From: Alphaproteobacteria bacterium
GTDB lineage: Bacteria; Pseudomonadota; Alphaproteobacteria; SP197
Assembly: GCA_965204785.1 (NCBI GenBank)
Contig: OZ242015.1
Span: forward strand, 899,241 to 963,240
Reading direction: 5' to 3'
DNA length: 64,000 bases
Shown here: positions 1 to 64,000 of the stretch, piece after piece
How positions within the stretch are numbered: the first letter of the stretch is position 1
Layout: the number at the start of each line of letters is the position of its first letter
Made by a program: the position numbers and the translations under genes
Notes under the pieces: generated by a model
The model's input: only the letters and a program-made list of their open reading frames with translations
Told to the model about the DNA's origin: nothing
Databases searched by the model: none

Positions 1-440
1 ACGACTAGGCGCCGCACATCGCGGCCCGTGCGTTTGGGCGAGCCCTTGGTCGCCAACAGGCACTGCTCGGGATTGGCCCGCGTCCAGTAGCCCATGCCCG
101 TGAAGAAGTCGGTGTCGGTATAGCCTTCTTCATGATCGGCCGAGGCATTGAGCTTGGCCCAGTAAAATCCGACGGTCTTGTACGTGAATCCCCAAGCGTC
201 GATCAGGTCGAGCGCGCGGGGCAAGTGGGTGTCGGTGGTCCACATCAGCAGGACGGCGTCATCGGCTGCCCAGTCCGCAACGGGAAGCGCTTTCATGTCC
301 GCTTGCAACATGCAGTCGTAATGGGCCTGGGCGCCCCGACCCTGGCCCTTGCGGCTCCATGTCGAGAAGTTCCAGGGCGGATCGGTGTAGATCACCGCAT
401 ACTGACCCGACTTCTTCGGCGCTCGCACGTGCATACTCAT
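1..440 (-). CDS. MT-A70 family N6-adenine DNA methyltransferase, 5' part only (gene runs off window start)
   Basis: Manual reverse translation from ATG at 440: MSMHVRAPKKSGQYAVIYTDPPWNF...GFTYKTVGFYWAK...GYWTRANPEQCLLATKGSP; DPPW catalytic motif typical of MT-A70; RBS aggaga upstream; not in ORF track because it lacks a stop inside the window. Confidence 0.7.
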   Translation of the reverse strand, partial: MSMHVRAPKKSGQYAVIYTDPPWNFSTWSRKGQGRGAQAHYDCMLQADMKALPVADWAADDAVLLMWTTDTHLPRALDLIDAWGFTYKTVGFYWAKLNASADHEEGYTDTDFFTGMGYWTRANPEQCLLATKGSPKRTGRDVRRLV

Positions 441-577
441 GGTGCAGGTTGTCTCCTGATTTATGCAATTAAGAAAAACCTGTAACTAATTGAGATTCAA
501 GAAAAATAAGGCTTATCTACAATTAAAATAGATATTGAGTTTCGCATTGCCTGTGACCACTACATGTTGTGGCACCT
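441..577. other. AT-rich intergenic segment, atypical for this 65% GC genome
   Basis: Runs such as aattaaaatagatattgag; sits between the MT-A70 start and the PhnD-like gene end. Confidence 0.5.
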
Positions 578-1390
578 TCAGGCCAGTTCAGGATAGCCGG
601 CCTTGATCGCCTCCTTTTCCATGGTGTCGATCCGGTCATAGGCGGAACGGGGAAGGCTTTCGAAACCGCCCAGCATCAACTGCTCACGTACGTTGGCCAG
701 CGATGAATCCGCAGCGGCTTCCAGCAGGCCGGCACGCAGGGCCTCGACCTCCTTGTCGGAGCGTCCGATATGGGTGACATAGGGCAGGCTGGGTGCTTTG
801 TCGGTCGCGGTCAACGGCTTCGTTCCGGTGGCCAGTTCGGGCATGTGCGCCAGCGTGAGGGCATAGGTTGCGCAATCGATGGCACAAATATCAGCCTTGC
901 CGCTGACCACCGCCTCCATGGAAGCGTGATGGCGGCCGGTTTCCAGCACGCCGGCGAAGAAACGGCCCTGTTCGGCATGGGGTGCGACCAGCGCACGCAA
1001 GGCGTTGAAGCCCGATTGGGAGTCATAGCCGTTCACGGCCACCGTGGCCCCGCGCATGTCCTCGATGGTCTGGCCTTGGCAGTCTTCGTGCACCAGCACG
1101 ACGCTGCGATAGGTCGCGCCTTCGCAATAGGGTGCGGTGTAGCAGGGTGTGGCGACCAGACGCAATTTGTCGGCAAAGTCGTGGGTCAGCGGGTAACCGC
1201 AGGTCTGTGAGAGAAGCAGGTTGGGAGAGGACCAATGGACGAGCCGGTCGCCGAAGTCGCCGCGGTCCATACGATCGGGAACATCCTGCAGGCCGTGCTT
1301 GCCGAACGTCCGCGACAGTGCCGACCACCAGGCATCCGTCGCCTCGCGGATCGGTTCCAGGTCATACATGGGCAGGCTGGCGATGTTCAT
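578..1390 (-). CDS. PhnD/SsuA-type (phosphonate-binding-fold) substrate-binding protein with no signal peptide
   Basis: 270 aa; pfam12974-like pattern (…YRSVVLVHEDCQGQTIEDMRGATVAVNGYDSQSGFNALRALV…SGKADICAIDCATYAL); no N-terminal signal; start overlaps GFA stop (ATGA). Confidence 0.55.
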   Translation of the reverse strand: MNIASLPMYDLEPIREATDAWWSALSRTFGKHGLQDVPDRMDRGDFGDRLVHWSSPNLLLSQTCGYPLTHDFADKLRLVATPCYTAPYCEGATYRSVVLVHEDCQGQTIEDMRGATVAVNGYDSQSGFNALRALVAPHAEQGRFFAGVLETGRHHASMEAVVSGKADICAIDCATYALTLAHMPELATGTKPLTATDKAPSLPYVTHIGRSDKEVEALRAGLLEAAADSSLANVREQLMLGGFESLPRSAYDRIDTMEKEAIKAGYPELA

Positions 1391-1803
1391 GTCTGGCGGC
1401 CGAGCATGCTACCTTCGAAAGCTTCCAGGCCATCGGTGATCTCGTACCAGTCCGGCTTGTCGCCGGTATGGATGTGCCGCACCAGCTTCAGATCTCCGGT
1501 CTCGTCCAGCGCACCTGCCGAGACGGCGGCGTAGCTCTCGAAAGTCGGTTCCCAGAAGAGGCTGGAGCCACACTCCTTGCAGAAACCGCGACGGGCCTTT
1601 TCCGATGACTTGAACCATTCCAGACCGCGGTCCTCGTCGATCGTCAGGGCTTCGCGGTCGCATGCGCTGTAGGCGGCGAAATTGCCGTGAGTTCGCTGGC
1701 ACTGGCCGCAGTGACAGGCGACGATCTGGCGCATGTTCTGGGTTACGTGGAAGCGCACGGCGCCGCACAGGCATCCGCCCGTCATTCTGCTGGCCTTGCT
1801 CAT
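1387..1803 (-). CDS. GFA (glutathione-dependent formaldehyde-activating / CENP-V) family protein
   Basis: GGCLCGAVRF…CHCGQCQ…FCKECGSSLFW zinc-binding Cys pattern. Confidence 0.8.
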   Translation of the reverse strand: MSKASRMTGGCLCGAVRFHVTQNMRQIVACHCGQCQRTHGNFAAYSACDREALTIDEDRGLEWFKSSEKARRGFCKECGSSLFWEPTFESYAAVSAGALDETGDLKLVRHIHTGDKPDWYEITDGLEAFEGSMLGRQT

Positions 1804-1813
1804 GGCGGGTTTC

Positions 1814-2674
1814 TCACTTCACGATCTGGTTGATCAGCTGTCGCGCCAATGCATGCACATCGGGTGGCTGTACGATGGAGGAACGTATAAGGAAGTCAAA
1901 ATGTTCCGTCAGAATGCGGATATGGTCGGTGCTGTTGAACACGAAATAGACATCGCCGGTGTAAAGCACGGCCCGGATGGGCCCGAAGATCGTGACCGGC
2001 GGTGCGTAATGTTCCAGCGCATCGAACAGAAACCAGCGCAGCGTCGGGTAGAGTTCATCGGTCAGGTGGGCGATGCGTTCGAGTTGCAGGCGCCGGCTCC
2101 GGTTCGACAGGTTGCGCCAGATGCCTTCGCCCCGGGCAAAGCCTTCGAGAGCCTGAACGGAACTGCAGATTTCGATGTCGGTCTCGGGCCGGCGGGTATA
2201 GGCGAGATTGTCCTGGGACGAACGGGTTGCCAGTTCCGCGCTCATACCCCGGCTGGCGCCAAACTCGAAGACGTTGACCTCATCGGTCTTTAGGAGGTCG
2301 GGCAGGGTGGTCGGAACGTAGCGAATTTTGTAGCCGGCCGCTTCGGTGTGCCACATCCGCAGACGCTCGTTGGCCGGGTCGGCCGCACCCGTGGCAATCT
2401 CCAGTGGCGCGCCCACGATCGCCTCTTCCGCCTGGTTTTCCTGGCTTAGCCCCAGCAGCCAGTCGGCGCTGACCTGCATGGCCTGGGCGATGGCGGCGAC
2501 GGTGTCGGCGCGTGGCAGGCGGTCGTCCCTTCCGGCCAGCAACTGCGAGAGCGTGGAGCGGTCCACGCCGATGCATCGGGCGAACTCGGCTTGGCGTCCG
2601 CCGCTGCGTTTGATGAGGGCTGCCAGGCGCTCGCGAAACACCCGGATGGATTGCTGTCGGTCAAAACAAGCCAT
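1814..2674 (-). CDS. XRE-family HTH transcriptional regulator with C-terminal regulatory domain
   Basis: N-terminal HTH_XRE (ERLAALIKRSGGRQAEFARCIGVDRSTLSQLLAG); 286 aa; divergent from the desaturase gene. Confidence 0.6.
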   Translation of the reverse strand: MACFDRQQSIRVFRERLAALIKRSGGRQAEFARCIGVDRSTLSQLLAGRDDRLPRADTVAAIAQAMQVSADWLLGLSQENQAEEAIVGAPLEIATGAADPANERLRMWHTEAAGYKIRYVPTTLPDLLKTDEVNVFEFGASRGMSAELATRSSQDNLAYTRRPETDIEICSSVQALEGFARGEGIWRNLSNRSRRLQLERIAHLTDELYPTLRWFLFDALEHYAPPVTIFGPIRAVLYTGDVYFVFNSTDHIRILTEHFDFLIRSSIVQPPDVHALARQLINQIVK

Positions 2675-2785
2675 GGATTTCCGAATTCTGACTGTTGATT
2701 TAAATCACCATATGCGGTGTTTGATGACAAATCGATGCAAAATGTGCCCAAATCCCTACAGACATTAGAGTTATATGACGTTTGA

Positions 2786-3787
2786 ATGAAGCTTCTGTGG
2801 TTTTGTGGGCGCATGACCTTATCGAGCGAAAACCCCGCCCTGTGGCACCGCTGGGAACTCCCCACCTGGGGTATTGCCACCCTGATCTATGGTTCCTGGT
2901 TTGCCCTGACCTGGTGGCACACCGTTCTGCCCGTCTGGTTTCTGATTCCGGTTGGTGCGGTTCTGGTATGCTGGCACGGTCACCTCCAGCATGAAGTGCT
3001 GCACGGACACCCCACGCGAATTGTCTGGCTGAACGAGTCGCTGGTCTTTCCCGCCCTCGGCCTGTGGTTCCCATACGGCGTCTACCGCGACAGCCACCTT
3101 GCCCATCACACCGACTGGCACCTGACCTGTCCCATCGACGATCCCGAGAGCTTCTATGTCACGCCAGAGGTCTGGGCGCGTCTGCCGCGTGCGTGGCAGG
3201 CCGTGCTGCGGTTCAACAACACCGTTGTAGGGCGTCTGCTGATCGGCCCCTTGCTTGCGACCTGGTCTCTCTATGGCGGGGCTGCGGTCAAGCTGGCGAA
3301 GGGCGATGCTACGGAGTTGAAGGCTTGGGTTCTGCATGCGGTGGGTTGCGCCCTCGTGCTCCACTGGCTGATCGTCGTCACGGCTTTTCCGCTCTGGGTC
3401 TATGCGCCCATGGCGTATATCGGCATCTCGCTCATCATGCTGCGTTCGTTCGGGGAACACAGGCCCGCTCCCGATGCCGCAGGGCGCATCTGCATCAACC
3501 TGGCAGAACCGCCCATGGCGCTGCTCTATCTCAACAACAATCTGCACGCCGTCCACCACGCGGCCCCCGGCATGGCCTGGTACGAACTGCCGCGCATGTT
3601 CCGTGCGGATCGTGAGCGGGTTCTTGAGCGCAACGGGGACTTTGTCTGGCGTGGTTACCGCGACCTGTTCCGCCGCCATTTTCTCACACCCAAGGACGAG
3701 CCGGTGCACCCTTATCACGACGACGACCATTGCCGTCCCGTCGCGCCCAGCAGCGGTCAGACCACTGCGATGAACTTTGTTCCCTGA
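2786..3787 (+). CDS. membrane fatty-acid desaturase family protein
   Basis: Three histidine boxes HEVLHGH / HLAHH / HAVHH; multi-TM; true start may be the Met at 2813. Confidence 0.8.
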   Translation: MKLLWFCGRMTLSSENPALWHRWELPTWGIATLIYGSWFALTWWHTVLPVWFLIPVGAVLVCWHGHLQHEVLHGHPTRIVWLNESLVFPALGLWFPYGVYRDSHLAHHTDWHLTCPIDDPESFYVTPEVWARLPRAWQAVLRFNNTVVGRLLIGPLLATWSLYGGAAVKLAKGDATELKAWVLHAVGCALVLHWLIVVTAFPLWVYAPMAYIGISLIMLRSFGEHRPAPDAAGRICINLAEPPMALLYLNNNLHAVHHAAPGMAWYELPRMFRADRERVLERNGDFVWRGYRDLFRRHFLTPKDEPVHPYHDDDHCRPVAPSSGQTTAMNFVP

Positions 3788-3888
3788 AACGCCGCTGTCG
3801 CGATTTCGTGCAAGCGAACGCGACGGTTCCCTACACTCGTGATCCACTCTAGCGTTCGAACTCTTCTCTTCAGTTCCTTCGGACGCTC

Positions 3889-4797
3889 ATGAACCCCAAC
3901 GAGCCAACCCGCGGTCTCGGCATGTCGATCGCGATCCCCACGCTGTTCGTGCTCTTGTGGAGCAGCGGCTTCATCGCCGCCAAGGTGGGCTTGAGCGACA
4001 GCGGTCCGCTGACCTTTCTTTCCCTGCGTTTTGCCCTTGTCACAATTCTTATGCTGATCGTTGCACTCGCCATGCGCGCGCCTTGGCCGGGTTCCTGGCG
4101 CGAGGTCGGACACCTGGCGGTGCTGGGCGTGCTGATGCAGGTGGTCTATTTCGGTGCGGCGTGGATTTCGATGTCCAGGGGTGTGGGCGCGGGCACCGCC
4201 GCGCTGATCGTTTCCATGCAGCCCGTTCTGACCGCCATTGTGGCGGGCAGGGTGCTGGGCGAACGGGTGGGGCCGCGCCAGTGGCTGGGTCTTGCCACCG
4301 GTTTTGTCGGTGTCGTGTTGGTGGTCTCGCAGAAACTCTCGTTAGGCCTTGGTTCGCCCGCCGGCATGCTGTGGTCGTTCATCTCTCTTTTGGGCATCAC
4401 GGCCGGAACGCTTTACCAGAAGCGTTTCTGCCCCACCATGGACCCGCGCACCGGCGGCCTGGTGCAGTTCATCACGGCAACCGCCATGCTGATGCCCTTG
4501 GCTCTCTTGCTCGAGGACTGCGCGATTTCCTGGAGCCTGGAATTCATCGGCGCGCTCTTCTACGTCGTATTTTTCCTCTCGCTCATTTCGGTGACCTTGC
4601 TGACGGTCATGATCAAACGCGGCCAGGCCTCGCGCATGACCAGCATGTTTTTCCTCGTACCGCCGCTCACCGCCGTTCTGGCCTGGATTGTCCTTGGAGA
4701 AACCATGAGTGGTTTAGCCGTCGTCGGTCTCGTCTGTGCGGCCATCGGCGTCGCCCTAGTGGTAGTGCCCGCGCGCAAGCCGCGACTGGCAGCATGA
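3889..4797 (+). CDS. DMT-superfamily (EamA-like) transporter
   Basis: 302 aa, 10 predicted TM helices, duplicated EamA-like halves. Confidence 0.8.
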   Translation: MNPNEPTRGLGMSIAIPTLFVLLWSSGFIAAKVGLSDSGPLTFLSLRFALVTILMLIVALAMRAPWPGSWREVGHLAVLGVLMQVVYFGAAWISMSRGVGAGTAALIVSMQPVLTAIVAGRVLGERVGPRQWLGLATGFVGVVLVVSQKLSLGLGSPAGMLWSFISLLGITAGTLYQKRFCPTMDPRTGGLVQFITATAMLMPLALLLEDCAISWSLEFIGALFYVVFFLSLISVTLLTVMIKRGQASRMTSMFFLVPPLTAVLAWIVLGETMSGLAVVGLVCAAIGVALVVVPARKPRLAA

Positions 4798-5693
4798 GAA
4801 GGCGGCTGGCCACGTTCACCTGGCGGCGTCTGGGTTGGGCGTTGCTGACTCTGGCCTTGGGAACGGCTGGCGCTCTGGTTTTCTAGGCCATCGGCGTTCC
4901 CGCGGCCTTCCTCTCCGGCCTCATGGTCGCGGTCGCCTTATGCGCGGTGCTGTGCGTGCCCGTCGACCTTGCCATGCCCTTGCGCGATGTCGCCTTTGTT
5001 GTGCCGGGAGCAATCCTGGGCACCGCCATGGATCAGGACGCTCTCCTCGCTCCAGGAATGGCCTGTCTCCATCGCGGGCCTTCTCCTGGGTTCTGTCATC
5101 CTCATGACCGTGGTGCCGCGCTACCTCACGCGCGTCCATGGCATCGATGACCGTACGGCCAAGCTCTGCGCCATTCTCCATACTCTGCGCCTCGCTGTCC
5201 TGTTGACGCTGATTCCCGCGACCGTGGCGCTGGCTTTCCACATGGAGGCCGCACAGATCGTTTTATGACGGACCTGATATGTCCTGGCCCGCGGCCGCGC
5301 TGGTTCTCGCCCTTTGTTTTCTGATCGTGCCGCCCGCGCGCCTGTTGCGCCTTCCCGCACCAACCTTCGTGGCGCCTCTCTATGGCCGGGCTGCTCCACG
5401 GGCAGATGCCGCTGGAACTGCTCTGGCCCTCGCTCATCGTCAGCGGTGCGGTGGTGGGCGCCTGGTTCGCCGGAACGACGCTGCGTTACCTCTGGGAGAT
5501 CATCAAGGTGGGACTGGGCGACATTGCGCTTGCCATCGGCATCACTGGCCTGCTGGCGTGGCTAGTCGCCATAATTACCGCGCTTCCCTTCGTGCAGGTC
5601 TGGCCTGCCTTCGCGCCCGGCGGATTCGACGCCATGCCGGTGCTGCCTTCTCCCTGGCGCTCGGCCCCGCCTTTGTCGCCAGGCGCCAGTTGA
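4794..5693 (+). pseudogene. AbrB-family (duplicated 'putative ammonia monooxygenase'-type) membrane protein, disrupted
   Basis: MRRRLATFTWRRLGWALLTLALGTAGALVF-TAG(4884)-AIGVPAAFLSGLMVAVAL…LRDVAFVVPGAILGTAM, then at least two frame changes (fragments 4969-5268, 5279-5737, 5382-5693: …LRLPAPTFVAPLYG / MAGLLHGQMPLELLWPSLIVSGAVVGAWFAG…). Confidence 0.55.
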
Positions 5694-5733
5694 TCCGCTT
5701 CCCGGCGATACCGTTCGTCTTCCGCCAACCGGC

Positions 5734-6315
5734 CTAAAGCGTCCTGCGTACCATGGGACGGCTGGGCAGGGGGCGGGCGACCTCGGTAAAACCGTTATCC
5801 TGAAACGCGCCAAGCGAACCGAAATAGAGCTCCATCCTGCCGGATTTGCCCTTTATCTCGACGGGATAGGCCTCCAGCGCGGTTGCTCCCAACTCACCTG
5901 CCTGACGAACCGCCGCAGCAATCAATGCCCGCATCAGCCCCTTGCGGCGGTACCTCTTGCGCACCACGAAGCAGGTGATCGACCAGACTTCGGTGTCATC
6001 GATCAGGGCAAAGGGTTTGGACCGGTTCAATCGGTCGTATTCCTGCCGCGGCGCTACCGCGCACCATCCCACGGGCGTCGCGCCGTCATAGGCCAGCAGA
6101 CCGGGCGGGCGGCCACTCCTGACCTTGGTCTCCAGCGTCGCCCGGTTGCCTTCGCCCCAGCCGGCCTTGAACTCCTTGTTGGGCAGATACCAGTAGGCGC
6201 ACCAGCACCGCTGCGGGTAGCTGCTGTCCCGGAAGAGAGCTTCGACATCGCCCCATCGCTCCGGCGTGGCCGGCGCAAAGGTGAAGTCCGTATCAAGCAT
6301 GGCGGGTGTCTTCAT
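5734..6315 (-). CDS. GNAT family N-acetyltransferase
   Basis: 193 aa; acetyl-CoA-binding region …VVRKRYRRKGLMRALIAAAVRQAGELGA…. Confidence 0.7.
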   Translation of the reverse strand: MKTPAMLDTDFTFAPATPERWGDVEALFRDSSYPQRCWCAYWYLPNKEFKAGWGEGNRATLETKVRSGRPPGLLAYDGATPVGWCAVAPRQEYDRLNRSKPFALIDDTEVWSITCFVVRKRYRRKGLMRALIAAAVRQAGELGATALEAYPVEIKGKSGRMELYFGSLGAFQDNGFTEVARPLPSRPMVRRTL

Positions 6316-6446
6316 TCGAGCATGGTGTCATCCCGGACAAGCGCCTGATGCGCGCAGATCCGGGACCTCGATAGGCAAACGTCCGTCTCGTATCACCCTG
6401 GCTTGCCCTCGCGTGGCTCGTTTGGCCGGGGTGACACCAAGTGGTG

Positions 6447-7982
6447 TCAATTGTCGTGGACACCGCCTTCTTCCTTGCGTTTGGCGACATAGGCATCGAG
6501 CTCTTCCCGGATGGCGGGATCGAGCGGCGGTTCCTCGAAGTTCTCCAGAAGCTGCTTCCAGATCTTGTTGGCGCGGGTTGCCGCGTCGGGACTGCCGGCT
6601 TCGACCCAGGTCTCGAAGTTGCGCCAGTCCGAGAGCATCGGCGCATAGAACGCGTGTTCGTAGCGGTCGAGCGTGTGCTGCGTGCCGAAGAAGTGGCCGC
6701 CGGGTCCAACATCGCGCATTGCTTCGATGCCGATCTCCTCGTCGTTCACGGTGACCGGCATCATGGTCTCGAACATGCCCTGGAGCATTTCGGCATCGAC
6801 GATCATCTTCTCGAAACTCGCCACTAGGCCGCCTTCCAGCCAGCCTACACCATGGTGGATGAAGTTGCCGTGGGCCAGGAACGCCGCCCACAGCGACATG
6901 CCGGTCTCATAGGCCGCCTGGGCATCGACGGCGTTGGACGCATTGACGTTGCTGGTGCGGAAGGGGATGCCATACTTACGCGCAAGCTGGCCACCCGCCA
7001 GCGTCGCCTTGACGTACTCGGGCGTACCGAAAGCCGGTGCGCCCGACTTCATGTCGACATTGCTGGTAAAGCCGCCATAGACCGCCGGCGAGCCCGGACG
7101 CACGAACTGGACCAGCGCGATGGTCGCCAACGCCTCGGCATTCTGCTGGGTCAGAGCGCCTGCCAGCGTGGTGGGTGCCATCGCGCCCAGTAGGGTGAAG
7201 GGCGTGATCGAAACCGGCTGGCCGTGGGTTGCCATCTCGATCAGGCCCTGGCTCATCGACTCGTCCAAGCGCAGGGGCGAGTTCGTATTGATCAGCGTGA
7301 TCAAGCCTGGCTTCTCGATCATCTCTTCTTCGGAGATGCCTCGCGCGATGCGGTTCATCACGATGCCGTCGCGGCTGCGTTCGGCGCCCAGCGCATAGGT
7401 GCGCCAGACCCGGTCGGTCTGGGTGATGAACGTCATGTAGCAGTCGAGATGCCGGGTCAGGGCCGGTAGATCGATCGGCTCCACCGGGTAGCCGGCGAAG
7501 AAGTGGATGCAGTTGAGGCTGGCTGCCACGCGCACCAGGTTCTGGAAGTCCTCGAACGTGCCCGGGCGACGGCCCTTGTCCATGTCCGAGCAGTTGGGTG
7601 GGCTGGAAACTGCCGCGACCACGATCCGGTTGCCGCCCAGAGTGATGCTCCGCTCGGGCATGCGGCTATGCATGGTGAATTCGGATGGCGCCTTGGCGAT
7701 CTGTTCCATCACCAGACTACGGTCCATGCGCACCCGCATGGCGCTGTCGTCCACATCGGCACCTGCCTTGCGGTAGAGACGCCGGGCCTCGGTCCCCATC
7801 ACCTCCATGCCCAGTTCCTCCAGAACCGTCAGGGAGGAATTGTGGATGTGCTCAAGCTGATCGGCGGAAAGCACGTCGAGCGGCGGGAAGGGGCTGCGCA
7901 CCTCACGCCAGGGAAGCTGTTCCAGAACCGGCTTGGAAGCCCGTCCAGCATCGCGGCGGCGTGAGGTTGAACGGCGGGCCAT
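6447..7982 (-). CDS. MttB-family (trimethylamine methyltransferase-like, non-pyrrolysine) methyltransferase
   Basis: 511 aa, full-length match to the MttB superfamily fold (…TLLGAMAPTTLAGALTQQNAEALATIALVQ…GHFFGTQHTLDRYEHAFY…); no internal amber codon. Confidence 0.8.
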   Translation of the reverse strand: MARRSTSRRRDAGRASKPVLEQLPWREVRSPFPPLDVLSADQLEHIHNSSLTVLEELGMEVMGTEARRLYRKAGADVDDSAMRVRMDRSLVMEQIAKAPSEFTMHSRMPERSITLGGNRIVVAAVSSPPNCSDMDKGRRPGTFEDFQNLVRVAASLNCIHFFAGYPVEPIDLPALTRHLDCYMTFITQTDRVWRTYALGAERSRDGIVMNRIARGISEEEMIEKPGLITLINTNSPLRLDESMSQGLIEMATHGQPVSITPFTLLGAMAPTTLAGALTQQNAEALATIALVQFVRPGSPAVYGGFTSNVDMKSGAPAFGTPEYVKATLAGGQLARKYGIPFRTSNVNASNAVDAQAAYETGMSLWAAFLAHGNFIHHGVGWLEGGLVASFEKMIVDAEMLQGMFETMMPVTVNDEEIGIEAMRDVGPGGHFFGTQHTLDRYEHAFYAPMLSDWRNFETWVEAGSPDAATRANKIWKQLLENFEEPPLDPAIREELDAYVAKRKEEGGVHDN

Positions 7983-8383
7983 GAATTTACTCCTTGGTTC
8001 CGGCGCGGCAAGGCTAGGCGTGCGCGGAATCGAACAACAAGCACCAACCCGTCACATTCCAGCCCGTTTGCGTCGTTGGCCGACGGATTGATACGATCGG
8101 TTCTCATCTGGAATCCGTGAGTTCTTCATAGGTACGCCTTGAGCGCCTGCCCGGGCGAACCGTCCGTCGAAGGTAGGCCGGACGGGCCACTCTTGCTTGG
8201 TTCAATTGCGTCCCTGACCGAGATCATTTCCGGCTGCACGCCACCAAAGCGTTGGGCATTCGGCTACAGCCTTCAGCGTGGGCATAGAGGCAAATTCCAC
8301 CCGCAGGCATGACATGGATCAATGCGGCGAGTCGGAACAGGCCGCGGATATCAGCGAATAACGCTCAATGGGCACCCGCCGAC

Positions 8384-8524
8384 ATGCAAGTTCAGAAAGC
8401 ACCCGATGATGCGCCCGCCGGTAGCAAGCTCCCGGAATGGTTCGTATTCCCGTTTCTAACGGTTTTCATCTAGCCCTTCGTCGCGGTCGGCGTGGTGGGG
8501 GTACTGGCGTGGTGGGGGTACTGA
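8384..8524 (+). pseudogene. napE: napE (small membrane subunit of periplasmic nitrate reductase) remnant
   Basis: MQVQKAPDDAPAGSKLPEWFVFPFLTVFI-TAG(8471)-PFVAVGVVGVLAWWGY; in-frame stop plus a 17-bp tandem duplication in the GGYGF-like region. Confidence 0.5.
8489..8522 (+). repeat. 17-bp perfect tandem duplication (ggcgtggtgggggtact x2) inside the napE remnant
   Basis: Direct reading of the sequence. Confidence 0.85.
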
Positions 8525-8577
8525 TTTGTCGTTTGGATGACTCAACTTATTGAGAGGCCGCCTAGCCCACCTGGCTC

Positions 8578-8877
8578 ATGACCGCACTCTGCAGCGGCAT
8601 CCCGGTCGATAGAGACCATGTCTCGGGGATCGTGGTCTTCCTCGGCCTGGCGGGTCATGGACCGACACTGGCTCGTCTCGCGGTGCCGCCGACGGCGATG
8701 ACCATAGCCCATGAAAGCCGCCGTGTCGCCCTTGTCGTCGAGACCGGGGACGAGCAGGGACTCGCCGATTGCGTCAACAGCCTGTCGCTGATGACCGGTA
8801 TCCAGGCAGCTTCGATAGCCTTTCACAGCATCGATCTCCAGAATGACGAGGTGCACCATGCCGTTATCGCGCCGTGA
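8578..8877 (+). CDS. napD: NapD, chaperone for periplasmic nitrate reductase
   Basis: HVSGIVVF…VALVVETGDEQ…GIQAASIAFH matches the NapD pattern (H.SslVV…klVVvlE…GVl.a.lvyH); the only apparently intact nap gene. Confidence 0.6.
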   Translation: MTALCSGIPVDRDHVSGIVVFLGLAGHGPTLARLAVPPTAMTIAHESRRVALVVETGDEQGLADCVNSLSLMTGIQAASIAFHSIDLQNDEVHHAVIAP

Positions 8878-10238
8878 TCTGATCAGGGCCCAGGCCGTGG
8901 CTGGCTTGCAACTCCCGTGCTCAGCCAGCCCCTCGAGCAGGGAATCGGCGACGTGGAACTCACTTGGCCGAAGGCGCCGTGCCGGTTCTGCGGTACCGGT
9001 TGTGGTGTGATGGTCGGTGTCAAGAAGGGGCGTGTAGTTGCCACCCATGGTGAGGTCAACCGTGGCCTCAACTGCGCGAAGGACGAGTTTCTATCGAAGA
9101 TCATGTACGGCGAGGATCGACTGATGCAGCCTCTATTGCGCATGGCCAATGGTGCCTACGACAAGGATAAGGTGAATTCACACCGGTCACATGGGCCGGG
9201 CTTTCGATGAGATGGCGCGCCAGCGGAAGCGGGTGCTGGCGAAAAAAGGGTCCACCGCGATCGGAATGTTCGGCTCCGGGCAGTGGAGCATCTGGGAAGG
9301 GCATGCCGCCAGCAAGTTGATGCGCGCTGGGTTTGGATCAAACAACCTCAATCCCAATGCCCGGCATTGCATGGCCTCGGCCGCTACGGCGTTCATTCGT
9401 ACGTTCCGCATGGACGAGCCCACGGGCTGCTATGACGATTTTGAGCATGCGGACGACTTCGTGCTCTGGGGCTCAAACATGGCCAAAATGCATCCGGTTC
9501 TTTGGACGCGCCTGACCGACCGCCGCCTAGGGCGTCCCGATGTGCGCGTCAGCGTGCTGTCGACCTAGTACGCACCGCAGTTCCGACTTGGCAGACCTGC
9601 CGATCATTTTCCGTCCTGGCACCGATCTCGTGATCGCCATCCACATCATTGCATCGGGCGCGGTGAACGAGTCATTCGTTTCTCAGAATGCCGGCTTCTG
9701 GCTTGGTAACACCGATGTCGGTTATGGCCTTCGCGACGAGCATCCTTTGCAACAAGCCGGCCAATGCGGGCGACGCGGGAGACATGTCGACGATCGACCT
9801 TCAGACCTATGCTGACTTCGTAGCGGATTACACGCTTGACCGGATCGCCGACCTCACCGGCGTGGAAGCAGACAAGCTGGAGCGTCTGGCCGCCGTCCAC
9901 GCGCATTCGGACCGCAAGGTGATGAGCCTGCGGACCATGGGTTTCAACCAGATGGAAGAAGGATACGCCAATCACGAGGTCGAGGCATTCGGGTTCTACA
10001 TTCAAAAGGGGCTGTTCGAGGAATACGCCAGTTTTGGTCACGGCCACGATCTCGACGATTTCGACACCTACTCACACCAACCGGGGAAACGCTGGTTGGT
10101 CGTCGACGGCCATGAGACACGCTGGTGCTATCGTGCCTGGGAGGACCCCTATGCCACGGTTGACGACGGTGTGCAGTTCTATGGCATGCCCGACGACCGC
10201 GCAAAAATCCCGGCGACGCCCCATGAACCGCCCGCCGC
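8858..10238 (+). pseudogene. napA: napA (catalytic subunit of periplasmic nitrate reductase), heavily degraded
   Basis: Tat signal [17 protein letters not shown] at 8858 overlapping the napD stop. NapA-like pieces sit in at least four frames (…[18 protein letters not shown]… / …[20 protein letters not shown]…[25 protein letters not shown]… / …TMGFNQ|[34 protein letters not shown]…). The junction TMGFNQ|MEEGY implies an internal deletion of roughly 300 aa, and the C-terminal ~150 aa are missing. Confidence 0.75.
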
Positions 10239-10425
10239 TTGCCCGCCAGGGCACCGATGCCGGACGTCAGATTCGGAACTATCCCGAACGATATCGGGGG
10301 CTATCAACTCACGTTGAACGCCAATACCTGTCTCACCTGCCATCGACGTCAGTATATCGAAGCCTTGAGCGCACCCATGATCTCCATCACTCATTTCAGG
10401 ACCGTGACGGCCGGATTGTTGAGAA
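10239..10425 (+). pseudogene. napB: napB (dihaem cytochrome c subunit) fragment: first haem site only
   Basis: …[46 protein letters not shown]… matches the NapB region PPMIPH..GYQ.T.N.N.CLQCH…AP.ISPTHF; signal peptide and second CxxCH lost. Confidence 0.55.
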
Positions 10426-10446
10426 ATGCGAAAGATGGGTGGGTTA

Positions 10447-10476
10447 TTGATGCGAAAGATGTTGTGACGGCGATGT
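10447..10476. repeat. left 30-bp terminal inverted repeat (ttgatgcgaaagatgttgtgacggcgatgt)
   Basis: Perfect reverse complement of 10833-10862. Confidence 0.85.
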
Positions 10477-10832
10477 GGGATTACGTGACCGGATGCGGGA
10501 TTCAACGGGATGTTGAGACAATCAATGCGCCCCCATCGCCTTCGGGGTCAGGGTCCGCGTCGTCGTCGAGGGCGTCGATGACGATGCGGGAGATCGCCTC
10601 GTTGTCCTCGGTCGAGAGGCCGAGGAGGAGCGCCCGCGACGCAGGCTGCGTCCTGAATAAACGCCTTGCGTTTAGTCGTTCAGTCGCCATGTGACCGCGC
10701 GCCCGCGCCCCCGATGCAAGGCCGCTTGCATGACTCCTGCAACGGCCCTGAAGCGCCCGTGAACGGCCCTCCCGGGAGGCTCGGTCCCCGGCCCGAATCG
10801 AACCCGAAATCAACAATGTGTTGAAATAATCA

Positions 10833-10862
10833 ACATCGCCGTCACAACATCTTTCGCATCAA
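10833..10862. repeat. right 30-bp terminal inverted repeat
   Basis: acatcgccgtcacaacatctttcgcatcaa, reverse complement of the left IR. Confidence 0.85.
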
Positions 10863-10894
10863 AAACCCGCGCGTTTTTCGCGTGCCTCTAGTCA

Positions 10895-11110
10895 GTGCGC
10901 CTTCCCGATGAGACCTGTGCCCGTCTCAAGTTCCTTGCGGAGAGAACGGGATGCACGGCCACATTCTACATTCGGGAAGCCATCGAACGGCATCTGGATG
11001 ATCTGGAAGGCCGCTATGCAGCCGAACAGGCGCTGATCGCCCACCGAAGATCCGGCGACCGCACGCTCACGCTGGACGAGCTGGACGCCGAACTTGGCCT
11101 GGGAAATCAG
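10895..11110 (+). CDS. ribbon-helix-helix (CopG/ParD-like) type II antitoxin; the ORF has lost its stop and reads through to 11323
   Basis: GTG start; MRLPDETCARLKFLAERTGCTATFYIREAIERHLDDLEGRYAAEQALIAHRRSGDRTLTLDELDAELGL = RHH fold then a ParD-like tail; begins 33 bp after the right IR. Confidence 0.55.
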
Positions 11111-11169
11111 GATCACGGCAAGAGCGGCCTAGCAGATCGGGAAACTCGGGTCGCGCTGACGTCACACGT

Positions 11170-11370
11170 ATTCAGGCATTATCTAGTAAACCGGATCGCC
11201 ATCCTCGGCGATCCCCGCCAGTTGATAAAGCCTCTCTGCTGCGCGGATCCGAACTGGGCAATTTCTGGCGCTGGCGCGTTGGAAATTTTCGCATTCTGTG
11301 TGACATGCAGGATACAGAACTGATTGTTCTGGTGGTTGAAGTCGGACATCGTCGCGAGGTCTGTCGATAG
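11170..11370 (+). pseudogene. ParE/RelE-family toxin remnant (C-terminal motif only, different frame from the antitoxin)
   Basis: Frame ending at TAG 11368-11370 reads …LLRGSELGNFWRWRVGNFRILCDMQDTELIVLVVEVGHRREVCR = canonical ParE/RelE C-terminus (…R.RvG.YRiiy.i.dd.l.vl.v.HRkdvY); no recognisable N-terminal half. Confidence 0.5.
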
Positions 11371-11439
11371 CGCGTGCGAAGCTGGGACCTCCACCACAAT
11401 CGTTCGACCGACGAGGTGAGCAGACGGGAGCAGGACGCC

Positions 11440-11622
11440 ATGGACAGCGACGATCTGGAACTCAGACGCCCGGACGACGGGCCGAAAAACCTGGAGGCGA
11501 TGTCGATCGAGGCGCTCCGCGCCTATGTCGGGAAACTCGAAGCCGAGATCGAACGCGTCCGCGACGTGATCAGGCAGAAGGAAGCCGCCAGAAATTCGGC
11601 TGCATCCTTTTTCAAGACCTAA
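11440..11622 (+). CDS. DUF1192-family small protein
   Basis: MDSDDLELRRPDDGPKNLEAMSIEALRAYVGKLEAEIERVRDVIRQKEAARNSAASFFKT, the conserved alphaproteobacterial DUF1192 pattern; an in-frame GTG at 11374 is also possible. Confidence 0.65.
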   Translation: MDSDDLELRRPDDGPKNLEAMSIEALRAYVGKLEAEIERVRDVIRQKEAARNSAASFFKT

Positions 11623-12169
11623 GTTCGGGCCTTTCCGCCGCTCGACCATGTAGACCAGCGTGGTCGCGCCGAACAAGGTCCACGGGTTCACAATGCCCAC
11701 GACGATCAGGAGAGCACCCAGGAGAAGGCTCGTGCACGCGGTCGTGCGGCCTGCGAACATCATCGTCGTCAGCGCATAACGCTTCGCGTGGCGGCCCGGG
11801 AGGAAACTCCCGAACAGGAAGACACCGGTGATCGCGCCCTGCAGGGCGCGGAAGCCCAGGAAGACCCAGAAACTGGCGGCCTGCGTGCGGCCAAGAGATG
11901 CGAGCGTGAAGACAAGAGCTGCCAGCTGGACGACCTCTTGTTTGTGAAGGGCGACTTATGGCGGCCGAGAGAAAGGGGCAACGTTATCGAGTGCAGCCTC
12001 ATGGCCGCTCCTGACGGCGTGCCGGGCCGGTCGGCGGAAATCCAGCGGGCAAGCGGTCGGAAGCCTTTTTGTCCACACCATCGATCTGCCGGATATGGTA
12101 TTGTGCTTGGGTAACCGGCGCGATATCTGGACGCCAACAGATAGAGTTGGACGAAAATTCGAGGACGTT

Positions 12170-12919
12170 ATGGCTGGTCATTCCAAATGGAAGAACATCC
12201 AGCACCGCAAGGGTGCCCAAGACGCCAAGCGCGCCAAGCAGTTCACCAAGGTGGGCCGCGAGATCGCCGTCGCTGCGCGTTCGGGATTGCCCGATCCCGA
12301 TCACAATCCCCGTCTGCGCGCCGCGGTCCAGGCCGCGCGCACGGTCAACATGGGCAAGGACGCCATCGACCGCGCGATCAAGCGCGCCGTGGGTGGCGAG
12401 GACAACGTCGATTATCAGGAGATGCGCTACGAGGGTTACGGCCCCGGCGGCATCGCGCTCATCGTCGAGGCGCTGACCGACAACCGCAACCGCACCGCCT
12501 CGGAAGTCCGCGCCGCGTTCAACAAGGCAGGCGGGGCGCTGGGTGAGACCGGCAGCGTGGCGTTCATGTTCGAACGTTTCGGCCAGATCGTCTTCGATGC
12601 ACAAGTCGGCGATGCCGACACCATGTTCGAAGCCGCATTCGAGGCCGGTGCGACCGATGTCGTTTCCGACCAGGACGGCCACACGATCTATTGTGCGCCT
12701 GAGGATTTCGGTCAGGTCAGCGAGATGGTGACTGAACGCTTCGGCGACCCCACCGAAGCCGGGCTGACCTGGAAGGCTTCGACGACCATCGGGGTAGATG
12801 AGGAAAAGGCCGCGTCCCTGCTGAAGCTGATCGAGGTGCTCGAGGACAGCGACGACGTGCAGTCGGTCTCCGCCAACTTCGAGATTGCCGATGATGTCAT
12901 GGAACGGTTGGTGGCCTGA
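12170..12919 (+). CDS. yebC: YebC/PmpR-family DNA-binding transcriptional regulator
   Basis: [25 protein letters not shown]…; conserved upstream of ruvC. Confidence 0.9.
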
Positions 12920-12925
12920 GGCAGC

Positions 12926-13435
12926 ATGATGCGTGTTCTGGGCATTGATCCAGGTCTCCAGCATACCGGGTGGGGTGTCATCGACATTGACGGCAATGCG
13001 CTGCGCCATGTCGCACACGGCGTCATTTCGCCCGCCGCGTCCCTGCCCATAGCCGAACGCCTGACGGCTATCTTCGACGGCGTTCAGACCGTGCTCTCCG
13101 AGCAGAAGCCCGATCATGTCGCCATCGAGGAAACCTTTGTCAACCGCAATCCTGACAGCACTCTCAAACTGGGCCTGGCGCGCGGCGCGGCCCTGGTCGC
13201 CGCCGCTTCGACCGGGCTTCCGGTCTCCGAGTACGCCGCGCGGCTGGTAAAGAAGTCGGTCGTGGGGACGGGCAAGGCCGACAAGGCCCAGATCGCCACC
13301 ATGATCGCGGTACTTCTGCCCAGCGCGAAGGTCGCTAACGCGGATGCAGCAGACGCGCTTGCCGTGGCGGTCTGTCATGCGCATCACACGGCGACACTCG
13401 GACCCCGCCGTATCGCCGCCGGAGCCGCGGCATGA
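12926..13435 (+). CDS. ruvC: crossover junction endodeoxyribonuclease RuvC
   Basis: MRVLGIDPGLQHTGWGVID… RuvC fold. Confidence 0.92.
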   Translation: MMRVLGIDPGLQHTGWGVIDIDGNALRHVAHGVISPAASLPIAERLTAIFDGVQTVLSEQKPDHVAIEETFVNRNPDSTLKLGLARGAALVAAASTGLPVSEYAARLVKKSVVGTGKADKAQIATMIAVLLPSAKVANADAADALAVAVCHAHHTATLGPRRIAAGAAA

Positions 13436-14046
13436 TCGGCAAGCTGACGGGCCTCGTGGATTTTCTAGGCGAGGACTCCGCACTACTCGACGTTGGCGGT
13501 GTCGGTTATCAGTTCAGTTGTTCGGCGCGCACGCTACGCGGTCTTGGCGGTGTGGGCGATACCGCCAGCGTCTCGGTCGAGACCTTCATCCGCGACGACC
13601 GCATCGTGCTCTACGGCTTTGCCGACCGGGCTGAGCGCGACTGTTTCCGCATCCTGATGACCGTGCAGGGCGTGGGCGCGCGCGTGGCGCTCGCCATCCT
13701 CTCGGTGCTCTCGCCCGCGGAACTCGCCCAGGCCGTCCTGGCCCAGGACAAGGCGGCGGTGGCGCGCGCCAACGGCGTGGGCCCGCGCGTGGCGACCCGC
13801 GTCGTCACGGAACTCAAAGACCGCATGGGCGATGTCGGGCTGGGTCCCGGCGCCACCCTTGCTCCGCCCGGTTCGGCTGGCGCAGCCGATACAGGCGCCG
13901 ATGGCGATGCTGTCTCCGCGTTGGTCAATCTGGGCTACGGGCGCTCGGAGGCATACGGCGCCGTCGTTGCGGCACGCCGGGAACTGGGCGAGAACGCCGA
14001 GGTCTCCGCGCTCATAACCGCGGGTCTGAAGGAGCTTGGCCGATGA
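13432..14046 (+). CDS. ruvA: Holliday junction DNA helicase RuvA
   Basis: MIGKLTG…; overlaps ruvC stop and ruvB start. Confidence 0.92.
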
Positions 14047-15086
14047 GCGATGAGCGGCTGGCCAGCGGCGACCCGGGCGAAGACGATCTCAAGGGATCGC
14101 TGCGCCCCCAGGTGCTCGACGATTTCATCGGCCAGCGTCAGGTCTCCGAGAACCTCTCGGTCTTCGTCCAGGCTGCGCGCAACCGCGCCGAGGCGATGGA
14201 CCACGTCCTGTTCCACGGCCCGCCGGGCCTGGGCAAGACCACGCTGGCGCAGATTGTCGCGCGTGAACTGGGCGTGGGTTTCCGCAGCACGGCAGGGCCG
14301 ATCATCGCGCGCGCGGGCGACCTCGCGGCCCTGCTGACCAATCTGGAAGAGCGCGATGTACTCTTCATAGACGAAATTCACCGCCTTAATCCTGCCGTGG
14401 AAGAGGTATTGTATCCCGCCATGGAGGATTTTCAGCTTGATCTCATCATCGGTGTGGGGCCGGCAGCGCGGTCGGTCAAGATCGATCTTCCGAAGTTCAC
14501 GCTAGTCGGGGCGACCACCCGGTCCGGGCTTCTGACCACGCCCCTGCGCGAACGTTTTGGCATTCCCCTGCGTCTCAATTTCTATGAAGCCGACGATCTT
14601 GCCATCGTCGTCGCGCGTGCGGCCCGTGTCATGAACATGGACCTCACCGGGGACGGCGCGGCGGAGATCGCGCGGCGCGCCCGCGGCACGCCGCGCGTTG
14701 CCGTACGGTTGCTGCGCCGGGTGCGTGACATGGCCCAGGTCGGCGGGTCCGACGGCGTCGATGCAGAGGTCGCCGATGCCGCGCTCAACCGGCTGGATGT
14801 CGACGCCAGCGGGCTCGATGCCATGGACCGCCGTTATTTGGCCTGCATTGCCGAACATTATGGCGGCGGGCCGGTCGGCGTCGAAACCGTCGCGGCCGCG
14901 TTGAGCGAACACCGCGACGCCTTGGAGGATGTCATCGAGCCGTTTCTGATCCAGCAGGGCTATGTCCAGCGCACGCCGCGCGGGCGCATGCTCACACTGG
15001 CGAGCTACCAGCACTTGGGCATCGCCGCCCCTGCGCGTTCCGTGCCCCAGGTCGACCTTTTCGTGGCCGAAGACGACGATGACTGA
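14043..15086 (+). CDS. ruvB: Holliday junction branch-migration ATPase RuvB
   Basis: Walker [12 protein letters not shown]; AAA+ fold. Confidence 0.95.
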
Positions 15087-15486
15087 TGATCTCCACCAGC
15101 TTCCCGTGCGCATCTATTACGAGGACACCGATGCCGGCGGCATCGTCTATCACACCGCCTATCTGCGTTTTGCCGAACGTGGGCGAACCGAATACCTGCG
15201 CACCGCGGGGCTCGATCACCGCAACCTGCGCCGGGAAACCGGCGGCGTGTTCGTCGTGCGCCGCATGGAAATCGACTACCGCCAGGCCGCCCGCCTGGAT
15301 GAGGAACTGCGTGTCGAAACCCGCGTCGCCTCGGCCGCGGGCGCCAGCGCCGTCATGAAGCAGCGGGTGATGCGCGGCAAAACCGTTCTTGTCAGCCTTA
15401 ACGTCCAACTGGCCTTTCTGGGTGAAGACGGTCGGCCCAGACGCCTTCCCGGCGCGGTCTGCCGGGCCTTCGCCGCGCGAACCTGA
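15079..15486 (+). CDS. ybgC: Tol-Pal-associated acyl-CoA thioesterase YbgC (4HBT fold)
   Basis: [31 protein letters not shown]…; overlaps ruvB stop. Confidence 0.85.
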
Positions 15487-15550
15487 ACCTTTTGAGGAGT
15501 CAATAACCGTGGAAGTTGCCGCACTCGCCGGTTCTGCACCGGAAGCCAGC

Positions 15551-16230
<680 letters not shown>

Positions 16231-16231
<1 letters not shown>

Positions 16232-16686
16232 TGGCCGTCCAGTTCACAGCAGGCGGAGGCGGTTACCGCAGCGCGCGTGCGCGCCGCCGCCGCCCGCCCA
16301 TGAGCGAGATCAACGTCACGCCCCTGGTCGACGTCATGCTGGTGCTGCTCATCGTCTTCATGATCGCCGCACCACTGCTCACCGTAGGCGTGGAGATCGA
16401 GCTTCCTGACGCCAATGTCGGCGAACTTTCCGGCCAGGACGAGCCGCTTGAGGTCACGGTCCAGGCCGACGGCAGCCTCTACCTCATGGAAACGCCGGTC
16501 GAACTCGATGAACTTGGCCCTCGTCTTGTCGCAATTTCGCAAAACAATCCCGATATCCGGATTTTCGTCCGGGGTGATCGCGGTGTCGCGTATGGAGAGG
16601 TCATGGCTGTCATGGGTGTCCTGAACGAAGCGGGCTTCACGCATCTTGCGCTGGAAGCCGAGCGTCCGCGCGGAGAAGCGGAGTAG
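16231..16686 (+). CDS. tolR: Tol-Pal system protein TolR
   Basis: ExbD/TolR family (…SEINVTPLVDVMLVLLIVFMI…). Confidence 0.9.
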
Positions 16687-16692
16687 GCCGGC

Positions 16693-17589
16693 ATGTCACC
16701 GACAGGATTTTCCCTCTCGGTTGCAATGCATGTGGCGCTGGTGGCGTTCGTCATCATCGGTCTGCCGCAGTTGTGGAAGGATGTGCCCGAGCCTGTCGAC
16801 TCCGTGACGGTCGATCTTCTGGTCCTGACCGAGGAGGCGGGAGCACCCGCGCCCGCGCCCGAACCGGTCGAGGAGGCCGAGGAGGCCGAGGAGATTGCCC
16901 AGTCCGAGCCGGAGCCCAAAGTCGTGAGCCTCGACATGCCCGAGCCGCTGCCCGAACTCGAAGACCTGCCGGAACTCGAGCTTCCCGACCCCGTCGCTCT
17001 GCCCGACCCCGTCGCTCTGCCCGAGCCTGAGCCGTTGCCCGAACCCGAACCGACCCCGGAGCCGGTGGTCGCCGCCGCACCCGTGCCGGTCGAGAAACCC
17101 GACACGCCGCCCAAGCCCGAGGAGCCTCAGTTCACCGACATGATGGCAAGCCTTCTCATCGATCAGGCCGCCGATGAACCGCCGCCGCCGGCCGAGCCGG
17201 AATCAACGTCGAACTTCGAAGAGATGCTTGCCTCTCTGGATTCCTCGGTCAATGCGCCGCCCGCCGATGAAGAGACCGCCACCATTAGCTCCCTGATCTC
17301 CCAGCAGATCGCCAAGCGATGGAACATCCTGGGCGGCGCCGCCGATGCCGAGGGCCTAGTTGTCACCATCCAAATCGCCCTTGCCCCCGACGGCAGGGTG
17401 CTGATCGCCAAGGTTACGGGCGTCACAGGGGGCACGACCCAGGAATTTCGTAACGCCGCGCGCGCTTCCGCGCTGCGTGCCGTACTCTACTTTGAGGATC
17501 ACCCGTTCCTGAATCTGCCGCTGGACCGTTACGATGTCTGGCGCAACATCATTATCAAATTCGACCCGCGTCAGATGTTGAGGACTTGA
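16693..17589 (+). CDS. tolA: cell-envelope integrity protein TolA
   Basis: N-terminal TM helix, Pro/Glu/Ala-rich linker, C-terminal TolA domain. Confidence 0.85.
16986..17021 (+). repeat. 18-bp tandem repeat cccgaccccgtcgctctg x2 in the tolA linker ([12 protein letters not shown])
   Basis: Direct reading; further EEAEEAEE repeat at 16860-16890. Confidence 0.8.
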
Positions 17590-18923
17590 GAGCCATGAAA
17601 CCAATTCGCATGCGGCCCCGCCTTGCCGCCGTCATCGTCCTTCTTGTTGGGCTGGGGCTGGTCCAGTCGGCCAGAGCACAACTCGTGGTCGATGTCACCT
17701 CCGGTCATAACGACCCGCTGCCCATCGCCGTCACGGAATTCATCGGCTTGGCCGCCGATGCGACAATCGGTGCGAACATCGCCGAGGTCGTGGCCGCCGA
17801 CCTCGAACGCTCCGGCCTCTTCGATCCCATCGACCGCGCCGCCTTTATCCAGTCGGCGGCCGATATCGGGCTTTTCCCCCGCTTCGGCGACTGGCGCACG
17901 ATCAGGGTCGAGGCGCTGGTCACCGGCATGGTCGAACGCAAGACCGACGGCAGGCTCAAGGTCAGCTTCCGGCTCTGGGATACCTTCACCGAAGAACAGA
18001 TCGTCGGCTATGTCTATAGCGGCCGCGAGGATATCTGGCGGCGCATCGCCCACAAGATCGCCGATGCCGTCTACGAGTTGCTGACCGGGGAAAGCGGCTA
18101 TTTCGACAGCCGCATCGTCTATATCTCCGAAAGTGGCACGGCCAGCGCGCGCGTCAAGCGGCTGGCGATCATGGATCAGGACGGCGCGAACCATCAGTAC
18201 CTGACCGACGGGGCCAACCTGGTGCTCACACCGCGCTTTTCGCCGACCCGCCAGGAAATCACCTTCATGGCGTATTTCAACCAGACACCGCGCGTCTATC
18301 TGCTTGATATCGAGACGGGGCGGCGCGAGGTGCTGGGCGATTTCCCCGGCATGTCCTTCGCCCCGCGCTTCTCGCCCGACGGGCGCAAGGTCATCATGTC
18401 GCTGGCGGTGGACGGCAATTCCGACATCTATGTCATGGATCTGCCGACCCGCAGCATCACGCGCCTGACCGCCGATCCCGCGATAGATACCTCGCCGTCG
18501 TTCTCGCCGGACGGGGACTTCATCACCTTCAACTCCAACCGGGACGGCAAGCCGCAGATTTACGTCATGAGTCCGGACGGCAGCAATGTCCAGCGCATCA
18601 CGTTCAACGAGGGCGTCTACTCCACGCCGGTGTGGTCGCCGCGCGGCGACCACATCGCCTTCACCAGGGAGCACCAAGGCACGTTCTATATCGGCGTCAT
18701 GAAAACCGACGGAACCGGTGAACGGCTGATTGCCCAAGGATATCAAGTGGAAGGGCCCACTTGGTCGTCGAACGGGCGCGTCATTATGTTTTTCCGGCAG
18801 GTGCCGGTGGGAACTCAAAGCGTCGTGCAACTGGTTACAATTGACCTGACGGGGTTCAACGAAAGGATTGTCCCGACCCCTCAGGATGGCTCCGATCCTG
18901 CGTGGTCTCCCTTGATTCCGTAA
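17586..18923 (+). CDS. tolB: Tol-Pal system beta-propeller protein TolB
   Basis: 445 aa, signal peptide, WD40-like PD40 repeats. Confidence 0.95.
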
Positions 18924-19069
18924 GTTTGCAACACTATAGTTCAGTCGAGTTTTCATACGGCCGATGCGGTTTGCTGCCGGCTAAGGTCGCCCCAAGAGAG
19001 ACTTGGCCTCTCTCATGGCTGAAATCTCGAATTTCTGGCCGTTCTCACACTAGAGGGGAAATTTTTCTC

Positions 19070-19603
19070 ATGCGCTTCAAACTGTTTAGCATCTTCGCAG
19101 CCGCCGTGCTTGTCGCCGCGTGCGAATCGACGCCGGAGACAACTGATACCGACGATGGCGCAGGCGACGTTGTCATCGAAGACGTTGTCATTGTAGTAGA
19201 AGACGTTGTCATTGTAGAAGACGTTGTCATCGTCGATGAGATCGATCCGCGCAGCAGCCAATACGTCACGGAGGTTCTGGGCGACCGCGTCTTTTTCGAT
19301 TTCGACAGCTCGGTCATTAATGCCCAGGCCCAGAACACGATCAAACGTTGGGTCGAATGGATGGGCGTCTTCGGTGACATCGTGGTGATTGTCGAAGGTC
19401 ACGCCGACGAGCGTGGCACCCGTGACTATAACCTGGCGCTGGGCGAGCGTCGTGCCCATGCGGTCAAGAACTTCATAGTCGCCATGGGCATCGATTCCAG
19501 CCGTATCGCGACGATCAGCTTCGGCAAGGAACGTCCTGCCGTCGAAGGTCATACCGAAGCGGCTTGGGCGCAGAACCGCCGCGCCGTACTGGTGTTGGGT
19601 TGA
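19070..19603 (+). CDS. pal: peptidoglycan-associated lipoprotein Pal
   Basis: Lipobox LVAAC; acidic repetitive linker; OmpA-like C-terminal domain (…GHADERGTRDYNLALGERRA…). Confidence 0.9.
   Translation: MRFKLFSIFAAAVLVAACESTPETTDTDDGAGDVVIEDVVIVVEDVVIVEDVVIVDEIDPRSSQYVTEVLGDRVFFDFDSSVINAQAQNTIKRWVEWMGVFGDIVVIVEGHADERGTRDYNLALGERRAHAVKNFIVAMGIDSSRIATISFGKERPAVEGHTEAAWAQNRRAVLVLG
19166..19240 (+). repeat. imperfect ~18-21-bp tandem repeats (gaagacgttgtcat[c/t]gt…) encoding (E)DVVIV x4 in the Pal linker
   Basis: DVVIEDVVIVVEDVVIVEDVVIVDE at protein level. Confidence 0.8.
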
Positions 19604-19772
19604 TCTGACACCGCGTGGCTGGCTTTAATGTGGAGCGGCCCGTTGCGTTTGCCGTGTTGGGTTGCCTGAATTTCGTCGTGGTTTGGCTTCAGCGTATGGA
19701 ATCTGCCGTTGGACGCGTGCCACGGACGGGTTGCCCGATACGCTGAAGCTGCCGCACAAGGACGAAATCGTC

Positions 19773-20633
19773 ATGAAGAAGCTGTTGGTTGGATTGTCGT
19801 TTCTGGCCGTGTTGGCATCGGCCACGCCGTTGTTCGCGCAAACCGCCGATGTTCAGACCCTGTCGAGCAAACTGGACCGGTTGCACAACGATCTCATCGA
19901 CCTTCAGCGGTTCGTCTATAAAGGCGAGGGCGAGGTTCTTACCGTCACGCCCTCCATCGCGTCCAGCGCCAACTCCGCGACCATCCAGCTTGGTATCCAA
20001 CAGTTCGAGGAAAAGCTGCGCCTGCTGACCGGCCGGCTCGAGGATCTGGAATACCAGCAGCGCCAGTTGAACGAGCGCATGGACAAACTGGTCGCTGACG
20101 TCGATGCGCGCCTGGCTTCGGGCGCGCCCATGGCCGGTGACGCCAATGACCTCACCATGCCCGGCGACGGCGGTCTCACCAACGATGACCTTGTCGCCGG
20201 CTCGGACGTTGAGGCCGGGGATGTCACCGGCGCCCTGCTGCCGCCTGATTCCGAGATGGACCAGTACAACTTTGCCTTCTCGCTGCTGCGCAAGGCCGAC
20301 TACGAGGGCGCCGAAATCGCCTTCAACGAGTTCATTTCCGTCTTTCCCAACAGCGAACTCAATGGAAACGCTTACTATTGGTTGGGTTCTACCTATTTCG
20401 TTCGTGAAAATTACCAGAACGCAGCGATTGCCTTCCTGAAAGGCTACCAGTTCGACGCCACCGGGCCCAAGGCGGCAGACATCCTGCTGAAGCTGGGCGT
20501 CACGCTCTCGCGCCTGGGCAAGAATGCCGAAGCCTGCGCAACCTTTGTCGAACTCAACAACAAATTCCCCGAAGCCGCGCAGACCCTTCTGGACGAAGCG
20601 TCCGACGAAGCGGCCGCGGCCGGCTGCGGCTAA
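19773..20633 (+). CDS. cpoB: Tol-Pal system protein CpoB/YbgF
   Basis: Signal peptide MKKLLVGLSFLAVLASATPLFA, coiled coil, C-terminal TPR. Confidence 0.85.
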   Translation: MKKLLVGLSFLAVLASATPLFAQTADVQTLSSKLDRLHNDLIDLQRFVYKGEGEVLTVTPSIASSANSATIQLGIQQFEEKLRLLTGRLEDLEYQQRQLNERMDKLVADVDARLASGAPMAGDANDLTMPGDGGLTNDDLVAGSDVEAGDVTGALLPPDSEMDQYNFAFSLLRKADYEGAEIAFNEFISVFPNSELNGNAYYWLGSTYFVRENYQNAAIAFLKGYQFDATGPKAADILLKLGVTLSRLGKNAEACATFVELNNKFPEAAQTLLDEASDEAAAAGCG

Positions 20634-20755
20634 GGCCCGACTGCGATCTTCTGGCCGTTTGCGGTTCAAATCTCCGGCGTTTGGTCTTGTCCTCGCACCT
20701 CTTGATCTCCGGACCTGCATGTATGGAAGCCGAAGCCAGTCAGAGGGTTCTCGGC

Positions 20756-20799
20756 CATGCACGGTATTGCCGTTTCCCATGCACGGTATTGCCGTTTCG
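20756..20799 (+). repeat. 22-bp tandem duplication (catgcacggtattgccgtttc[c/g] x2) spanning the start codon of the pal paralog
   Basis: Direct reading; the first copy's ATG is out of frame. Confidence 0.85.
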
Positions 20800-21286
20800 T
20801 TTTCAGCGCTGCTTTTGCCCGCCGCCTGCAGCAATCCTTCGGTCCAGGAAGATGAACGCGTGGTCTACAGCGTCGATGCCGACGATGGCGACGCACTTAT
20901 GGTCGACGACACGTGCTTGGCGGCTTTGAAGTGCTCACCGATCTGGATCGGAGGCGCCGGGTCACTGGCCAACCGGGAGAACGCATGACAGCATCACCCT
21001 GACACCGCAGGGCCAGCAAATCGTGAAGGGCTGGAGCGAATGGATGCGCCAGTTTCCCGAGGTTGCCGTGCGCATCGAGGGGCACGGCGACGAGCGCGGG
21101 ACGCGCGAATACAATCTTGCGCTCGGCGACAAGCGCGCCAATGCGGTACGTAATCTTATCATCGCCTACGGCATCGACCCCTCGCGGATCGGTGTCGTCA
21201 GCTTCGGCAAGGAGCGTCCGGTGGTTGCCGGCCATACCCAGAAGTCCTGGGCGCAAAACCGTCGCGGTGTTCTGACGATCATTTAG
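20779..21286 (+). pseudogene. second, disrupted pal copy (pal') downstream of cpoB
   Basis: Frame 1: MHGIAVSFSALLLPAACSNPSVQEDERVVYSVDADDGD… (signal+lipobox+acidic start, parallel to Pal) ending TGA 20988. Frame 2 (20990-21286): …ITLTPQGQQIVKGWSEWMRQFPEVAVRIEGHGDERGTREYNLALGDKRANAVRNLIIAYGIDPSRIGVVSFGKERPVVAGHTQKSWAQNRRGVLTII, an intact OmpA-like domain ~75% identical to Pal. Shared upstream motif ttctggccgtt. Confidence 0.6.
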
Positions 21287-21340
21287 AGCAAGAGCATGTC
21301 AGGTCGCCCCGACCTGAACTGATCGGGTCTAGATACAGGA

Positions 21341-22768
21341 TTGGGCTTCCCCATGGGCGATTGCCCATTCTCCGTGAACAGCACTCCTGCTACCCTTTGC
21401 GAGACGACCATGCAACAAGCGACCTCCCCGCCGGCGAACGAAGAACTCCGAACGGATGTGGCAATCAACCTGCCCGGCCCGAGCGCCGTTCTCCCGATTG
21501 AGGCGGGCGAGTTCGCGCGGCTGATGGAGCGCTGGGCCCCGTTCGAGGCCCCGCCGCGGCTTGCGGTCGGCCTGTCGGGCGGTGCCGACAGCATGGCGTT
21601 GACGCTGCTCGTTCGGGACTGGGTACGCCGCCTTGGCGGATCGGTGTCAGCATGGGTCGTCGATCATGGTCTGCGCGCGGAGTCTGCTGCGGAAGCCGCC
21701 GACGTCGTCGCGTTCTGCGCAAGTGCGGGAATCGAAGCGGAGGTGTTGCCCTGGAGGGGTCCCAAACCCTCGAGCGGCGTGGAGCAGGCCGCTCGCTGTG
21801 CCCGCCATAATCTTCTTGCCCGCGCATGCCTGGATAAAGGCCTGCTCCACCTGTTGCTCGCCCATCACGCTGACGACCAGGCCGAAACCGTCGCCATGCG
21901 CGGTGCCATGCGCAGTGGCAGCCTGGGTCTTTCCGGCATGTCCGCGTGCATCGAACAGGTCGGATTTCGCGTTCTGCGCCCGCTTCTGGCCGTCCGTAAG
22001 GCCCGGCTGGTGGCTACCTTGCGGACCCGGCGGGTCGCATGGTTCGACGATCCCATGAACCATGATCTTTCGTTTACGCGCGTCATACTGCGCCGCGAAG
22101 GCACGCCTGCGCCCGATCCAGGCTTCGGCAACGACCGGCAGCGCATGGAGCGGCGCCTTGCCGCCTGCCTGCCGTCTCTGGTGGAGATCGATAGCGCGGG
22201 CCGGGCGCGTTTAGACCGTGCGGCCTTGGTCGAGCAGGATCCGGCCATGATCAGGCTGACCGTTGCGCGGGTTGCCCAGACCGTCGGCGGTCTCGATTAC
22301 CCCCCGCGCGGTAGACGCCTCGATGCGTTGGTCGCCAGCCTCGCCCAACCCGGTCCCGTCAGGAGAACCCTGGGGCGTTGCACCTGGTGCGGCGGGGATA
22401 CGGTCCAGGTCCGGCGCGAGCGGCGCAATCTGCCCCGCATCGACGTCCTTGGCGGGCGCGAGACACTTTGGGACGGCAGGTTCCGGCTCACGCTGCCCGT
22501 GGGAAACTGGTCCATCGGGACTCTGTCCGCGACACAATGGCGTGACCTTGCATCCCGATCGGACGATTTGGGTCTCAAAGGATCGAAAATCGAGGAATTT
22601 GGCGGAATTCCCGCTGTCTCTGACCTTGAAGGCTTGGCCGCGATACCCCACCTTGGATATGCACGCGAAAGCGGTCTCGGGACGTTCCGGGTGCGGTTCG
22701 CGCCGAAACAGCCGTTGGTGCCGGCCCTTTATGCCGGGGCTGGCATGATGGACGCTGAAAGGCGATAA
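21341..22768 (+). CDS. tilS: tRNA(Ile)-lysidine synthetase TilS
   Basis: PP-loop [14 protein letters not shown]; start may be the Met at 21410. Confidence 0.85.
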
Positions 22769-22800
22769 TAGAGAATAACAGCCGGGAAACGAGGCAGCTC

Positions 22801-24726
22801 TTGAACAACTTTGGACGCAATCTTGCGCTATGGGTCGTCATTGCAATCCTGCTGATCGCGCTGTTCCAGCTGTTCCAGCCGAACGATCCCAACCAGCATT
22901 CCGAACTGGCGTTTTCCAGCTTCCTGGAGGAAGTGGAAGCCGGTCAGGTACGCAAGGTCACGATCCAGGGCAACCGGATCAACGGACAGTTCACCGGCGG
23001 ACAGGAATTCACCACCTATGCGCCCAACGATGCCGATCTCGTTCCCGTCCTGACCGAAAACAATGTCGAGATCTCGGCCGCGCCCAGCGAAGAGGGCATG
23101 CCGTCATTCTTCGGCATCCTGCTTTCCTGGTTCCCGATGCTGCTTCTCATTGGCGTGTGGATTTTCTTCATGCGTCAGATGCAGTCGGGCGGCGGCAAGG
23201 CCATGGGCTTTGGCCGGTCCAAGGCGCGTCTGCTGACCGAAAAGCAGGGCCGCGTGACCTTCGAGGACGTCGCGGGTATCGACGAGGCCAAGGACGAACT
23301 CGAGGAGATCGTCGAGTACCTGAAGAATCCGCAGAAATTCCAGCGCCTGGGTGGCCGTATCCCCAAGGGCGTGCTGCTGGTTGGTCCTCCGGGCACGGGT
23401 AAGACGCTTCTGGCGCGCGCCATTGCGGGCGAAGCGAATGCGCCGTTCTACACCATCTCGGGCTCGGACTTCGTCGAGATGTTCGTCGGCGTGGGCGCCA
23501 GCCGCGTGCGCGACATGTTCGAGCAGGCCAAGAAGAACGCGCCCTGCATCATCTTTATCGACGAAATTGACGCCGTGGGCCGCCATCGCGGCGCAGGTCT
23601 CGGTGGTGGCAACGACGAGCGCGAGCAGACCCTCAACCAGTTGCTTGTCGAAATGGACGGTTTCGAGGCCAACGAAGGTATCATCCTGATCGCTGCGACC
23701 AACCGTCCCGACGTGCTCGACCCCGCGCTCCTGCGTCCGGGCCGTTTCGACCGCCAGGTCGTGGTGCTCAACCCTGACATTCTGGGCCGCGAGAAGATCC
23801 TGAAGGTCCACACTCGCAAGGTGCCGATCGGTGCGGATGTCGTGTTGAAGACCATTGCCCGCGGCACGCCCGGATTCTCCGGCGCCGACCTCGCCAACCT
23901 TGTGAACGAGGCCGCCCTGCTTGCGGCCCGGCGCGGCAAGCGCGTCGTCACCATGAAGGAACTCGAGGACGCAAAGGATAAGGTCATGATGGGCGCAGAA
24001 CGCCGCTCCATGGTCATGACCGAGGACGAAAAGAAGCTCACCGCCTATCACGAAGGCGGCCATGCCCTGGTCATGCTTTATGCGCCCGGCCACGAGCCCC
24101 TGCACAAGGTCACGATCATTCCGCGCGGGCGTGCCCTGGGTCTCACGATGTACCTCCCTGAACGGGACCGCCTGAGCATTTCGGAGAGGGAGCTCAAGGC
24201 CAAGATCGCCAGCCTGTTCGGCGGGCGCGTGGCCGAGGAAATGGTCTTCGGCAAGGAAAACATCACCACCGGTGCCAGCAACGACATCAAGGTCGCGACC
24301 GATCTTGCTCGCCGCATGGTCACGCAGTTCGGTTTCTCCGACAAACTGGGGCCGCTGCTTTACGGAGAGAACGACGAGGAAGTGTTCCTCGGCCACTCGG
24401 TGACCCAGCGCAAGAACGTCTCCGATTCCACCGCCGCGGTGATCGATGAGGAAATCCGACGCCTGATCGATGAGGGCGAGGCGACCGCGCGCCGCATCCT
24501 TGAGGAACACAGGGACGAGTTGGAATTGCTGGGAGAGGCGCTTCTGGAGCACGAGACGCTCTCGGCCGACGAAGTGCGGCGCGTCATCAAGGGAGAGTCG
24601 ATCAACCGTGACGAAGGCAACGAGCCCGAGCAGCCGGCGCCTCCGCGTCAGGGTGCGTCTGTGCCCACGACCGAAGGCGACGGCGCACCCGGTGGCGCAA
24701 CGCCCGAGCCCCAGCCCGGCGGTTGA
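22801..24726 (+). CDS. ftsH: ATP-dependent zinc metalloprotease FtsH
   Basis: TTG start (M)[17 protein letters not shown]…; Walker A GPPGTGKT; HEGGH zinc site. Confidence 0.95.
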
Positions 24727-24959
24727 CCACACGCCTGCCCGTCACCGGGCTTGACGCTCTTCCCGATACCATCCCGCAGGACGCCTCGGTCTATGTGAAG
24801 CCGCTGGTTTCCGCGCCGCGTTCGGTCGTGGCTCTCCCAGCCCCTCCGCAACAGGCCGAAGTGCTCATCCGTGAACCGGCCTCGGTGCGATCGGCAGTCG
24901 CACCGATGACGGACGTGGTGGCCTGGACCTCCGTGCTGGACGAGCGTCAGGTACGGCGC

Positions 24960-25823
24960 GTGAAACGCCAGATCGACCATTTCGAAAAGCCTGATCCGTC
25001 GTTTCCAGGGCTTGCCGTGGGCGGGTGCCATATCATGGGCATAGTCAACGCCACGCCCGACAGTTTTTCGGACGGTGGGAAAAGCCTCGCGCCCAGCCAC
25101 GCGGAAGCCCAGGCTCTCCTGATGATCGAGGCCGGTGCGTCGCTGCTCGACGTCGGCGGAGAATCGACCCGGCCCGGTGCCAGGCCCGTTGTACCCGATG
25201 CGGAGGCGGCCCGCGTCGTGCCCGTGATCGAGCTTCTGGCCGAACTCGGCGTGCCGGTTTCCATCGATACCCGCAACGCGTCGGTCATGGCTGCGGCACT
25301 CGATGCCGGTGCGTCCATCGTCAACGATGTCAGCGCGCTCACCCACGATTCCGACGCCATGGTACTGGTTGCCGAACGCAGTGTGCCCGTCGTTCTGGTG
25401 CACGCCCTGGACGATCCGCGCACCATGCAGGACGCGCCCGCCTACGATCACGTCAGTCTGGATATCTTCGACTATCTCGAAGCGCGCATCGTGGCCTGCC
25501 TGGATGCGGGCATTGCCCGTGAGAAGATCATCGTCGATCCCGGCATCGGTTTCGGCAAGACGCTCGACCACAACCTCATGCTGCTTCGTGACCTCCAGCT
25601 TTTTCGTGCGCTTGGCTGTCCGGTCCTGCTGGGGGCTTCGCGCAAGGGATTCATCGGCAAACTCAGCGGCGAGGAGCTAGCGGGCCGTCGGGTGGCCGGC
25701 AGCCTTGCCGCTGCGCTGGCGGGGGCCAGGGCAGGGGCACGATACTTGCGTGTCCATGATGTGCTAGAGACGGTCCAAGCCTTGTGGGTCTGGCAGGCCA
25801 TTGAGGGGATGGAAAGACCATGA
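24960..25823 (+). CDS. folP: dihydropteroate synthase FolP (start uncertain; ORF open from 24723)
   Basis: …[16 protein letters not shown]…; ftsH-folP-glmM synteny. Confidence 0.8.
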
Positions 25824-27166
25824 GTCGACGTTATTTCGGAACCGACGGCATCCGCGGACGCGCGAATTTCGAGCCCATGACGGCCGAGATTGCGCTGAAA
25901 GCCGGCATGGCCGCGGGTCTGCATTTTCAGGGCGGCAACCATGTCCATCGCGTCGTGATCGGCAAGGACACGCGTCTTTCCTGCTACATGATCGAAAACG
26001 CCATGGCCTCGGGCTTCGTATCGGTCGGCATGGAGGTGCTGCTTCTGGGGCCGACCCCCACGCCCGGCGTCGCGACTCTGACGCGCTCCATGCGCGCCGA
26101 TCTGGGCGTCATGATCTCGGCTTCGCACAATTCCTTCGAGGACAACGGCATCAAGTTCTTCGGCCCCGACGGTTTAAAGCTCTCCGATGAGGACGAGGAA
26201 ACGATTGAGGCACGCATGGACGGCGAGCTGACATCCATGCGCGCCGGTCCGCAGGCCCTGGGGCGCGTACGCCGTCTACAGGGCGCGATCGGCCGCTATT
26301 CGGAATTCTGCAAGAGCGCTTATCCCCGAGACCTGCGGCTTGACGGCCTGCGCATCGTCATCGACGCGGCCAACGGGGCCGGTTATCGCGTCGCTCCCGA
26401 AGCGCTTTGGGAACTGGGTGCCGAGGTCATTCCCATCGGCGTCGAACCCAATGGCACGAACATCAATCTCAACTGTGGCTCGACCTCCACCGCTGTCATG
26501 CAGAAAGCGGTTCACGACTACCGCGCCGATCTGGGCATCGCGCTTGACGGCGATGCCGACCGCGTGCTGATCGCAGACGAGAAGGGCAAGATCGTCGACG
26601 GCGATCAGATCATGGCGCTGGTCGCCGACTGGATGCTCGAACACGGCGAACTGCGCGGCGGCGGTATCGTTGGCACCGTGATGTCGAACCTCGGCCTGCA
26701 GCGCTTCATGGAGTCTAAGGGCCAGGTGCTCGAACGCACCAAGGTCGGCGACCGTTATGTCGTCGAACGCATGCTCGAAAAGGGCTTCAACATGGGCGGC
26801 GAGCAGTCCGGCCACATCATCTTCTCGGACCATTCCACCACGGGCGACGGTCTCATCGCCGCACTCCAGGTGCTCGCCGTGCTTGTCGAGCGGGAAAAGC
26901 CCATGAGCGAACTTGGTTGCCAGTTCGAACTCGTGCCCCAGCTTCTCAAGAACGTAAGCTTCCAGGGTGGCGCACCGCTGGAATCCGACAACGTCAAGGC
27001 GGCACTCGCTGCCGCCGAGGAGCGTCTGGGCCAGGACGGCCGTCTGGTGGTGCGTAAGTCGGGCACCGAACCGCTCATTCGCATCATGGCCGAACACGCC
27101 GATTCGGCCCTCGTCAACGCCGTCGTCTCCGAACTGGAAACCACCGTTCAGCGCGCGGCCGGTTGA
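25820..27166 (+). CDS. glmM: phosphoglucosamine mutase GlmM
   Basis: [16 protein letters not shown]…; active-site [13 protein letters not shown]. Confidence 0.95.
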
Positions 27167-27178
27167 AAAGTTGATGTC

Positions 27179-27219
27179 CTCCCGGCTCCCCCCGGACCAA
27201 GTCCGGGGGGAGCCGGGAC
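27179..27219 (+). terminator. GC-rich perfect hairpin (18-bp stem, 4-nt loop) just after glmM
   Basis: tcccggctccccccggac-caag-gtccggggggagccggga; no U-tract. Confidence 0.4.
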
Positions 27220-27308
27220 CTCGACAGGCAGGCTCGTAATTCTCGGGGCCTGGATCGAGGACACCTTGCCTGTGGTGGACATAGCTTTCTTGAAGAGGGT
27301 GCTGGCGA

Positions 27309-27723
27309 CCCTCACACCACCACGCCTATCGACGGCGGTACGTCGCGTGTCAGGTTGGCGACCATGTCGAGACCGCTTGCCAGATCCTCGTGGGTCATCG
27401 GGCCGGTCAGCGACAGGCGCACCGCGAAAGGCACGGTATCGCGCCCGATGGCGAAGGATTCCGCAGGCGTGAGCACCACACCCGGCCGCTCGGCGGGGCG
27501 GGTGAAATGTCGGACGTCAGGGCTCGGGCAGGGTGAGCCATCGATGGAAGCCGTTGGGATAGGCTTGGAACTCCAGTCCGGCCAGATGTTTGCGGGCGAT
27601 GGCCTCTAGTGCCCGTGCTTCCGCGCGCACGATGTCTTCGAACGTCTCGACCGAGCCTGCCTCCATCCAGCGCCTGGCCAGTTCGGTCATCAGCAGCGGG
27701 GCATGCAGGCTGGTCGCGGCCAT
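27309..27723 (-). pseudogene. C-terminal fragment of a PLP-dependent aminotransferase / MocR-type protein (N-terminally truncated, one frameshift)
   Basis: …LMTELARRWMEAGSVETFEDIVRAEARALEAIARKHLAGLEFQAYPNGFHRWLTLPEP then +1 shift …RPGVVLTPAESFAIGRDTVPFAVRLSLTGPMTHEDLASGLDMV…; TGA immediately upstream of the first Met. Confidence 0.5.
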
Positions 27724-27779
27724 GATCCGCGTGCCTCGTCACTCTGGCCTTCGGACGTTACCAGAAGGAGACAAGACCA

Positions 27780-27996
27780 TGACACAGATTGCCCATCATC
27801 ATCTCGCCGACGCCGCCCAGCACATCTGGAACATGGTCTCTGCACCGTTGCCGTGCCCGACGCCCTGATGACCTGGCGGTAACGCGGGCAGACCCGATCA
27901 GCCCTGCGTCAGATGGACGACAGTCTGCTGCGCGACATGGGCATCGACTGCATCTCGGCCCAGCACGAGGTGCGCAAGCCATTCTGGAAAGCCTGA
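27780..27996 (+). pseudogene. DUF1127-family small protein, frameshifted
   Basis: C-terminal frame gives …SALRQMDDSLLRDMGIDCISAQHEVRKPFWKA* (DUF1127 hallmark …L.DigI.R.di…kpFW); N-terminal MTQIAHHHLADAAQHIW… and W..RCRARR are in two other frames. Confidence 0.45.
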
Positions 27997-28273
27997 AATA
28001 TCCGTGTCATTCCGGCTCTCCGCTCCTCCGCTACGGTCGGGATGGCATACTTGATGTGGTCATGATGACGTTCTGCGGCGAAAGCGGAGCGGCCTCCGAC
28101 CGGTGCAACCGCGCACCAACGACTGAGGTTAAACAAAATCCGCCGGGGTGACAAACTTATCTCCATCGCCGTCATCATCGCGTAGGATGATTTAGTAGCA
28201 AGAACCGGGTCGTTGAACCCATGTGCGTATTCTACTTTCAACCTGTCGCATGGAATCACTCGGAGACAGGACA

Positions 28274-29238
28274 TGACCAGAACACAGGCAAGCGATTACG
28301 CAAGGGTCGAGCAGGCGATCGGCTTTCTCGACGAGAACTTTCTCGACCAGCCCGATCTCGAGGATCTCGCCGCCCAGATCGGCTTGAGTCCCTGGCACTT
28401 CCAGCGCCTGTTCCGCCGCTGGGCCGGCATCAGCCCCAAACGGTTTCTGCAGTTTCTCACCGTCGACTATGCCCGCGATCTGCTGGAGCGCTCGACGCCC
28501 GTGCTGGATGCCGCCTTCGAATCCGGTCTTTCCGGCCCCTCACGTCTGCATGACCTCTTTGTCGTGACCGAGGCCGTCACCCCCGGCGACGTGCGCCGCG
28601 GCGGCCAGGGCCTTGTCATCCGCCACGGCGTGCACACCTCGCCCTTCGGACCGGCTGCACTCGGCATGACCGACCGCGGCGTCTGTTCGCTCACCTTCGG
28701 GCCTGCCGATGCGATGGATGCGGGCTGGGCGCGCGGCCTACTGCTCTCCCGCTGGCCCAATGCCACGCTTGTCGAGGACGGCCCTGCCACGGCAAAGGTC
28801 GCCCAGCAGATTTTCGACGGCAAGGCGGACGCCAGCGCCATCCCGCTCCACCTGCGCGGCACCAACTTCCAGATTCGCGTGTGGGAGGCTCTGTTGCGCA
28901 TTCCGCCCGCCGCCGTCACGTCCTATCAGGATCTCGCCCGGCGCAGCGGCGACGAGCGTACCATGCGCGCCACTGCCTCGGCCGTCGCGCGCAATCCGAT
29001 TGCGTTTGTCATTCCCTGCCACCGCGTCATCCGTAAGACCGGACCGTTTCACAACTACGCTTGGGGGCAGCATCGCAAGCAGGCCATTCTGGGCTGGGAA
29101 CAGGCCCGCTTCGGCGAAGGCCGCGACTGCGGCCCGCGCACACTTGTGCGCGAGCCATGGATTGCGGATGCAATCCGCCCGGCGTTTGAGGACAAGCAAA
29201 GACGTGCTATCCGGCACGCTTTTGCGTCACCAAATTAG
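28274..29238 (+). CDS. AraC-family HTH fused to methylated-DNA-[protein]-cysteine S-methyltransferase (Ada-like, no Zn methylphosphotriester domain)
   Basis: AraC HTH (…LAAQIGLSPWHFQRLFRRWAGISPKRFL…) plus MGMT active site IPCHRVI. Confidence 0.8.
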
Positions 29239-29249
29239 GAGTTCATGCC

Positions 29250-30062
29250 GTGCGTTATCCCATCTATCAGGTCGATGCCTTTGCCAACTGTGCGTTCCGC
29301 GGTAACCCGGCGGCGGTGATGCCCTTGGAAGAATGGATGAAGGACGATGCGCTCCAGGCCATCGCGGCAGAGAACAACCTTGCCGAGACGGCGTTTTTCC
29401 GGCCCGGCACGGACGAGGCGTTTGAACTGCGCTGGTTCACGCCCACGGTGGAGGTCGATCTCTGCGGTCACGCCACGCTCGCCACCGCGTTCATCCTGAT
29501 GACCGAGATCGATCCCGACATGGAGGAGGTCGCCTTCGAAACCCGCAGCGGGCGGCTCTATGTCCGACGCCGGAAGGACCTCTTCGTGCTCGATTTTCCC
29601 ATCCATGAGATGAATTCGAATTCGACGCCCGATGCGGTGGCGCAAGCCATCGGCGCGGCGCCCAGCGAGGCTTTTGTCGGCAAAGATGGCGGAAACTATC
29701 TCTTCGTCTATGAGCACGAGTCCGATGTCGCCGGACTCGCCCCCGACATGGCGGCGCTCGTGAAGGCCGTCGGCGAGGACGAACGCGGCGTCATCTGCAC
29801 CGCACCACTTGAGTCGGGCGAGGGCGATTGCGTCTCACGCTACTTCGCGCCCGCTCACGGCATTCCCGAGGACCCCGTCACCGGCTCGGCCCATTGCATG
29901 ATCGTGCCCTATTGGGCCGGGCGTCTGGGCCAGGACCGTATCCACGCTTTCCAGATTTCCAAGCGCGGCGGCGAACTTTTCTGCGAGCGCAAGGGTGAGC
30001 GCGTCGAAATCGCCGGCCGCGCCGTCAAATACCTCGAAGGCATCGCCCACATTCCGGGATAG
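29250..30062 (+). CDS. PhzF-family (phenazine biosynthesis-like) isomerase
   Basis: MRYPIYQVDAFANCAFRGNPAAVM…, DAP-epimerase-like PhzF fold; GTG start. Confidence 0.8.
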   Translation: MRYPIYQVDAFANCAFRGNPAAVMPLEEWMKDDALQAIAAENNLAETAFFRPGTDEAFELRWFTPTVEVDLCGHATLATAFILMTEIDPDMEEVAFETRSGRLYVRRRKDLFVLDFPIHEMNSNSTPDAVAQAIGAAPSEAFVGKDGGNYLFVYEHESDVAGLAPDMAALVKAVGEDERGVICTAPLESGEGDCVSRYFAPAHGIPEDPVTGSAHCMIVPYWAGRLGQDRIHAFQISKRGGELFCERKGERVEIAGRAVKYLEGIAHIPG

Positions 30063-30099
30063 GCGCCATCAATAGTGCCGCCGCGCGGGAGGCGGGGTT

Positions 30100-30560
30100 C
30101 GTGCATGGGTCCTCCGGTCAAGCTTGTATGGGGTTTGGCGATCGGGGGGTTACGGTTTGGTTTTCGCTCACCCATTAGCCCGGGAGAGACTGATGAACGG
30201 CCTTGCGCGACACGCCTTGCCCGCGAGATTGACGATGGGCCGGAGTGCTGCCTTGTTGCAGTCGAGTTGAGCAAGAAAAGCCGGTTACCGGGCTCGCGGA
30301 CGGCTTTGCCGGACACAAGATCGTCCTGCACGATCTTCCCGCCGGGGATGGCGCCGGGGCGCCCGGTGGAGGTCGTCCCGTGCTGCGAGGCGGGCTGTGA
30401 CGGGTTCTGGCTGCATCGTCTTTTGCGGGTGCATGGGGTTGTGAACCATGTGTTCGATGCTGCGGGCCTTCAGGTGGGCCGCCGTGCGCGGCGGCCAGGA
30501 CCGACCGGATCGACGTACGGGTTCTTGTGTGCGCTCCGATGGCGCATCTGCGCGGTGAGC
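30100..30560 (+). pseudogene. IS110-family (DEDD) transposase N-terminal remnant
   Basis: …CLVAVELSKKS…PVEVVPCCEAGCDGFWLHRLLRVHGVVNHVFDAAGLQVGRRARRPG… resembles the IS110 DEDD domain (vGiDvsK…vvmEatGgY…L..aGf.V.vvnP); no intact ORF, no catalytic C-terminal domain. Confidence 0.35.
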
Positions 30561-31343
30561 CCGGTGCGGTAGCGTGGTTCAGGTCCCGATCCGGAGCGGG
30601 AGGACGCGCGCCGGCTGCACCGCAAGCGCGCCCGCCCGGTCAACGGGCGCATCCGGCACGTCAACCGCATCAGGGGTCTTCCGGCGACCCGGGGCATCTC
30701 CAGGGCCGGGAACCCCAGGGCCCGCAGCACCACCATCGAACGCGCCCCGGAAGGTACCAGGCGCACCGACGACGGCCAGATCGTCGCGTTCTGCCTGACC
30801 TGACGTCCCGTCCCGGCCGCGCCGTTCCGCGTTCCCCGAACGTCTCCCGATTTATCGCCGTTTCACACCCCCGGAAACCCTTGATATCCGACCTCTTCCC
30901 GCCTTCTTCCCGATTCACAAAGACTTTCCTCCCCCACAAGGGACCCTTGTGCGGCAAACGAAAACCCGATTGGATACAGGTTTACGCGGCATGCGCCGCG
31001 GCACTCAAATCAGGCCCCATCCTTGGATCACAACGCCTCGACACCCAACAAACCCCATATAAGCCGATGGGACGACACAGGGCGGTGAGGAAACGCCAAG
31101 CCCCAATCACACTCCCAACCCGTCATCGTCGAACGTGACTCGATGATCCATGCGCGGACCTCACCTCCTGCGTCGATGAGGGCCGCCGGCAAACTGTGAT
31201 CAAGCGCGCCATCAAAGTTTGACCTCGATGCAGCGTGACCCGCAACTTGCGGTAGCTTGCAGCAATCTTGTGAGGACACCGGACAACAGAAGGCGCTAAG
31301 AAGGGTGCATCTTTCTTGAAGCAGTCAGCGGGGAAAACAGGGC

Positions 31344-31914
31344 ATGGCACTCCAGATTCGCAAGCCAGTGACACACATGGACGAGACCCTGATCGAGGGC
31401 GGTCGCGGGGCTGAAAAGCCATGGTTCCTGATGGCCGTGGCAACCGTCGTCGCCAGCCCTTGGGTTGGGCAAGGGATTGTCAAGGATCTGTGTCCGGAGA
31501 TCCTTTCTCTGGCACCGCCTCTGGGCGATGTCCTGATGTCGCGTGTCCTGGAAGCCTGTGGGGCCGAGACCTACGGCAAGTCCGCCGTCGTTGGCCTCAA
31601 CGGCGAGACTGAGCACGGCAGCGGCTTTCATCCACACCCTGTGCTTCGGCAACAAGTACCGCGAGGCCGTGGGCGGCACGTCCTATCTTTCGTTCACCAA
31701 CACGCGGTCGCGGTCCGGACAGTCGATCCAGATTCCGATGATGCACAAGAACGATCCCGGCTTCCGGTACCACTACATCACGCTCGAATTCTCCATCCAA
31801 GACGCGCCCGGCCCCGACGAGATCGTCGTCGCCTGCCACCACGTCCGCCCGCCCGCACCACCATATCGGCAACCGCTATTCAGACATGGATGAGATGGGC
31901 ATCAAGCAGGAGGA
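31344..31914 (+). pseudogene. DUF1185 ('amino acid synthesis' family) protein, at least two frameshifts
   Basis: MALQIRKPVTHMDETLIEGGRGAEKPWFLMAVATVVASPW…YGKSAVVGLNGETEHG | frame 2 …AAFIHTLCFGNKYREAVGGTSYLSFTN…IQIPMMHKNDPGFRYHYITLEFSIQDAPGPDEIVVACH | frame 3 …RPHHHIGNRYSDMDEMGIKQEDG*. Confidence 0.55.
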
Positions 31915-31940
31915 CGGCTGAGTACGCAGGAGTTCTCGGC

Positions 31941-32213
31941 ATGAAGCAACGCGAGGTCACGTGCGCCTGTGGCGCGTTCAAGGCGCTTTGCCGGGGCGAA
32001 TCGGTGAAGATTTCGCTCTGCCATTGCCTCGACTGTCAGAAACGCACGGGCAGCGCCCTCGGCATTGCCGCGTTCTTCGAGCGCCCCGCCGTCGCGGCGA
32101 GCGCGTTTGCCGATCCAGCCCTTTCCCGCCCTGACCCAGTCGGTCTTCTCGGAGCGCCGCCACGGCTGGGTGGTCGAGATCCCAACGACACGGTAAGGGC
32201 AGGCCAGCCATGA
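31941..32213 (+). pseudogene. second GFA-family protein, apparently truncated/frameshifted at the C-terminus
   Basis: MKQREVTCACGAFKALCRGESVKISLCHCLDCQKRTGSALGIAAFFERPAV… then the conserved tail (…VFSERRHGWVVE) is in another frame. Confidence 0.45.
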
Positions 32214-33022
32214 GCAACAAACAACAATCCGGCGAAAATCACGTTGTCGTCTCGGGCGATGGGCCGCCGGTCGTGCTGGTGCACGGCGTGGGCTGCGATC
32301 ACACGCTCTGGGACGATGTCGTGCCCGCGCTCGAAGCAAGCCACCGCGTCATCCGCTACGACATGCTGGGCCACGGCAGAACGCCCATGCCGGGGGGCGA
32401 GGTCACGCTCCGGACCTATGCCGATCAGCTCGATGCCGTCAGCAGTGCCTTGGACTTGGAACGTTTCGCGCTGGTCGGCTTTTCCATGGGTGTGCCGATC
32501 TCGCAGCTCTTCGCCCTGGCTCACGGCGAGGCGCTGGCGGGCCTCGTACTCATGAACGGCGTCTATGACCGCGCGCAGGAACAGATAGCCGCGGTCCGCA
32601 TGCGCGTGGAGCAGGCGCGCCGGGAAGGCACCGGCATCCTGGTCGAACCCGCCATGGAACGCTGGTTCTCGCCCGAGTTCCGCGCCGCCCGGCCGGATCA
32701 GGAAGCGCGCATCCGCAAGCGTCTGGCCGACAACAACCCTGACGACTTCCTCATCGCCTACAACATTTTCGCCGAGGCCGACCCCTGGGTCGTGGGCAAG
32801 CTTGGCGCCATCGCCTGCCCCACGCTCGTCACCACGGGCGAAAAGGACCCCGGCTCCGTCCCGGCCATGAGCCGTGCCATGGCGGACGCCATACCCGGCG
32901 CAACCTGCCGGATCATGCCCGGCCTGCATCATATGCCTATGGTCGAGGGTCCCGAAGCGGTGTCGAATCTGCTGCTAGCATTCATTTCGGGTCTCCCGCG
33001 CGATGGCAGCCGTTGGGCATGA
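32210..33022 (+). CDS. alpha/beta-fold hydrolase
   Basis: VVLVHGVGCDHTLW…; nucleophile elbow GFSMG; 270 aa. Confidence 0.8.
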   Translation: MSNKQQSGENHVVVSGDGPPVVLVHGVGCDHTLWDDVVPALEASHRVIRYDMLGHGRTPMPGGEVTLRTYADQLDAVSSALDLERFALVGFSMGVPISQLFALAHGEALAGLVLMNGVYDRAQEQIAAVRMRVEQARREGTGILVEPAMERWFSPEFRAARPDQEARIRKRLADNNPDDFLIAYNIFAEADPWVVGKLGAIACPTLVTTGEKDPGSVPAMSRAMADAIPGATCRIMPGLHHMPMVEGPEAVSNLLLAFISGLPRDGSRWA

Positions 33023-33086
33023 ACGTACGCTCTCGTCTGACCGTACAGACCTGATAGGATAGCATCGCCAACAACGGGAGACGGCA

Positions 33087-33554
33087 TGATCGCACCACAG
33101 ACCGTGCCCGAAGTCGTGAACTGGGCCTGCGACCTGCTCACCTCGGTCGGCCAGACGCCGGCCGCTGATGAACAAGGAGGTCGACGGTTTCATCGTCAAC
33201 CGGCTCCAGTTCGCCGTGTTGCGTAAAGCATGATCCATGTGGGCAAACGGCATCGCCTCGGCCGAAGCGATTGACAACTCCTTCAAGATGACGCTCGGCC
33301 GCCGGTATTCCGACACCGGTCCCATCGAGTCGGCCGAATTGGGCGGGCTCGACATTCTCCACGCCTTTGCCGAGTTTCTGTTTCCCACCATCGACAAGTC
33401 CGATGCCTCGCCCGATGCGCTGACCGAACTGGTGCGCGTGGGCAACCATGGCCTCAAATCCGACAAGGGCATCTATTACTGGAGCCAACGCGACGGCAAG
33501 ATGCTCGCTGCCCGCCTCTTCCAGCGCATGGACAAGGACGCCGGGAAGGACTGA
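33087..33554 (+). pseudogene. 3-hydroxyacyl-CoA dehydrogenase C-terminal-domain fragment (NAD-binding N-terminus absent, one frameshift, in-frame TGA)
   Basis: …VPEVVNWACDLLTSVGQTPA | LMNKEVDGFIVNRLQFAVLRKA-TGA-SMWANGIASAEAIDNSFKMTLGRRYSDTGPIESAELGGLDIL…GNHGLKSDKGIYYW; only 65 nt separate it from the preceding gene. Confidence 0.55.
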
Positions 33555-33860
33555 TGGGCGCGGAACATGGCCGGCCGATATAGAACCCGTGACGATTTCT
33601 ACATTCTGGCAGAGAGTGCAAACTGCTTTGCATACCTCGCAAACCATCATATCGCTCCATTGTGATCCCCAGCGAGGGCTGGGTCCCATACGCATCGTCA
33701 AGGATGGTGAAGCGTTGGGATTGGTCCACGCGCACCATGACCGCCGAGCTTATAACCCCAGCCTTCGCCAGGGATCCAGTTGGTGCGTCGTTGAGTCAGC
33801 CTGTGGAATGCGATCTGGCGAGTGGGAACTGAAAAACCCCGCACCACGCCCAAAAATGCG

Positions 33861-35060
33861 TTATCCGTCGAAATGCTTGGCGCGGTGCACCTCGTCTCCG
33901 ACCAGCAGGGTCATCATAACCTCGGTCTCGCCGATCTCGCGGGGATCAATGGCGAAGATGTCGAGGTCGAGGACGATGAGGTCAGCGAACTTGCCCTTGG
34001 CGAGCGTGCCGATATCGCGCTCGCGCCAGGCGCCCGCAGTTGCGTTGACGGTATAACCCTTCATCGCGCTCTCGATGTCGATCCGCTATTCGGGCAGAAA
34101 CACGGGTAATCGCCCTCGCGGCGTCCGGGCGATCTGGATGATGGGGAAGGGGTTCTGCGTGGAAACACCCCAGTCGCTCGATAGCGCATGGGGCGCGTTT
34201 TTCGCCCACCATGACGATCTCCACCGACGGTTCCAGGCGCGCCCAGTTCGCGGAAACGGGAAATGTAGGCGGGATCGATCATCTGGACATGGGCAAGCTG
34301 ATGGAGCGCGGACCAGAGACCGTCCGCCTGGATGGCCGCCTCGATGCAATCCAGCGCCACGCGCGCCGCGCCTTCGCCGATGACATGGACATGCAATTGG
34401 AGCCGCGCGGCATCGAACGCGACCATGAAACGCTCCAGGTGCTCGCGGTCGAACATCAACTCGGCGTTGCCGCCGTCCTCGCTGTAGGGTTCGATCATCA
34501 GCCCGGTGCGGTTTTCCATCACGCCGTCCAGGGAGAATTTGGCCGAATGCACACGCGCCATGGGACACGAAAAGTCGCGCCGAAGCATGGTGAGGCGCTC
34601 CATCGCGCCTTCCAGCGTGTCGGTCGGGTTGACCAGCGCGGTTGGCTGCCGCGCGCAGGGTCAGCGCATCCAGCACGCCGGTGATGCCGAAGCGGTTGCA
34701 TTCGGCCTAGCCAAACAGCACATCCTCCGCATAGGTGTTGTCAGGCAGTTCCGGCATGCGCTCGGAGAGCCAGTGCGTCGCCTTTTCATAAAGCAAATCG
34801 GTAACCCGTCCGTCTGCGTCACGCACTAAACGCCCATCCTCGGGACCATCGTTCACGCCGTTGGCGAGATCCCGGATGGCGTGGTTTTCTCCCAGGGCCA
34901 CGATGTGCCCGTCCTTGACCGCCGGGGCCTCGACATGGGGATGGGCGATGTCCATGGTGCGGATGTTGTCGTTGATGACAATGAGATGAGTGCGCTGGCG
35001 ATCACGTCGGGAAGCTCCGGACAGGTGGAATTGAGCGCTGTCTTTGCGCCCGATCGCAAG
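33861..35060 (-). pseudogene. amidohydrolase-3-family metal-dependent hydrolase, several frameshifts and deletions
   Basis: N-term (34707-35060) …HLIVINDNIRTMDIAHPHVEAPAVKDGHIVALGENHAIRDLANGVN…; middle (34061-34603) …FMVAFDAARLQLHVHVIGEGAARVALDCIEAAIQADGLWSALHQLAHVQMIDPAYISRFRELGA; C-term (33861-34064) …MKGYTVNATAGAWRERDIGTLAKGKFADLIVLDLDIFAIDPREIGETEVMMTLLVGDEV; all three pieces in different frames. Confidence 0.55.
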
Positions 35061-35072
35061 CCTTGTGAAGCG

Positions 35073-35775
35073 TTAGTTTGCGTCTAGCGCGGCAATCACA
35101 TCCCGGCTTCTGCCCAATATGCCGAACACGCCGCCGGCTGCGCGGATGATGGTCAGTGCGGCCTCATGGCGTGCGGCGCTTCCCGCGGTGACGCCGTCCT
35201 CCACGACCATACAATCGAAGCCCCGGTCCAGCGCTTCGCGCAGGCACGAGGTGACGCAGCAATCGGTCGTCACGCCGGTCAGGATCAGCGTGTCGATGGC
35301 CTTACTTGGAGAGATACTGGCCGATGTCGGTGGTGGCGAAGACACCACAACTTGCCTTGTCGAAGACGGCTTCACCGTCACACGGCTGAAAGACGTTCGT
35401 GAAGTCCCAGCCAGGCTCGCCGCGAACCAGGGCGCGGCCCAGGGGGTCTTCGCTGCAGATCGCTTCGTTGATTGGGCCAGCCTTTTTCATGGGCTGGAGA
35501 TCGCTCAAATCCGGTGCGTAGCCCTCGCGCGTGTGAACGATCGTGAGATCGGCGCTACGCGCGGCGTCGAGAACGCCCAGTAGCGGCTCGACATGTGCCT
35601 GCAGCCGGGCAAGATCGCAACCCAGTCGGTGCATGTAGCCGTTCTCCGCGCAGAAATCGCGTTGCATGTCGATGACCAGCAACGCGGTGCGGGAAGAATT
35701 GAACGAGCCGCCCTGGGAAAAGGGTGCCGGATGTGCCTGGATGTGCTCCGCGTTCATCCGTACGCCCGTTCCCAT
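35073..35775 (-). pseudogene. isochorismatase-family cysteine hydrolase with one frameshift (N-half 35302-35775, C-half 35073-35381)
   Basis: …ALLVIDMQRDFC… and …AIDTLILTGVTTDCCVTSCLREALDRGFDCMVVEDG… overlap by 80 nt in different frames. Confidence 0.55.
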
Positions 35776-36968
35776 TCGACCATGTAGTCGCGGGTTTCGG
35801 GCGTGGCGTAGCGGTCCTTGGCGATCTGGACCTGGAAAACCATCTGGTCATCATGGCGGAAGGTCTGTTCACAGCCCAGCAGATAAAATTCCCACATGCG
35901 GCAGAACCGTTCGTCATAGAGCTGCTTCACCGCTTCGCGGTTGACGGCGAAGCGCCGATGCCAGTGTTTCAGGGTTTCGGCATAGTGGGTTTTCAGGATC
36001 TCCATGTCCGTGGCGAGCAGCTTGCTGCGCTCCAGGCTGGTCAAGACTTCCGAGAGCGCGGGCGTATAGCCGCCGGGGAAGATGTACCTCCGCAGCCACG
36101 CATTCGTGTTGCCGGGTTCGGAAAACCGGCCGATGGAGTGGAGCAACATCACACCGTTGTCGGTCATCAGTTCGCGGATCTTGCGGAAGAATTCCAAATA
36201 ATGGCGCGAGCCGACATGCTCGAACATGCCCACCGACACGATCCGGTCGTACTGCTGTTCTAGGTGCCGGTAGTCCTTCAGGTGGAACTGCACCCGATCG
36301 GCAAGCCCGGCCTCCCTAGCGCGCCGGTTTGAAACCTCGTGCTGTTCCCTGGAGAGCGTCACGCCGGTGACTTCCACGCCCGCCTCACGCGCCAGATAAA
36401 GACCCATGCCGCCCCAGCCCGAGCCGATATCGAGCACGCGCATACCCGGTTCCAGCAGCAGTTTGGAGGCGATGTGCCGCTTCTTGTCGGCCTGCGCCTG
36501 CTCCAGCGTGCTGTTGGGCGTGGCGAAGTAGGCGCAGGAATACTGCCGGTCTTCGTCGAGGAAGAGATCGAACAGATCGTCGGAAAGATCGTAATGATGC
36601 GCCACGTTGCGCCGTGCGCGCGTGGCGGGGTTATGCTGTTGCAGTGGGCGCGTGATGTTGCGCCGGATCCATGTGCCCATCCGGCCCACGGCGTCGTCGC
36701 GTTCCAGATTTTTCAGATTGCGTCCGACAACCTCGAAGAAATTCTCTATCGTGCCGTCCTCGATAGTCAGCGTGCCGTCCATATAGGCTTCGCCAACACC
36801 GATCGTGGGCGCGATGCCCAGCTTCCAGTGCAGCGCGGGATCGTGCAGCCGGACGGTGACAGAAGGTTCGGCCCCCGGCGTGCCGAAGGTATGTTCCTTA
36901 CCGTGGGCGTCGATCAGTTGCAAACGACCGACGGTGATAAGGCGTTGCAGAATTCCGGACAACAGCAT
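35754..36968 (-). CDS. cfa: cyclopropane-fatty-acyl-phospholipid synthase family SAM-dependent methyltransferase
   Basis: VLDIGSGWGGMGLYLAREAGVEVTGVTLSREQ…; 404 aa. Confidence 0.85.
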   Translation of the reverse strand: MLLSGILQRLITVGRLQLIDAHGKEHTFGTPGAEPSVTVRLHDPALHWKLGIAPTIGVGEAYMDGTLTIEDGTIENFFEVVGRNLKNLERDDAVGRMGTWIRRNITRPLQQHNPATRARRNVAHHYDLSDDLFDLFLDEDRQYSCAYFATPNSTLEQAQADKKRHIASKLLLEPGMRVLDIGSGWGGMGLYLAREAGVEVTGVTLSREQHEVSNRRAREAGLADRVQFHLKDYRHLEQQYDRIVSVGMFEHVGSRHYLEFFRKIRELMTDNGVMLLHSIGRFSEPGNTNAWLRRYIFPGGYTPALSEVLTSLERSKLLATDMEILKTHYAETLKHWHRRFAVNREAVKQLYDERFCRMWEFYLLGCEQTFRHDDQMVFQVQIAKDRYATPETRDYMVEWERAYG

Positions 36969-37186
36969 GACCCGGTTCCCAAAATAAGCAGGCTGTCATG
37001 TATCTGTAGTTTATCGCTCACTTGCGATCGTCTCAATGCCGCAACGTTACAAACGTTCCATTCGCGCATCGATTGTATGGAAAGGGACGGGAGAGATATG
37101 ACCGCACGCCAAAGGCGCCTGCACAGCAAAACGAGGTTACCTCATTCGAACAAACACCGCTCAGTCAAGCACGGGTCGGCGAGGCG

Positions 37187-37831
37187 TCAGCCCGACTTGT
37201 TCTCGTCGTTTTCGCTTTCGCCGTCCTCCGCGGCTTCCTCGTTCTCACCCTCTTCAAGGCTCTCGACCTCCGCCTCGGTTTCCGCGACCTGATCGAGCAC
37301 CTGTTCCTCAATCGCCGGGGCAGAGGCTTCTTCTTCGGCCATGCGGCCCACGGCGCGGCCGGTTTCGTACTGGATCACGGCCTCGTCCTCGCTGCGCGCC
37401 ACGTTCGCGGTGATGCCGACGATGACCTCCGGATGCAGCATGACCTGAACGTCATGCAGGCCAAGGGTCTTGATCGGCCGGGACAAAACCACGCTGCGCC
37501 GGTCGGCCTCGAAACCCTGCGCGATCAGGCCGTCGGCGATGTCGTGCGCCTTCACCGATCCGTAAAGCTGCAGGTTGTCGCTCGCCTGGCGGATCAGAAT
37601 GACCTGTGCGCCTTCCATGCCCTCTGCGACCTTTTTGGCCCGGCTGCGCTTCTCGGCATTGCGGGCTTCGCGCTCGGCGCGTTCGGCCTCGAACTGCGCA
37701 ACGTTGTCCTTGCTCGCCCGCAGGGCCTTACCCTGGGGAATCAGGAAGTTGCGGGCATATCCCGGGCGCACTGCGATGACATCGCCCATCTGACCCAGTT
37801 TCTCGATGCGCTCCAAAAGAACGACGTCCAT
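37187..37831 (-). CDS. rplI: 50S ribosomal protein L9 with acidic C-terminal extension
   Basis: [39 protein letters not shown]…. Confidence 0.95.
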
Positions 37832-38833
37832 CTAATCCTCCATCGCGGCGTTGGGGTCAACGCCAAAACGTTCACGAAAATTTGCCCAGCGTTCGACAAA
37901 TCCGACGGCAGTAAACGCCATGGCGCCAAACGGCTGGAAGACGAGCACCACAAGATAGGAGCCCGCCAGAATAAGGGGCTGCGCGCTAATGCCGCGCGTC
38001 AGCGCATGCAAAACCGCGAGACCCTGTAGCAGAAACCCCACCCCAAAGACCAGCAGGAATCCCGTCAAAATGTAGACCGCGAAGGCAATTGTGCCTTCGC
38101 GGTCGCCTCCCAGCGTGTCGAGGCCCAAAACCACGACACCGATCAGCAGGGTTGCATAGAAGGGCCAGCCCGGCAGACGCAGGCGCCAGAACGGCGGAGC
38201 GGGGCGCTGCGCGTAGCCTCCGCTGCGCACGAGGCCCTGTGCCAGGGCGCCCATCGCGGCGTGGGAAACGACCACCACGGCTACGATCGTGCCTAGGACC
38301 AGCGAATCCCAGAAATCGGCGATCTGGGCGATGTTCGTGACCGCGTCGGGTCCGTGGCTCGCGTCCGTGCCGTAAAACGTGCTCATCAGCAGGTTGAGAT
38401 TGCTCCGGATGGTACCGACCAAGCCGGCCTGGGTCAGGGAAACCGCCAATGCGGCGATGATCAGGATGAAAAGCCCCAGGATGACAAGGATCTGTGTCAG
38501 ATCCGATGCCGAGAGATAGACGTTCCCCGTGTCTGGTGTCTTGTCGATCTGTTGCGTGGCGACATGGCCCAGCAGAAAGGCCGGCATCACAAAGGCGACG
38601 CTGAACACGCTGGCCAGCAGCGGATCGCTGAACGCCATGGTGCCCGCCACGGCAACCACGCCCGCGATGCCCGAAGCCAGCGAGTTCATACCCAGACCGG
38701 CGATATAGATCGGCAGCGGCGAGCACAGCACCAGAAAGACGCCCCAGATCGAGTGGGAAAGACCCACGACATAAAGTGCGCCGGCGGCGATGCCCGCCAG
38801 CAGGGCGACCACGGGTGTGTAGAGCGTCAGCAT
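37832..38833 (-). CDS. DUF2232-family polytopic membrane protein (conserved between rpsR and rplI in alphaproteobacteria)
   Basis: 333 aa, about 8 TM helices. Confidence 0.7.
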   Translation of the reverse strand: MLTLYTPVVALLAGIAAGALYVVGLSHSIWGVFLVLCSPLPIYIAGLGMNSLASGIAGVVAVAGTMAFSDPLLASVFSVAFVMPAFLLGHVATQQIDKTPDTGNVYLSASDLTQILVILGLFILIIAALAVSLTQAGLVGTIRSNLNLLMSTFYGTDASHGPDAVTNIAQIADFWDSLVLGTIVAVVVVSHAAMGALAQGLVRSGGYAQRPAPPFWRLRLPGWPFYATLLIGVVVLGLDTLGGDREGTIAFAVYILTGFLLVFGVGFLLQGLAVLHALTRGISAQPLILAGSYLVVLVFQPFGAMAFTAVGFVERWANFRERFGVDPNAAMED

Positions 38834-38922
38834 CGGTTGGCCCGATCCGAATTTCGCGTCCCGCCAGGCATGTCGGGGCTCACAAAACCGAGCCGAAGGA
38901 ATCGGCCTTTTGAACGCAAAAT

Positions 38923-39183
38923 CTACTGGGCGATATAGGGAAGCAGGGCGAGATAACGTGCGCGCTTGATGGCGCGGGCCAGTTCACGCTGCTTCTTGGC
39001 CGAAACGGCCGTGATGCGCGAAGGGACGATCTTGCCGCGCTCGGAAACATAACGCTGCAGCAGCTTGATGTCCTTGTAGTCGATCTCGGGCGCATTGGCG
39101 CCGGAGAACGGGCAGGTCTTGCGCCGACGCCAGAAGGGGCGGCGGGGGGAGGCGGCCGGTCCGGCCTGTCGCATCTGGCCCAT
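38923..39183 (-). CDS. rpsR: 30S ribosomal protein S18
   Basis: …[60 protein letters not shown]. Confidence 0.95.
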
Positions 39184-39186
39184 CAG

Positions 39187-39579
39187 TTATCTCCGTTCGT
39201 CGTCATCGTCCGATTCGGTCTCGCCGTCGCGGCGGATCGAACGGTCTTCGCGGCTCGACTTGTTGCGCATCATCGGCGATGCCTCGGGATCGAGACCGTC
39301 CACCTTGATCGACATGTAACGCAACACGTCTTCGTTGAAGTGAAGGGTGCGCTCCAGTTCGCCCAGAGCGACCGCCGGGGCTTCCATCGTCATATAGACG
39401 TAATGGCCCTTGCGGTTCTTCTTGATCTTGTAGGCGAGTGACTTCAAGCCCCAGATTTCGGTCTTGGGGACGGAACCGCCCTGATCCTTGACTAAGGTCT
39501 CCATCTCGCCGGCAAGCGCTTCAACCTGCTGGGGCGAAGCATCGGGGCGGACAATAAACGTGCTCTCGTAGAAAGGCAT
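39187..39579 (-). CDS. rpsF: 30S ribosomal protein S6
   Basis: MPFYESTFIVRPD…, acidic tail; the ORF-track upstream extension was ignored. Confidence 0.9.
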   Translation of the reverse strand: MPFYESTFIVRPDASPQQVEALAGEMETLVKDQGGSVPKTEIWGLKSLAYKIKKNRKGHYVYMTMEAPAVALGELERTLHFNEDVLRYMSIKVDGLDPEASPMMRNKSSREDRSIRRDGETESDDDDERR

Positions 39580-39804
39580 GAAACCTTCCAGGTTCGGTTG
39601 TTTTCCATAATCCTGACGCCGGTACAGCGTGGCATACGGCAAAAGCCACCGCAGCCCGCTACTCATGTGCCGGCGAAGGCGCGCACTATAGTCAAAAACG
39701 TTTGGGGTGCAAGCGGCTTGACACGGCTTCTTTCAGACCGTTTGACTGGCCCCGCCCGAACGGGCATGGCAAGTTGTTCAAGCAACCAGGGGAAGGCTGC
39801 ATCC

Positions 39805-40746
39805 ATGACCAGAATATTCGTGTTTCCCGGCCAGGGGAGCCAGCGTCCGGGCATGGGGGTGGAGCTCGGCGAAGCCTTCGCCGCAGCCCGCGGCGTGTTC
39901 GAGGAAGTGAACGACGCCCTGGGCGAGGACCTCTTCGGGCTAATGCGCGACGGGCCGGAAGATCAGCTCACGCTCACGCACAACGCCCAGCCGGCCCTGA
40001 TGGCTTCCTCCATCGCCGTCCTGCGCGTTCTCGAAGCCGAAGACGAGCGCAAGATCGATGACATGGCGTCTTTCGTCGCCGGCCATTCTCTGGGCGAATA
40101 TTCGGCGCTGGTGGCCGCCGGCGCGCTTCCCCTTGACGTCGCGGCAAAGCTCCTGCGCCTGCGCGGTGAAGCTATGCAGGAAGCCGTTCCCGTGGGCGAG
40201 GGCGCCATGGTGGCAGTCCTGGGTCTTGAGATCGACACGGTGACCGGCATTGCCGATGCGGCATCCTCATCGGGCGTGTGTGCCGTCGCCAACGACAATT
40301 CGCCCGGCCAGGTGGTGATCTCCGGCGCTCTGGCCGCCGTCGAGCGTGCGGCCGAACTCGCCAAGGAGCAGGGCGCCAAGCGCGCCATGATGCTCCCCGT
40401 CAGCGCGCCATTCCATTGTCCCATGATGCAACCGGCTGCCGAACGCATGGCCATCGCACTTGACGATACCGTGATCGCCGTTCCCGCCGTTCCGGTTATC
40501 GCCAACGTAACGGCGACGCCCGCATCGGCGCCCGAAGCCCTGCGCACCAATCTCGTCGAACAGGTCACTGAGACGGTCCGCTGGTGCGAAAGCATCGCCG
40601 GGCTCCAGGGCCTGGGCGTGGGCACAACGGTGGAACTGGGCACGGGCAAAGTGCTTTCCGGGCTGGTCCGTCGCATCGACCGGGAACTCGAAGCGCTTTC
40701 GATCGAAACGCCCGGCGATGTCGAAGCCTTCCTGAAAACACTCTAA
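39805..40746 (+). CDS. fabD: malonyl-CoA:ACP transacylase FabD
   Basis: MTRIFVFPGQGSQRPGMG…GHSLGEYSAL. Confidence 0.95.
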   Translation: MTRIFVFPGQGSQRPGMGVELGEAFAAARGVFEEVNDALGEDLFGLMRDGPEDQLTLTHNAQPALMASSIAVLRVLEAEDERKIDDMASFVAGHSLGEYSALVAAGALPLDVAAKLLRLRGEAMQEAVPVGEGAMVAVLGLEIDTVTGIADAASSSGVCAVANDNSPGQVVISGALAAVERAAELAKEQGAKRAMMLPVSAPFHCPMMQPAAERMAIALDDTVIAVPAVPVIANVTATPASAPEALRTNLVEQVTETVRWCESIAGLQGLGVGTTVELGTGKVLSGLVRRIDRELEALSIETPGDVEAFLKTL

Positions 40747-40777
40747 CGTCGTGGCCTCAAGAGCCAGGGAGACCAGC

Positions 40778-41515
40778 ATGTTTGAGTTGACGGGCCGCAA
40801 GGCTCTGGTGACCGGCGCATCGGGCAGCATCGGCGGGGCCATCGCGCATGCCCTGCACGCTCAGGGCGCGGACGTGGCCCTTGCCGGACGGCGCAAGGAC
40901 GCGCTCGACGCGCTCGCGGGCGATTTGGGCGAGCGCACCCACGTCCTGGTCGCCGATCTGGGCACGCCTGAGGACGATGCCGGCCTGGCCAAGGCGGCCG
41001 AGGAGGCGATGGGCCAGGTCGATATCCTGGTCAACAACGCTGGCATCACCGCCGATACGCTCGCCATGCGCATGAAGGACGAGGACTGGCAGCGTGTGCT
41101 GGAACTCAATCTCTCCTCGGGCTTCCGCATCATCCGCTCGCTCCTGCGCGGCATGTTGAAGCGCAGGCATGGCCGCATCATCGGCATTACCTCGGTGGTC
41201 GGTGTTACGGGCAACCCCGGCCAGACCAATTATGCCGCGGCCAAGGCGGGCATCATCGGCATGTCCAAGGCGCTCGCCCAGGAGGTCGCCGAGCGCAGCA
41301 TCACTGTCAACTGTGTCGCGCCGGGCTTCATCGAGACGCCGATGACCGACAACCTGCCCGATGCCGTCAAGGAGAGCCTGCTGGGGCGCATTTCGGTGGG
41401 CCGCCTAGGTTCGCCCGCCGACATCGGCGCGGCCACGGCCTACCTCGCCAGCGACGAGGCGGCCTATGTCACGGGCCAGACCATGCACGTGAACGGCGGC
41501 ATGACGATGATCTAG
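40778..41515 (+). CDS. fabG: 3-oxoacyl-ACP reductase FabG
   Basis: SDR with TGASGSIGGAIA…NAG…YAAAKAG. Confidence 0.95.
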   Translation: MFELTGRKALVTGASGSIGGAIAHALHAQGADVALAGRRKDALDALAGDLGERTHVLVADLGTPEDDAGLAKAAEEAMGQVDILVNNAGITADTLAMRMKDEDWQRVLELNLSSGFRIIRSLLRGMLKRRHGRIIGITSVVGVTGNPGQTNYAAAKAGIIGMSKALAQEVAERSITVNCVAPGFIETPMTDNLPDAVKESLLGRISVGRLGSPADIGAATAYLASDEAAYVTGQTMHVNGGMTMI

Positions 41516-41689
41516 GCGAACACTTAAGCGTGGATAACCCTGCATTTCATGCTATCGCAAGGCACCATAAAGTATGTTACATGGTCTGCGTGTTTGTGGC
41601 AGACAATATGCCTTATCGATATGCCTCGGCGATCGCAGTGCAGGGTCTAAGGTGCTGAATTTTTTGTGAAATCCGGAGGTGGCTAGGCT

Positions 41690-41926
41690 ATGAGCGACGT
41701 TGCAGATCGCGTTAAGAAAATTGTCATCGATCACCTTGGTGTCGATGAAGCCAAGGTGATCGAGAGCGCAGGCTTCATCGACGACCTGGGCGCTGACAGT
41801 CTGGACACCGTTGAACTGGTGATGGATTTCGAAGAGGAGTTCGGGGTCGAAATCCCCGATGACGCGGCCGAGAAGATCGTGACTGTCAAAGACGCGATCG
41901 ACTTCATCGAAAAGAACGCGGACTGA
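41690..41926 (+). CDS. acpP: acyl carrier protein
   Basis: …[27 protein letters not shown]…. Confidence 0.97.
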
Positions 41927-41933
41927 GGCAAGC

Positions 41934-41954
41934 GCCGCGGCGCGCTGCCGCGGC
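41934..41954 (+). promoter_or_regulatory. 8-bp-stem hairpin (gccgcggc-gcgct-gccgcggc) between acpP and fabF, likely a partial terminator/attenuator
   Basis: Direct reading; this position is classic for acpP-fabF attenuation. Confidence 0.4.
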
Positions 41955-41968
41955 CGGTCCTTGGAAAC

Positions 41969-43246
41969 ATGGCGAGTTCCGAAACACGTAGGGTGGTGGT
42001 TACCGGCCTTGGCATGGTAACACCGCTCGCCGATGGCGTTGAACACAACTGGTCGCGCATCACGGCTGGCGATTCTGGTCTGCGCGCGATCGACAATTTC
42101 TCCGTCGAGGACATTCCGGCAAAGGTCGCCGGGCAGGTTCCCACCGGCGAAGAAGAAGGCGCGTTCAACGTCGAGTGGTATCTCTCGCCCAAGGAAGCCC
42201 GCAAGATGGACGATTTTATCGTCTTTGCGGTGGCCGCAGCCCAGCAGGCGGTCGAGGATGCCGGCTGGATGCCCGAAGACGAGGAGTCCCGGGAACGCAC
42301 CGGCGTCATGATCGGCTCGGGCATTGGCGGTCTCAAAACCATCGAGGAAGCCTCGATCCTGATGCGCGACCGGGGTTCCCGTCGTGTCAGCCCGTTTTTC
42401 ATTCCTTCCGCGCTGATCAACCTGGGCTCCGGTCATGTTTCGATCCGCTACGGCTTCAAGGGTCCGAACCATGCGGTGGTGACGGCCTGTTCAACCGGAG
42501 CGCACGCCATCGGTGATGCCTCGCGGCTGATCCGTTTCGGCGATGCCGATGTCATGGTCGCTGGCGGCGCCGAAGCGGCCGTCTGTCCGCTGGGCCTGGC
42601 CGGTTTCGCCGCCGCCCGTGCCCTTTCCACCGGCTACAACGATGAACCCGCGCGCGCCTCGCGCCCCTGGGACCGTGGCCGTGACGGGTTCGTCATGGGC
42701 GAGGGAGCGGGCATCGTCGTACTTGAGGAATACGAGCACGCCAAGAAGCGCGGCGCCAAGATCTATGCAGAAATCGTGGGTTACGGCCTTTCGGGCGATG
42801 CCCACCACATCACCGCGCCGGCCGCCGACGGCAACGGCGGCTTCCGTTCCATGCGCGCGGCCATGAACAACGCAGGGCTGGAGCCTGGCGACATCGATTA
42901 CGTCAACGCGCACGGCACGTCGACGCCGCTGGGCGATGAGATCGAGTTCGGTGCGGTCAAGCGCCTGTTCGGCAGTGCGGCAGGCTCGATCAGCATGTCC
43001 TCGACCAAGTCGTCGATCGGGCATTTGCTGGGTGCCGCGGGCAGTGTCGAGGCGATCTATTCCATTCTGGCCGTCAACAACGACCTCGTGCCGCCCACGC
43101 TCAATCTGGACGATCCGTCGGATGGCTGCAACGGCATCGATCTCGTGCCGCACAAGGCCAAGAAACGCACGGTCAACGCCGCGCTTTCCAATTCCTTCGG
43201 CTTCGGCGGCACCAACGCCTCCCTGATTTTCGCCAAGGTGGCCTGA
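41969..43246 (+). CDS. fabF: 3-oxoacyl-ACP synthase II FabF
   Basis: …RRVVVTGLGMVTPL…; active-site Cys/His/His context. Confidence 0.95.
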   Translation: MASSETRRVVVTGLGMVTPLADGVEHNWSRITAGDSGLRAIDNFSVEDIPAKVAGQVPTGEEEGAFNVEWYLSPKEARKMDDFIVFAVAAAQQAVEDAGWMPEDEESRERTGVMIGSGIGGLKTIEEASILMRDRGSRRVSPFFIPSALINLGSGHVSIRYGFKGPNHAVVTACSTGAHAIGDASRLIRFGDADVMVAGGAEAAVCPLGLAGFAAARALSTGYNDEPARASRPWDRGRDGFVMGEGAGIVVLEEYEHAKKRGAKIYAEIVGYGLSGDAHHITAPAADGNGGFRSMRAAMNNAGLEPGDIDYVNAHGTSTPLGDEIEFGAVKRLFGSAAGSISMSSTKSSIGHLLGAAGSVEAIYSILAVNNDLVPPTLNLDDPSDGCNGIDLVPHKAKKRTVNAALSNSFGFGGTNASLIFAKVA

Positions 43247-43254
43247 GGCCCGAC

Positions 43255-44232
43255 GTGGGCCGCGCAGCAGGATGCCTTTTCAGCCTTCTGGTCGTCGCCG
43301 TTCTCGGCGTCGCGGCGGCCATCCTGTGGTTCGACAGCGAGGTTTCCGCGCCCGGCCCCCTCGCCGAACCTGCCACGGTGATCGTGCCCCGTGGCACCAG
43401 CCTCGCCATGATCGCGACGGAACTGGAACGCCAGAACGTCATTTCCGACTCGGATCTCATGATCTGGCGCGCACGCTGGCGCGACGAGGGAAACCAGCTC
43501 AAAGCCGGCGAGTATTTGTTCGAGCCTGGCATCTTGATCGACGGGGTGATCGACCAGATGGTCGCGGGTAAGGTCGTGATCCATCGCATCACCGTGCCCG
43601 AAGGTCTCACCAGCACCGAGATCGTTGCCATCATTGATGGCACCGGTCTCCTGACCGGCGAGATCGCCAGGGTTCCGCCCGAGGGTACGCTGCTGCCCGA
43701 GACCTACCATTTCGAGCGTGACGAACCTCGTCAGGCGGTGCTTGGGCGCATGCGCGCCGCGATGGCGGGCACGCTGACTGAACTCTGGGCGGCGAAGGCT
43801 GACGATCTCCCCATCGCGACGCCCGAAGAGGCGATCATCCTGGCCTCCATCGTGGAAAAGGAAACCGGTGTCGCCTCGGAACGGGCGCATATCGCCGGCG
43901 TTTTCTACAACCGGCTCAACCGTGATATGCCGCTGCAGTCCGACCCCACGGTGATCTACGCGCTTACCAAGGGCAAGCAGCCCCTGGGCCGCGCGCTTCT
44001 GCGCACCGACTGGGAATACGACGATCCTTACAACACCTACATGTACGCCGGCCTGCCGCCCGGTCCCATCACCAATCCCGGCCGCGATGCCATCGCCGCG
44101 GTGCTCCAGCCCATGGCAACCCGCGACCTCTATTTCGTCGCTGACGGCAACGGCGGCCACGCCTTCGCCGAGACCCTCGCCCAGCATAACCGCAATGTCG
44201 AAGCCTACCGCGCCTGGCAAGACGCCCAGTAG
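43255..44232 (+). CDS. mltG: endolytic murein transglycosylase MltG (YceG)
   Basis: N-terminal TM helix plus YceG-like domain. Confidence 0.85.
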   Translation: MGRAAGCLFSLLVVAVLGVAAAILWFDSEVSAPGPLAEPATVIVPRGTSLAMIATELERQNVISDSDLMIWRARWRDEGNQLKAGEYLFEPGILIDGVIDQMVAGKVVIHRITVPEGLTSTEIVAIIDGTGLLTGEIARVPPEGTLLPETYHFERDEPRQAVLGRMRAAMAGTLTELWAAKADDLPIATPEEAIILASIVEKETGVASERAHIAGVFYNRLNRDMPLQSDPTVIYALTKGKQPLGRALLRTDWEYDDPYNTYMYAGLPPGPITNPGRDAIAAVLQPMATRDLYFVADGNGGHAFAETLAQHNRNVEAYRAWQDAQ

Positions 44233-44242
44233 ATTTCCCGCA

Positions 44243-44875
44243 TCAGTTGGCGAACAAGGCCGCCAGATCATGGAGGTTTTCGATCACGACGTCGGCTTCG
44301 TCGGCTTCCCGCCAGGATTTGTGACAGGCTCCCCAAGGGTCGCGGAGTATGAAGGTCGAAACCACCCCAGCCTGTCGTGCGGGCAGAATGTCGTTGTCGA
44401 GTCGGTCTCCGACATAAGCAATCCCCGATGGATCAAGGTCTGCGGTTTCGGCGATGGGTGTGAAGAATTCGCGCTGGGGCCTTGCGAGACCCGCGATCTC
44501 TGAAATCACAATGAACTCCAGCTTCAGGCCGGTCTCCAGGAGCGCCGCGCGGCTTTGCGCTGGTTGGTTGGCCGCGACTGCCATCCTTGCCCCGCGCTCG
44601 CGCAGCATGCGCAACGCCGGAGCGGCATCGGGGTAAAGGTCACGCGGTTCGATCCGATAGGGAACGTGCAACGCCAAGGCGGCGATGTCTGCTTCCGGCG
44701 CCAGGAGTTCGAAAACCTCATGATGGTGCAATCGCTCCTTGATGACAGCCTCGAATTCCATCAGGAAGGTGGCCCGTGAGACATCCAGAAGGTCCGTCCA
44801 GACCACCCACATGCGTGTTTCATCGACAAGGACGCCGCCGCCATCAAAGACCACCAGGTTCGAACGTGCGCTCAC
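44243..44875 (-). CDS. HAD-superfamily hydrolase
   Basis: GTG start overlapping the SDR stop (GTGA); (M)SARSNLVVFDGGGVLVDE… motif I; …AYVGDRLDNDILPARQAGV motif III; the 413-aa ORF-track entry is an artefactual upstream extension. Confidence 0.75.
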   Translation of the reverse strand: MSARSNLVVFDGGGVLVDETRMWVVWTDLLDVSRATFLMEFEAVIKERLHHHEVFELLAPEADIAALALHVPYRIEPRDLYPDAAPALRMLRERGARMAVAANQPAQSRAALLETGLKLEFIVISEIAGLARPQREFFTPIAETADLDPSGIAYVGDRLDNDILPARQAGVVSTFILRDPWGACHKSWREADEADVVIENLHDLAALFAN

Positions 44876-45648
44876 GCCTCGTCCGAAGGTTTGTTCGGCG
44901 TTTTCGCCAAGAGGGCGTCGGTCAGGGCGACGGGGAGCAGGCTGACAAGTTGCGCCAGCCAGTAGGTCTGCCAGGGAAAGGCGATGCGCGCCTTGTCGCG
45001 GCTGAGACCGCGCCGGATGATCGTCGCGGCGCGGTCGGCATCCATCAGGAACGGCATGGGATAGGGATTGCCCTCGCTCATCGGCGTCGTGACGAAACCC
45101 GGACACATCACGCTTAGCCTGACGCCGTGCCGGCGCAGCCACACGCGCTGACCCTCGCCCCACAGACGCAGGGTCGCCTTGCTGGCGCAATAGGCTGGTG
45201 CGCTGCGAAAACCGCGGAAGCTTGCCAGGGAGGACATCACGGCGATCTGACCGCGTTTGCGCTCCACCATGTTCCCCAGGACTGGAAGGATGGTGTTGAA
45301 CGCGCCGTCCACGTTGGTCGCCATGATGCGCCGGGTCTGCTCGGGGCTTTCGCCAGCAAAACGCGTGCCTGCTGAAATGCCGGCATTGGCGATCACCAGA
45401 TCCAGCCCGGACCGAGCATCGCATGCGCACACCCAAGAGGCCATGGCCTCCTGGTCGGTAACGTCGATGGCGGCGGTATGGCATGTGGCTCCGGCCCTGC
45501 CGCAGAGTTCCGCCAAAGCTTCCAGGCGTCCTTCGTCACGCCCGCCCAGATGGAGCGTGACGCCGGGGGCGGCATAGGCTTTTGCCAGGGCCGCGCCGAT
45601 GCCGCTGCTCGCGCCGGTGATCAGGATGCAACGGGGTTGTTGGTGCAT
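44872..45648 (-). CDS. SDR-family oxidoreductase
   Basis: ILITGASSGIGAALA…YCASKA…. Confidence 0.85.
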   Translation of the reverse strand: MHQQPRCILITGASSGIGAALAKAYAAPGVTLHLGGRDEGRLEALAELCGRAGATCHTAAIDVTDQEAMASWVCACDARSGLDLVIANAGISAGTRFAGESPEQTRRIMATNVDGAFNTILPVLGNMVERKRGQIAVMSSLASFRGFRSAPAYCASKATLRLWGEGQRVWLRRHGVRLSVMCPGFVTTPMSEGNPYPMPFLMDADRAATIIRRGLSRDKARIAFPWQTYWLAQLVSLLPVALTDALLAKTPNKPSDEA

Positions 45649-45763
45649 GGTGCCCAAGGTTATACAGGATTGTGTGTCCGGGGTAGGGCGCTACGGCAAA
45701 TCGTCTGCAGAAATTCCTCGGCGTTCGAATCGACTCAACCATCCGTGAAATGTGGTTCTATCC

Positions 45764-46639
45764 ATGCAGAGCATGACCGGATTTGCCCGCATCGAGGGCG
45801 CCAGCGAAGGTCTTTCCTGGGTCTGGGAAGCGTGCAGCGTCAACGGTAAGGGCCTGGATGTACGCACGCGTCTGCCGCAGGGGCTGGACCAGTTCGAACA
45901 AGTTGCACGCGAGAGTGCCAGACGCCATATGGTGCGGGGCAACATCACGGTTTCGCTCAGCCTCAACCGGGACGCCGGCCTAGCCATGGCGATCAACAGG
46001 GAGGCCTTCGATCAGGTAGTCGCGCTTGCATGGGAACTGGGCGACCAGGCGGGTGTCGCGCCACCCAGCCTCGATGGTTTATTGCGTCTGCCCGGCGTGC
46101 TTGAAAGCGGCAGCCAGAACCACGAACCGGTCGCTGAAGCAACGCAGAACGATCTCGTCGGCGGACTGGAAAACCTGATGGCCACGCTCGGCGCGCATCG
46201 CGCGGTGGAAGGTAGCCGTCTGCTGGCGGTCATGAGCCAGCTTCTTGAGGAAATCGGGAGCCAGGTCGCCGCGGCCGAGCGGAGCGCGGGTGCGCAACCC
46301 ACCCTCCTGCGCGAGCGTCTGATGGCCCAGATCGCCGACATGACCCAGGGCCAGCATCCGGTGACCGAGGAGCGTCTGGCCCAAGAGGTGACGATCCTGG
46401 CGACCCGCGCGGACGTACGCGAGGAGATCGACCGCATCAAGATCCATCTTGAAGCCCTGCGCGACCTGCTGGAGGCCGAGGACGCTCCGGGCCGCCGTCT
46501 GGGTTTCCTGTGCCAGGAACTGCTGCGCGAGGCCAACACGCTCTGTTCCAAGTCTTCGGAAACCGGCCTTACCGCTATCGGGCTCGATCTCAAGGTCGCC
46601 ATCGACCGGCTGCGTGAGCAGGCATTGAACGTGGAGTAG
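45764..46639 (+). CDS. yicC: YicC/YloC-family stress-induced protein
   Basis: MQSMTGFARIEGASEGLSWVWEACSVNGKGLDVR…. Confidence 0.85.
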   Translation: MQSMTGFARIEGASEGLSWVWEACSVNGKGLDVRTRLPQGLDQFEQVARESARRHMVRGNITVSLSLNRDAGLAMAINREAFDQVVALAWELGDQAGVAPPSLDGLLRLPGVLESGSQNHEPVAEATQNDLVGGLENLMATLGAHRAVEGSRLLAVMSQLLEEIGSQVAAAERSAGAQPTLLRERLMAQIADMTQGQHPVTEERLAQEVTILATRADVREEIDRIKIHLEALRDLLEAEDAPGRRLGFLCQELLREANTLCSKSSETGLTAIGLDLKVAIDRLREQALNVE

Positions 46640-46643
46640 GGCG

Positions 46644-47285
46644 ATGCCGCAGGTAAAGCGCCGTGGGCTGATGCTGGTTCTTTCCTCGCCTTCGGGCGCG
46701 GGCAAGACCACGATCTCGCGCCGTCTCCTGGAAGACGACGACAATCTCGAGATGTCGGTCTCCGTCACCACGCGGCCCAAACGTCCAGGTGAAGATGATG
46801 GCTGCGATTATCATTTCATCGATCAAGATCGCTTCAGGAAGATGGTCGCCGCATCGAAACTGCTGGAGCACGCGACTGTTTTCGGCAATTCCTATGGCAC
46901 GCCGCGCGGGCCGGTGGAACAGGCGTTGAGCGCCGGCCATGACATTCTTTTCGATGTCGATTGGCAGGGCGCGCAGCAACTGGGTGCGGCAATGCCCGAT
47001 GATCTCGTCTCTGTCTTCATCCTTCCGCCGTCGGCTGGCGAACTTCACAGCCGGCTGGTGCGCAGGGCTTCGGATCCCGAAGAGGTCGTGGGGCTCCGGA
47101 TGGCCAAGGCCAGCGATGAGATGAGCCATTGGGCGGAATATGACTATGTCGTGATCAACCGGGATATTGACCACAGCGTTGCCGGCATACGCGCCATTCT
47201 CCAAGCCGAGCGGCTCAAACGCGAGCGCCAGATCGGTATGGCGAGTTTTGTCAATGCCATACGCGACGAACTCGACGGCGGTTGA
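46644..47285 (+). CDS. gmk: guanylate kinase
   Basis: P-loop SSPSGAGKTT. Confidence 0.95.
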   Translation: MPQVKRRGLMLVLSSPSGAGKTTISRRLLEDDDNLEMSVSVTTRPKRPGEDDGCDYHFIDQDRFRKMVAASKLLEHATVFGNSYGTPRGPVEQALSAGHDILFDVDWQGAQQLGAAMPDDLVSVFILPPSAGELHSRLVRRASDPEEVVGLRMAKASDEMSHWAEYDYVVINRDIDHSVAGIRAILQAERLKRERQIGMASFVNAIRDELDGG

Positions 47286-47310
47286 ATTCAGGCGCGCGGA
47301 GCGCGATCGC

Positions 47311-47835
47311 TCAAGCGAGCAGGCGTCGGTTCGGCAGGCTGGGAATGGTATCGCCCCTCACCACGCCTGAAAGTCCGTCCAGCGCTTCGGGCGCCAGGGC
47401 CTTGATCTGAAGACGGTCGCGGTCTTCGCTCTCGGGCAGGGTGATGCCCCGAGGAAGGGCGGGTTCGAATCCATAACGTTGGTAAAGCGCATGATCGCCG
47501 ATCAGGACGACAATCCGATGGCCCAGCGCCTGGGCATGATCCAGGCTGTAGCGGATCAGCATGCGCGCAAAACCCCGGCCCCGGTGATCGGGGTGGGTCG
47601 CGACCGGCCCCAACTGGATCGCCCGGGCTCCCGCGCCGATCAGCACGGGCCAGTAGCGGATCGTGCCGACCAGAACGTCGTTCTCCAGGATGACCACGGA
47701 AAGACCGGGTACCGGGGACGTTCCGGCCCGTACTCTTGCCGCGGGGCTGTCGGTCAACCGGTTACCGAGTGAAAGTCTTGCGAGCTCCAGAACTGCATCC
47801 TGGTCGCTCGCCCGTTCTTCGATGATGGAAAACAA
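47311..47835 (-). CDS. GNAT family N-acetyltransferase
   Basis: …VATHPDHRGRGFARMLIRYSLDHAQALGHRIVVLIG…. Confidence 0.8.
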   Translation of the reverse strand: MFSIIEERASDQDAVLELARLSLGNRLTDSPAARVRAGTSPVPGLSVVILENDVLVGTIRYWPVLIGAGARAIQLGPVATHPDHRGRGFARMLIRYSLDHAQALGHRIVVLIGDHALYQRYGFEPALPRGITLPESEDRDRLQIKALAPEALDGLSGVVRGDTIPSLPNRRLLA

Positions 47836-48145
47836 GGGGTTCTTCTCCTAAAGGGGTGAGACGGTCGTCATCATGTCCCCTCGGTCGAGCCGTACCGGAC
47901 TCCTTCAGGTTTCGGAAATGCCACGTCCATCCCTCGCATGGGAAGGCACGCCGCGACCGAGTCTCGGTTCGCAGCGGGCATCGTCGCAGGAACCGGGTGG
48001 CAGGAAACGTCATGGTCGCTCTTGTTGCGTCGTTTCGATCACCGTGTAACGCAAAATACCATGACATGCCATATCTTTCGATGCAGCCTTGGAGTACTCT
48101 GAGAAAGTGTTCGTCGAACGCAATGAAGTCTTGGAATACTGAAAC

Positions 48146-48180
48146 AAACAGGCTGAACCACGTTTGGTTCAGCCTGTTTG
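48146..48180. terminator. bidirectional rho-independent terminator: 15-bp perfect stem, 4-nt loop, flanked by A/T runs
   Basis: aaacaggctgaacca-cgtt-tggttcagcctgttt; downstream of the minus-strand peptidoglycan-binding gene. Confidence 0.65.
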
Positions 48181-48333
48181 CAATCCTCGCCGGGCACGGG
48201 TTTCTGTCTATCTGGTCCGCGAAACGCTGCCGGCACATGCCGCGAAGAGATGCTCCGGCCTTGTTGCCTACCGATCAGTTGTCGCTGCCGATTGCGTGGA
48301 GGAACTACGCGGCCAATCCCATGATTTAGATCG

Positions 48334-49273
48334 TTAGTGTCTCCCCGGCGATAGGAGTTCTTGAGCTGGTTCAGGAGCTCTTCGTCGGGTTCGCCGTCGA
48401 CTTCCACACCGATAGCGACTTGGGAACTCCCTTGCGGCGTTGCGCGAGGCATCGCCCCAGTTACCGCCGGGGGTGCCGACATACCAGCCAAGCCGGATCA
48501 GTTCGTCTTCGATCTGCCGCACCAATTCGCCATGGTGCGCAACACCCGACGAGTCGGTCTCGGCATCCAACATCGGATCCACGCAAATGACGCAGCAGCC
48601 TCTTGCTAGGTTCGCCCATGATCTGCAGATTGGCATCCGACTGAAAGGTCAGGATGGCGGTGCGGGTGTCGTAATCCACCTCCCCGTCGACGCCGCCGAC
48701 GGCATAGCCTCGTGCTTCCAGTTCTTCCTCGATCGCCAGGATCATGTCACGGCGTTCCTGTTCGGCCATGGTATCGACACCGTGGTCGCGGATATGTGTG
48801 ACTAGGCTTTCGGTGACCTCGCTCGTCATGGGAAGTCCGTTGTCTGCCTGATAGGTGCGCACGGCGCCTCGGGTCGTTGGGCCGAAAACACCGTCTTCGG
48901 AACCAGCATTGTAGCCCAGATCGTTGAGTTCAGTCTGGACCGTGCACACGCGGGCGCGCTGATCCTCTGCGCTGTCCGTGCCTTGGACAGAGCGCAGGCG
49001 AGCCAGCAGGGCTTCGCTCACCTGACCATTGGCCGTGATACCGCTATCGGTCTGATAGGCGCGGATCGCCGACTGGATCTTAGCGTCGACCGTACCGCTG
49101 ATGACGGGAATGTCATAGCCGCGCTTGCGCAGCTCCGACTGCACGTTCGAGACCAACTCGACCGTAACCTCGCCCTCGGGACTAAGGTCGGTCTGCATCC
49201 GCTCGAATAGCGAACGGGTCAGGTCGCCTGTCGCTGCCAGATCCTGTGCTTCCGCGATCTGGCTCGACGTCAT
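48334..49273 (-). CDS. peptidoglycan-binding (PG_binding_1 repeat) protein; apparent frameshift near 48600
   Basis: Three PGB repeats in frame 48461-49273 (…LRKRGYDIPVISGTVDAKIQSAIRAYQ…), a fourth in frame 48334-48636 (…LIRLGWYVGTPGGNWGDASRNAAREF…). Confidence 0.6.
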
Positions 49274-49323
49274 ATAGGCTTCCAGGCTGTGCGGGGCGCA
49301 TCTCCGGCCCTGTCATGACCCTA

Positions 49324-49573
49324 GGCAGCCGCGATGTTGAACCATTTGTGGGCACGCACATAGTTCTGACGAACGCCCCGGCCGTCCGCAAAGAGCTGAC
49401 CCAGCATGTACTGCGATGCCGTGTCGCCATCGTTGGCCGATGCCTCGAACTCCTGATAGGCGGTGAAAATAGTTTCCGTTGGAATAGGCCGTCATTCCGG
49501 CTTCGTAGTCGGCCTAGGCTGCTGAACTCAAAACGAGACCCAACACCGTACCGGCTGCAAGTTTCTTCAACAT
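49324..49573 (-). pseudogene. small secreted Sel1-repeat protein with in-frame amber codon and homopolymer frameshift
   Basis: MLKKLAAGTVLGLVLSSAA-TAG(49514-16)-ADYEAGMTAYSNGNYF, then a 1-nt shift in the tattttc run gives TAYQEFEASANDGDTASQYMLGQLFADGRGVRQNYVRAHKWFNIAAA* (canonical Sel1 repeat). Confidence 0.5.
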
Positions 49574-49714
49574 GATGTTCCTCCTGTGCAAGCGAAGACT
49601 TCACAGGAAGTAACAGCCCATCGAAAATATCGTTCTGTCAGTGCGGTGGGCAAAACTCTGTTTCTGGAACCCGAGCAGCCTAAGTCTTGCAAAGACTTGA
49701 TCTGTATATCGTTT

Positions 49715-50575
49715 TTACATCTTCGGTCGATCCGGCCCGGCATCTTGCTGCTCAAGGGCACGCGCCAAGCTGCAGAAGCCCGCTATACCAACGTTTTCGG
49801 CGCGCAGATCAGGGCTGATCCCCGCATGCTCAAGGGCCGCCTCGGAATCCGCAAAAATCGACGAGAGGGCATTGCGCAGCGTTTTACGTCTCTGGCCGAA
49901 TGCGGCCTTGGTGATCGCGCGCACAAACTTGCGGTTTGCCGGATGCAGCGGATCCTTGCGGGGCGTGATGCGCAGCACGCTGGCCGAGACCTTCGGAGCA
50001 GGAACAAAGGCCTGCGGCGGCACGTCAAAGCAGCTTTCCACATGGCACATCCACTGCACCAGCACGCTGATGCGACCATAGCTGCGGCTTCCCGGCTGGG
50101 CGGCAATCCGGTGCGCCACCTCCTTCTGGAACATCAGTACCATCCGGTCGGCCGGCACATGGGACTCAAGCAGGCGTATCAGCACTTCGGTGGCGATGTT
50201 GAACGGCAGATTTCCTGCGACAACCGGTGGGGCGCTGGTCAATGCGGCAACGTCCGTTTGCAGGATATCGGCCTCGACCACATCCAGCCGGCCGGCCGCC
50301 GCCAAGATTAGCTCTTCCAATGCGGCGACACAGCGACGATCCTTCTCCAGCGTGGTAACGTGTTGCGCGCCAGCACGCAGCAGCGCACGAGTCAATCCCC
50401 CAGGGCCCGACCCGACTTCGATGACATGGTCGTTCCGGAGATCGCCCGCGGCGCTGGCGATGCGGTCGAGCAGATTTTCGTCAAACAGGAAATTCTGCCC
50501 CAGGTATCGGTGCGCGCGCAGACCATGGCGGTCTGCCACGACACGCAAGGGTGGAAGATTGTTGAGGTCAGACAT
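49715..50575 (-). CDS. rsmA: 16S rRNA (adenine1518/1519-N6)-dimethyltransferase RsmA/KsgA
   Basis: MSDLNNLPPLRVVADRHGLRAHRYLGQNFL…. Confidence 0.9.
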   Translation of the reverse strand: MSDLNNLPPLRVVADRHGLRAHRYLGQNFLFDENLLDRIASAAGDLRNDHVIEVGSGPGGLTRALLRAGAQHVTTLEKDRRCVAALEELILAAAGRLDVVEADILQTDVAALTSAPPVVAGNLPFNIATEVLIRLLESHVPADRMVLMFQKEVAHRIAAQPGSRSYGRISVLVQWMCHVESCFDVPPQAFVPAPKVSASVLRITPRKDPLHPANRKFVRAITKAAFGQRRKTLRNALSSIFADSEAALEHAGISPDLRAENVGIAGFCSLARALEQQDAGPDRPKM

Positions 50576-51572
50576 GCTCCAGGCGCCGCTGGGCCATTTC
50601 ACCGGCCAGCGCAATGGCGCTGATCAGGCTGGATGCCGAGGCTTTTCCGGTACCGGCAAGATCCAGCGCGGTGCCATGATCGGGCGATGTGCGCACGAAT
50701 GGCAGCCCCAACGTGGTGTTGACACCTGAATCGAAGGTCAGGGTTTTCAACGGCACCAGGGCCTGGTCATGGTACATGCACAAGGCTGCGTCATAGCGCG
50801 CACGTGCTGCTTCATGAAACATGGTGTCGGCGGGCAGGGGCCCCGCAACCTCCACGCCCGAGGCGCGTAGTTTCTCGATAGCCGGGGCAATGACGGTGCC
50901 TTCTTCGCCGCCCAGCATGCCGTTTTCTCCAGCATGCGGGTTCAGGCCGGCAACCGCCAATCTGGGCCGGGCAATGGCGAAATCACGTTTCAGCGCCTCG
51001 GTGGTCAGTGTCGCGGTCTCGACGATCAGTTCTTGGGTCAGCTCGCCTGGTACACGCGAAAGCGGGATGTGCACGGTTACGGGCACCACGCGCAGGCCGC
51101 CGCCGACCAGCATCATAACGGACCGGTGTCCGGCACCCGCCAGTTCCGCCAGAAACTCGGTGTGTCCGGGATGACCGAAGCCGTCTTCGACCAGAATGGA
51201 TTTCTGGATCGGGTTGGTAACGACGCCGCTTGCTTCGCCCGCCATAGTCCTTGCGACTGCCAAGCGGATCGAAACCAGGACGGCCCGGGCGGTCTGGACC
51301 TTGGGTTTTCCCGCTTCCGCGGCAACTTTGGTGCCGATATCGAGGACGGGCAGCGCATCCCGGAAGCAGCCGTGCGCTTCACCCGGCGATCCAATGGCCT
51401 TGATCGGAATCGCCTTTCCGATCGCCTCGCACAGTCCTTCAAGGCGTCTGGGAGCATCAATGGCAAAGAAGGGATGCCCGTCGGCATGCAGCGCATGCCA
51501 AGCCTTCAGCGTGAGTTCACCGCCGACACCGGCAGGTTCGCCCATCGTCAAGGCGAGCGGCGCAACCGTCAT
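50568..51572 (-). CDS. pdxA: 4-hydroxythreonine-4-phosphate dehydrogenase PdxA
   Basis: 334 aa PdxA fold; pdxA-rsmA synteny. Confidence 0.9.
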   Translation of the reverse strand: MTVAPLALTMGEPAGVGGELTLKAWHALHADGHPFFAIDAPRRLEGLCEAIGKAIPIKAIGSPGEAHGCFRDALPVLDIGTKVAAEAGKPKVQTARAVLVSIRLAVARTMAGEASGVVTNPIQKSILVEDGFGHPGHTEFLAELAGAGHRSVMMLVGGGLRVVPVTVHIPLSRVPGELTQELIVETATLTTEALKRDFAIARPRLAVAGLNPHAGENGMLGGEEGTVIAPAIEKLRASGVEVAGPLPADTMFHEAARARYDAALCMYHDQALVPLKTLTFDSGVNTTLGLPFVRTSPDHGTALDLAGTGKASASSLISAIALAGEMAQRRLEHV

Positions 51573-52840
51573 ATGCGGATTTCTACGAAGGATTTCCGGC
51601 GGAGATCGCGCAGATATCCGCGCGCGACCAGGTCGAACTGGATCGCTTCAAGATCGGCTTGTATATCACTGCGTGAGGGAAGCCCGTTGTTGCCCTCTTC
51701 GCGTTCGCAAACGACGATCACGTGGAAGCCCTGCTCGGTACGCAGAGGCACACTTGCCTCTCCGACCGACAGACCGGCAACTGCCTGACCGAACGAAGGT
51801 TCAAGGTCGCCCAGACGGACGGCGACGGCAGAACCCACCGCCAGGGTCGGGTCTGCCGCACCCAGGGAAGCGAGATCGTCGCATGTCGAAAGCGCGCTTG
51901 CCGCGGCGACAGCTTCCTGGCGCACAACGTCGTCGGCTTCATCCTGGCTGACGGGGAATATGACTTGGCGCAGCGTCAGACTGCTGTCGTCGGGCGTGGC
52001 TTCAAAGCCAATGCGCCTGTCACGCATCAGGATCATGGTAAAGCCGCCGATGACCCGGAGGGGCTGGGAAATGTCACCTACGGGGATCTGAGGCACCACG
52101 GCGCGCAGATCTTCGGAAAGCTGGCTTTCGACAATCCAACCCAGACCGCCGCCTTCGATGGCGCTCGCGCTCTGGGAAAACTGGCGTGCGATGATGGGGA
52201 AGCTGGCGCCCGACAGGATGGCTTCGCGCAGGCGAAGCATGTTGGCTTCAATCTCGGGCTCCCGCGACGGCTCGTCCACGGCGAGATAGATTTCAGCGAG
52301 CAGATAGGCCGGTTGATCTGCCGCGGCGCCCAAGCGATCGAGTTCGGCATCGATGTCGTCCTCGGTGATGACGTCGGTCTGCATGCGCCGTTCGACCAGT
52401 TCGGACCAGATGATTTCCGCCTTGAGCTGGGTATTGAGCGATTCGAGGCTGAGATCGTTGTAGTTCATGAAGGGTTCGAGTTGGCCCGAGGGCAAGCCCA
52501 GATTTCGCTCCACCAGACGATAGGCCTGATCGAATTCGATGATGACGTCGTCCAGCCCGGCGCGGCGTCCTTCCTGAAGCTGGAGCCGTTCGTCGATCAG
52601 GGTGCGCAGCACCTGGGGCAGAATGCGTCGCCGGGTTTCCTGATTGTCCTCCAAACCTGTGGTCGCAAAAATGATGGCGGTCCGCTCGTAAAGATCAAGC
52701 AGGGTGATGGCGTCATCGTTGACCACCGCCGCGATGCGTCCGGCATCCTGCGCCCGTACGCCTCCATTCGGTATACCCAGCGCAAGGACGGACGCAACCA
52801 TGGCAATAAGACAGGTAATGACGTTGATTCTGACAGACAT
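51569..52840 (-). CDS. surA: periplasmic chaperone / peptidyl-prolyl isomerase SurA
   Basis: Signal peptide MSVRINVITCLIAMVASVLALG; SurA N-domain plus parvulin domain(s). Confidence 0.85.
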   Translation of the reverse strand: MSVRINVITCLIAMVASVLALGIPNGGVRAQDAGRIAAVVNDDAITLLDLYERTAIIFATTGLEDNQETRRRILPQVLRTLIDERLQLQEGRRAGLDDVIIEFDQAYRLVERNLGLPSGQLEPFMNYNDLSLESLNTQLKAEIIWSELVERRMQTDVITEDDIDAELDRLGAAADQPAYLLAEIYLAVDEPSREPEIEANMLRLREAILSGASFPIIARQFSQSASAIEGGGLGWIVESQLSEDLRAVVPQIPVGDISQPLRVIGGFTMILMRDRRIGFEATPDDSSLTLRQVIFPVSQDEADDVVRQEAVAAASALSTCDDLASLGAADPTLAVGSAVAVRLGDLEPSFGQAVAGLSVGEASVPLRTEQGFHVIVVCEREEGNNGLPSRSDIQADLEAIQFDLVARGYLRDLRRKSFVEIRI

Positions 52841-52929
52841 GACGACCGGTTCTTGGAAAGCGCGGAACATGCGAGAGTGGAGCCGCGAAATCAAGGCGCT
52901 TTGATGGCCGCTACCATTCAGGGGCATTG

Positions 52930-55065
52930 TTATCCCAGTGTCTTGAGTTGTACGGTAAAGAAAAAAATCGTCTCGGGATCGACGTCGTCTGTGAACTGCC
53001 GCTCCCCCCTACCGATAATCGCAATGCACTCGTTTTCGTAAATCAGTGATCCACCATAAGAGATTGTACCGCCGCCGGAGAGGTCCCGGCGCCAGCTGCC
53101 TTGGACGGCCCACTCGTCAAGAACCCTCAGCATTGTGCGAGTCGTCACTTGCTCTCGTTCGCCGGTCGTATCGACGACATTGTTCGCAACGTCCTTGAGG
53201 TGAATGTAGTTCACATTCAAACGCGCCCATTCGGGACCGACCGCCATGCCTAGTTCCTGGTGCTGGAATTCCAAGTTGTCTTGGCCGAGCCTGAATCTAT
53301 AGAGCAACTGGACATATTCGCCGGGACTAATCAGGACACGACCAACATAGTCGGAGAAATTTCCCCTGCTTTGAGGGCCAAATGTATCGTCGTCGCGTTC
53401 ACGCCAAGTCTGGCCTATCAGAAATTCACTGCGTCCTCCTCCGGCACCATAGATGCCCATGCGGATGCCATAGTTGACCCGCAGCCCGCCTTCCACGCGG
53501 TCAAGCCCGGGGAAGCGGTCTTCGCTGAACAAGTTGATGTCGTCGAAAGCGAACTCTTCGCTATCCTCATTGGGGATCCGGACAGGGTTTCTTCCGTTGG
53601 GACTCCAGACGGTCATGATGATCGGTTCGATCAATTGTTGTGTGTCACCGCTCTGGCGGACCAAAGGCCAGCGCCACTCTAGAGAAGTCTGGGGAATGAT
53701 GCGACTGACGAAACCAGACTCAGGCGGCTGTTCGTTGCCAACCTGAACTTGGTCGACCTGGTACGCATCGCCTCGTAGGGAAGCCCGAAAGGTGAATATC
53801 TGGCCGTTCCCGGTGACCAGAGGGCGTTCCCATGCGCTTTCGACCGATAGGCGTCGGCTGTCGGTTCCATCGTTACGTGCCAGAGCAAGAATGTTTGAAT
53901 CGAGCGTGAAAAAGGCGCCATTTTCGTCCGGATCAGTCACCAGGTTGTGATTCAGCACTGGCGCTGCCACAGGAATCTCTCCGGGGTCGTCGTCCTCCCG
54001 CAGACCCTGAAAAGTATATGCGAACGCCGACGCATAGGTGCGGTCGTGGAAGCCTTCGACATAGATTTCGGAAGTCAGCGTATCGGCATCGTCAAAACTA
54101 TAGCGTGAGAGATAGGTGTCGTCTGATGATCGATAGAGGTCAAATCCGTACTGCCAGGTTGGATCGTAATTCCAGAGCCCTTCGCCCTTGATAAACCAGC
54201 GTTCTTCTTCGTCGCCACCCGACCTGGTGCCGTCGTTGTTGCGCGCATCGGTGTAGGTCGCCGAGCCCTCGAAGATGTAGTTACCTGTTTCGGTCCGCTC
54301 TCGATATTCTCCGACGAGCACTACGCCCTCTTTCTGAGTGACGATGGGCGCGAACGTCGCATCCCGGTTCGGGGCAAGATTGAAGTAATAGGGAACCTGC
54401 ATTGTATAACCTAGCGTGCTCGACGATCCATAAACGGGCGTGAGAAATCCCGAACGGCGCTTAACGGTCGGGTCGGCGTGGCGCATGTAGGGTGTGTAGG
54501 CGACCGGGACACCGAAAACCTCCAGTGTCGCATCGTAATAGATGAGATCGCGCAGCAACTCGTCATGGATCACCCGGCGCGCCTTGACCTGCCAGAACGG
54601 AGCATGTTTCGTGCTGTCCGCGCAGACTTCGCAGGACGTGTAGATGGCCCTGCTGAGTTCGGTGATGCGCCCGTCGACGCGGCGTGCGCCGTTGGCTGCA
54701 AGCTGTGTGCGTTCGTCGAGCAGGATGAGAATGCCGCGAATCGCGCCCACGCGCAGGTCGCCCGTTAGTTCCGCGTATTCGGAGAACATCACCTCACCGC
54801 TCGGCTCCACCAGCACGACATTACCCGAGGCCGTCATCAGGTCGTTGGGCTCGTCATAGGTGACGGTGTCGGCCTGGAGAATGCGGCCCTGATGAGCAAA
54901 CTCGACATCGCCGCTGGCGGTGACGATGCCGTTGACGTCGTCATAACGCACGGTGTCGGCCTGCATGATGATGCCGTCCTCGACGTTGGGTTGTGCATGG
55001 CCCGGGCCGGCGCCCTGCAGCAGAGCGATCAGCAGGATCAGGGGGAACAGGCGGCGCGACATCAC
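52930..55065 (-). CDS. lptD: LPS-assembly outer-membrane protein LptD
   Basis: 711 aa, signal peptide, LptD/OstA fold. Confidence 0.9.
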   Translation of the reverse strand: MMSRRLFPLILLIALLQGAGPGHAQPNVEDGIIMQADTVRYDDVNGIVTASGDVEFAHQGRILQADTVTYDEPNDLMTASGNVVLVEPSGEVMFSEYAELTGDLRVGAIRGILILLDERTQLAANGARRVDGRITELSRAIYTSCEVCADSTKHAPFWQVKARRVIHDELLRDLIYYDATLEVFGVPVAYTPYMRHADPTVKRRSGFLTPVYGSSSTLGYTMQVPYYFNLAPNRDATFAPIVTQKEGVVLVGEYRERTETGNYIFEGSATYTDARNNDGTRSGGDEEERWFIKGEGLWNYDPTWQYGFDLYRSSDDTYLSRYSFDDADTLTSEIYVEGFHDRTYASAFAYTFQGLREDDDPGEIPVAAPVLNHNLVTDPDENGAFFTLDSNILALARNDGTDSRRLSVESAWERPLVTGNGQIFTFRASLRGDAYQVDQVQVGNEQPPESGFVSRIIPQTSLEWRWPLVRQSGDTQQLIEPIIMTVWSPNGRNPVRIPNEDSEEFAFDDINLFSEDRFPGLDRVEGGLRVNYGIRMGIYGAGGGRSEFLIGQTWRERDDDTFGPQSRGNFSDYVGRVLISPGEYVQLLYRFRLGQDNLEFQHQELGMAVGPEWARLNVNYIHLKDVANNVVDTTGEREQVTTRTMLRVLDEWAVQGSWRRDLSGGGTISYGGSLIYENECIAIIGRGERQFTDDVDPETIFFFTVQLKTLG

Positions 55066-56156
55066 CCGTCCTCCATGTGGAACAGCAGGGCGCTGCCGAT
55101 CATGGCGAAAATGGCCACCGGCGCCCAGGCTGAGAGGATCGGCGGCAGGCTGCCCGACATACCCAGCGCCAGCGAGATATCCGAGAGAAAATAGAGAAGG
55201 GAGCCCGATCCCAGCCCCACGAGCAGAAACAGGCCCAGCTTGCCGTGGCGCGTCAGGCGCAGGGAGAACGTCGCGGCCACCAGAACCATGGCGGCTAGCA
55301 GCAGCGGCACTGAAAGAATGGCGTGCCAGTGGATGCGATGGCGCAGGACCGAAAACCCGGCTGCTTCCATGGTCGCGATGAACTCCGGCAGTTTCCAGAA
55401 CGACATGGTTTCGGGCGATGCAAAGCTGTTCTGGATGCGGTGCACGGTGAGCTCCGTGGGCACCTCCAGAATCTCGTGGCGGTCGACCGTGGCGTCGGGC
55501 CGGGTCACCAGAACCCCTTGCAGTTCCCAGTGTCCGTTGCGCAGCAGGGCGCGTTCGGCATCAATGCGTTCGACAAAGCGATCGTTGTCTTCATAGGCAA
55601 AGATGATGACGTCGGCCAGATCCGCGCCACTTGATGAGACGCGGTTGGCGTGGATGACGAACTGGTGTGCGCCGTCGTCCTCGCGCAGCCACAGGCCGCC
55701 GGGCGACACGGCGAGCAGGCTGCTCTGGCCCCGCAGGAACTGGCTTTCAAGCTGCTCGAAGCGGGACATCATCGCCGAGGCCATGGGATTGAACACGGCA
55801 ATCAGGAAAATGCCCAGCGCAAGAGCAATGGCGAGCGACGGCAGTAGAAATTGCCAGGCCGAGACGCCGGCTGCGCGGGCAACCACCAGTTCGTGGGTCC
55901 GGGTCAGCCAGATATAAGTCAGCATCGTGCCGAACAGCATGGCGAAGGGCAGGATTTTCTGGGCCATGAAGGGCAGACGCAGCAGGGTCATCTGCAGGAC
56001 GATGCCAAAGCCGATCCCGTCGCGCGACGAGGCTCGGTCGCCCAGGTTCAGCACGTCGATAAGGAACGCTACCGCGATCAGGATGCCGAACACCAGCACC
56101 ACCGAGGACAGGAACCGGCGGGCGATGTAACGCGAGAGCAGAACCGAGATACGCAT
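55062..56156 (-). CDS. lptG: LPS export ABC permease LptG
   Basis: MRISVLLSRYIARRFLSSVVLVFGILIAVAFLID…; YjgP/YjgQ permease. Confidence 0.85.
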   Translation of the reverse strand: MRISVLLSRYIARRFLSSVVLVFGILIAVAFLIDVLNLGDRASSRDGIGFGIVLQMTLLRLPFMAQKILPFAMLFGTMLTYIWLTRTHELVVARAAGVSAWQFLLPSLAIALALGIFLIAVFNPMASAMMSRFEQLESQFLRGQSSLLAVSPGGLWLREDDGAHQFVIHANRVSSSGADLADVIIFAYEDNDRFVERIDAERALLRNGHWELQGVLVTRPDATVDRHEILEVPTELTVHRIQNSFASPETMSFWKLPEFIATMEAAGFSVLRHRIHWHAILSVPLLLAAMVLVAATFSLRLTRHGKLGLFLLVGLGSGSLLYFLSDISLALGMSGSLPPILSAWAPVAIFAMIGSALLFHMEDG

Positions 56157-56164
56157 AGCCGGTC

Positions 56165-57290
56165 TCAGGCCTTCGCCGTGCGGCGCGTGAATAGCGGCGG
56201 AATATAAAATCTGTCGATCGTCATCATCCGGCACGCCAGCGCGCAACTGACCAGAGGGAAGACGTAATAGAGCCCGGTCATCACCGGGTTCTTGGTGATC
56301 AGCCCGCCTAGCATGAACGAGATGTAGACATAAGCAAGACCGCCGGCTATGCCCCAGGCGATGCGCGGCCACTGCCTCCTTCGGTCGAATTCGCCCGCGA
56401 TCATCGCGGCCAGGCCGATCAGGGCTAGCGCCATGGCGTTGAACGGTGTCACGATCCTGCGGTGGGCCTCGGCCAGAAGTTCGTCCTGATACCGGATTTC
56501 GCTGGGCGTCTGGGGTTCGCGCAGGAGTTCGTGGAGAAAGCGCTCCTTGGGCTCGCGGTAGCGCACGCCGGGCTCTTCGAAAAGCAGAGAGAGATCAAGC
56601 GTATAGCTGTCGAAATAGAGCATGCGCAGGTCGCGTTTCTCGCCGGCCACTTCCTGCCGGTTGCCTTCGCCCAGCACGAACAGTGGTCCGTTGGGGCCAT
56701 CCACCAAGGCGCCCCATTCGGCCATCATCGTCACCGCAGTTTCAGGTGTCCGGCTGTCGTGGACCAGGATACCGCGCAGACGGCCGCCTTCCTCCCGCGC
56801 GTGCACGTAGACCGTCAGGTCGTCGGAGAGGTTGTTGAAAACGCCCTCCTGCAACAGCACCTGCGAGAAATCGGTACGCAGGACGAACTCGTCGTCTTTG
56901 AACGTGCGGAAACCCGCGGGCATCAGATAGAGCGACAATACGAAGACGAACACGGTGATGATCGCACCCAGCATCATGGCGGGTTTGGCAAGGCCCCAGG
57001 GGCCGATGCCCGCGGCACGCAGAACGACCAGTTCGCGGTCGCCGGTCAGCCGGTCATAGACATAGATCACCGCGCACAGGGTGGCGATCGGCATAATCAC
57101 GACCATCACCGCGGGCAGCAGCAGCACGGTCAGGCGCAGGAAACTCAGTACCGACAGGCCCTTGTTTACGATGAAGTCGATAAAGCGCAGCGATTGGGAC
57201 AACCACACCACACCGGTCAGCGCGGCCACCACCATGCCTGCGGTCGCTGCCAGATGTTTGAAGATATAGACCGTATGCTCGTGCACGCGC
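56165..57290 (-). CDS. lptF: LPS export ABC permease LptF (start approximate; ORF open to 57358)
   Basis: …VYIFKHLAATAGMVVAALTGVVWLSQSLRFIDFIVNKG…. Confidence 0.85.
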
Positions 57291-57349
57291 CATTCTGATT
57301 GTTGTGATTGGGGATTGTATCGAATAGTAACCGATTTCTCCTGGAACTT

Positions 57350-57883
57350 CCGTCGCAACTATTTTATGACTGAATGATGCGCCCAGGGCCAAAATCCCGC
57401 CGCGTCGGGTTTGATTCAGGACGAGAGTCTTAAAGGCGTGCTCTTCAAGGGATCCTGGTGGTTCGTTCAACAGTTTGTTAAGGTTTTCCAGGGTTGGCGT
57501 TAATTGCCGGACCCGTTCGGCTAAAGTTGTGCCGGACTCAAAGGCCCCGCCAACGCGGCAACGTCCCTGTCTATCTCCAACATCACGGCATCGCCAACAA
57601 GATCTTCCGCAATTGCTGTCAAGGTCACGATTCCGCCCCCGGCAAACGGCTCAATAAGGAACTGAGCATTGGTATGCCGAAGCCATTCTCTTAATATGGA
57701 GTATAAGCCACGTCTTACCGCCCGGATAGCGCACAAGGGGCTGCGTTGCGGAACAATGCCAGTGCGGACATTGAATTGCGCTCTGCTCTTAGCCTTCCGG
57801 CAATTTTTGCACCGGTGGGTTTGAGTGGGGTGCGTGGTTTCCGACGACATCCAGGCTATCGCATCGTGGACAACAGACACCAT
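57350..57883 (-). pseudogene. D12-class (Dam-like) N6-adenine DNA methyltransferase N-terminal remnant
   Basis: …AIRAVRRGLYSILREWLRHTNAQFLIEPFAGGGIVTL… (motif I EPF.GgG) ending at a stop; possible continuation in another frame (…TLVLNQTRRGGILALGASFS ~ Dam fNrkGefNvpfG); no catalytic DPPY region. Confidence 0.3.
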
Positions 57884-57899
57884 CTGTCCAACGCTCAGC

Positions 57900-58150
57900 C
57901 CTAAGCCATGCCCTGGATTTTGTCTTCTGTACTGAACATATAAGCTATTTCCAGTAGCCTCAGACCTTTATGGTAGGATTTCCTCAATGCTTTGCTTGCC
58001 ATTATGCTTTTCCTTTGATTGCGTTACTGAATAAAAACCGATATTATCACCTGTGACAAACGATTACTATTCGATATAATTGCCTTTTCATTAGAGTCGG
58101 GGTTTCCAGTCTTAAGCCAGTGTGTAGCCTAAACAATGGCGACTATACGC
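57900..58150. other. AT-rich (~40% GC) island in the lptF/pepA divergent intergenic region
   Basis: e.g. ctgaataaaaaccgatattatcacctgtgacaaacgattactattcgatataattgcc. Confidence 0.5.
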
Positions 58151-58344
58151 TAAGGAGTCCGGTAAAAACAGGTCACTAGCTCGGATTTCTCACCACCGCG
58201 ACGGCCTGCGCGTTTCGACCCCGCCAGCAGGATTAGGAAAGACGCGCTGCGCGATGCTGGTCCATCGGGCAAGCGTCTTAACACACCCTGCCGGGGACTC
58301 TTCACAACACCGGTTGATGCTCTAAAGTCGCGCGGACAACCCAC

Positions 58345-59856
58345 ATGGCCCGTCTGAAGGCCCACGAACCTGGATATGAGGACATGATCGAATTTTCGTT
58401 TGCCAACGCCATTCCTGACGACGCTGACACCGTCATCGCCGCGGTGGAGGAGGGGCCCAAGCTCTTCCCCGTGGCCGAATATCTCGACAAGACAGCAGGG
58501 GGCGCCATTTCGCGGGCCGTCAAGACGGGCCGCTACAAGGGCAAGAAGGGCCAGATGCTCGACATCCTGGCGCCTGACGGCATGAAGGCCGAACGCATTG
58601 TCGCCGTGGGAGCGGGCGACTATTCGGGCTACAAGCCGCTGGACCGCCACAATCTTGGCGGACAGACGCTCGCCCACCTCAACCGGGTCAGAGCGCGCCA
58701 TGTGGCAGTCCCCACGCGCAATCCGACCGACGTCGTGGAGTTTCTCCACGGCATGCGCCTGAAGAGCTACCGCTTCGACCACTACCGCACCAAGCAGAAG
58801 GAAGACGATCTTCCCACCGTGAAGAAGGTGACGCTGGTGTGCGACGATGCGGCAAAGGCAAAGGAGAAGTTCGCCCGCTTGCAGCACGTCGCCGATGGCG
58901 TCTTCCTAACCCGTGATCTCGTCAGCGAGCCCGCCAACACGCTTTATCCGGAAGAATTAGCGCGCCGCGCGGGCGAACTCTCCAAACTCGGCGTCGAGGT
59001 CAACGTGCTGGGCGAGGCCGAGATGACCAAACTCGGCATGGGTGCGCTGGTCGGTGTCGGTCAGGGCAGCGGCCGCGAAAGCCAGCTCGTCACCATGAAG
59101 TGGCAGGGTGCTGGAGACGACGACCCCTGGCTTGCCGTCGTGGGCAAGGGCGTGTGTTTCGACACTGGCGGCATTTCGCTCAAACCCGGTGCGGGCATGG
59201 AGGAGATGAAGTTCGACATGGCCGGCGCTGGCTGCGTCACCGGCCTCATGCATGCGCTGGCCGCGCGTAAGGCCAAGGCCAATGTCGTGGGCGTCATCGG
59301 CTGCGTGGAGAACATGCCCTCGCACAATGCCCAACGCCCCGGCGACGTGGTCACCACCATGTCGGGCCAGACCATCGAGGTCATCAACACCGATGCCGAA
59401 GGCCGCTTGGTTCTGGCTGATGCGCTCTACTACGCGGTGAAGGAGTTCAAGCCCAAGGAGATCGTCGATCTGGCCACGTTGACCGGCGCCATCATTGTCG
59501 CGCTGGGCAGTTACCAGGCAGGTCTCTTCTCCAACAACGACGATCTTGCCGCCGCGCTGACCGCCGCGGGCAAGGAGACCGGAGAGGAGCTCTGGCGCAT
59601 GCCGCTGGGCGAGCGCTACGACAAGGACATCAGTTCCGACATCGCCGACATGAAGAACGTCGGCAAGGCGCGCGAGGCGGGTTCCACCGTCGGCGCCATG
59701 CTGCTCCAGCGTTTTGTCGAGGACACGCCTTGGGCGCATCTCGACATCGCGGGCACCGCCTGGGTGAAATCCGACGAGCCGATCACGCCGAAGGGCGCCA
59801 CCGGTTACGGCGTGCGCCTACTTGACCGTTTCGTCACCGACAACTACGAGAAATAG
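58345..59856 (+). CDS. pepA: leucyl aminopeptidase PepA
   Basis: M17 peptidase (…NTDAEGRLVLADAL…). Confidence 0.95.
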   Translation: MARLKAHEPGYEDMIEFSFANAIPDDADTVIAAVEEGPKLFPVAEYLDKTAGGAISRAVKTGRYKGKKGQMLDILAPDGMKAERIVAVGAGDYSGYKPLDRHNLGGQTLAHLNRVRARHVAVPTRNPTDVVEFLHGMRLKSYRFDHYRTKQKEDDLPTVKKVTLVCDDAAKAKEKFARLQHVADGVFLTRDLVSEPANTLYPEELARRAGELSKLGVEVNVLGEAEMTKLGMGALVGVGQGSGRESQLVTMKWQGAGDDDPWLAVVGKGVCFDTGGISLKPGAGMEEMKFDMAGAGCVTGLMHALAARKAKANVVGVIGCVENMPSHNAQRPGDVVTTMSGQTIEVINTDAEGRLVLADALYYAVKEFKPKEIVDLATLTGAIIVALGSYQAGLFSNNDDLAAALTAAGKETGEELWRMPLGERYDKDISSDIADMKNVGKAREAGSTVGAMLLQRFVEDTPWAHLDIAGTAWVKSDEPITPKGATGYGVRLLDRFVTDNYEK

Positions 59857-60093
59857 CAATCGGAGGAGATCAGATGATGGAGGACCGCTTCGCTGAACTT
59901 GTCGGTGCCGATGCACCGGCACCCGATGCGGCTTTGCTCACCCGGCTACGCCGCGAACTCAACGGTCTGACGCATCGGCTCGAATGCGCCGGCGGCGGCG
60001 GTCCCGCCGCGTCGGAGACCAATCCCGCCATCGGTGCGTGGCAATGTTTCTGCATGGTGCCCGACGACGACGCCCGATGATGCGCGCAAGATC

Positions 60094-60582
60094 GTGACCG
60101 AGATCGGCTTTTATCATCTCCAGCGCACGCCGTTGGAACGTGCATTGCCCAAGCTCCTGGAAAAGGCGCTGGAACGTGGCATGAGGGCGCTCATCCTGAC
60201 GGGGTCGTCGGAACGCGCCGAGCAGTTGAACGATGTGCTCTGGACTTACGATCCCGCCAGCTTCCTGCCCCATGGCAGCGTCAAGGAAGGATCAGAGACT
60301 TCCCAGCCCATTTTTCTCACCGACGAAGACCGCAACGCCAACGGTGCCAACCTGCTGGTTCTCGTCGATGGCGTGCAGAGCATGAAAACCGCGGCGTTCG
60401 AGCGCGTCATCGACATGTTCGACGGCACCAGTGAGCCAGCGGTCGCGGCCGCCCGGCAACGCTGGAAAACGCTTAAAGACGCCGGTCTAGCCCTGACCTA
60501 CTGGCAGCAGACCGATCGCGGCGGCTGGGAGAAAAAGGCGCAGGCCAACGAAGAATCCGCCGGCGGGGAGACCGCTTCATGA
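60094..60582 (+). CDS. holC: DNA polymerase III chi subunit HolC
   Basis: GTG start; (M)TEIGFYHLQRTPLERALPKLLEKALERGMRALILTGSSERAEQLNDVLWTY…. Confidence 0.8.
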   Translation: MTEIGFYHLQRTPLERALPKLLEKALERGMRALILTGSSERAEQLNDVLWTYDPASFLPHGSVKEGSETSQPIFLTDEDRNANGANLLVLVDGVQSMKTAAFERVIDMFDGTSEPAVAAARQRWKTLKDAGLALTYWQQTDRGGWEKKAQANEESAGGETAS

Positions 60583-60619
60583 CGCATTTCACGCTCTAAG
60601 GGAACCCTGGCTGGGGTTC

Positions 60620-61300
60620 GTGCCCAGCTTGCCTTCTATGGCCTCGACTACGAATGCGTGTGCGCAGGCGAGTTGTTCGAGGACGCCCGGGAGCGGCAAA
60701 GTGGTGCTGGACATTCCACGCGACCGCAACGGCAGCTTCGATTCTCCTTTGATTGCCAAGTTCGGCGCCGATCTGGCGCGCAAGTATCTCCACGAGTCCG
60801 ACCTGAAAGACGCGACCATGACTGGGGCCAAGCTGGACTACGCCACGCTGACAATGTCCGAACTGGACGACATCGTCCTTCGTGACGTTCAGGCCAAGGG
60901 CATGTCCATGACAGGCTCCAGCGCAGAGCGTGCCGACCTCACTGGCGGCCAGTTTCAGGAGGCGCGGTTCCTGCGCACCTACATGGAAGAGGCGACACTG
61001 GACGACGCCGACTTCACGGATGCGAACATGAAGGAGGTCAATCTGTGCGAGGCCAGCGCTGTACGTGCGGTCATGAAGTACGCCGACCTTCGTGAAGCCG
61101 ACATGGTGAGCGCAAAACTGGAAGGTGCGAACCTGAGATACGCCGACCTGCGCAAGGCCGATTACCCGAACGCGCTGGAGAAGGGGACGATCTCCGTGTG
61201 TTATGCAAAGAGATGGAACTCCCCGCCACGGGGACGAACGCCGTGCTGCTGGAACGCATCCGGGAAAAGGGCGGCGAGGTCGAGTTCTGGCCGGAGATAA
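60620..61300 (+). CDS. pentapeptide-repeat protein
   Basis: Tandem A(D/N)LxxA-type pentapeptides (…ADLTGGQFQEARFLRTYMEEATLDDADFTDANMKEVNLCEASAVRAVMKYADLREADMVSAKLEGANLRYADLRKAD…); N- and C-terminal boundaries uncertain. Confidence 0.5.
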   Translation: MPSLPSMASTTNACAQASCSRTPGSGKVVLDIPRDRNGSFDSPLIAKFGADLARKYLHESDLKDATMTGAKLDYATLTMSELDDIVLRDVQAKGMSMTGSSAERADLTGGQFQEARFLRTYMEEATLDDADFTDANMKEVNLCEASAVRAVMKYADLREADMVSAKLEGANLRYADLRKADYPNALEKGTISVCYAKRWNSPPRGRTPCCWNASGKRAARSSSGRR

Positions 61301-61560
61301 AGGCCGAGTGCGCGGCAGAGAACGGGGGCAAGGAGATACTGCAGGCCACGTTGTGGGCAGGGATTCTACGCCACGTCCTCATCGTCAACAGCGATGCCGA
61401 GGTGGAGAAGCTGTTTCGGCCGGGATACCCGGAAGTTTCGATCTTCTGGACGGACTATGGGACAGGCGTGCCGTTGAAGGCACGGATCGACATGCTTCTT
61501 CCGAACCGGCAATGGACCTCAAGACGCTGTCGAACTCCAGTGGTTTGCCGTTCCATGAGC
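61198..61560 (+). CDS. hypothetical protein (unassigned) upstream of the recombinase remnant
   Basis: MLCKEMELPATGTNAVLLERIREKGGEVEFWPEIKAECAAENGGKEILQATLWAGILRHVLIVNSD…; no family recognised; may be decayed. Confidence 0.25.
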
Positions 61561-62272
61561 CTCGGCTATAAAGACCGCAAGGCCATCGCGACAGTGTTGA
61601 AGGCGATATACACAGCCGTGGATGCCGAGGTGGTAGAGGCGGGAAGCGGTTTGCACGATCTTAACGCTCTATGCCCGTTCCAGTGCCACGGCCGAAGTGA
61701 TTCACGAGTTGGACGCGTGCGAAATCCGCACCAAGACCGGCAGGCTCTACGACAAGACTTCCCTCAACAAGACCCTGTATAACAAGGTCTATCGTGGCCT
61801 CGCCGTGCACAAGGGTGAGGCCTATCCCGGCGAGCATGATGCGATCATTGACGAGCCACTTTGGGACGAGGTGCACGAAGTGATGGCGAACAAACCGCGT
61901 CAAGTGGATCGCCGTGGCCAAGGAACCCTCACCGGCGTTGCTGCGCGGGCCGCAGTGGCTGCCCGGCGGTATGGTCGAGGATGCCGTGACCGGTGAAATC
62001 CGGCGTCTGCTGCGCACGCCTGAGGTTGCCGCGCGTATGTCGCGGGCCTGCGCAAGGATTGGCCAGACCTTGGCGAAGCGGCGATAAGCGCGTCGCTGAC
62101 CCAATTCGACGAGATGTGGAACGCGCTGGTCCCGGCTGAGTTGGCGCGCGTTGTCCAATTGCTAGTAGCGCGTGTCACCGTCAGCGAGGCTGATCTGGCG
62201 GTCGATCTGCGCCGCGAGAGATTGGGCGCGATTGCCGCGCTGATAGTCCCGATGAAGGTGGAGGTCGCCTGA
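61560..62272 (+). pseudogene. large serine recombinase remnant: recombinase domain and C-terminal tail in three frames, catalytic resolvase domain absent
   Basis: Frame a …EIRTKTGRLYDKTSLNKTLYNKVYRGLAVHKGEAYPGEHDAIIDEPLWDEVHEVMANKPRQ; frame b …EPSPALLRGPQWLPGGMVEDAVTGEIRRLLRTPEVAARMSRA…; frame c …FDEMWNALVPAELARVVQLLVARVTVSEADLAVDLRRERLGAIAALIVPMKVEVA*. Confidence 0.5.
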
Positions 62273-62386
62273 TGGCGGAGCCCGGGACCCTCCGCGTCCA
62301 CATCCCGCTCGCCCTGCGCAATCGGGGCGGCCGCCCCCGCATTCTGCCACCGAAGGACATCGAGAGAGCGTACGGGACGGTAGTTC

Positions 62387-64000
62387 CTACAATCGCTTCT
62401 TGCCCCTACACTTGGGATAGCTCACGCAGCCCAAGAAGGGACCGTAGCGGCTAGAACGTTCTACAAGCCAACCATCCTGACACTCGGGACAGGTACAGAA
62501 CGAGGCCCCACACGAACATGTTGCCTCTGCCGAGTTGACTTGGCGCTCAGGCAACCCCACACCGCACTCCGAGCATGCAGGTAGAGAATGCCCACAGAGT
62601 TCCGCATGCTCACATCTGTACCAGGTACGACCGTCTTTCGTGGGAAATGCCAGAAGATGGCCGCCACATTCACTGCAGATTTCATCTCGTTGCCGGTCCT
62701 TGTCTTCCCCGACAATTTCATATTCCGGGTCAGCGATCAGTTCGTCAACAAATGCCGACTGTTTGGAGGCGGAGCCCATCAGCGTCACTGTGCGACGGGC
62801 GCGTGTCATAGCGACATACATAACTCGGCGTTCTTCGGCGTTTTCAAATGGCTCCGCATCCGGCGAGACCAGGCTCAAAAGGGGATCGTCGACAATTTCC
62901 GACGGGAATCCGGTGCGCCCCCTATAAAGGTTCAGCAGGACCACATGATCCGCTTCCAGTCCTTTTGAAGAGTGGATAGTTCGAAATGACAGATCAAGGC
63001 TTGGAAAATCCCTCCGTAATTTGTTCAGGCCAGTGGGGGCAACATACTTATACCTGCCAAGCAACAGGACGCTCGACCTCTTGCTCTCCAAATCGGCGAG
63101 TTCCGAAAGGGATTGAAGCACCTGTACAAGTTTCTTTTCGGCATCATGGCGGAATGTCGAAACCGATCTGACCGCGGGATACGTGGCCTCTCCCGCCGGA
63201 ATAACCGTTTTTTCAATCTGTGCTGGGTTCTTGAGGACGAACTTTCGGGCGGCATAGGCGATCTTGTCGACGGAACGAAAGGTTCTGCCCAGATCCACCG
63301 TTCTATGAACCGCTGTTTGACCATCGAAACTGCCGCCAAACTCAATGCCAAAGTTGCGCATGAGATTGATGTCCGACCCCGCAAAACGGTAGATCGACTG
63401 CCAGTCATCCCCGACGCCAAAGATGCGGGCGTCCGGATGCTGTGCTTTAAGAGCCCGAACGAGACGCCCCCGGCTACGTGAAATATCCTGGAACTCGTCG
63501 ACCAAAATGTGGTGGTAGGAGCTGCTGTACTGCCCGTTCTCAACGTATTCAGACGCACGCAGGATCATGTCCTCGAAGTCGATACGAATCCCAAGACGGT
63601 TCTGATACTCGCGATAGACAGGTTCGAAGATCGATAGGAACGCCCGCGCACGGCGGCCAAGCTTCAGCTTCTGTCCCTTGGCTTCACAGTCCGACAGACT
63701 GTAGCCACCGCCTTTGTAGTGACGCAGAAACGTCCCGAGCAACTGAACAAAACTGTCGACCTTGTTCAGTTCAGCCACACGATCGAACAATGTCCCACGA
63801 GATCGCGGCTTGAGTGTTTCGAACGGCGAAATTTTTTCTGCCAGGGCCTCAAGCAGGCAGCCATCTTCACGCTCATAGCTGAAAGTTTCTACAAGCGTCG
63901 TCTCGTGGGTCGTGTGAACTTCACGTTTCCAGGCCATTCCTGCAAGATACTCTTCGCGGTCGACGAAGGGCGCTGTCGAAAACTGGTATGATCCATCGCC
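62387..64000 (-). CDS. UvrD/Rep-like superfamily-1 helicase (motifs III-VI) with C-terminal topoisomerase-type C4 zinc ribbons; N-terminus beyond window end
   Basis: ILVDEFQDIS (III), IFGVGDDWQSIYRFAGSD (IV), TIHSSKGLEADHVVLL (V), VMYVAMTRARRTVTL (VI); then CSECGGHLL…WYRCEHAELCGHSLPACSECG…CSCGASFCTCPECQDGWLVERSSRYGPFLGCVSYPKCRGKK; frame stays open to 64000 (…YQFSTAPFVDREEYLAG-MAWKREV…); Walker A not in window; local GC about 55%. Confidence 0.7.
   Translation of the reverse strand, partial: GDGSYQFSTAPFVDREEYLAGMAWKREVHTTHETTLVETFSYEREDGCLLEALAEKISPFETLKPRSRGTLFDRVAELNKVDSFVQLLGTFLRHYKGGGYSLSDCEAKGQKLKLGRRARAFLSIFEPVYREYQNRLGIRIDFEDMILRASEYVENGQYSSSYHHILVDEFQDISRSRGRLVRALKAQHPDARIFGVGDDWQSIYRFAGSDINLMRNFGIEFGGSFDGQTAVHRTVDLGRTFRSVDKIAYAARKFVLKNPAQIEKTVIPAGEATYPAVRSVSTFRHDAEKKLVQVLQSLSELADLESKRSSVLLLGRYKYVAPTGLNKLRRDFPSLDLSFRTIHSSKGLEADHVVLLNLYRGRTGFPSEIVDDPLLSLVSPDAEPFENAEERRVMYVAMTRARRTVTLMGSASKQSAFVDELIADPEYEIVGEDKDRQRDEICSECGGHLLAFPTKDGRTWYRCEHAELCGHSLPACSECGVGLPERQVNSAEATCSCGASFCTCPECQDGWLVERSSRYGPFLGCVSYPKCRGKKRL

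Follow-up and report, generated by a model that had tools for sequence, protein, structure and literature searches.

Positions 8384-10420 of the DNA analysed here very probably hold a unitary pseudogene cluster, the remains of an alphaproteobacterial napEDABC-type operon that has long been non-functional and has decayed neutrally. The DNA is a window of 64,000 nt (contig OZ242015.1, 899,241-963,240) from an uncultured marine alphaproteobacterium. As judged by tblastn and Pfam searches, the nap relic lies on the + strand in the order napE-napD-napA-napB, from the ATG of napE at 8384 to the final NapB-homologous codon, which ends at 10420. A sequence-only reading of the same DNA had placed four nap genes in napEDAB order at 8384-10425; the order is recovered by Pfam, tblastn and frameshift-aware alignment alike, and the coordinates were accurate to ~5 nt. 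Its central interpretation, that this is a genuine non-functional napEDAB(C) operon remnant and neither a sequence error nor another molybdoenzyme, is borne out by our analysis.

We predict from its sequence that the locus is unable to make an active periplasmic nitrate reductase, because five frameshifts interrupt NapA, which also lacks ~232 internal residues of the molybdopterin domain and its whole C-terminal domain of ~121 residues; NapB is without a signal peptide and the second of its haem sites; the 64-kb window has no NapC, the electron donor that oxidises quinol; and NapE has two stop codons. The sequence-only reading went on to a loss of nitrate respiration in the lineage, which may or may not follow, as the 64 kb covered here are part of a genome of ~3.75 Mb that could hold Nar or a second Nap.

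Gene content and lesions of the nap relic

Pfam matches to NapE (44 bits), Molybdop_Fe4S4 (45 bits), Molybdopterin (61 bits) and NapB (46 bits) identify the relic, with NapE, NapB and the Fe4S4 domain above the Pfam cut-offs. Searches by tblastn with Paracoccus and Sinorhizobium Nap proteins give assignments that agree with those of Pfam, and by blastn the relic DNA is ~70% identical to plasmid nap operons. The first gene, napE (8384-8581, + strand), scores 39.9 bits against the NCBIfam NapE model, which has a cut-off of 68.8. An in-frame TAG (8471-8473) stands in place of a conserved tryptophan, a TGG-to-TAG change, and 17 bp are tandemly duplicated (8489-8505 and 8506-8522). Both of these lesions had been noticed in the sequence-only reading; to them we add a second stop, the TGA at 8522-8524. 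Next comes a NapD-like open frame of 99 codons (8578-8877, + strand), with weak Pfam and NCBIfam NapD matches, which overlaps both the napE stop (ATGA) and the start of napA.

The napA pseudogene spans 8858-10245 on the + strand, as delineated by tblastn, frameshift-aware alignment, MAFFT alignment with 66 NapAs and an NCBIfam match of 642 bits. The frameshift-aware alignment resolves it into six segments, with five frameshifts at ~8905, 9169, 9195, 9566 and 9759, in keeping with the earlier view that the gene is split over at least four frames; three short in-frame deletions, of 4, 4 and 2 codons, are also present. The alignments confirm that the twin-arginine (Tat) signal had been correctly recognised as retained, with its SRRDLIRA motif ([11 protein letters not shown]); the Pfam TAT_signal model has no match in the relic. 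The alignments also show the NARHCMAS motif to be kept; from established knowledge of NapA structure, we take its cysteine to be the molybdenum ligand. The Fe-S motif CRFCGTGC...C is likewise kept, its sequence reading [16 protein letters not shown]...NRGLNC.

Within napA there is an in-frame deletion of ~232 codons at 9954/9955, corresponding to residues 382-613 of S. meliloti NapA and to ~363-584 of the mature R. sphaeroides protein (1OGY_A). The sequence-only reading had recognised this junction, TMGFNQ/[16 protein letters not shown], and was right that it is in frame; its estimate of ~300 lost residues was too high, the alignments giving ~232. We attach no meaning to the in-frame state of this deletion, which has a probability of 1/3 by chance and has frameshifts on both sides. 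The remnant stops at reference residue 713, with the C-terminal ~121 residues (714-834) gone and no Pfam match in the relic to PF01568, the C-terminal Molydop_binding domain. Nowhere does the relic encode an uninterrupted NapA of ~830 residues with a complete molybdopterin domain. The top protein match (P0001, 726 bits, 564 aa) was considered as a relative sharing the deletion and rejected, being an internally duplicated artefact of enterobacterial type.

A second large deletion, absent from the sequence-only reading, took NapA residues 714-834 together with NapB residues 1-52, leaving an out-of-frame fusion of NapA ~713 to NapB ~53 at ~10229-10245 (+ strand), as seen by tblastn, in the alignments and in the sequence. 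Translated in the NapA frame, the junction bases (10229-10245) give HEPPAA(CP), and in the NapB frame RPPLARQ; their position in a CCGCC-rich run suggests that microhomology was involved. What is left of napB (10229-10420, + strand) encodes residues ~53-123 of ~161; the Pfam match covers positions 51-93 of the 127 in the profile, tblastn finds the homology in two frames, and the frameshift-aware alignment places frameshifts at ~10280 and ~10398. The remnant has a single CxxCH, the CLTCH of the first haem site, just as had been read; the signal peptide is lost, and so is the second CxxCH, which would have lain beyond 10420. The reported loss of napC holds for the 64-kb window, in which tblastn found no match to NapC (best E = 0.58) or NapF.

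Substitutions tell of the same decay as the frame disruptions. Of 102 columns that are invariant in 66 intact NapAs, 15 (14.7%) are changed in the relic, against a leave-one-out mean of 0.6%, and this excess of change at invariant NapA positions indicates that the decay is old. On one and the same set of columns, the NapA remnant shows 65-67% identity to the NapAs of Paracoccus and Sinorhizobium, whereas these two share 85% identity. The relic shows the two marks of a unitary pseudogene, at least ten frame-disrupting lesions and excess substitution at invariant sites.

The surrounding segment and the origin of nap

The relic shares a lineage-specific segment of 3.3 kb (8084-11405) with an inverted-repeat element and a toxin-antitoxin pair that is likewise dead. 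This segment joins two blocks, each separately syntenic with related metagenome genomes. The left block (to 8083) is colinear with five related loci (L143-147), homology to L144 and L147 ending at 8083 and 8075, respectively, and a lineage-specific spacer (8084-8383) runs from this breakpoint to napE. Scans upstream of napE for promoters, terminators and FNR boxes (TTGAT-N4-ATCAA) gave nothing above chance. At the other end of the relic, the inverted-repeat element (10421-10888) begins exactly where NapB homology ends. Its 56-nt arms (10421-10476 and 10833-10888) are 86% complementary and share a perfect 28-nt core (10449-10476 and 10833-10860), a 28-mer present twice against 0 expected. The ORF in its interior has no Pfam match, neither the rest of the window nor any of the 147 loci examined contains a further copy of the element, and plasmid-database matches nearby all fall in the toxin region and none in the element; no flanking direct repeat of the kind sought for a MITE or IS was visible by inspection.

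Immediately beyond lies a degenerate type II toxin-antitoxin pair (10895-11375, + strand). An RHH-type antitoxin frame runs from 10895 to ~11105 (RHH_3, 17 bits, below cut-off), and behind it are the remains of a RelE/ParE toxin, disrupted by an in-frame stop and a frameshift and recognised by three-frame reading and by blastn matches of annotated RelE/ParE toxin genes to ~11251-11362. The right synteny breakpoint falls in 11406-11622 (+ strand), where a DUF1192 gene (11440-11622; Pfam, 55.8 bits) is the first gene colinear with relatives, ahead of yebC-ruvCAB-tol-pal; from 11406 onwards the right block is colinear with L083-090, as judged by tblastx and tblastn with L083, L087 and L088. Rfam and tRNA scans of the 64-kb window gave nothing.

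No nap genes occupy this position in the colinear related loci (L143-147 and L083-090). In the species-representative genomes that are nearest by MttB (L003, 81%; L034, 79%), there is no nap within 10 kb of mttB, the only gene in common. Looked up as exact proteins, MttB, RuvB, YebC and the napD ORF product had no recorded counterpart. Scanning metagenome contigs with the reconstructed NapA returned 52 loci with a best identity of 60%, none of them the nap, intact or decayed, of a close relative, and the best NapA identity in any search was ~67%. As these searches turned up no nap, whole or broken, in any close relative, we infer both the ancestral state and the former function of nap in this lineage.

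One alternative, which we regard as unlikely but worth weighing, is that nap was never functional in this lineage, having arrived broken or been inactivated at once on a horizontally acquired island that also carried the toxin-antitoxin pair and the inverted-repeat element and has since collapsed to 3.3 kb. Related loci indeed have nothing equivalent to the segment at either flank, its cargo is of mobile type (the inverted repeat and the RelE/ParE-type pair), alphaproteobacterial nap operons are often plasmid-borne (202 plasmid records matched), and no relative's nap was found. However, the nap frames have a GC3 (0.71-0.77) that falls just short of the values for most host genes (about 0.72-0.82), decay as advanced as this implies that nap has long been resident, and the segment borders have no integrase, transposase or tRNA. 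This question bears on the origin of the locus only, and leaves the verdict that it is dead unchanged.

We favour a history in which the operon would once have worked in an ancestor, and in which at least three separate deletions would since have removed more than half of its original ~4.2 kb. The right-hand truncation, which took the 3' end of napB and napC, may be linked to the adjoining inverted-repeat element and dead toxin-antitoxin pair, as the exact adjacency of the inverted repeat suggests. The 3.3-kb lineage-specific segment could itself represent a chromosomal rearrangement or deletion junction.

Residual function, sequence error and family assignment

Although the operon as a whole is decayed, parts of it might retain some function, the candidates being the open napD frame, which could for example encode a chaperone serving another Tat substrate, and a 209-codon ORF derived from napA (9688-10317). 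We consider the chance of this to be very slim. In its favour, the napD frame, the only one that looked intact in the sequence-only reading, is uninterrupted for 99 codons, with a coding-like GC3 of 0.74. Nonetheless, it is degenerate, and "intact" is too firm a term for it: it scores 19.4 bits against Pfam NapD, where the cut-off is 28, it is 24% identical to S. meliloti NapD over 80 aa, and its score against the NCBIfam NapD model (19.7 bits) is below those of the Paracoccus (31.7) and Sinorhizobium (40.5) proteins, all three being under the cut-off of 113. Moreover, the NapA signal peptide, to which NapD is dedicated as a partner, belongs to a gene that is itself dead, the upstream region is without a promoter signal, and a 300-nt frame would stay open by chance with P ~0.16 at ~1 disruption per 165 nt, the density in the rest of the relic. 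Most simply, the open napD frame is a chance survivor.

It is less probable still that the organism has an unbroken operon and that the lesions are artefacts of read errors or of a collapsed assembly. The source, recognised by a YebC of 100% identity, does seem to be a single metagenome-derived contig of 3.75 Mb, a type of assembly able to carry indel errors. Yet at least ten frame disruptions fall in ~2 kb of nap compared with none in the 14,298 nt of the 19 flanking genes that are syntenic, all of which align full-length and in a single frame to their orthologues, as expected from the earlier description of the flanking core genes as intact. The frameshift sites do not coincide with homopolymer runs. 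Nor does read error explain the TGG-to-TAG change, the duplicated 17 bp, three deletions that run to hundreds of bases, or the substitution of 14.7% of invariant residues; reads do not typically err by creating stop codons or by dropping several hundred bases. Because the flanking genes are undisrupted and the frameshifts lie outside homopolymers, sequencing error appears very unlikely as the cause of the nap lesions, in agreement with the sequence-only reading.

The probability that these are pieces of some other molybdopterin oxidoreductase, such as an assimilatory nitrate reductase or a formate dehydrogenase, is negligible: Fe4S4 and molybdopterin domains are common to all these enzymes, but two NCBIfam NapA models score 642 (the NapA equivalog) and 640 bits against 150 for Fdh-alpha (formate dehydrogenase), 111 for NasA and 89 for NasC, the best solved-structure matches in a PDB search are all NapA chains (1OGY, 3ML1 and 2NYA, with 1OGY the best), and homologues of NapE, NapD and NapB flank the remnant in operon order, so that the Pfam, tblastn, PDB and NCBIfam results together refute such an origin. 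That the NapA score stays under the equivalog cut-off (904) is due solely to the absence of ~40% of the protein.

Possible accessory-gene erosion and comparison with known systems

The loss of nap may belong to a general erosion that affects the accessory genes of this genome. The 64 kb, in which all core genes are intact, contain about ten accessory genes or remnants that have decayed, nap included. Besides nap, these are an AbrB-family gene (4 frameshifts and 1 stop), an MFS transporter of which only a remnant is left, the RelE/ParE toxin, an OmpA paralogue, a fragmented amidohydrolase, a split isochorismatase, an AA_synth/GFA fusion, an IS1595 remnant and a UvrD-like gene. ORFs at 27315-27738 resemble an aminotransferase/MocR C-terminus by eye; they have no Pfam match and were not counted as a pseudogene. 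Since the nearby AbrB-family gene, MFS transporter and RelE/ParE toxin have also decayed, general erosion would explain the state of nap better than its targeted loss. Erosion that is genome-wide is hinted at by how old the relic is, by its location at a synteny junction and by the clustering of decayed accessory genes, and if the same density of decay held across the chromosome of ~3.75 Mb, there would be several hundred pseudogenes. We tentatively suggest, as a reading with a little under an even chance of being right, that the nap relic marks a Rhodospirillales-like genome in early-to-middle reductive evolution, in which two ancestral blocks have come together across a 3.3-kb scar. Decay on that scale would be typical of a bacterium that has recently moved to a restricted, perhaps host-associated, way of life and can do without periplasmic nitrate reduction.

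In itself, the nap relic is a genuine dead gene cluster of an ordinary sort; the decay of respiratory operons, among them nap, into pseudogenes has often been described for lineages entering a new niche. For annotation, its ORFs are to be marked as pseudogenes and should not be named "molybdopterin oxidoreductase" or "NapB" proteins, and metabolic reconstructions should not credit Nap activity from this locus.

The closest parallel in gene organisation is the napEDABC operon of Paracoccus pantotrophus (plasmid pPAN2), which is alike in gene order, strand and napD/napA overlap, with 78% identity over NapA residues 125-246 and ~70% identity in DNA. That operon is intact and 4.2 kb long, whereas here ~2.0 kb are left, all genes but napD are disrupted and napC is missing. 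The best structural match is NapAB of Rhodobacter (Cereibacter) sphaeroides (1OGY, 613 bits), to whose chain A the remnant corresponds at residues 1-369 and 583-682. The Fe-S cysteines and the NARHCMAS motif are common to both; by contrast, nothing here corresponds to residues ~363-584 and 683-802 of the mature chain, which has 802 residues, and NapB has one of two haem sites. Extensive deletions in napA have been described in Salmonella Typhimurium ST313 lineage 3 (PMC8018540). That host-adapting lineage resembles ours in losing parts of napA amid wider genome degradation. It differs in belonging to another phylum-level lineage and ecology, and in that its lesions are recent, whereas those described here are old, with 14.7% of invariant residues lost.

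Identity and lesions of the nap remnant

Six-frame reading, Pfam, NCBIfam and tblastn searches that took the annotated operons Paracoccus pantotrophus napEDABC and Sinorhizobium meliloti napEFDABC as references all agree that window positions 8384-10420 (plus strand) are nap-derived. Four Pfam families score above their cut-offs (NapE, 44 bits; Fe4S4, 45; Molybdopterin, 61; NapB, 46). The joined NapA fragments score 642 bits against the NCBIfam NapA equivalog, versus 150 bits for formate dehydrogenase and at most 111 for assimilatory nitrate reductases; the top solved-structure matches are NapA chains (1OGY, 3ML1 and 2NYA), and the napA DNA is ~70% identical by blastn to napA of 202 plasmids (Cereibacter, Paracoccus, Sinorhizobium and others). 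Because the Pfam, NCBIfam, structure and blastn matches are all to nap, and for these fragments to NapA, we can rule out a different molybdoenzyme, the possibility that an earlier, sequence-only reading had named against itself. The decayed napEDAB that it described is confirmed, after corrections to the details of the lesions. The relic shares the architecture of the Paracoccus napEDABC operon type; the Paracoccus nap operon spans 4.2 kb, whereas ~2.0 kb is left here.

Lesions were mapped with a custom frameshift-aware protein-to-DNA alignment, with cross-checks by MAFFT and HMMER. In napE (8384-8581, plus strand), a TAG at 8471-8473 replaces a conserved Trp, a 17-bp tandem duplication lies in exact copies at 8489-8505 and 8506-8522, and a TGA follows at 8522-8524; the in-frame TAG and the duplication are as first described. 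The 99-codon frame of napD (8578-8877, plus strand) is open, and overlaps the napE stop (ATGA) and 20 nt of the napA start, as in the references. napD had been called intact; its frame is uninterrupted, but the family match is weak, with a Pfam score of 19.4 bits where the cut-off is 28, and an NCBIfam score of 19.7 bits, compared with 31.7 for Paracoccus NapD and 40.5 for Sinorhizobium NapD. The relic has ~1 lesion per 165 nt; at that density the probability that a frame of 300 nt stays open by chance is ~0.16, so we do not take the open napD frame as evidence for retained function.

By the same methods, napA (8858-10245, plus strand) keeps its twin-arginine leader, the iron-sulfur motif CRFCGTGC...C and a NARHCMAS motif, with frame changes near 8905, 9169, 9195, 9566 and 9759. 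Three small gaps of 4, 4 and 2 codons keep the frame, as does a large one at 9954/9955: there S. meliloti residue 381 is followed directly by residue ~614, such that ~232 residues are missing (~363-584 of the mature chain in 1OGY). NapA homology stops at residue 713; the final ~121 residues, the site of the Pfam Molydop_binding domain in intact homologues, are missing. The Tat signal and the broken frame stand as first reported, the frameshifts mapped here numbering five, but the internal loss is ~232 residues, not roughly 300. Positions ~10229-10245 read NapA ...HEPPAA in one frame and NapB residues 53-72 in the next, where a second large deletion has fused the two genes in different frames; the sequence-only reading correctly placed the internal NapA loss in frame, but overlooked this fusion. 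What remains of napB (10229-10420, plus strand) covers residues ~53-123 of ~161, with frameshifts near 10280 and 10398; a single haem site, CLTCH, is left, matching the one CxxCH noted previously, and the second CxxCH, the C-terminus and the signal peptide are missing. Neither napC, already reported missing, nor napF has a tblastn match across the whole 64 kb. Of a working nap system, NapE, a complete NapA, a dihaem NapB and NapC are not encoded in the 64-kb window.

Age and reality of the decay

We compared the reconstructed NapA, by alignment, with 66 intact NapAs, of which 64 were database homologues and two were the references. The remnant is changed at 15 of the 102 columns that are invariant across the intact proteins (14.7%), or ~13% without the two changed columns that are junction artefacts; intact NapAs, each left out in turn, average 0.6%. 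Over shared columns, identity between the remnant and the Paracoccus and Sinorhizobium proteins is 65-67%, compared with 85% between those two proteins. This substitution pattern would be the signature of long neutral drift rather than of read error. There are at least 10 frame-disrupting lesions in the ~2 kb of nap, and none of the frameshift sites is in a homopolymer run. For 19 genes nearby (14,298 nt in total), alignment to the orthologues from related metagenome contigs covers the full length without a change of frame, and the core genes in the window are all full length, as had been stated for the flanks. The interpretation of the relic as a functional loss at this locus, and not a sequence error, is supported; a loss of nitrate respiration from the lineage would be a wider claim than the 64 kb analysed can bear. 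The locus is an old operon pseudogene, a well-known kind of thing.

Genomic setting of the relic

The window is core alphaproteobacterial chromosome (62% GC), with yebC-ruvCAB, tolQRAB-pal, tilS, ftsH, folP, glmM, fabDGF, gmk, ksgA, pdxA, surA, lptDFG, pepA and holC; the closest named relatives are "Rhodospirillales/Rhodospirillaceae bacterium" MAGs. A left block (1-8083), with genes for MT-A70, phosphonate-binding protein, GFA, HTH, desaturase, EamA, AbrB-family protein and GNAT, then mttB, is colinear with the related metagenome loci L143-147 (MttB identity 91% and 85%), and nucleotide homology ends at 8083. A right block, from 11406 (DUF1192, yebC, ruvCAB onward), is colinear with loci L083-090 (YebC identity 92-84%). 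Synteny breaks at 8083/8084 and ~11405/11406. In relatives, a second mttB and hut-like genes extend the left block, and ADH and TrcR extend the right one; nap is absent from every fetched related locus. JGI 3300028829, the sole metagenome supplying both flanks, has the two blocks on different contigs. Since the flanking blocks are separately syntenic, nap-less and continued differently in relatives, 8084-11405 is a lineage-specific segment of 3.3 kb, probably marking a junction left by rearrangement or deletion.

This segment contains the nap relic, an inverted-repeat element and a toxin-antitoxin pair. The inverted-repeat element (10421-10888, 468 bp) starts one base past the end of NapB homology, and has 56-nt arms that are 86% complementary, with a perfect 28-nt core, GATGCGAAAGATGTTGTGACGGCGATGT, and two copies of a 12-mer direct repeat, ATGCGAAAGATG, in the left arm; it has no match in Pfam or the plasmid database, and no second copy was found. 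The type II toxin-antitoxin remnant (10895-11375) pairs an RHH-type antitoxin, whose frame is apparently open, with a RelE/ParE toxin that is interrupted by an in-frame stop and by a frameshift, its C-terminal half ...WRWRVGNFRILCDMQDTELIVLVVEVGHRREV still legible. The nap genes may have been ancestral or may have arrived on an island; the variant in which they came as island cargo and were never functional in this lineage seems to us unlikely.

Decay elsewhere in the window

An AbrB-family (PF05145) membrane protein pseudogene (4794-5710, plus strand) has four frameshifts and one stop, and lacks ~26 residues that are present in the intact L144 orthologue; its neighbours on both sides are intact. 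Only residues 250-312 of 397 are left of an MFS transporter (11653-11841, minus strand); it sits between DUF1192 and yebC, and is intact in L083-085 and missing from L087-090. An OmpA-family paralogue (20788-21283, plus strand) has three apparent frameshifts; its N-terminus resembles OmpA2 and its C-terminus is 83% identical to OmpA3, and it looks like a fusion of these two extra OmpA genes of L083. The ORF at 31344-32213 (plus strand) matches AA_synth positions 1-97 of 175 and GFA positions 3-50 of 115, which suggests a deletion fusing two truncated genes. Two decayed minus-strand genes adjoin each other at 33864-35775: an Amidohydro_3 gene (33864-35072) broken into three or more pieces (33864-34085, 34061-34603 and 34710-35072), and an isochorismatase (35076-35775) in two frames, with profile positions 1-109 at 35302-35775 and 113-169 at 35076-35300. 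Two patches of low GC (0.54-0.55), at 57360-58345 and 62387-64000, are perhaps of foreign origin or decayed; the first contains a weak IS1595 zinc-ribbon remnant (57792-57944) that scores 20.9 bits, below the cut-off, and the second a UvrD-like helicase ORF (62387-63937) that is missing the first ~158 helicase-domain positions. The 1 kb between glmM and an Ada-like regulator (27166-28213) has no convincing gene; minus-strand frames with high GC3 at 27315-27605 and 27520-27738, resembling an aminotransferase/MocR C-terminus by eye, were rejected, with no Pfam match.

General erosion of accessory genes is a better description than targeted loss of nitrate reduction. Reductive evolution of the whole genome is a tentative extension, to which we give a little less than an even chance. 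Degradation of nap is on record for lineages that shift niche, among them Salmonella Typhimurium ST313 lineage 3, where napA has extensive deletions (PMC8018540); we consider the relic to be the same phenomenon.

Follow-up and report, generated by a model that had tools for sequence, protein, structure and literature searches.

A napB reading frame in the window (the whole 64,000-nucleotide stretch of DNA analysed here) breaks off at a short sequence bounded by inverted repeats, which raises the question of what this sequence is and where it came from. The initial annotation placed a 416-bp MITE-like element here and read it as a small non-autonomous element or a foldback scar that resembled no known insertion sequence (IS). 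The analysis presented below indicates that positions 10417–10894 are very probably what remains of a Mu-like transposable prophage that lost its interior but kept both of its ends, a relic that is non-autonomous and probably inert. Mu-like prophages are common in the Alphaproteobacteria (PMC5488378).

Results

Inverted-repeat arms and limits of the element

The repeat, TTGATGCGAAAGATGTTGTGACGGCGATGT, is found at 10447–10476 on the plus strand and at 10833–10862 on the minus strand with no mismatches. When up to three mismatches were allowed, these two sites were the only matches to the 30-mer in the 64-kb window, and none of 100 dinucleotide shuffles contained a match, which bears out the perfect 30-bp inverted repeat as a non-random feature. 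The similarity outside the repeat, put initially at about 4 further bp, was underestimated. The ungapped arms (10421–10476 and 10833–10888) are 56 nt long and 86% identical, and a single 2-nt gap extends them to about 60 nt, with a symmetric TG at 10417 and CA at 10894. The original limits (10447–10862, 416 bp) are replaced here by about 10417–10894 (478 bp).

Each arm carries two ATGCGAAAGATG-like units, GCGAAA(G/A), spaced 24 nt apart. The left arm (10417–10476), referred to as the Y-end and located on the side of the gpG gene remnant described below, starts with TG; the ATGCGAAAGATG units lie at 10426 and at 10450, and the perfect repeat makes up the inner 30 nt. The right arm, or X-end (10833–10894), also has the perfect repeat as its inner 30 nt, while its outer part reads ...AAAAACCCGCGCGTTTTTCGCGTGCCTCTAGTCA and terminates in CA. 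There is no 5-bp target-site duplication, the flanks being CGGAT and GTGCG, and none is found under four other choices of boundary.

The open reading frame inside the element

The 62-codon, acidic open reading frame (ORF) reported from the interior of the element does exist, on the minus strand at 10690–10502, and proves to be an accidental chimera and not a real gene. It has no Pfam or PHROG match of its own, and among 5.8 billion protein clusters the only match was one protein, P0001, with no duplicate of the ORF. P0001 is a 161-residue protein of the Phage_tail_S family (PF05069) and belongs to PHROG 26 (tail completion/Neck1, 3e-41). In the BLASTP alignment of the ORF with P0001, LGLSTEDNEAISRIVIDALDD is aligned with LGLSTEDTEAISRIVIDALDD, and the final 22 residues of P0001, LGLSTEDTEAISRIVIDALDDA, are nearly identical to LGLSTEDNEAISRIVIDALDDD of the ORF.

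DNA and protein alignments together identify 10548–10626 (minus strand) as the 26 terminal codons and the stop codon of a gene for a Mu gpG-type virion morphogenesis/tail-completion protein (PF05069). A 1-nt deletion near 10558 shifts the former gpG stop (10550–10548) out of frame, and the acidic C-terminal extension of the ORF is the frameshifted read-through beyond this stop. The ORF thus has the gpG tail as its middle, whereas its start and first ~21 codons are noncoding DNA of the X-end. An apparent similarity between the first part of the ORF and P0001 was rejected as spurious, the same DNA being noncoding X-end sequence in the related contig L021 described below. A search of positions 8000–13000 against Rfam gave no match at E ≤ 1.

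A larger form of the element and the deletion junction

L021 is a 7,223-bp contig from the ENA metagenomes and encodes a cluster-mate of P0001. Two segments of it match the element by blastn, with L021 38–301 corresponding to window 10892–10627 (93% identity) and L021 7036–7222 to window 10626–10441 (95% identity). The two segments abut in the window at 10627|10626, and the two ends of L021 bear the same arms, from which it follows that the window element is an L021-type element minus L021 302–7035. At the junction (10626..10627) L021 position 301 is joined to position 7036, with 6,734 bp missing and a microhomology of 2–3 bp (CC/TCC). The window retains the truncated end of a gene, so the direction of change, by deletion from a larger form, is clear.

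The L021 genes located between the matches are, in order, a tail-collar gene (L021 311–883, minus strand), Phage_Mu_Gp27, Terminase_6C, Portal_Mu together with Phage_Mu_F, a gene for a 167-aa protein without known function, and gpG (Phage_tail_S). The gp27, terminase, portal-MuF and gpG genes stand in the order found in Mu. The remaining interior of the window element is subterminal noncoding DNA. On the Y-end side this DNA extends from the gpG stop to the arm (10477–10547, minus strand), lies within the 95% match and follows the L021 gpG stop (7113–7115). On the X-end or tail-fibre side (10627–10832) it lies within the 93% match, is located downstream of the tail-collar gene in L021 and supplies the spurious 62-aa ORF with its start codon and N-terminus. 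Genes for MuA and MuB are present in neither the window element nor L021, so that the relic can be at most a non-autonomous derivative.

The comparison with L021 also bears on the limits of the element. Positions 10441–10476 of the window are identical to L021 7187–7222, and as L021 ends at the position matching window 10440, inside the Y-end arm, the left limit at 10417 is drawn solely from the symmetry of the arms. At the X-end the homology breaks at ACTAGAGG (L021 38, window 10892) and a different flank lies beyond, which fixes this limit to within ~2 nt; the X-end terminus is TG in the window and TA in L021. L021 1–37 is unrelated to the right flank of the window element, which points to the same element being inserted elsewhere than at the window locus.

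Mu-like relatives

The closest relatives that could be retrieved, L104–L107, have terminases 73–75% identical to that of L021 and come from three prophage copies in one 3.57-Mb genome. On their plus strand they encode, in order, a transposase (rve and Mu-transpos_C), a MuB-like AAA ATPase, GemA, a Mor-like helix-turn-helix protein, lysis proteins and then a gp27-to-gpG block consisting of gp27, terminase, portal-MuF, a gene without known function and gpG. An S24 repressor is encoded on the minus strand. On its far side the genes for protease, capsid, gp36 and tail proteins run in inverted orientation, a block seen at L105 1–8060 and L106 1–5691. In these relatives gpG is the final gene at its end. 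Up to and including ...CTTTCGTCCGGTTACA-3' L104 and L107 are near-identical, after which they split into different host DNA, thereby defining a CA-3' terminus about 270 bp beyond gpG. The Y-end of the relatives therefore finishes in CA, and the termini of the window element, as judged by arm symmetry, are TG...CA.

This layout explains both L021 and the window element, in which one end comes after gpG and the other after a minus-strand gene of tail-fibre type. In canonical Mu, G is followed by I and T. We know of no earlier description of a lineage with gpG at one terminus and with inverted capsid and tail genes on the far side of the repressor.

Two further features of these loci were observed. 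The portal and MuF proteins are fused into one protein of 1,062–1,240 aa (L104 11452–15174, L107 11443–15120 and L021 2873–6061), and the C-terminus of the L104 fusion has a weak match to ADP-ribosyltransferase (ART), recalling MuF-linked toxin domains. Directly outside the CA-3' terminus of L104, at 16303–16965, there is an inverted partial copy (84–94% identity) of its own DUF5675/Mor region (L104 7768–8405), which looks like an insertion into, or a rearrangement with, another copy of the L104 phage.

Comparison of the ends with phage Mu

Read from the outside, the left arm begins TGTTGAGAAATGCGAAAGATGG...; its CGAAA starts at nt 13, as does that of the Mu right end (TGAAGCGGCGCACGAAAAACG...). 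The outer part of the right arm, CGCGTTTTTCGCGTGCCTCTAGTCA-3', resembles CGCGTTTTTCGTGCGCCGCTTCA-3' of Mu. In an unbiased scan the Mu right-end 30-mer and the L2–L3 region each scored best in the window at the arms, with small margins of 1–2 points over the window background (25 vs 24 and 23 vs 21). Judging by sequence, the GCGAAA(G/A) units are probably binding sites for a MuA-type DDE transposase. A specific equation of the right arm with the Mu right end was dropped, the statistics being too weak to assign the arms to left and right.

The flanking genes

The element is placed exactly at the break in napB, as the initial annotation had it. The left flank is a napB pseudogene fragment (10281–10416, plus strand) cut at the element end. 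The Pfam NapB match covers profile positions 51–93 of 127 (nt 10281–10409) and ends just before 10417, in agreement with the reported loss of the NapB frame at this point; the frame reads DRDGRIV and, at about 10417–10421, departs from the NapB consensus. The gene lacks the first ~50 and the last ~34 profile positions, such that the second haem motif and the C-terminus are gone. Upstream, napA consists of three frame-shifted fragments (8917–10317) totalling ~1.3 kb compared with ~2.5 kb, and has a Tat-type signal. The decayed nap cluster (8578–10416) includes a possible napD, with a weak Pfam match below the cutoff, and lacks napC.

The right flank is an ORF for a ribbon-helix-helix (RHH) antitoxin (10895–11120, plus strand). 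Its GTG start at 10895 coincides with the end of the element and lies 33 bp past the right repeat (10862), as had been stated. The first codons are apparently missing: weak Pfam matches to RHH_3, TraY and RHH_1 begin at profile positions 3–8, and there is an in-frame stop at 10889–10891. The RHH/ParE module as a whole (10895–11370) is degraded, and the C-terminal half of ParE (PF05016, 3.7e-7) and the part of the toxin upstream of it are in different frames, implying a frameshift near 11230–11240.

The window is colinear with metagenomic relatives (L108–L112, 76–83% nucleotide identity) from MT-A70 to MttB (window 1–8083), where the colinearity ends abruptly. Past 8083 a second MttB gene and an aromatic-amino-acid lyase come next in the relatives, whereas the window continues with the nap debris and then DUF1192-YebC-RuvCAB. 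As synteny stops at 8083, the whole stretch from 8.1 to 11.4 kb is a degraded, rearranged zone.

Other copies and the search for a cognate transposase

At least two larger copies of the element are very probably present in the source genome, outside the window. The proteins assigned by inference to the 3.75-Mb source contig are two gpG variants (P0001 and P0003) and P0004, a terminase with 100% identity to that of L021. Copies of the element and of its relatives stand at unrelated sites, the flank of L021 differing from that in the window and the flanks of L104 and L107 differing from each other. The source contig contains none of the 120 best homologues of the relative's MuA-type transposase, so that no autonomous partner was found within this set.

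The short form has no second copy in the 64-kb window or in the collections searched. The sole plasmid match by blastn with 10400–10900 was of low complexity, ~57 bp long and located in a Rhizobium sulfate-transporter gene, and in phages the same query gave only 29-bp chance matches. A 20-mer of the repeat core had three single matches in 185,579 GTDB species genomes (Sulfuricurvum and Muribaculaceae), read as chance and forming no family, while patterns for the repeat and for the subterminal sequences had no matches in IMG/VR or the JGI metagenomes. The IMG/VR relatives reach at most 57% identity for gpG and 70% for the terminase, and similar arms are present in none of them. Comparison of the phage loci with the window by tblastx revealed no further phage remnant, and its list of weak matches is sum-statistic noise.

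Elsewhere in the window, an ORF with pentapeptide repeats (60620–61300) has an N-terminal ...DIPRDRNGSFDSPLIAKF... that recalls a short IS256-type transposase motif. An IS256 fragment was considered here and was not supported, Pfam giving pentapeptide repeats only; the ORF may be a fusion with an IS fragment, or the likeness may be a coincidence.

Discussion

The relic compared with known systems

The nearest parallels to the element are defective Mu-like prophages and the mini-Mu derivatives made in the laboratory (Mu, RcapMu of Rhodobacter capsulatus, FluMu and MuMenB-type remnants), which likewise keep both inverted ends with the interior deleted. Repeated units containing CGAAA near the termini and insertion at unrelated loci are common to Mu-like prophages and the relic, and so, judging by arm symmetry, probably are TG...CA termini. 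The order gp27-terminase-portal-F-G is shared by Mu and L021, and the relatives L104–L107 encode MuA, MuB, GemA and Mor. By contrast, neither the relic nor the 7.2-kb L021 has a transposase, and the relic lacks a 5-bp duplication. The attL and attR of Mu are also far less alike than the arms of the relic (30 nt perfect, ~60 nt overall), and in the family of the relic gpG abuts one end, where Mu has the tail-fibre/mom region or the repressor.

A small non-autonomous element with terminal inverted repeats, unlike any known IS, was correctly recognised at the outset; L021 argues against its further interpretation as a MITE, an IS derivative or a foldback scar. In small size, terminal inverted repeats, lack of coding sequence and position at a disrupted gene the relic does resemble MITEs. 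If it were a true MITE, its short form would have been amplified and moved in trans, and the phage-derived interior would be mere history. Such an origin would suit a noncoding element of 478 bp that has intact arms with a perfect 30-bp core, stands at a gene break and belongs to a family found at more than one locus. It is nevertheless quite improbable, given that no second short copy occurs in the window, the 185,579 GTDB species genomes, plasmids, phages, IMG/VR or the JGI metagenomes, that there is no target-site duplication, that the chimeric ORF has no duplicate among the protein clusters and that the source genome has no cognate transposase among the 120 best homologues. MITEs derive from IS elements, whereas the ends of the relic are those of a transposable phage; its interior is a one-off deletion product with a gene fragment, and it shows no sign of amplification of the short form.

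A perfect 30-bp inverted repeat around 356 bp could also suggest an invertible DNA switch of the fimS, Mu G segment or Bacteroides inverton type, flipped by a site-specific recombinase, through which the antitoxin or nap genes next to it would be controlled. In phage Mu an invertible segment flanked by repeats lies beside the tail-fibre genes; inverted repeats of ~30 bp, a Mu-like phage and a tail-fibre neighbour (the collar gene in L021) are common to the Gin/Hin-type G segment and the relic. In L021, however, 7.1 kb separate the arms, which delimit the element on the outside and enclose head genes and not alternative tail-fibre exons, and the flank changes outside one arm, as it does beyond the repeats of the relic, which stand at its outer ends. 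There is no invertase gene, the scan of neighbouring ORFs gave no recombinase domain, no promoter-like site is present inside the segment, and the adjoining genes are pseudogenes, all of which makes a switch very unlikely. It is likewise very unlikely that no mobile element is involved and that the structure arose as a scar of foldback or palindromic duplication or through misassembly. The flanks are indeed non-contiguous and the whole 8.1–11.4 kb region is degraded, but the independently assembled L021 has the same arms on the same subterminal sequences, and the inversion is limited to the ~60-nt ends, the interior not being palindromic.

Proposed history of the locus

The preferred reading, a deleted Mu-like prophage with both ends retained, suggests the following course of events. 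An element with two inverted ends of ~60 bp would have been inserted at the locus. Judged by L021, this ancestor would already have been without a transposase and most structural genes, and would have had the order X-end, 264 bp, tail-collar, gp27, terminase, portal-MuF, the gene of unassigned function, gpG, 70 bp and Y-end. An illegitimate deletion at the 2–3 bp microhomology would then have removed 6.7 kb, from 9 bp past the collar stop to gpG codon ~136. Besides the two ends, 277 bp of subterminal noncoding DNA and 79 bp of gpG would have survived.

The napB and antitoxin flanks are not contiguous host DNA and share no duplication, which implies that one flank has been lost. Mu-type elements classically give rise to two kinds of event by which this may have happened, recombination between two copies at different sites and a transposition-associated adjacent deletion; either would also have taken away napC and the napB 3' end. 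A lost flank would make the absence of a target-site duplication explicable, and that absence is not in itself evidence for membership of the Mu-like group.

The relic codes for nothing and is most likely inert. Given its mini-Mu anatomy, it might in principle still be mobilised in trans by a cognate transposase, and a still-mobile relic would be a phage-derived MITE or 478-bp 'natural mini-Mu', its unusually long and perfectly matched ends maintained by a MuA-type transposase in the genome or in an infecting relative. We regard this as improbable. If it were true, transposable phages would seed MITE-like families in the Alphaproteobacteria, and napC and the 3' end of napB would have gone in an adjacent deletion mediated by transposition.

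The decayed ends of a prophage are commonplace, and the relic adds no new kind of mobile element to those known; it is genome debris of an ordinary sort. For annotation, this means that the 62-codon acidic ORF should not be called a gene and that what looks like a MITE is prophage debris. On a modest scale the locus also says something wider: the relic and its relatives represent a Mu-like lineage whose two ends are very alike and whose gene layout is unusual. At this locus the relic marks the point at which a nap operon and a ParDE-type module were destroyed, with Mu-type elements as agents of gene loss.

Follow-up and report, generated by a model that had tools for sequence, protein, structure and literature searches.

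The Pal-like sequence between cpoB and tilS raises the question of whether it is a fresh copy of the resident pal gene, as it had first been read, or what is left of an older gene arrangement. The window, by which we mean the whole 64-kb stretch of DNA analysed (GC content 62%), carries a Tol-Pal cluster in which tolB (17586–18923) lies in the run ruvAB-ybgC-tolQ-tolR-tolA-tolB. On the plus strand, tolB is directly followed by an intact canonical pal gene (19070–19603; 177 aa) and then by an intact cpoB/ybgF gene (19773–20633; 286 aa). Their products match TIGR02802 (Pal_lipo) with 131.7 bits and TIGR02795 (tol_pal_ybgF) with 107.5 bits, respectively, and thus both exceed their own NCBIfam equivalog cutoffs (125.35 and 90.1 bits). 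The OmpA domain of this Pal is 79–87% identical to that of Pal proteins from relatives. Downstream of the remnant (approximately 20755–21286), the list of open reading frames continues with tilS (21341–22768, plus strand), ftsH and folP; the FtsH protein of the source genome is the sole member of its 90% cluster, and the collections searched contain no close relative of this genome. The only gene called within the remnant in the source genome is an 80-aa fragment (P0006), and besides pal and the remnant no further Pal-like sequence was found in the window.

The remnant is read in two frames. Its N-terminal part lies in frame 1 (20779–20988), and an OmpA-like domain follows in frame 2 (20985–21286 through its stop codon, plus strand), so that the signal peptide is out of frame with the domain and none is encoded in the domain's own frame. 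The domain matches PF00691 with 67.2 bits (cutoff 27.2), covering positions 5–98 of 98. Its best family is TIGR02802; the absence of the first five profile positions keeps the score (120.0 bits) just under the 125.35-bit cutoff. Of the beta-1 motif GD.V.F.FDS, which is scrambled, HDS alone is left, and the Asp and Arg residues of the DERG...(K/R)RA motif, predicted to bind peptidoglycan, can be read in GDERGTREYNLALGDKRA. The original prediction of an OmpA domain that lies in another frame and has lost its start is confirmed. The regular Pal position 3' of tolB is held by the intact pal gene, and the remnant sits after cpoB.

For comparison, one genome per species was scanned with the window CpoB, yielding four MAGs (L001–L004) that are labelled uncultured Alphaproteobacteria or Rhodospirillaceae and whose CpoB proteins are 60–78% identical to the query. 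Three further contigs with the same gene order (L005, L087 and L088) came from a protein search. An earlier suggestion was to look for a single pal in relatives; all seven assemblies or contigs carry two extra Pal-like lipoprotein genes after cpoB, which we call pal2 and pal3. In L002, L003 and L004, both genes are complete and lie between cpoB and tilS; the contig of L001 ends inside the second Pal-like gene, before tilS; the arrays of L087 and L088 run on into tilS and, in L088, into ftsH and folP. The encoded proteins have lipoprotein signals and measure 163–166 aa (Pal2) and 174–177 aa (Pal3). A single ORF makes up pal2 in seven out of seven relatives, and the same holds for pal3 in L002–L004, in L088 and, as far as its contig runs, in L001. 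A conserved second OmpA-family lipoprotein gene of the same two-frame structure had been considered at the outset; extra genes are indeed conserved at this position, but each is contained in a single frame and none has a programmed frameshift. Against the TIGR02802 cutoff of 125.35 bits, intact Pal3 proteins score 126.7 and 127.8 bits and intact Pal2 proteins 126.1 and 121.4 bits. One source names the Pal3 orthologue P0003 'peptidoglycan-associated lipoprotein', and annotation pipelines label all members of the relatives' three-Pal cluster simply 'Pal'. A full-text search of the literature returned no description of a pal-cpoB-pal2-pal3 array.

A neighbour-joining tree of the OmpA domains resolves three clades, Pal, Pal2 and Pal3. 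Domain identity reaches 79–95% within Pal, 58–90% within Pal2 and 68–86% within Pal3, versus 47–67% between the groups, which indicates that the triplication is older than the divergence of these lineages. At the DNA level, pal2 and pal3 of the relatives are approximately 70–74% identical, and the accessory paralogues show dN/dS values of 0.05–0.25.

The OmpA-like domain of the remnant is of the Pal3 type. It had been described as about 75% identical to that of the resident Pal, whereas the measured identity is 57–59% over 98 amino acid residues, and a pairwise nucleotide alignment of pal with the remnant, proposed earlier as a check, covers only about 200 nt at 72% identity, the 5' halves being unalignable. 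By contrast, the domain is 82–84% identical to the Pal3 proteins of other genomes (tblastn, E 4e-65; identity matrix) versus 47–60% to Pal2, so that a Pal2-type OmpA domain is absent from the remnant; the best Pal3 relative in a protein search is 83% identical. In the tree the domain falls inside the Pal3 clade beside L002, L005 and L006, and in 418 of 500 column resamplings even the most distant Pal3 lay nearer to it than all Pal and Pal2 domains. Positions 20985–21288 are colinear and ungapped with pal3 of L002 (79.6% identity) and L005 (81.6%) in blastn, and a DNA profile built from six pal3 genes aligns with 283 bits, its alignment beginning no earlier than 20985, precisely where the x-Asp-Ser codons lie. 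The position is also that of pal3: the remnant stop at 21286 and the tilS start at 21341 preserve its placement just 5' of tilS, as in L002–L004, L087 and L088. A metagenome scan with the pal3-derived domain retrieved only ordinary Pal genes of up to 57% identity and thus no closer relative, the matches being swamped by the generic DERGTREY pattern.

The 5' part of the remnant (20779–20955, plus strand) derives from pal2, as seen with tblastn, blastn and a DNA profile of seven pal2 genes. It encodes a signal peptide, a damaged lipobox LLPAAC and the motif SNPSVQEDxxVVYS. The N-terminal 43 residues are 48–58% identical to Pal2 N-termini (tblastn, E ~1e-12), and tblastn gave no match between this region and the N-termini of Pal3 or Pal. 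The DNA is 77% identical to pal2 of L087 over 107 nt (blastn), positions 20807–20891, and in a wider reading 20779–20891, align with the 5' end of pal2, and the pal2 profile aligns from 20780 and stays colinear over the whole remnant. An N-terminus of the Pal2 type (LLLAAC-xNPxVQxDxxVVYS) is thus placed just 3' of cpoB. In searches with Pal3 proteins and the pal3 DNA profile, nothing 5' of 20985 matched the Pal3-type N-terminus with its linker P.PTL.Y..YGDRVLF. The lipoprotein start had previously been likened to that of Pal; a lipoprotein-type N-terminus does begin at 20779, but the N-terminal halves have in common only the nature of a lipoprotein signal peptide.

These two ancestries bear directly on the original prediction, according to which the resident pal was recently duplicated as a segment together with promoter-proximal DNA, inserted after cpoB and is now decaying. 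Both sequences are Pal-type lipoprotein genes, and the 11-mer TTCTGGCCGTT is common to their upstream regions. It occurs exactly twice in the 64 kb, in the pal leader (19033–19043) and in the cpoB-remnant spacer (20649–20659, plus strand), with an expectation of 0.04; two shuffled upstream regions have an 11-mer in common with P ~0.001. The shared motif therefore stands, but the promoter-proximal duplication drawn from it does not: the 11-mer precedes the pal ATG by 37 nt and the first remnant ATG by 108 nt, nothing aligns around the two copies and no longer upstream block is shared. Since, in addition, the domain lies far from the resident Pal and within the Pal3 clade, the N-terminus is of the Pal2 type, and both paralogues are old and occupy the same locus in seven relatives, a recent duplication of pal is extremely improbable.

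The 11-mer may have another meaning. A related sequence, TTCTGCCCGKTT, sits upstream of pal3 in relatives, and all of them have a strongly conserved block of about 45 nt, TTCACAWTTCTGCCCGKTTTCCGCCGCGCTTTTGC, approximately 120 nt upstream of this gene. The core of this block resembles the TTCTGGCCGTT of the pal leader and the cpoB-remnant spacer, a likeness in sequence that may point to a control element common to genes of the pal family. Rfam models gave no match within 18800–21500 or in the loci of four relatives, and RNAalifold found no credible structure in the conserved block (–2.7 kcal/mol). Profiles of the relatives' cpoB-pal2 and pal2-pal3 spacers did not match the cpoB-remnant spacer in nhmmer, in which only the short resemblance TTCTG.CCG.TT was seen.

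The remnant is therefore chimeric, and the DNA that separates its two parts in relatives is missing. The matching points in pal2 and pal3 are 907 nt apart in L002 and 94 nt apart in the window, so that about 0.8–0.9 kb is absent, comprising the 3' part of pal2, the spacer and the 5' part of pal3. The junction and the frame change fall within 20956–20984 (plus strand), just before the TGA at 20986–20988: the pal2-specific DL.GG motif is visible to approximately 20955, and pal3-specific sequence begins at 20985. Relative to the pal2 profile, the region between 20908 and 20985 shows indels of +11, +1, –5, +14 and –2, a net change of +19 nt that amounts to a +1 frame. The breakpoint is not placeable to the nucleotide because both paralogues carry GD.V.F.(F/Y)DS there and no model is clean. 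Pairwise and profile alignments of the DNA leave three possibilities, namely a join in register at GACAGC with a 14-nt insertion, an out-of-register join duplicating the GD.V.F motif and a diverged internal tandem duplication, and each of them requires several indels in the 76 nt that separate the end of clear pal2 similarity from the onset of the pal3 match. Such an untidy join beside a pristine pal3 domain fits a single recent event poorly and suggests that pal2 was already decaying or that repair was complex.

Since the remnant can be aligned colinearly with one gene of pal size, the polarity could in principle be the reverse, with the window keeping an ancestral single gene that relatives later duplicated to give pal2 and pal3. 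An ancestral gene is expected to be about equidistant from Pal2 and Pal3, but the domain shows 83% identity to the latter versus 52–58% to the former, and the distinct N-terminus of Pal3 would need a separate origin. Moreover, the CpoB and Pal identities place the window nearest to L001, L002 and L087, with L003, L004 and L088 more distant, and all of these carry both genes. We consider a preserved single-gene state as implausible as a new pal copy, and favour loss from a two-gene array.

Further lesions affect the start of the remnant. A Shine-Dalgarno-like AGAGGG (20742–20747, plus strand), read from the sequence, lies 9 nt 5' of the first ATG (20757), and L002 has GAGGG at the equivalent place 5' of pal2. 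As originally noted, a 22-mer is repeated in tandem across the ATG: a perfect duplication on the plus strand, identified with TRF and by exact string match, whose first copy (20755–20776) holds ATG 20757 and whose second copy (20777–20798) holds ATG 20779. The unit, CCATGCACGGTATTGCCGTTTC, has 22 nt (only 21 nt had been printed) and is absent elsewhere in the 64-kb window. TRF reports a period of 22, 2.0 copies, 100% matches and a score of 88; the flanking bases do not lengthen the repeat, and there is no flanking microhomology. Since 22 nt is not a multiple of three, frame translation from the first ATG, the one served by the Shine-Dalgarno sequence, gives an out-of-frame ORF of 32 codons (20757–20855, plus strand; MHGIAVSHARYCRF...GR*). 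The second ATG (20779), which is in frame, opens MHGIAVSFSALLLPAACSNPSVQEDE... (in a longer reading MHGIAVSFSALLLPAACSNPSVQEDERVVYSVDADDGDALMVDD...) and leads to the stop at 20986–20988, with no Shine-Dalgarno sequence at a useful distance. In the lipobox, LLPAAC, position –3 is occupied by Pro, versus Leu in all relatives (LLLAAC). Hence the earlier view of the sequence as decaying is upheld: its reading frames suffer two or more breaks, an out-of-frame duplication affects its start region and its lipobox is damaged.

Within the 64 kb, the only other perfect tandem duplication of at least 17 nt is one of 17 bp at 8489–8523, and the linker of the canonical pal gene contains an 18-nt repeat expansion; both are further slippage products in the same genome. 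The 22-bp duplication would likewise be of the replication-slippage type and so belong to the same class of events as the slippage or microhomology deletion proposed below.

As the deletion and the duplication are known from a single genome assembly, we asked how well an assembly or sequencing artefact would account for them, with pal2 and pal3 truly intact, the paralogues collapsed and the 22-bp repeat an untrimmed overlap or consensus error. Untrimmed contig overlaps can yield perfect duplications of this kind without flanking microhomology, and the source is one contig of 3,752,649 bp, possibly a long-read assembly. However, the DNA identity of pal2 and pal3 is far below the level at which repeats collapse, the join falls in their least similar part with no clean splice, and a lipobox substitution and multi-nucleotide indels are untypical of read errors. 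The tolB, cpoB, tilS and ftsH ORFs that flank the remnant are uninterrupted, and one other perfect tandem duplication in 64 kb does not point to a systematic error. An artefact thus has a small chance of being the right account, and we infer that the lesions are biological rather than assembly errors, together with the mechanism and the order of events set out below. The window also holds a decayed nap operon (~8.9–10.7 kb), in which a napA-type nitrate reductase is spread over three frames with internal deletions and is followed by NapB/C-like fragments. This is the same multi-lesion kind of decay, and it indicates that the genome carries real pseudogenes.

The pal3-derived part is better preserved than the rest and invites the opposite interpretation, namely that the locus encodes a functional gene, either through a programmed +1 frameshift or as a separate small lipoprotein and a free OmpA domain. 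Its 100 codons are free of stops and frameshifts, its dN/dS against orthologues is 0.04–0.08, the two frames overlap across 20930–20985, and some metagenomic relatives are likewise lesioned solely in the pal3 N-terminus. Nevertheless, no relative has the two-frame structure or a conserved frame overlap, the stop context AAC GCA TGA CAG offers no +1 re-pairing, and no Rfam element lies in 18800–21500. Furthermore, a domain lacking a signal peptide could not reach the peptidoglycan, and the ATG served by the Shine-Dalgarno sequence enters the dead-end frame. Low dN/dS is expected under recent inactivation as well, being computed here over saturated dS (>1). The closest orthologues among themselves show 0.05–0.11, and at sites invariant in the other Pal3 proteins the window has 4 substitutions, the other Pal3 proteins ranging from 1 to 7. 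A functional frameshifted or split gene is accordingly very improbable. As the dN/dS values are those of intact orthologues, inactivation is recent relative to speciation, and purifying selection acted on the domain for almost the whole period since divergence.

Taken together, it is highly probable from the comparison of sequences that the remnant is a recently inactivated pal2::pal3 deletion hybrid, a product of ordinary gene decay and not a fresh copy of pal. The ancestor would have had the order tolQRAB-pal-cpoB-pal2-pal3-tilS, in which pal2 and pal3 were old Pal paralogues encoding lipoproteins with a Pal-type peptidoglycan-binding OmpA domain. A deletion of approximately 0.8–0.9 kb would have removed the 3' two-thirds of pal2, the first third of pal3 and, between them, the spacer carrying the upstream element of pal3, producing one pal-sized hybrid, pal2(5')::pal3(3'), with the join falling in or beside the conserved GD.V.F.(F/Y)DS motif with which the OmpA domain begins. 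Ordinary RecA-dependent homologous exchange would need more than the 70–74% DNA identity that the paralogues share, and the most likely route would be slippage or illegitimate (microhomology) recombination on short homology between them. Beyond the deletion, at least three independent lesions would render the hybrid non-functional, probably with no product made: the indels at 20908–20984 put the OmpA domain out of the signal-peptide frame, the 22-bp duplication shifts the ATG served by the Shine-Dalgarno sequence into the 32-codon dead-end frame, and the lipobox Leu at –3 is replaced by Pro. These lesions cluster in the pal2-derived part, which would fit a scenario where pal2 decayed first and pal3 was lost later by deletion.

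With the canonical Tol-Pal genes intact, the cell lost accessory paralogues only. Two accessory genes for envelope lipoproteins have thus been lost at this locus, rather than a pal copy gained, which corrects both its annotation and its evolutionary interpretation, and the dispensability of these genes here, and possibly in other genomes, offers a natural comparison for the role of extra Pal paralogues in bacteria without Lpp-type tethers. Lesions in the N-terminal part of pal3 also occur elsewhere: L005 has a TAG directly after the lipobox Cys, the linker of L006 is interrupted by a TAG, and in L087 a T-run in the signal-peptide sequence is one T longer (+1). These may be real recurrent knock-outs or metagenome consensus errors. 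A broader and rather doubtful possibility is that a marine Rhodospirillaceae-like clade carries an undescribed pal-cpoB-pal2-pal3 extension whose paralogues are under strong purifying selection, yet whose pal3 N-terminus has been knocked out repeatedly (the window hybrid, L005, L006 and L087). This would point to recurrent, possibly selected, loss or switching rather than random decay in one lineage, with TTCTG(G/C)CCG(T/G)TT as a possible common control site.

Among known systems, the closest in family is Pal itself (TIGR02802/PF00691): the remnant domain is Pal-type and keeps the Asp/Arg motif, and Pal2 and Pal3 of the relatives score 121–128 bits. The remnant differs from Pal in its position after cpoB, in having signal and domain in different frames and in its descent from two paralogues that form clades apart from Pal. 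In function, the nearest analogue is PapS from Rhodospirillum rubrum (Rhodospirillales), a lipoprotein of the outer membrane that binds mDAP through an OmpA-like domain and occurs in addition to Pal (PMC11369160); the PapS paper also reports many species with more than one copy (PMC11369160). Like PapS, Pal2 and Pal3 would be accessory OmpA-domain lipoproteins next to Pal, in a related order. However, PapS has 273 aa and its own porin-binding N-terminal domain (PMC11369160), and this reported length and domain layout set it apart from Pal2 and Pal3, which have 163–177 aa, only a short linker and Pal as their best family. As an object, the remnant is of a known kind, the hybrid pseudogene formed by deletion between tandem paralogues: its 5' part comes from the upstream and its 3' part from the downstream paralogue, the DNA between them is gone, and a motif common to both harbours the join. 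It departs from that type in its untidy join, with several indels in 76 nt and no in-frame hybrid, the microhomology route being the probable one. With frameshifting slippage duplications it shares a short perfect tandem duplication within the same gene. The remnant is thus a clear example of a tandem-paralogue hybrid pseudogene with a slippage-type duplication on top, and it gains added interest from the conserved three-Pal cluster that it revealed in relatives.

Besides the deletion hybrid of the two extra Pal-like lipoprotein genes pal2 and pal3, which lies between cpoB and tilS, the window contains a second multi-lesion pseudogene locus. Within positions 8880-10700, the coding sequence of a periplasmic nitrate reductase of the napA type is split across three frames of the forward strand, with internal deletions and fragments that include protein stretches of 27, 38 and 20 residues, and is followed at its 3' side by a cytochrome NapB/C-like fragment (CLTCH). 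In the non-coding DNA 5' of these nap remnants, there is a perfect 17-bp tandem duplication (8489-8523; GGCGTGGTGGGGGTACT, 2.1 copies), which is the only perfect tandem duplication of at least 17 nt in the 64 kb apart from that in the pal2-pal3 remnant. An 18-nt tandem repeat of 2.7 copies (DVVIEDVVIVVEDVVIVEDVVIV) was also found in the linker of canonical Pal (19178-19230). The Pal proteins of relatives lack this array and contain roughly a single unit; the repeat represents an in-frame slippage expansion in a gene that is intact.

Among the approximately 15 billion proteins compared, FtsH of the source organism (window 22801-24726) is alone in its 90%-identity cluster, and no close sequenced relatives were found in the collections searched. 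The source genome assembly is a single 3.75-Mb contig. N-terminal lesions of pal3 were identified in three further contigs, specifically, a TAG immediately 3' of the lipobox Cys codon in L005 (1634-1636), a TAG within the linker in L006 (131-133), and one additional T in the T6 run of the signal peptide in L087 (around 2870-2880). Because a single assembly stands behind each of these contigs, the lesions may be either recurrent knock-outs or consensus errors.

The tolB-pal leader (window 18912-19069) is kept in relatives (nhmmer E-value 2e-22) and includes a sigma-70-like TTGATT-17-TATAGT element at 18912-18940, a GAGAGA...TCTCTC inverted repeat, and the 11-mer TTCTGGCCGTT located 37 nt 5' of the pal ATG. 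A strongly conserved non-coding block, TTCACAWTTCTGCCCGKTTTCCGCCGCGCTTTTGC, was found about 120 nt 5' of pal3 in all seven relatives that carry both extra genes (5640-5690 in L002, 1440-1490 in L005, 2695-2745 in L087 and 2100-2150 in L088, with equivalents in L001, L003 and L004). Searches of this block for an Rfam match and for a consensus RNA structure identified neither. The block is probably a promoter or operator, and its core is similar to the TTCTGGCCGTT 11-mer of the window.

Follow-up and report, generated by a model that had tools for sequence, protein, structure and literature searches.

Bacterial genomes reportedly show a deletional bias, as described by Mira, Ochman and Moran in 2001. 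The early stages of degenerative genome evolution have been reviewed (PMC5091035), and a model of stepwise erosion leads from neutralisation through pseudogenisation and gradual erosion to loss (PMC4224334). In Sodalis pierantonius SOPE, which has a known insect host, 43% of the genes are pseudogenes and 18% of the DNA is IS DNA genome-wide; in the free-living Sodalis strain HS the pseudogenes are 61 of 3,993 CDS, about 1.5% (PMC3914690). The DNA analyzed here (the window) is a 64-kb stretch of an approximately 3.75-Mb marine alphaproteobacterial chromosome. As in the SOPE/HS pair, dispensable genes were inactivated by frameshifts, premature stops and truncating deletions, recognized against intact orthologs of a close relative, and IS-associated rearrangement, accelerated protein evolution and spared housekeeping genes are found together. 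It differs from SOPE in that it is a 64-kb sample with about 20% of the genes broken, a single dead IS, no known host and a GC content of about 62%; furthermore, the closest intact reference is about 80% identical in nucleotides, while that of SOPE/HS is nearly identical.

An earlier note had described an 8.6-kb tract between glmM and cfa in which eight genes are broken. Comparison with intact orthologs from related genomes verified all eight relics, each where the note had placed it: MocR, DUF1127, IS110 transposase, DUF1185/AA_synth, GFA, 3-hydroxyacyl-CoA dehydrogenase, amidohydrolase and isochorismatase. The number of disabling lesions per dead gene ranges from one to more than 10. At the level of sequence comparison, it is thus confirmed that eight dispensable genes are dead and eroding while the surrounding housekeeping genes are intact. 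The features are as follows:

8.4 to 10.4 kb: nap operon, broken, outside the tract
27315 to 27770, minus strand: MocR/GntR-aminotransferase regulator relic (blastx to intact orthologs of 485 aa in L001 and 502 aa in L002)
27773 to 27996, plus strand: DUF1127 relic (residues 9-34 and 26-87 of the 87-aa L001 ortholog, in different frames)
28213 to 29238, plus strand: intact Ada-like regulator, AraC HTH and O6-methylguanine methyltransferase domain (Pfam, full coverage)
29250 to 30062, plus strand: intact PhzF-family gene (Pfam PhzC-PhzF, 1-281 of 281)
30063 to 31261, no strand: synteny breakpoint, orphan DNA around an IS relic, resembling neither flank of the relatives
30249 to 30760, plus strand: IS110-family transposase relic (blastn and blastx)
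31344 to 31921, plus strand: AA_synth (DUF1185) relic (Pfam PF06684, 9-97 and 90-162 in two frames)
31922 to 32209, plus strand: GFA relic (Pfam PF04828, only 3-50 of 115)
32210 to 33022, plus strand: intact alpha/beta hydrolase (270 aa, full-length homologs)
33023 to 33554, plus strand: 3-hydroxyacyl-CoA dehydrogenase relic (Pfam 3HCDH C-terminal domain, 1-96 of 97, spanning a stop)
33555 to 33860, no strand: orphan segment of about 310 bp between two convergent relics, dehydrogenase and amidohydrolase (alignment to L081)
33861 to 35006, minus strand: Amidohydro_3 relic (Pfam PF07969, 220-329 and 407-471 in different frames)
35073 to 35757, minus strand: isochorismatase-family relic (Pfam PF00857, 1-109 and 111-169 in two frames)
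35754 to 36968, minus strand: intact cfa (404 aa, 89% identity to L081, no indel)

Comparison of gene orders indicates that the tract is made of two ancestral syntenic blocks, glmM to phzF and DUF1185 to cfa, joined at a breakpoint that carries the IS110 relic. The order glmM-MocR-DUF1127-ada-phzF matches relatives L001-L003, and phzF is the last gene of the shared block. The order DUF1185-GFA-hydrolase-dehydrogenase-amidohydrolase-isochorismatase-cfa is shared with L081 and L084-L086, in which the block adjoins dnaB. Neither the genes that follow phzF in L001-L003 nor the dnaB-side genes of L081/L084 were found in the window. In related marine alphaproteobacterial MAGs, of which L084-L086 lack the amidohydrolase, the second block is arranged and oriented in the same way and adjoins the same core genes (cfa, rplI, rpsR, rpsF, fabDG, acpP, fabF and mltG). 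In the window, however, five of its six genes are dead and the phzF block stands in place of the dnaB-side flank, whereas in the MAGs at most GFA is degraded or the amidohydrolase absent. The tract, which the earlier note read as a sign of ongoing reductive decay of the accessory genome, is decaying DNA in which dispensable genes erode and the core is spared, but it is not a single unit: it consists of two abutting ancestral blocks rather than strain-specific accessory DNA, and the decay extends beyond it.

The junction was said to hold an IS110-like relic and about 800 bp of apparently non-coding DNA. The relic was found at 30249-30760, and the rest of the junction, about 0.7 kb at 30063-30248 and 30761-31261, remained without any match, local similarity included; a six-frame Pfam search of 30063-31261 at E<=1 also gave none. 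By blastn (E 6e-17) the relic shares 66-68% identity with annotated IS110 transposases from Skermanella, Bradyrhizobium and Roseomonas plasmids, and by blastx (E 2.5e-26) it covers residues 21-187 and 311-329 of 389. These stretches correspond to the N-terminal DEDD-type domain and the conserved GISKAGN motif region of the family. Unlike family members, the relic is non-functional: it has an internal stop, small deletions and a deletion of about 120 codons, and is too decayed to be detected by Pfam models. No second IS110 copy was found within the 64-kb window, and the ends of the element could not be defined. The rearrangement that brought the two blocks together may have involved the IS.

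On the glmM side, a 1,112-bp deletion (L001 11808-12920) took the N-terminus of the MocR gene, its divergent promoter and the region upstream of DUF1127. The remaining C-terminal 140 or so codons of MocR (residues ~346-485 of the 485-aa L001 ortholog) carry two frameshifts and a TGG to TGA stop at 27519; DUF1127 has one frameshift and a Glu to TAA stop at 27880. The Ada-like regulator, phzF and the alpha/beta hydrolase, which had been singled out as intact, proved to be full length and still constrained. Pfam coverage is full for ada (HTH_18 and DNA_binding_1), phzF and the core genes, in contrast to partial or split coverage in the relics. The Ada-like regulator and phzF share 70% (full length) and 75% identity with L002/L003, and relative-rate tests showed no excess (10:13 against L001 for ada, 12:15 for phzF, 22:28 pooled). 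The hydrolase, with no indel against L081 and a rate of 10:13, again no excess, is still under purifying selection.

The DUF1185 relic keeps its ATG and, compared to L081, has frame-breaking indels of +1 and -5 and an in-frame one of -12. The GFA relic consists of about 50 N-terminal codons and a C-terminal remnant, the middle being deleted; the gene is intact (133 aa) in L084/L085 and a 45-aa remnant in L081, L082 and L086. Compared to the 315-aa gene of L081, the dehydrogenase has lost its NAD-binding domain (about 570 bp) and is frameshifted, and the predicted in-frame TGA at a Trp was located at 33231 (Trp205, TGG to TGA). The orphan segment that follows is missing from L081, where the dehydrogenase and amidohydrolase genes abut, and had no match in Pfam, Rfam, repeat or plasmid comparisons. 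The amidohydrolase lies in pieces in three frames, with at least eight frame-breaking indels relative to the 545-aa L081 gene, two CAG to TAG stops (34709 and 34088) and deletions of about 80 and 345 bp. The isochorismatase gene is full length, keeps its ATG and has a net +1 frameshift at codons ~149-153; its 4-nt overlap with the cfa stop is also seen in the relatives. Because of this ancestral overlap and their position downstream of cfa, it and the amidohydrolase are probably still transcribed. The undamaged core run cfa-rplI-DUF2232-rpsR-rpsF-fabD-fabG-acpP-fabF-mltG begins with cfa.

The earlier note argued that random sequencing indels cannot account for the lesions. An artefact of this kind, with consensus indel errors (from long reads, for example) clustering where coverage is poor and strains vary, deserves attention: the assembly of L001, the closest relative, shows such errors (multiple ORFs in place of single ftsH, ada and phzF genes), the window comes from one 3.75-Mb contig, probably built from long reads, and no second assembly of the organism was found for cross-checking. 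However, the relics contain five nonsense substitutions, deletions of 0.3-1.1 kb besides the one of ~80 bp, and numerous indels of 2-31 bp (12 of the 22 small indels are at least 2 bp long, and the 1-bp ones lie outside long homopolymers). Relic CDS make up 30% of the CDS aligned to L081 and hold 22 of the 23 disabling lesions relative to it (p = 6e-11), and the adjacent 6.5 kb of core CDS is essentially clean; the 813-bp hydrolase has no indel where about six are expected at its neighbours' lesion density. Lineage-specific amino acid replacements in the relics show a 5- to 26-fold excess (26:1 in DUF1185, 23:2 in the dehydrogenase, 34:7 in the isochorismatase; pooled 83:10, p 4e-14), and their substitutions along the window lineage show a flattened codon-position spectrum (54/48/94, compared with 9/12/70 for the L081 orthologs, which are functional; p 3e-6). 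Since indel errors produce neither of these two patterns, sequencing error was rejected, and an artefact is highly improbable. Equally hard to credit is a horizontally acquired island brought by the IS and now being purged. The IS relic with its orphan DNA (30.06-31.26 kb) and a slightly lower GC content at 31-32 and 33-34 kb (0.60-0.61) would fit an island, but nucleotide identity to L081 is alike in relics (76-85%) and core genes (80-86%), no tRNA or integrase was found at the tract borders, and both halves keep the relatives' order, orientation and flanking core genes, a synteny that contradicts foreign origin and led to its rejection.

A purely local cause, in which an IS110-associated rearrangement severed an operon from its promoter or regulator and the silenced neighbourhood decayed in an otherwise healthy genome, is unlikely. 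It agrees with the dead IS in the junction, with a breakpoint only about 82 bp before the start codon of DUF1185, and with the loss of the DUF1127 upstream region in the MocR deletion. Yet the constrained hydrolase sits in the middle of the supposed operon, the amidohydrolase and isochorismatase follow intact cfa on the other strand, intact ada and phzF stand between the breakpoint and MocR/DUF1127, and unrelated loci 20-25 kb away are also broken. These are the nap operon, an AbrB-family gene, a serine recombinase and, within the tol-pal cluster, an OmpA-like paralog pair that is fused and broken, so that the absence of lesions elsewhere in the window holds for the housekeeping genes, as the earlier note had it for core genes, but not for these at least four further loci. 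Ordinary gene turnover in a free-living bacterium, the window happening to be rich in dispensable genes with no reductive regime or change of lifestyle, has somewhat better prospects, although it too is improbable. The genome is not small, GC is still ~62% and the window has no sign of IS expansion; some turnover in the second block is normal for the clade because free-living relatives lost GFA or lack the amidohydrolase. Against it, about 14 of about 65 genes are broken (~20%, six separate loci in 64 kb), roughly ten times the proportion in strain HS (PMC3914690), while dead genes in the same block number one of 20 in L081 and none of 25 in L084. In two independent triplets (80:42 and 184:145), core proteins have also evolved mildly faster along the window lineage, a modest effect (p 0.03 both in the codon-position test and in the second triplet) that relies on assumed outgroups and includes some genes of ambiguous topology (tolB, folP and tilS).

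The tract is thus quite probably a genuine run of pseudogenes, in which dispensable regulatory and catabolic genes lost purifying selection and then underwent deletion-biased mutational erosion. At 4,414 bp against 5,024 bp in the intact counterpart, the DUF1185-isochorismatase block has lost 12% of its length, a net loss of DNA as in the stepwise model, and among window-lineage substitutions in the relics those from GC to AT outnumber the reverse 98:47. The window also shows the graded series of that model, from the isochorismatase with one effective frameshift, through amidohydrolase, napA and IS110, each half gone, to unrecognizable junction DNA, and these states may record a continuing process. 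The many replacements in the isochorismatase for a single frameshift are consistent with a phase of neutralisation before disruption. The window departs from the model in that its timing is uncalibrated, synonymous sites being near saturation against the available relatives.

These results support an erosion of dispensable genes that is genuine, multi-locus and under relaxed selection. Genome-wide decay is an extrapolation, because the data cover 64 kb of ~3.75 Mb. Host restriction would be one candidate cause. A pseudogene cluster is a well-known signature of genome decay and not a new phenomenon, and the lineage as a whole may be under relaxed selection or have a reduced effective population size, which would place it in an early to middle stage of reductive genome evolution.

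Within a one-genome-per-species collection, the genomes most closely related to the window (GC ~62%) are metagenome bins, and these relatives are marine metagenome-assembled genomes. The left half of the 8.6-kb tract between glmM and cfa was compared with the loci of an uncultured alphaproteobacterium (L001; GlmM identity 90%) and of two 'Rhodospirillaceae' bins (L002 and L003; 78-79%). In L001 (MAG A_MB180), ftsH, ada and phzF are each split into several ORFs (L001 6900-8950 and 13100-15100), which gives it the look of an indel-rich long-read assembly and calls for caution in its use as an 'intact' reference; L002 and L003 were therefore taken as the clean ones. The contigs matching the right half, from four related organisms, were reached through homologs of the alpha/beta hydrolase, and the closest of them, L081 (hydrolase identity 85%), was the nucleotide-alignment reference for the lesion map. 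Full-length orthologs, as befits unitary pseudogenes, occupy the same syntenic positions in L001-L003 for MocR and DUF1127 and in L081/L084 for DUF1185, GFA, 3-hydroxyacyl-CoA dehydrogenase (HADH), amidohydrolase and isochorismatase. All eight relics, the IS110 relic included, carry a frameshift, a premature stop or a truncation exceeding ~10-20%.

Synteny with L001-L003 begins at 16.4 kb, runs through tolQRAB-pal, tilS, ftsH, folP, glmM, MocR, DUF1127, ada and phzF, and ends exactly past phzF, at ~30,070. The MocR remnant corresponds to residues ~346-485 of the 485-aa L001 protein. A 1,112-bp deletion (L001 11808-12920) took the remaining MocR sequence and the divergent intergenic region as far as the start of DUF1127, and what is left contains two frameshifts and a TGG to TGA stop within the conserved LTLPEPWRP motif. 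A 30-mer spanning the deletion junction had no match in the metagenome contigs scanned. DUF1127 contains a single frameshift, and one of its Glu codons is converted to TAA. In Pfam scans ada (HTH_18 and methyltransferase domain) and phzF (profile positions 1-281 of 281) are complete. In the two genes combined, lineage-specific replacements are not in excess: 22 are unique to the window lineage and 28 to that of L001 (outgroup L003).

In the relatives, the right-half block is intact and conserved and consists of dnaB (minus strand), AA_synth/DUF1185 (196-197 aa), GFA (133 aa), alpha/beta hydrolase, HADH (315 aa), Amidohydro_3 (545 aa, L081 only), isochorismatase (227 aa) and cfa, followed by rplI, DUF2232, rpsR, rpsF, fabD, fabG, acpP, fabF and mltG. 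The gene order of the window matches this block from DUF1185 onward. Relative to L081, the DUF1185 frame is broken by +1 and -5 indels, next to an in-frame -12, and GFA is reduced to ~50 N-terminal codons and a C-terminal remnant. HADH has lost the DNA of its NAD-binding domain (~570 bp), contains further indels and has Trp205 changed from TGG to TGA at 33231. The amidohydrolase gene, as read from BLAST alignment blocks, has at least eight frame-breaking indels (1-31 bp) and two CAG to TAG stops and has lost segments of ~80 and 345 bp, and the isochorismatase gene keeps its start codon and has a net +1 around codons ~149-153. Independently of the alignment map, the Pfam domain coverage of these relics is split or partial; the N-terminal amidohydrolase piece and the upstream HADH piece had no Pfam match and required pairwise comparison with the orthologs. 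The starts of DUF1185 and isochorismatase lie 4,414 bp apart in the window versus 5,024 bp in L081, a net loss of DNA (12%) that holds despite an orphan insert of ~310 bp at 33555-33860. This insert separates the HADH relic from the amidohydrolase relic; it is missing from L081, whose two genes abut, and it had no match in Pfam, among the local loci and plasmids or elsewhere in the window. GFA is also cut, to a 45-aa ORF, in L081 (5814-6021), L082 (582-719) and L086 (4164-4596), and is intact in L084 and L085. Since the hydrolases of L084, L085 and L086 are identical and the state of GFA differs, loss of this gene is recurrent even inside a species-level group. The number of degraded genes in the same block is one (GFA) in L081 and none in L084.

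Sequencing errors would appear mainly as 1-bp homopolymer indels, spread without regard to function and with no excess of substitutions. The lesions of the tract include kilobase-scale deletions and five nonsense substitutions; 12 of the 22 small indels are at least 2 bp long, and those of 1 bp lie outside long homopolymers. Nearly all disabling lesions (22 of 23) fall inside relic CDS, a 30% share of the CDS aligned to the same reference (binomial p = 6e-11), and both the hydrolase amid the relics and the 6.5-kb cfa-fabF stretch are free of them. Relaxed constraint with respect to functional orthologs was evident in the relative rates, determined for DUF1185, HADH and isochorismatase, the relics with a suitable triplet. 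Replacements unique to the window lineage and to that of L081 (outgroup L084) stood at 26:1, 23:2 and 34:7, respectively, or 83:10 pooled (p = 4e-14), compared with 10:13 in the intact hydrolase. The hydrolase, ada and phzF are neighbor genes that survive under constraint. Window-lineage substitutions in the relics were distributed over codon positions 1, 2 and 3 as 54/48/94, versus 9/12/70 in the functional L081 orthologs (p = 3e-6), and GC to AT changes outnumbered AT to GC changes by 98:47. The replacement excess and the flattened codon-position spectrum are beyond the reach of indel errors. Lesion types, distribution, substitutions and codon positions are four independent lines that exclude sequencing error, in agreement with the earlier note, which had held that random sequencing indels cannot explain the tract. 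Two of the stops are TGG to TGA changes, and a genetic code reading TGA as Trp was considered. It was rejected, as core ORFs are intact and end normally under code 11 and the remaining three stops are TAG or TAA. The relics are genuine pseudogenes with multiple lesions, derived from ancestral genes that were dispensable.

The left and right blocks are separated by a synteny breakpoint, 30063-31343. This segment has no similarity to the genes next after phzF in L001-L003 or to those on the dnaB side in L081/L084, and both sets are absent across the entire window. The junction had no Pfam match in six frames, and comparison of its orphan DNA with Pfam, plasmids, the local loci and the rest of the window gave nothing. 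Part of it matched annotated plasmid IS110-family transposase genes (blastn, 66-68% identity, E 6e-17). By blastx (E 2.5e-26), 30249-30698 corresponds to residues 21-187 of a 389-aa IS110 transposase and 30690-30746 to residues 311-329 of the same protein. The similarity extends over the DEDD N-terminal domain and the C-terminal Transposase_20 region, and family membership is a matter of pairwise similarity, the Pfam models themselves giving no match. The call of an IS110 relic, made in the earlier note from the sequence alone, was correct. The gene has an internal stop and lacks ~120 codons, and neither an intact ORF nor definable element ends remain; no second IS110 copy was found within the window. 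A dead IS110 sits exactly at the breakpoint, and it may have taken part in the rearrangement that joined the two blocks. Most of the junction, including the relic, is enclosed by a 16-nt inverted repeat (30122-30137 and 31049-31064, 15/16 complementary, arms 911 nt apart); according to a back-of-envelope estimate, ~0.01 such pairs are expected by chance in 1.4 kb. The repeat was considered as the possible ends of the element, but it does not bracket the relic in a family-typical way; IS110 elements are not known to have terminal inverted repeats.

A horizontally acquired island was also considered for the tract. Its blocks are syntenic in the relatives, and the right half, having the same order as theirs, is ancestral rather than acquired. 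The GC content (0.60-0.66) is close to the window mean of ~0.62, a scan of the tract found no tRNA, and an Rfam scan returned chance-level miRNA matches only. It would be wrong to interpret the locus as a mobile island.

The earlier note had also stated that the 40 kb of core genes elsewhere in the window are free of lesions. This stands for the housekeeping genes, since mttB, yebC, ruvCAB, tolQR, ftsH, folP, glmM, cfa and the ribosomal protein and fab genes were complete in domain scans, as were, among others, mltG, yicC, gmk, ksgA, pdxA, surA, lptDFG, pepA and holC. The window as a whole also contains the following features, all of them broken.

4887-5690, + strand: gene for an AbrB-family (PF05145) membrane protein, matching profile positions 194-279 of 314 only
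8423-10421, + strand: relic of the nap (periplasmic nitrate reductase) operon, broken in its entirety
20700-21286, + strand: OmpA-like fusion in the tol-pal cluster, the N-terminus of paralog 1 being out of frame with the C-terminal OmpA domain of paralog 2
61637-64000: fragment of a serine-recombinase 'Recombinase' domain, a 99-aa ORF and further short pieces

In the nap relic, napE has two stops, a NapD-like ORF is weakly recognizable, napA retains residues 30-390 in four frame segments, with 391-609 deleted and the C-terminus lost, and napB is a fragment of residues 50-96. The AbrB-family match sits in a 103-aa ORF (5382-5690), with an upstream piece in another frame. Past ybgF, the OmpA-like lipoprotein paralogs of the relatives stand in tandem as a pair; the fusion leaves an 87-aa ORF (profile positions 22-98 of 98), and a conserved Cys of the EGHCDERG motif is replaced by Gly in the window. 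The recombinase fragment adjoins a UvrD-like helicase with a Zn ribbon that starts mid-domain and leaves the window; the fall in GC to 0.54 indicates that this region is probably a mobile-element remnant. An unusually long gap of ~1 kb (57359-58344, with a lower GC of 0.545) between the divergent lptF and pepA is without a coding-like ORF. The ORF at 10892-11320 (+ strand) starts like an RHH antitoxin (weak Pfam RHH matches) and continues into unrelated sequence; it is possibly a toxin-antitoxin pair that has fused or decayed. Within the 64-kb window, ~14 of ~65 genes, at six loci, are broken. Intact genes cover 31% of the tract versus ~80% of the rest of the window; the tract is not special, in that similar decay is found at further loci.

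In core proteins (16.7-27.2 kb and 35.7-42 kb), lineage-specific replacements are more numerous in the window than in the sister lineages. Eight flanking genes pooled gave replacements of 80:42 against L081 (p = 6e-4), a modest and outgroup-dependent excess, and their ratio of changes at positions 1+2 to position 3 was 1.5 times higher (odds ratio 1.5, p = 0.03). The second triplet (window and L001, outgroup L003) gave 184:145 (p = 0.03; 8-9 genes per test, outgroup-dependent), although the assembly errors of L001 should raise its own count. This modest, outgroup-dependent signal is no more than a hint that purifying selection may be relaxed throughout the lineage.

The decay could be attributed to a purely local silencing of the neighborhood. 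This is unlikely: the hydrolase inside the 'silenced' operon is constrained, minus-strand relics lie downstream of the intact cfa, and distant loci are broken too. Continuing, lineage-wide erosion, corresponding to early- to mid-stage reductive evolution, would account for the pattern and is supported by the graded states of decay. These may form a series from isochorismatase, with one frameshift, through amidohydrolase, napA and IS110, about half gone, to the unrecognizable junction. The many replacements and single frameshift of isochorismatase would fit the 'neutralisation before disruption' phase of a pseudogene erosion model (PMC4224334). For comparison, 61 of 3,993 CDS are pseudogenes in a free-living Sodalis relative, and 43% in the nascent symbiont SOPE (PMC3914690), versus ~14 of ~65 in this 64-kb sample.

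The phenomenon itself (pseudogenization, deletional bias and IS-associated rearrangement) is textbook, and is new only as an instance in a poorly known marine alphaproteobacterial lineage. For annotation, the eight ORF fragments of the tract and at least six elsewhere in the window should be recorded as pseudogenes instead of short hypothetical proteins. Judged from the window, the 3.75-Mb genome appears to be unusually rich in dispensable genes undergoing decay, a whole nap operon among them; the intact versions are still present in close relatives. It is possible, if rather doubtful, that the organism is an undescribed marine alphaproteobacterial (Rhodospirillales-like) member amid early-middle genome erosion, in which about a fifth of the genes are dead, nitrate respiration has gone and core proteins are accelerating; this would mark a recent change of lifestyle, to one restricted to a host or bottlenecked in some other way. 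If true, a clade otherwise seen only as free-living-looking metagenome bins would provide a model of nascent genome reduction that is high in GC, lies outside the insect systems and has close intact relatives for comparison. Should this load of relics not extend over the genome, the finding would be a routine example of gene loss; if it is genome-wide, the lineage would be useful as a natural experiment on how genome reduction begins, beyond the usual insect symbionts.

Follow-up and report, generated by a model that had tools for sequence, protein, structure and literature searches.

The segment from 60.7 to 64.0 kb of the 64,000-nucleotide stretch of DNA analysed here (the window) probably shows one edge of a composite genomic island, which has replaced the native holC-GST-...-ndk-purN neighbourhood and joins an older scrapyard of genes to a younger nuclease-helicase gene. 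The older layer (60689-62361) would consist of inactivated mobile-element genes. The younger one, on the minus strand from 62387 to beyond 64000, would be a horizontally acquired, stand-alone nuclease-helicase gene. The original prediction had raised the possibility of the edge of an integrated element or defence island, and every item that it listed was found in its place. It is supported in part: this DNA is non-native and related to mobile elements, as seen in its absence from the holC loci of relatives, the loss of synteny, the foreign composition of the helicase and an 89%-identical helicase copy elsewhere.

The gene order downstream of holC is native up to about position 60686 and is then lost, as indicated by DNA alignment: the collinearity of the window with the nearest relative (L002) extends from 47.6 kb to about 60625-60686 and stops there. 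The genes 3' of holC in L002 are GST, ndk, purN, purM and hda. In the window the break point falls about 100 nt inside a decayed GST-like gene, whose native 5' stub (60579..60686, plus strand) borders the non-syntenic DNA on its left and whose equivalent in L002 is a GST (Pfam GST_N). An ATG overlapping the holC stop is common to both sequences in the alignment; codon 7 of the stub is TAA in the window versus TAC in L002, and deletions of 11 nt and 16 nt relative to L002 precede the end of similarity after about 60686. By this alignment the boundary of the island lies at about 60686, within the decayed GST gene, and not at 60583 as first proposed. The DNA of 60583-64000 is absent from the holC loci of all 80 relatives (0/80), and the helicase is not a conserved housekeeping paralog of this locus, the case named beforehand as fatal to the prediction. 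Neither tRNA genes nor the att-like direct repeats suggested earlier were found in the visible part of the island.

After the GST stub come coding scraps that together span 1.7 kb; each lies on the plus strand and none can function. Two of them are pieces of one IS256-family (Mutator-type) transposase of 408 residues, agreeing in strand and order and identified by tblastn with a Sulfitobacter IS256 transposase: fragment A (60689..60763) covers approximately residues 77-101 and fragment B (61528..61638) residues 258-295, the latter with 55% identity over 38 aa. Fragment A has an 81% blastn match to IS256 copies on Sulfitobacter plasmids and a weak Pfam Transposase_mut match, and fragment B is the second blastn piece to the same copies. 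The two pieces are 55-62% identical to the Sulfitobacter transposase but are dead, keeping only 25 and 38 codons of it. Between them lies a pentapeptide-repeat coding fragment (60764..61189, plus strand; GC3 0.79) without a start or stop of its own, which matches Pfam PF00805 (82 bits, E = 1.5e-23) and NCBIfam pentapeptide models at sub-threshold level only, and which includes a 37-nt periodic repeat at 61020-61161. The repeats of the pentapeptide-repeat protein predicted here are real, but ORF 60620-61300 is a read-through from the GST stub across the IS256 scrap and the repeats into an out-of-frame tail, and it is therefore a fragment rather than a clean gene. The ORF from 61198, previously left unassigned, also resolves into gene scraps, namely, as a phage-type scrap, a SAP motif with the N-terminal part of a truncated exonuclease VIII / DUF3799 (PD-(D/E)XK) gene (61213..61527, plus strand) and then IS256 fragment B. 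The former matches phrog_412 exonuclease VIII (E = 3.2e-12, profile 222-296 of 440), Pfam DUF3799 (E = 5.5e-4) and SAP (E = 1e-3).

A relic of the 3' half of a large serine recombinase gene occupies 61658..62236 on the plus strand. As predicted, it is spread over three frames and has lost its catalytic domain, and its frames do not fail in profile searches, an outcome named beforehand as counting against the prediction: Pfam Recombinase (PF07508, 33.3 bits), phrog_95 integrase (E = 7e-12) and tblastn agree. L095 and L097 have intact 436-aa recombinases of this kind, about 3 kb from helicase homologs. Aligned to these proteins by tblastn (38-44%), the relic retains residues 193-273, 332-362 and 371-424 and lacks residues 1-192 (catalytic resolvase domain) and 274-331; the zinc-ribbon segment is also lost. 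It resembles the DUF2924/large serine recombinase elements, but is frameshifted and dead, and no element ends or DUF2924 gene remain beside the recombinase and IS256 relics of the window. The last scrap consists of the first 30 or so codons of the small ORF that usually comes after a recombinase of this type (62272..62361, plus strand), and it breaks off some 25 nt short of the stop codon of the helicase. Its translated sequence MAEPGTLRVHIPLALRNRGGRPRILPP matches, by eye, the start ETIRVFIPLTIRKRNGRPKILPP of the ORF after the recombinase of Paracoccus versutus pBEN; the 134-aa ORF that follows the L097 recombinase is a homolog of this pBEN ORF.

The GC content of 62387-64000 is 0.543, compared with a window mean of 0.621 (sd 0.024, 1.6-kb windows; z = -3.2), and 0.2% of windows are as low. 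The predicted low-GC zone is thus real but does not begin directly after holC, as GC holds at 0.59-0.64 over 60.6-62.4 kb and steps down abruptly at about 62.39 kb. GC3 is 0.59 in the helicase, 0.82 in pepA, 0.74 in holC and a host-like 0.74-0.79 in the mobile-element scraps. This difference suggests that the island is composite and the low-GC helicase a separate, younger arrival, while the scraps would be either long resident or derived from donors of similar GC. The nearest metagenomic relatives of the helicase (78-82% aa) are on contigs with GC of 0.44-0.55, and the helicase, foreign in composition, appears to be recently imported and horizontally acquired. The same abrupt step, together with six junctions of unrelated scraps, IS fragments included, in 1.7 kb and a host that is apparently an uncultured alphaproteobacterium with relatives known only as MAGs, might also be produced by a metagenomic mis-join through repeated mobile-element sequence, the helicase then belonging to a different organism. 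We consider such an artefact quite improbable: the native GST stub continues unbroken into the scraps; the GC3 of the scraps is host-like; the recombinase relic is truly decayed (internal deletion, lost domains) beside clean flanking genes; and there is independent evidence of horizontal copies of the same helicase. Moreover, one shared repeat is the norm for a mis-join and six in a row would be unusual.

The helicase gene is represented by its 3' 1,614 nt (62387..64000, minus strand; 537 codons and stop), the 5' 400 or so codons and the other end of the island lying beyond the window, and its frame is open to the edge, with no stop in the 537 codons, as originally read. It encodes a helicase IV-like SF1A helicase that matches Pfam UvrD-helicase, UvrD_C and Zn_ribbon_Top1, and its UvrD/Rep-type motor has motifs II-VI intact: motif II VDEFQD (63485-63502), III (63377-63412), IV (63272-63292), V (62942-62980) and VI (62795-62824). 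Motifs III-VI had been recognised before, motif II had not; likewise, the topoisomerase-type zinc ribbons counted as two are accompanied by a further CxxC...C cluster, giving three C4 ribbons (62594-62677, 62510-62575 and 62408-62491), two of them of topoisomerase-I type. The tail of an inserted nuclease domain is found at 63872-63979. The gene is apparently intact in its visible part; it could be truncated or interrupted beyond 64000, as is a copy in another genome (L001).

Full-length relatives are approximately 920-940 aa long and are helicase IV (HelD)-like, with an inserted Vsr/DUF559-like PD-(D/E)XK nuclease and three C-terminal zinc ribbons. The insert, about 150 aa long, separates motor motif Ia from motif II and keeps its acidic residues; E340, E341, D376 and E387, together with 12 Cys, vary little or not at all in 61 full-length homologs. 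A full-length structure model (pLDDT 83) matches PcrA, Rep, UvrD and AddA. Searching with the nuclease-domain profile gave 2,566 cluster representatives, and among the best 150 of these most are 880-1050 aa long with the nuclease domain at about residues 320-500. The N-terminal NERD or other nuclease domain originally suggested is not present in the full-length relatives, whose N-terminus is helicase-IV-like and whose nuclease sits inside the motor. By homology, the window copy is likely to carry a HelD-type N-terminal region, Walker A and the embedded Vsr/DUF559-like nuclease. The nuclease-helicase is an uncharacterised variant of HelD, and its family is widespread; no experimental data for any member were found in the literature.

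The L001 copy is 89.4% identical in nucleotides to the window helicase without indels, and the match ends exactly at the stop codon. It is located in an unrelated locus with non-homologous flanks, near BrxR, an SNF2 helicase and DUF1156, and is split by an IS66 element with an 8-bp duplication (ACAGCGCC) at a point where the window gene is uninterrupted. Over 530 codons without indels, dN/dS between the two is 0.13, and the window helicase is evidently under purifying selection. Other homologs are associated with CBASS, M78 and Mrr, with a tyrosine-integrase island, with NikA and an integrase, with DUF2924 and a serine recombinase, with AbiEi and ParE, or with resolvases, PIN, HipA and methylases. 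The homologs are thus encountered in defence islands and integrative elements, the contexts originally proposed for such architectures, and no conserved partner gene was found across their neighbourhoods. Some homologs are solitary genes flanked by housekeeping genes, namely those of Rhizobium L086 and of TARA L129 and L131.

These solitary homologs and the low dN/dS would fit a housekeeping helicase IV (HelD) ortholog of the host acting in RecF-type recombination or repair, with the scraps as unrelated junk. The best named match is indeed DNA helicase IV (NCBIfam NF008276 / PRK11054), at 261 bits with the fragment and 441 bits with a full-length homolog, and SF1A motifs are common to both proteins. 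The homolog aligns to E. coli HelD at 153-288 (49% identity) and 367-679 (38%) and has weak Helicase_IV_N matches at its N-terminus. This reading is nevertheless unlikely. The match falls short of the equivalog cut-off (543); the 154-aa insert, with a Vsr/DUF559-like fold, and the 120-aa zinc-ribbon tail seen in homologs by Pfam, NCBIfam and BLASTP have no counterpart in E. coli HelD; the gene is missing downstream of holC in the 80 relatives; its GC3 departs from that of the host; and the L001 copy and the many, varied neighbourhoods indicate a mobile gene of patchy distribution, whereas HelD is a fixed chromosomal gene.

In Rhodobacterales-type loci, assigned from an RcGTA-like cluster, the helicase is recurrently found next to the GTA cluster, a position that would suit a stable cellular function passed on by vertical inheritance as well. 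Family members are convergent with and at most 3 kb from the RcGTA-like tail end in L099, L100 and 11 of 14 IMG/VR loci, a sample that is biased because IMG/VR flags GTA clusters as viral, and the gene order is g15 (GTA_TIM / Rcc01698_C) - DUF2793 - Peptidase_M15. A functional GTA- or prophage-like accessory that processes DNA for packaging or on entry, rather than for defence, is very unlikely to be correct, given that the window has no visible GTA gene, many homologs have no GTA neighbour and the family is nearly absent from sequenced phage genomes.

The gene might instead encode a subunit of a known multi-gene defence system, such as Gabija GajB or the DRT-associated helicase, with its partner just past the window. 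GajB, like this protein, is a UvrD-like helicase of defence islands; PADLOC GajB matches the core at E = 1e-28 to 1e-42 (2.8e-28 for the fragment, for which RTasHel gives 1.9e-21, and 1e-42 for full-length homologs, for which RTasHel gives 1e-44), PDB GajB chains are weak matches, and in L134 an AAA_21/AAA_15 ATPase ORF is directly downstream of the helicase relative. The matches, however, span the generic UvrD core only; GajB has about 500 aa, lacks nuclease and zinc ribbons and requires GajA, while a GajA/OLD-type or reverse-transcriptase neighbour is not recurrent in more than 20 independent homolog neighbourhoods, and the upstream gene in L001 is a divergent BrxR. Membership in such a system is very unlikely, and the PADLOC check proposed earlier yielded only generic UvrD/GajB-type matches, with no system model fitting the helicase.

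Since the gene stands alone and recurs in defence islands, in integrative elements and beside GTA clusters, its likeliest role is in conflict with foreign or mobile DNA; we suggest defence tentatively, on genomic context, at somewhat less than even chances. The main alternative is a HelD-like recombination or repair accessory. The zinc ribbons and motor may bring the enzyme onto single-stranded or branched DNA, along which it would move by ATP-driven 3'-5' translocation, and the embedded nuclease would then cut the tracked DNA. In outline this mechanism would be like that of AddA/RecB and of single-protein helicase-nuclease defence enzymes. Among the latter, Hhe is reportedly a single-protein helicase and Vsr endonuclease anti-phage system (Gao et al. 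2020). The functional logic is the same as in the window family, by analogy and not by membership: Hhe is a much larger protein, whose nuclease site lies at E1731, and no Hhe model is among the 25 best PADLOC matches of the full-length homologs or the four of the nuclease domain alone. Helicase and Vsr-type endonuclease are combined in one Hhe protein, and its active site is required for defence (bioRxiv 10.1101/2022.06.16.496414). The inserted nuclease domain also matches the nuclease regions of PADLOC PDC-S68, PDC-S69 and HEAT_CxxC_PD-DEXK (E = 3e-10, 5e-10 and 7e-4), which are themselves unvalidated candidate systems and otherwise unrelated proteins. Finally, AddA (4cei, E = 1.9e-15), RecB and AdnB are structural matches and, like the window family, have a UvrD-type SF1A motor and a PD-(D/E)XK nuclease on one polypeptide. 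Their nuclease is of the RecB family and C-terminal and they form heteromers (AddB, RecCD, AdnA), whereas the nuclease of the window family is Vsr-like and internal, and zinc ribbons are added to a protein with no conserved partner.

Both pepA (58345-59856) and holC (60034-60582; Pfam DNA_pol3_chi, E = 4e-37) are clear native genes. When genome collections were searched with holC, the closest match (76% amino acid identity) was found in an uncultured alphaproteobacterial MAG (locus L002), and the other matches came from Rhodospirillales- or Stellaceae-like MAGs. Collinearity between L002 and the window extends from about 47.6 kb to just beyond holC. L002 then continues with a GST-like gene, ndk, a 2-hydroxyacid dehydrogenase gene, purN, a DUF2066 gene and hda; the long antisense ORF that separates purN from the DUF2066 gene is taken to be purM. 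The ATG of the GST-like gene overlaps the holC stop codon. The window retains a decayed remnant of this gene of about 100 nt, in which codon 7 is TAA instead of the TAC of L002 and 11 nt and 16 nt have been deleted, and similarity to L002 is lost near 60686. Non-native DNA therefore begins about 100 nt to the right of 60583, where the original prediction had placed the start of the island. By tblastx (E <= 1e-5), 80 holC loci with up to 10 kb of downstream sequence share nothing with 60583-64000 except the stub of the GST-like gene in L002, and synteny with close relatives is broken here in the manner of a genomic island. A mis-assembly of the region would be another explanation, and is unlikely because the decay of the sequence is graded.

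The plus strand from 60689 to 62361 is occupied by fragments of mobile-element genes, with six junctions within 1.7 kb. Two of them belong to one IS256 transposase: tblastn with the intact transposase of Sulfitobacter recovers residues ~77-101 of 408 at 60689-60763 and residues 258-295 at 61528-61638, and blastn likewise recovers both pieces as parts of one IS. A complete IS256 element was rejected, as there are only these two transposase pieces and no flanking inverted repeats. Between them lies a block of pentapeptide repeats (PF00805, 82 bits, E = 1.5e-23, four stretches). The ORF containing this block starts within the GST and IS256 scraps, finishes in an out-of-frame reading of the following scrap, and scores far under the cut-offs of all NCBIfam pentapeptide families. 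The next scrap corresponds to an ORF that had been left unassigned from the sequence; it can now be assigned as a SAP plus exonuclease VIII fragment (phrog_412, E = 3e-12, profile positions 222-296 of 440; DUF3799 and SAP weakly in Pfam), a piece of a RecE-type exonuclease. From 61658 follows the relic of a large serine recombinase, in which residues 193-273, 332-362 and 371-424 of a 436-aa homolog are spread over three frames. It is recognised by PF07508 (33.3 bits, cut-off 21.1) and by the integrase family phrog_95 (E = 7e-12), lacks residues 274-331, a deletion of the zinc-ribbon segment, and yields no resolvase catalytic domain (PF00239), homolog residues 1-192 having no counterpart in the window. 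A three-frame recombinase relic without its catalytic domain is what the original prediction had described, and profile searches and homolog mapping both bear it out. Finally, a stub of about 30 codons (62272-62361) represents the ORF that usually follows such recombinases and ends about 25 nt short of the stop codon of the helicase.

None of these scraps can be functional. The long ORFs at 60620-61300 (probably) and 61198-61782 are read-throughs over junctions in GC-rich DNA. Two apparent genes of the annotation are corrected to scraps, and a composite island is delimited in the window. We assume that the ordered IS256 pieces bracketing unrelated scraps reflect successive insertions and deletions. 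PADLOC gave no hits on the ORFs of the scraps, and no DNA match was found in the phage genome collection. No convincing att-like or IS-end repeats were detected in 59800-64000, where repeats of the former kind had been proposed for a search near 60590, and no convincing promoter or terminator signal in 59.8-64 kb. Scans of the whole window with tRNA and Rfam models returned zero RNA genes.

On the minus strand, the 3' part of a helicase gene runs as an open frame of 537 codons between its stop (62387) and the edge of the window; the listed ORF of 516 aa merely begins at an internal ATG. This fragment exceeds the gathering thresholds of PF00580 (UvrD-helicase, 71 bits, cut-off 23) and PF13361 (UvrD_C, 50 bits, cut-off 25.6), as do members of the SF1A UvrD/Rep/PcrA superfamily. 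Motifs II (VDEFQD), III, IV, V and VI are seen in the window copy, while Walker A (GSGKT) and motif Ia, invariant in 61 full-length homologs, would lie beyond 64000. The last 123 aa contain two stretches matched by Zn_ribbon_Top1 (PF01396, 44.5 bits, cut-off 32), in agreement with the two C4 topoisomerase-type ribbons predicted originally; the tail, however, has three CxxC...C clusters rather than two, and the 12 cysteines of the family are invariant or nearly so among the 61 full-length sequences. The helicase has a GC content of 0.543, a value as low as this being reached by only 0.2% of 1.6-kb windows, and a GC3 of 0.59. The atypical composition reported for the island thus holds for the helicase but not for the relics, which have host-like GC3 values of 0.74-0.79 (0.65 in the short second IS256 piece), compared with 0.82 in pepA and 0.75 in holC.

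Homologs of 50-90% identity are abundant. They are about 900-940 aa long, carry the names 'UvrD-helicase domain-containing' or 'DNA helicase IV', and occur in Rhodobacterales, Rhizobiales, a Verrucomicrobia MAG and Thioalkalivibrio, among others. Some of them, including P0006, P0007 and P0041, were analysed in addition to the window copy, whose N-terminus lies outside the window. The best NCBIfam model is that of helicase IV, NF008276, with 261 bits for the window fragment and 441 bits for the full-length P0006 (74% identical); as the latter value is below the curated cut-off of 543, membership of the HelD equivalog was rejected. By BLASTP, residues 125-261 of P0007 align with residues 153-288 of E. 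coli HelD at 49% identity and residues 494-820 with 367-679 at 38%; unlike HelD, the family has about 154 additional aa in mid-protein and about 120 at the C-terminus. Helicase_IV_N is weak, passing its cut-off in P0041 (26.6 bits) and falling under it in the other homologs scanned. An N-terminal NERD domain, suggested earlier for this protein, was not found at E <= 0.1 in five homolog sequences that are full-length or N-terminal.

The mid-protein insert belongs to no Pfam family and gives only a weak match to Phage_endo_I. It has the restriction-endonuclease-like fold and conserved acidic residues of PD-(D/E)XK (Vsr/DUF559-like) nucleases, and E340, E341, D376 and E387 are invariant among the 61 full-length sequences. 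The full-length structural model (pLDDT 83) matches PcrA, Rep, UvrD and AddA; of the nuclease domain, only the last ~36 residues are inside the window. A profile of this domain, which is unannotated by current domain libraries, matched 2,566 cluster representatives (clustering at 50% identity), of which 334 reached E <= 1e-30. Most of the top 150 matches have a length of 880-1050 aa and contain the domain near residues 320-500. With at least 2,500 such clusters carrying the domain, the family is a large one, and the helicase is a member of a large, database-visible and apparently uncharacterised variant of helicase IV. It combines the poorly understood helicase IV scaffold with an endonuclease of its own and three predicted DNA-binding zinc ribbons, an architecture for which literature searches on helicase IV with an inserted nuclease and zinc ribbons found no description.

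In PADLOC, the motor gives only generic GajB and RTasHel matches, and the nuclease domain gives candidate matches to PDC-S68/S69. As regards Gabija, the GajB match is generic and no GajA-like gene recurs in the homolog neighbourhoods; the upstream side of the window copy would lie beyond 64000. Hhe, a single-protein system of helicase and Vsr nuclease, is analogous to it; Hhe is absent from the best 25 of the 51-53 PADLOC hits for P0006 and P0007 and from the four of the nuclease domain, and membership was rejected. AddA/RecB is likewise analogous in predicted mechanism, the helicase being no member of that group.

The closest copy of the helicase gene was found on a 4.28-Mb MAG contig (L001), with 89.4% nucleotide identity that ends exactly at the stop codon. 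There, BrxR, SNF2 helicase and DUF1156 genes lie on one side and Peptidase_M78 and DUF4411 genes on the other. The L001 gene is split by an IS66 element (L001 7059-9961; TnpA-like, TnpB and IS66 transposase genes, GTAAGCG-type ends) with an 8-bp target duplication, ACAGCGCC, and the window copy is continuous across the same point. Between the two copies dN/dS is 0.13 and there are zero indels. The closest metagenomic relatives (78-82% amino acid identity) come from marine contigs whose GC content is 0.44-0.55, consistent with a donor of lower GC. We interpret the helicase gene of the window as probably under selective maintenance and younger than the scraps. The visible 3.3 kb is probably the edge of a composite island, in which old, host-like, dead scraps are joined to a younger, low-GC nuclease-helicase gene and whose right end would be located past 64000; the island edge itself is ordinary.

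No conserved partner gene was found across more than 20 independent contexts of the helicase. The gene moves singly between genomes and is found in defence islands, in integrative elements and beside gene transfer agent (GTA) clusters. In L086, L129 and L131 it is inserted alone between housekeeping genes. Its neighbours are CBASS, HTH/M78, Mrr and resolvase genes in L088, AbiEi and ParE in L099, Fic in L128, and NikA-like and integrase-like genes in L093; L089 is an island with a tyrosine integrase at its end. HTH_36, DUF2924 and serine recombinase genes accompany it in L095 and L097, the latter also with HsdM. A serine recombinase as general vehicle was rejected, the linkage being confined to L095-L098. 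An aggregated Pfam scan of the neighbourhoods adds resolvases, rve integrases, PIN, HipA, AAA_21 and DNA methylases. In sequenced phage genomes the family is almost absent, with four weak protein matches in small metagenomic records.

Two further ORFs were observed next to homologs. In one subclade (71-74% identical to the window helicase), an ORF of about 360 aa without a Pfam domain overlaps the helicase stop codon (L133 5736-6815, L137 11638-12705, L139 11638-12723, L140 7209-8336 and L148 803-1795), which suggests a clade-specific operon partner. As it is confined to this subclade and absent from the window, it was rejected as downstream partner of the window helicase. On Rhizobium and Martelella plasmids, a conserved hypothetical protein of about 462 aa is encoded 25 nt upstream of the helicase (L082 10953-12341 and L084 10953-12344), with AbiE or PLD/AAA/HNH genes afterwards. 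The helicases of these and Polymorphum plasmid contexts (462-aa hypothetical protein or AbiE) are about 33% identical and were not used for the window clade.

From its domains, the helicase is predicted to be an ATP-driven 3'-5' DNA translocase, in which the zinc ribbons would hold DNA and the embedded Vsr-like nuclease would cut it. Gene context makes action against foreign DNA the best guess, one that we hold with rather less than even confidence. The main alternative is a HelD-like recombination or repair enzyme; if it is a repair accessory only, the locus would be no more than an ordinary island margin. A one-gene anti-phage or anti-plasmid enzyme would be a further helicase-nuclease solution in bacterial immunity and would also open the HelD lineage to functional study. 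In its full form, the immunity reading is doubtful: this HelD-derived enzyme (helicase IV core, Vsr-like endonuclease and triple zinc ribbon) might be an unrecognised stand-alone immunity protein that recognises and cuts replicating or incoming foreign DNA, the window copy being recently imported and functional. More speculatively still, it might be a DNA-processing factor tied to GTAs, as the helicase recurs beside RcGTA-like clusters.

This tie to GTAs is a minor alternative. The viral collection gave zero matches to a single-protein helicase search and yielded its matches in an alignment-based one. In 11 of its 14 loci the helicase lies beside an RcGTA-like cluster, a proportion open to sampling bias since the collection flags GTA clusters as viral. 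In L099-L104, L106, L108-L110, L112 and L114 (IMG/VR and NCBI loci), helicases 56-65% identical are convergent with, and within about 3 kb of, the RcGTA-like tail end. The gene order there is g15 (GTA_TIM, Phage-tail_3 and Rcc01698_C), DUF2793 (641 aa), an ORF of about 100 aa and Peptidase_M15 (224 aa). The proximity may have a functional basis, mark a hotspot of insertion or stem from biased sampling.

Elsewhere in the window, three stretches were noted in comparison with relatives. A second lower-GC patch (0.55-0.57) at 52500-54500, syntenic and collinear with L002, is native DNA and no island. Between the lptF/G-like gene and pepA, at 57360-58300, the window has about 870 nt of extra DNA (GC 0.48-0.53) where L002 has about 116 nt; this is probably another small foreign remnant, and a minus-strand ORF within it (57521-57883) has an 'EPFAGGG' methyltransferase-like motif and no Pfam match. 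Finally, 37370-39580 matches, on the opposite strand, genes located 3-5 kb past holC (12900-15540) in L006 and L008, loci of more distant relatives than L002, which indicates that the surroundings of holC have been rearranged in this lineage.
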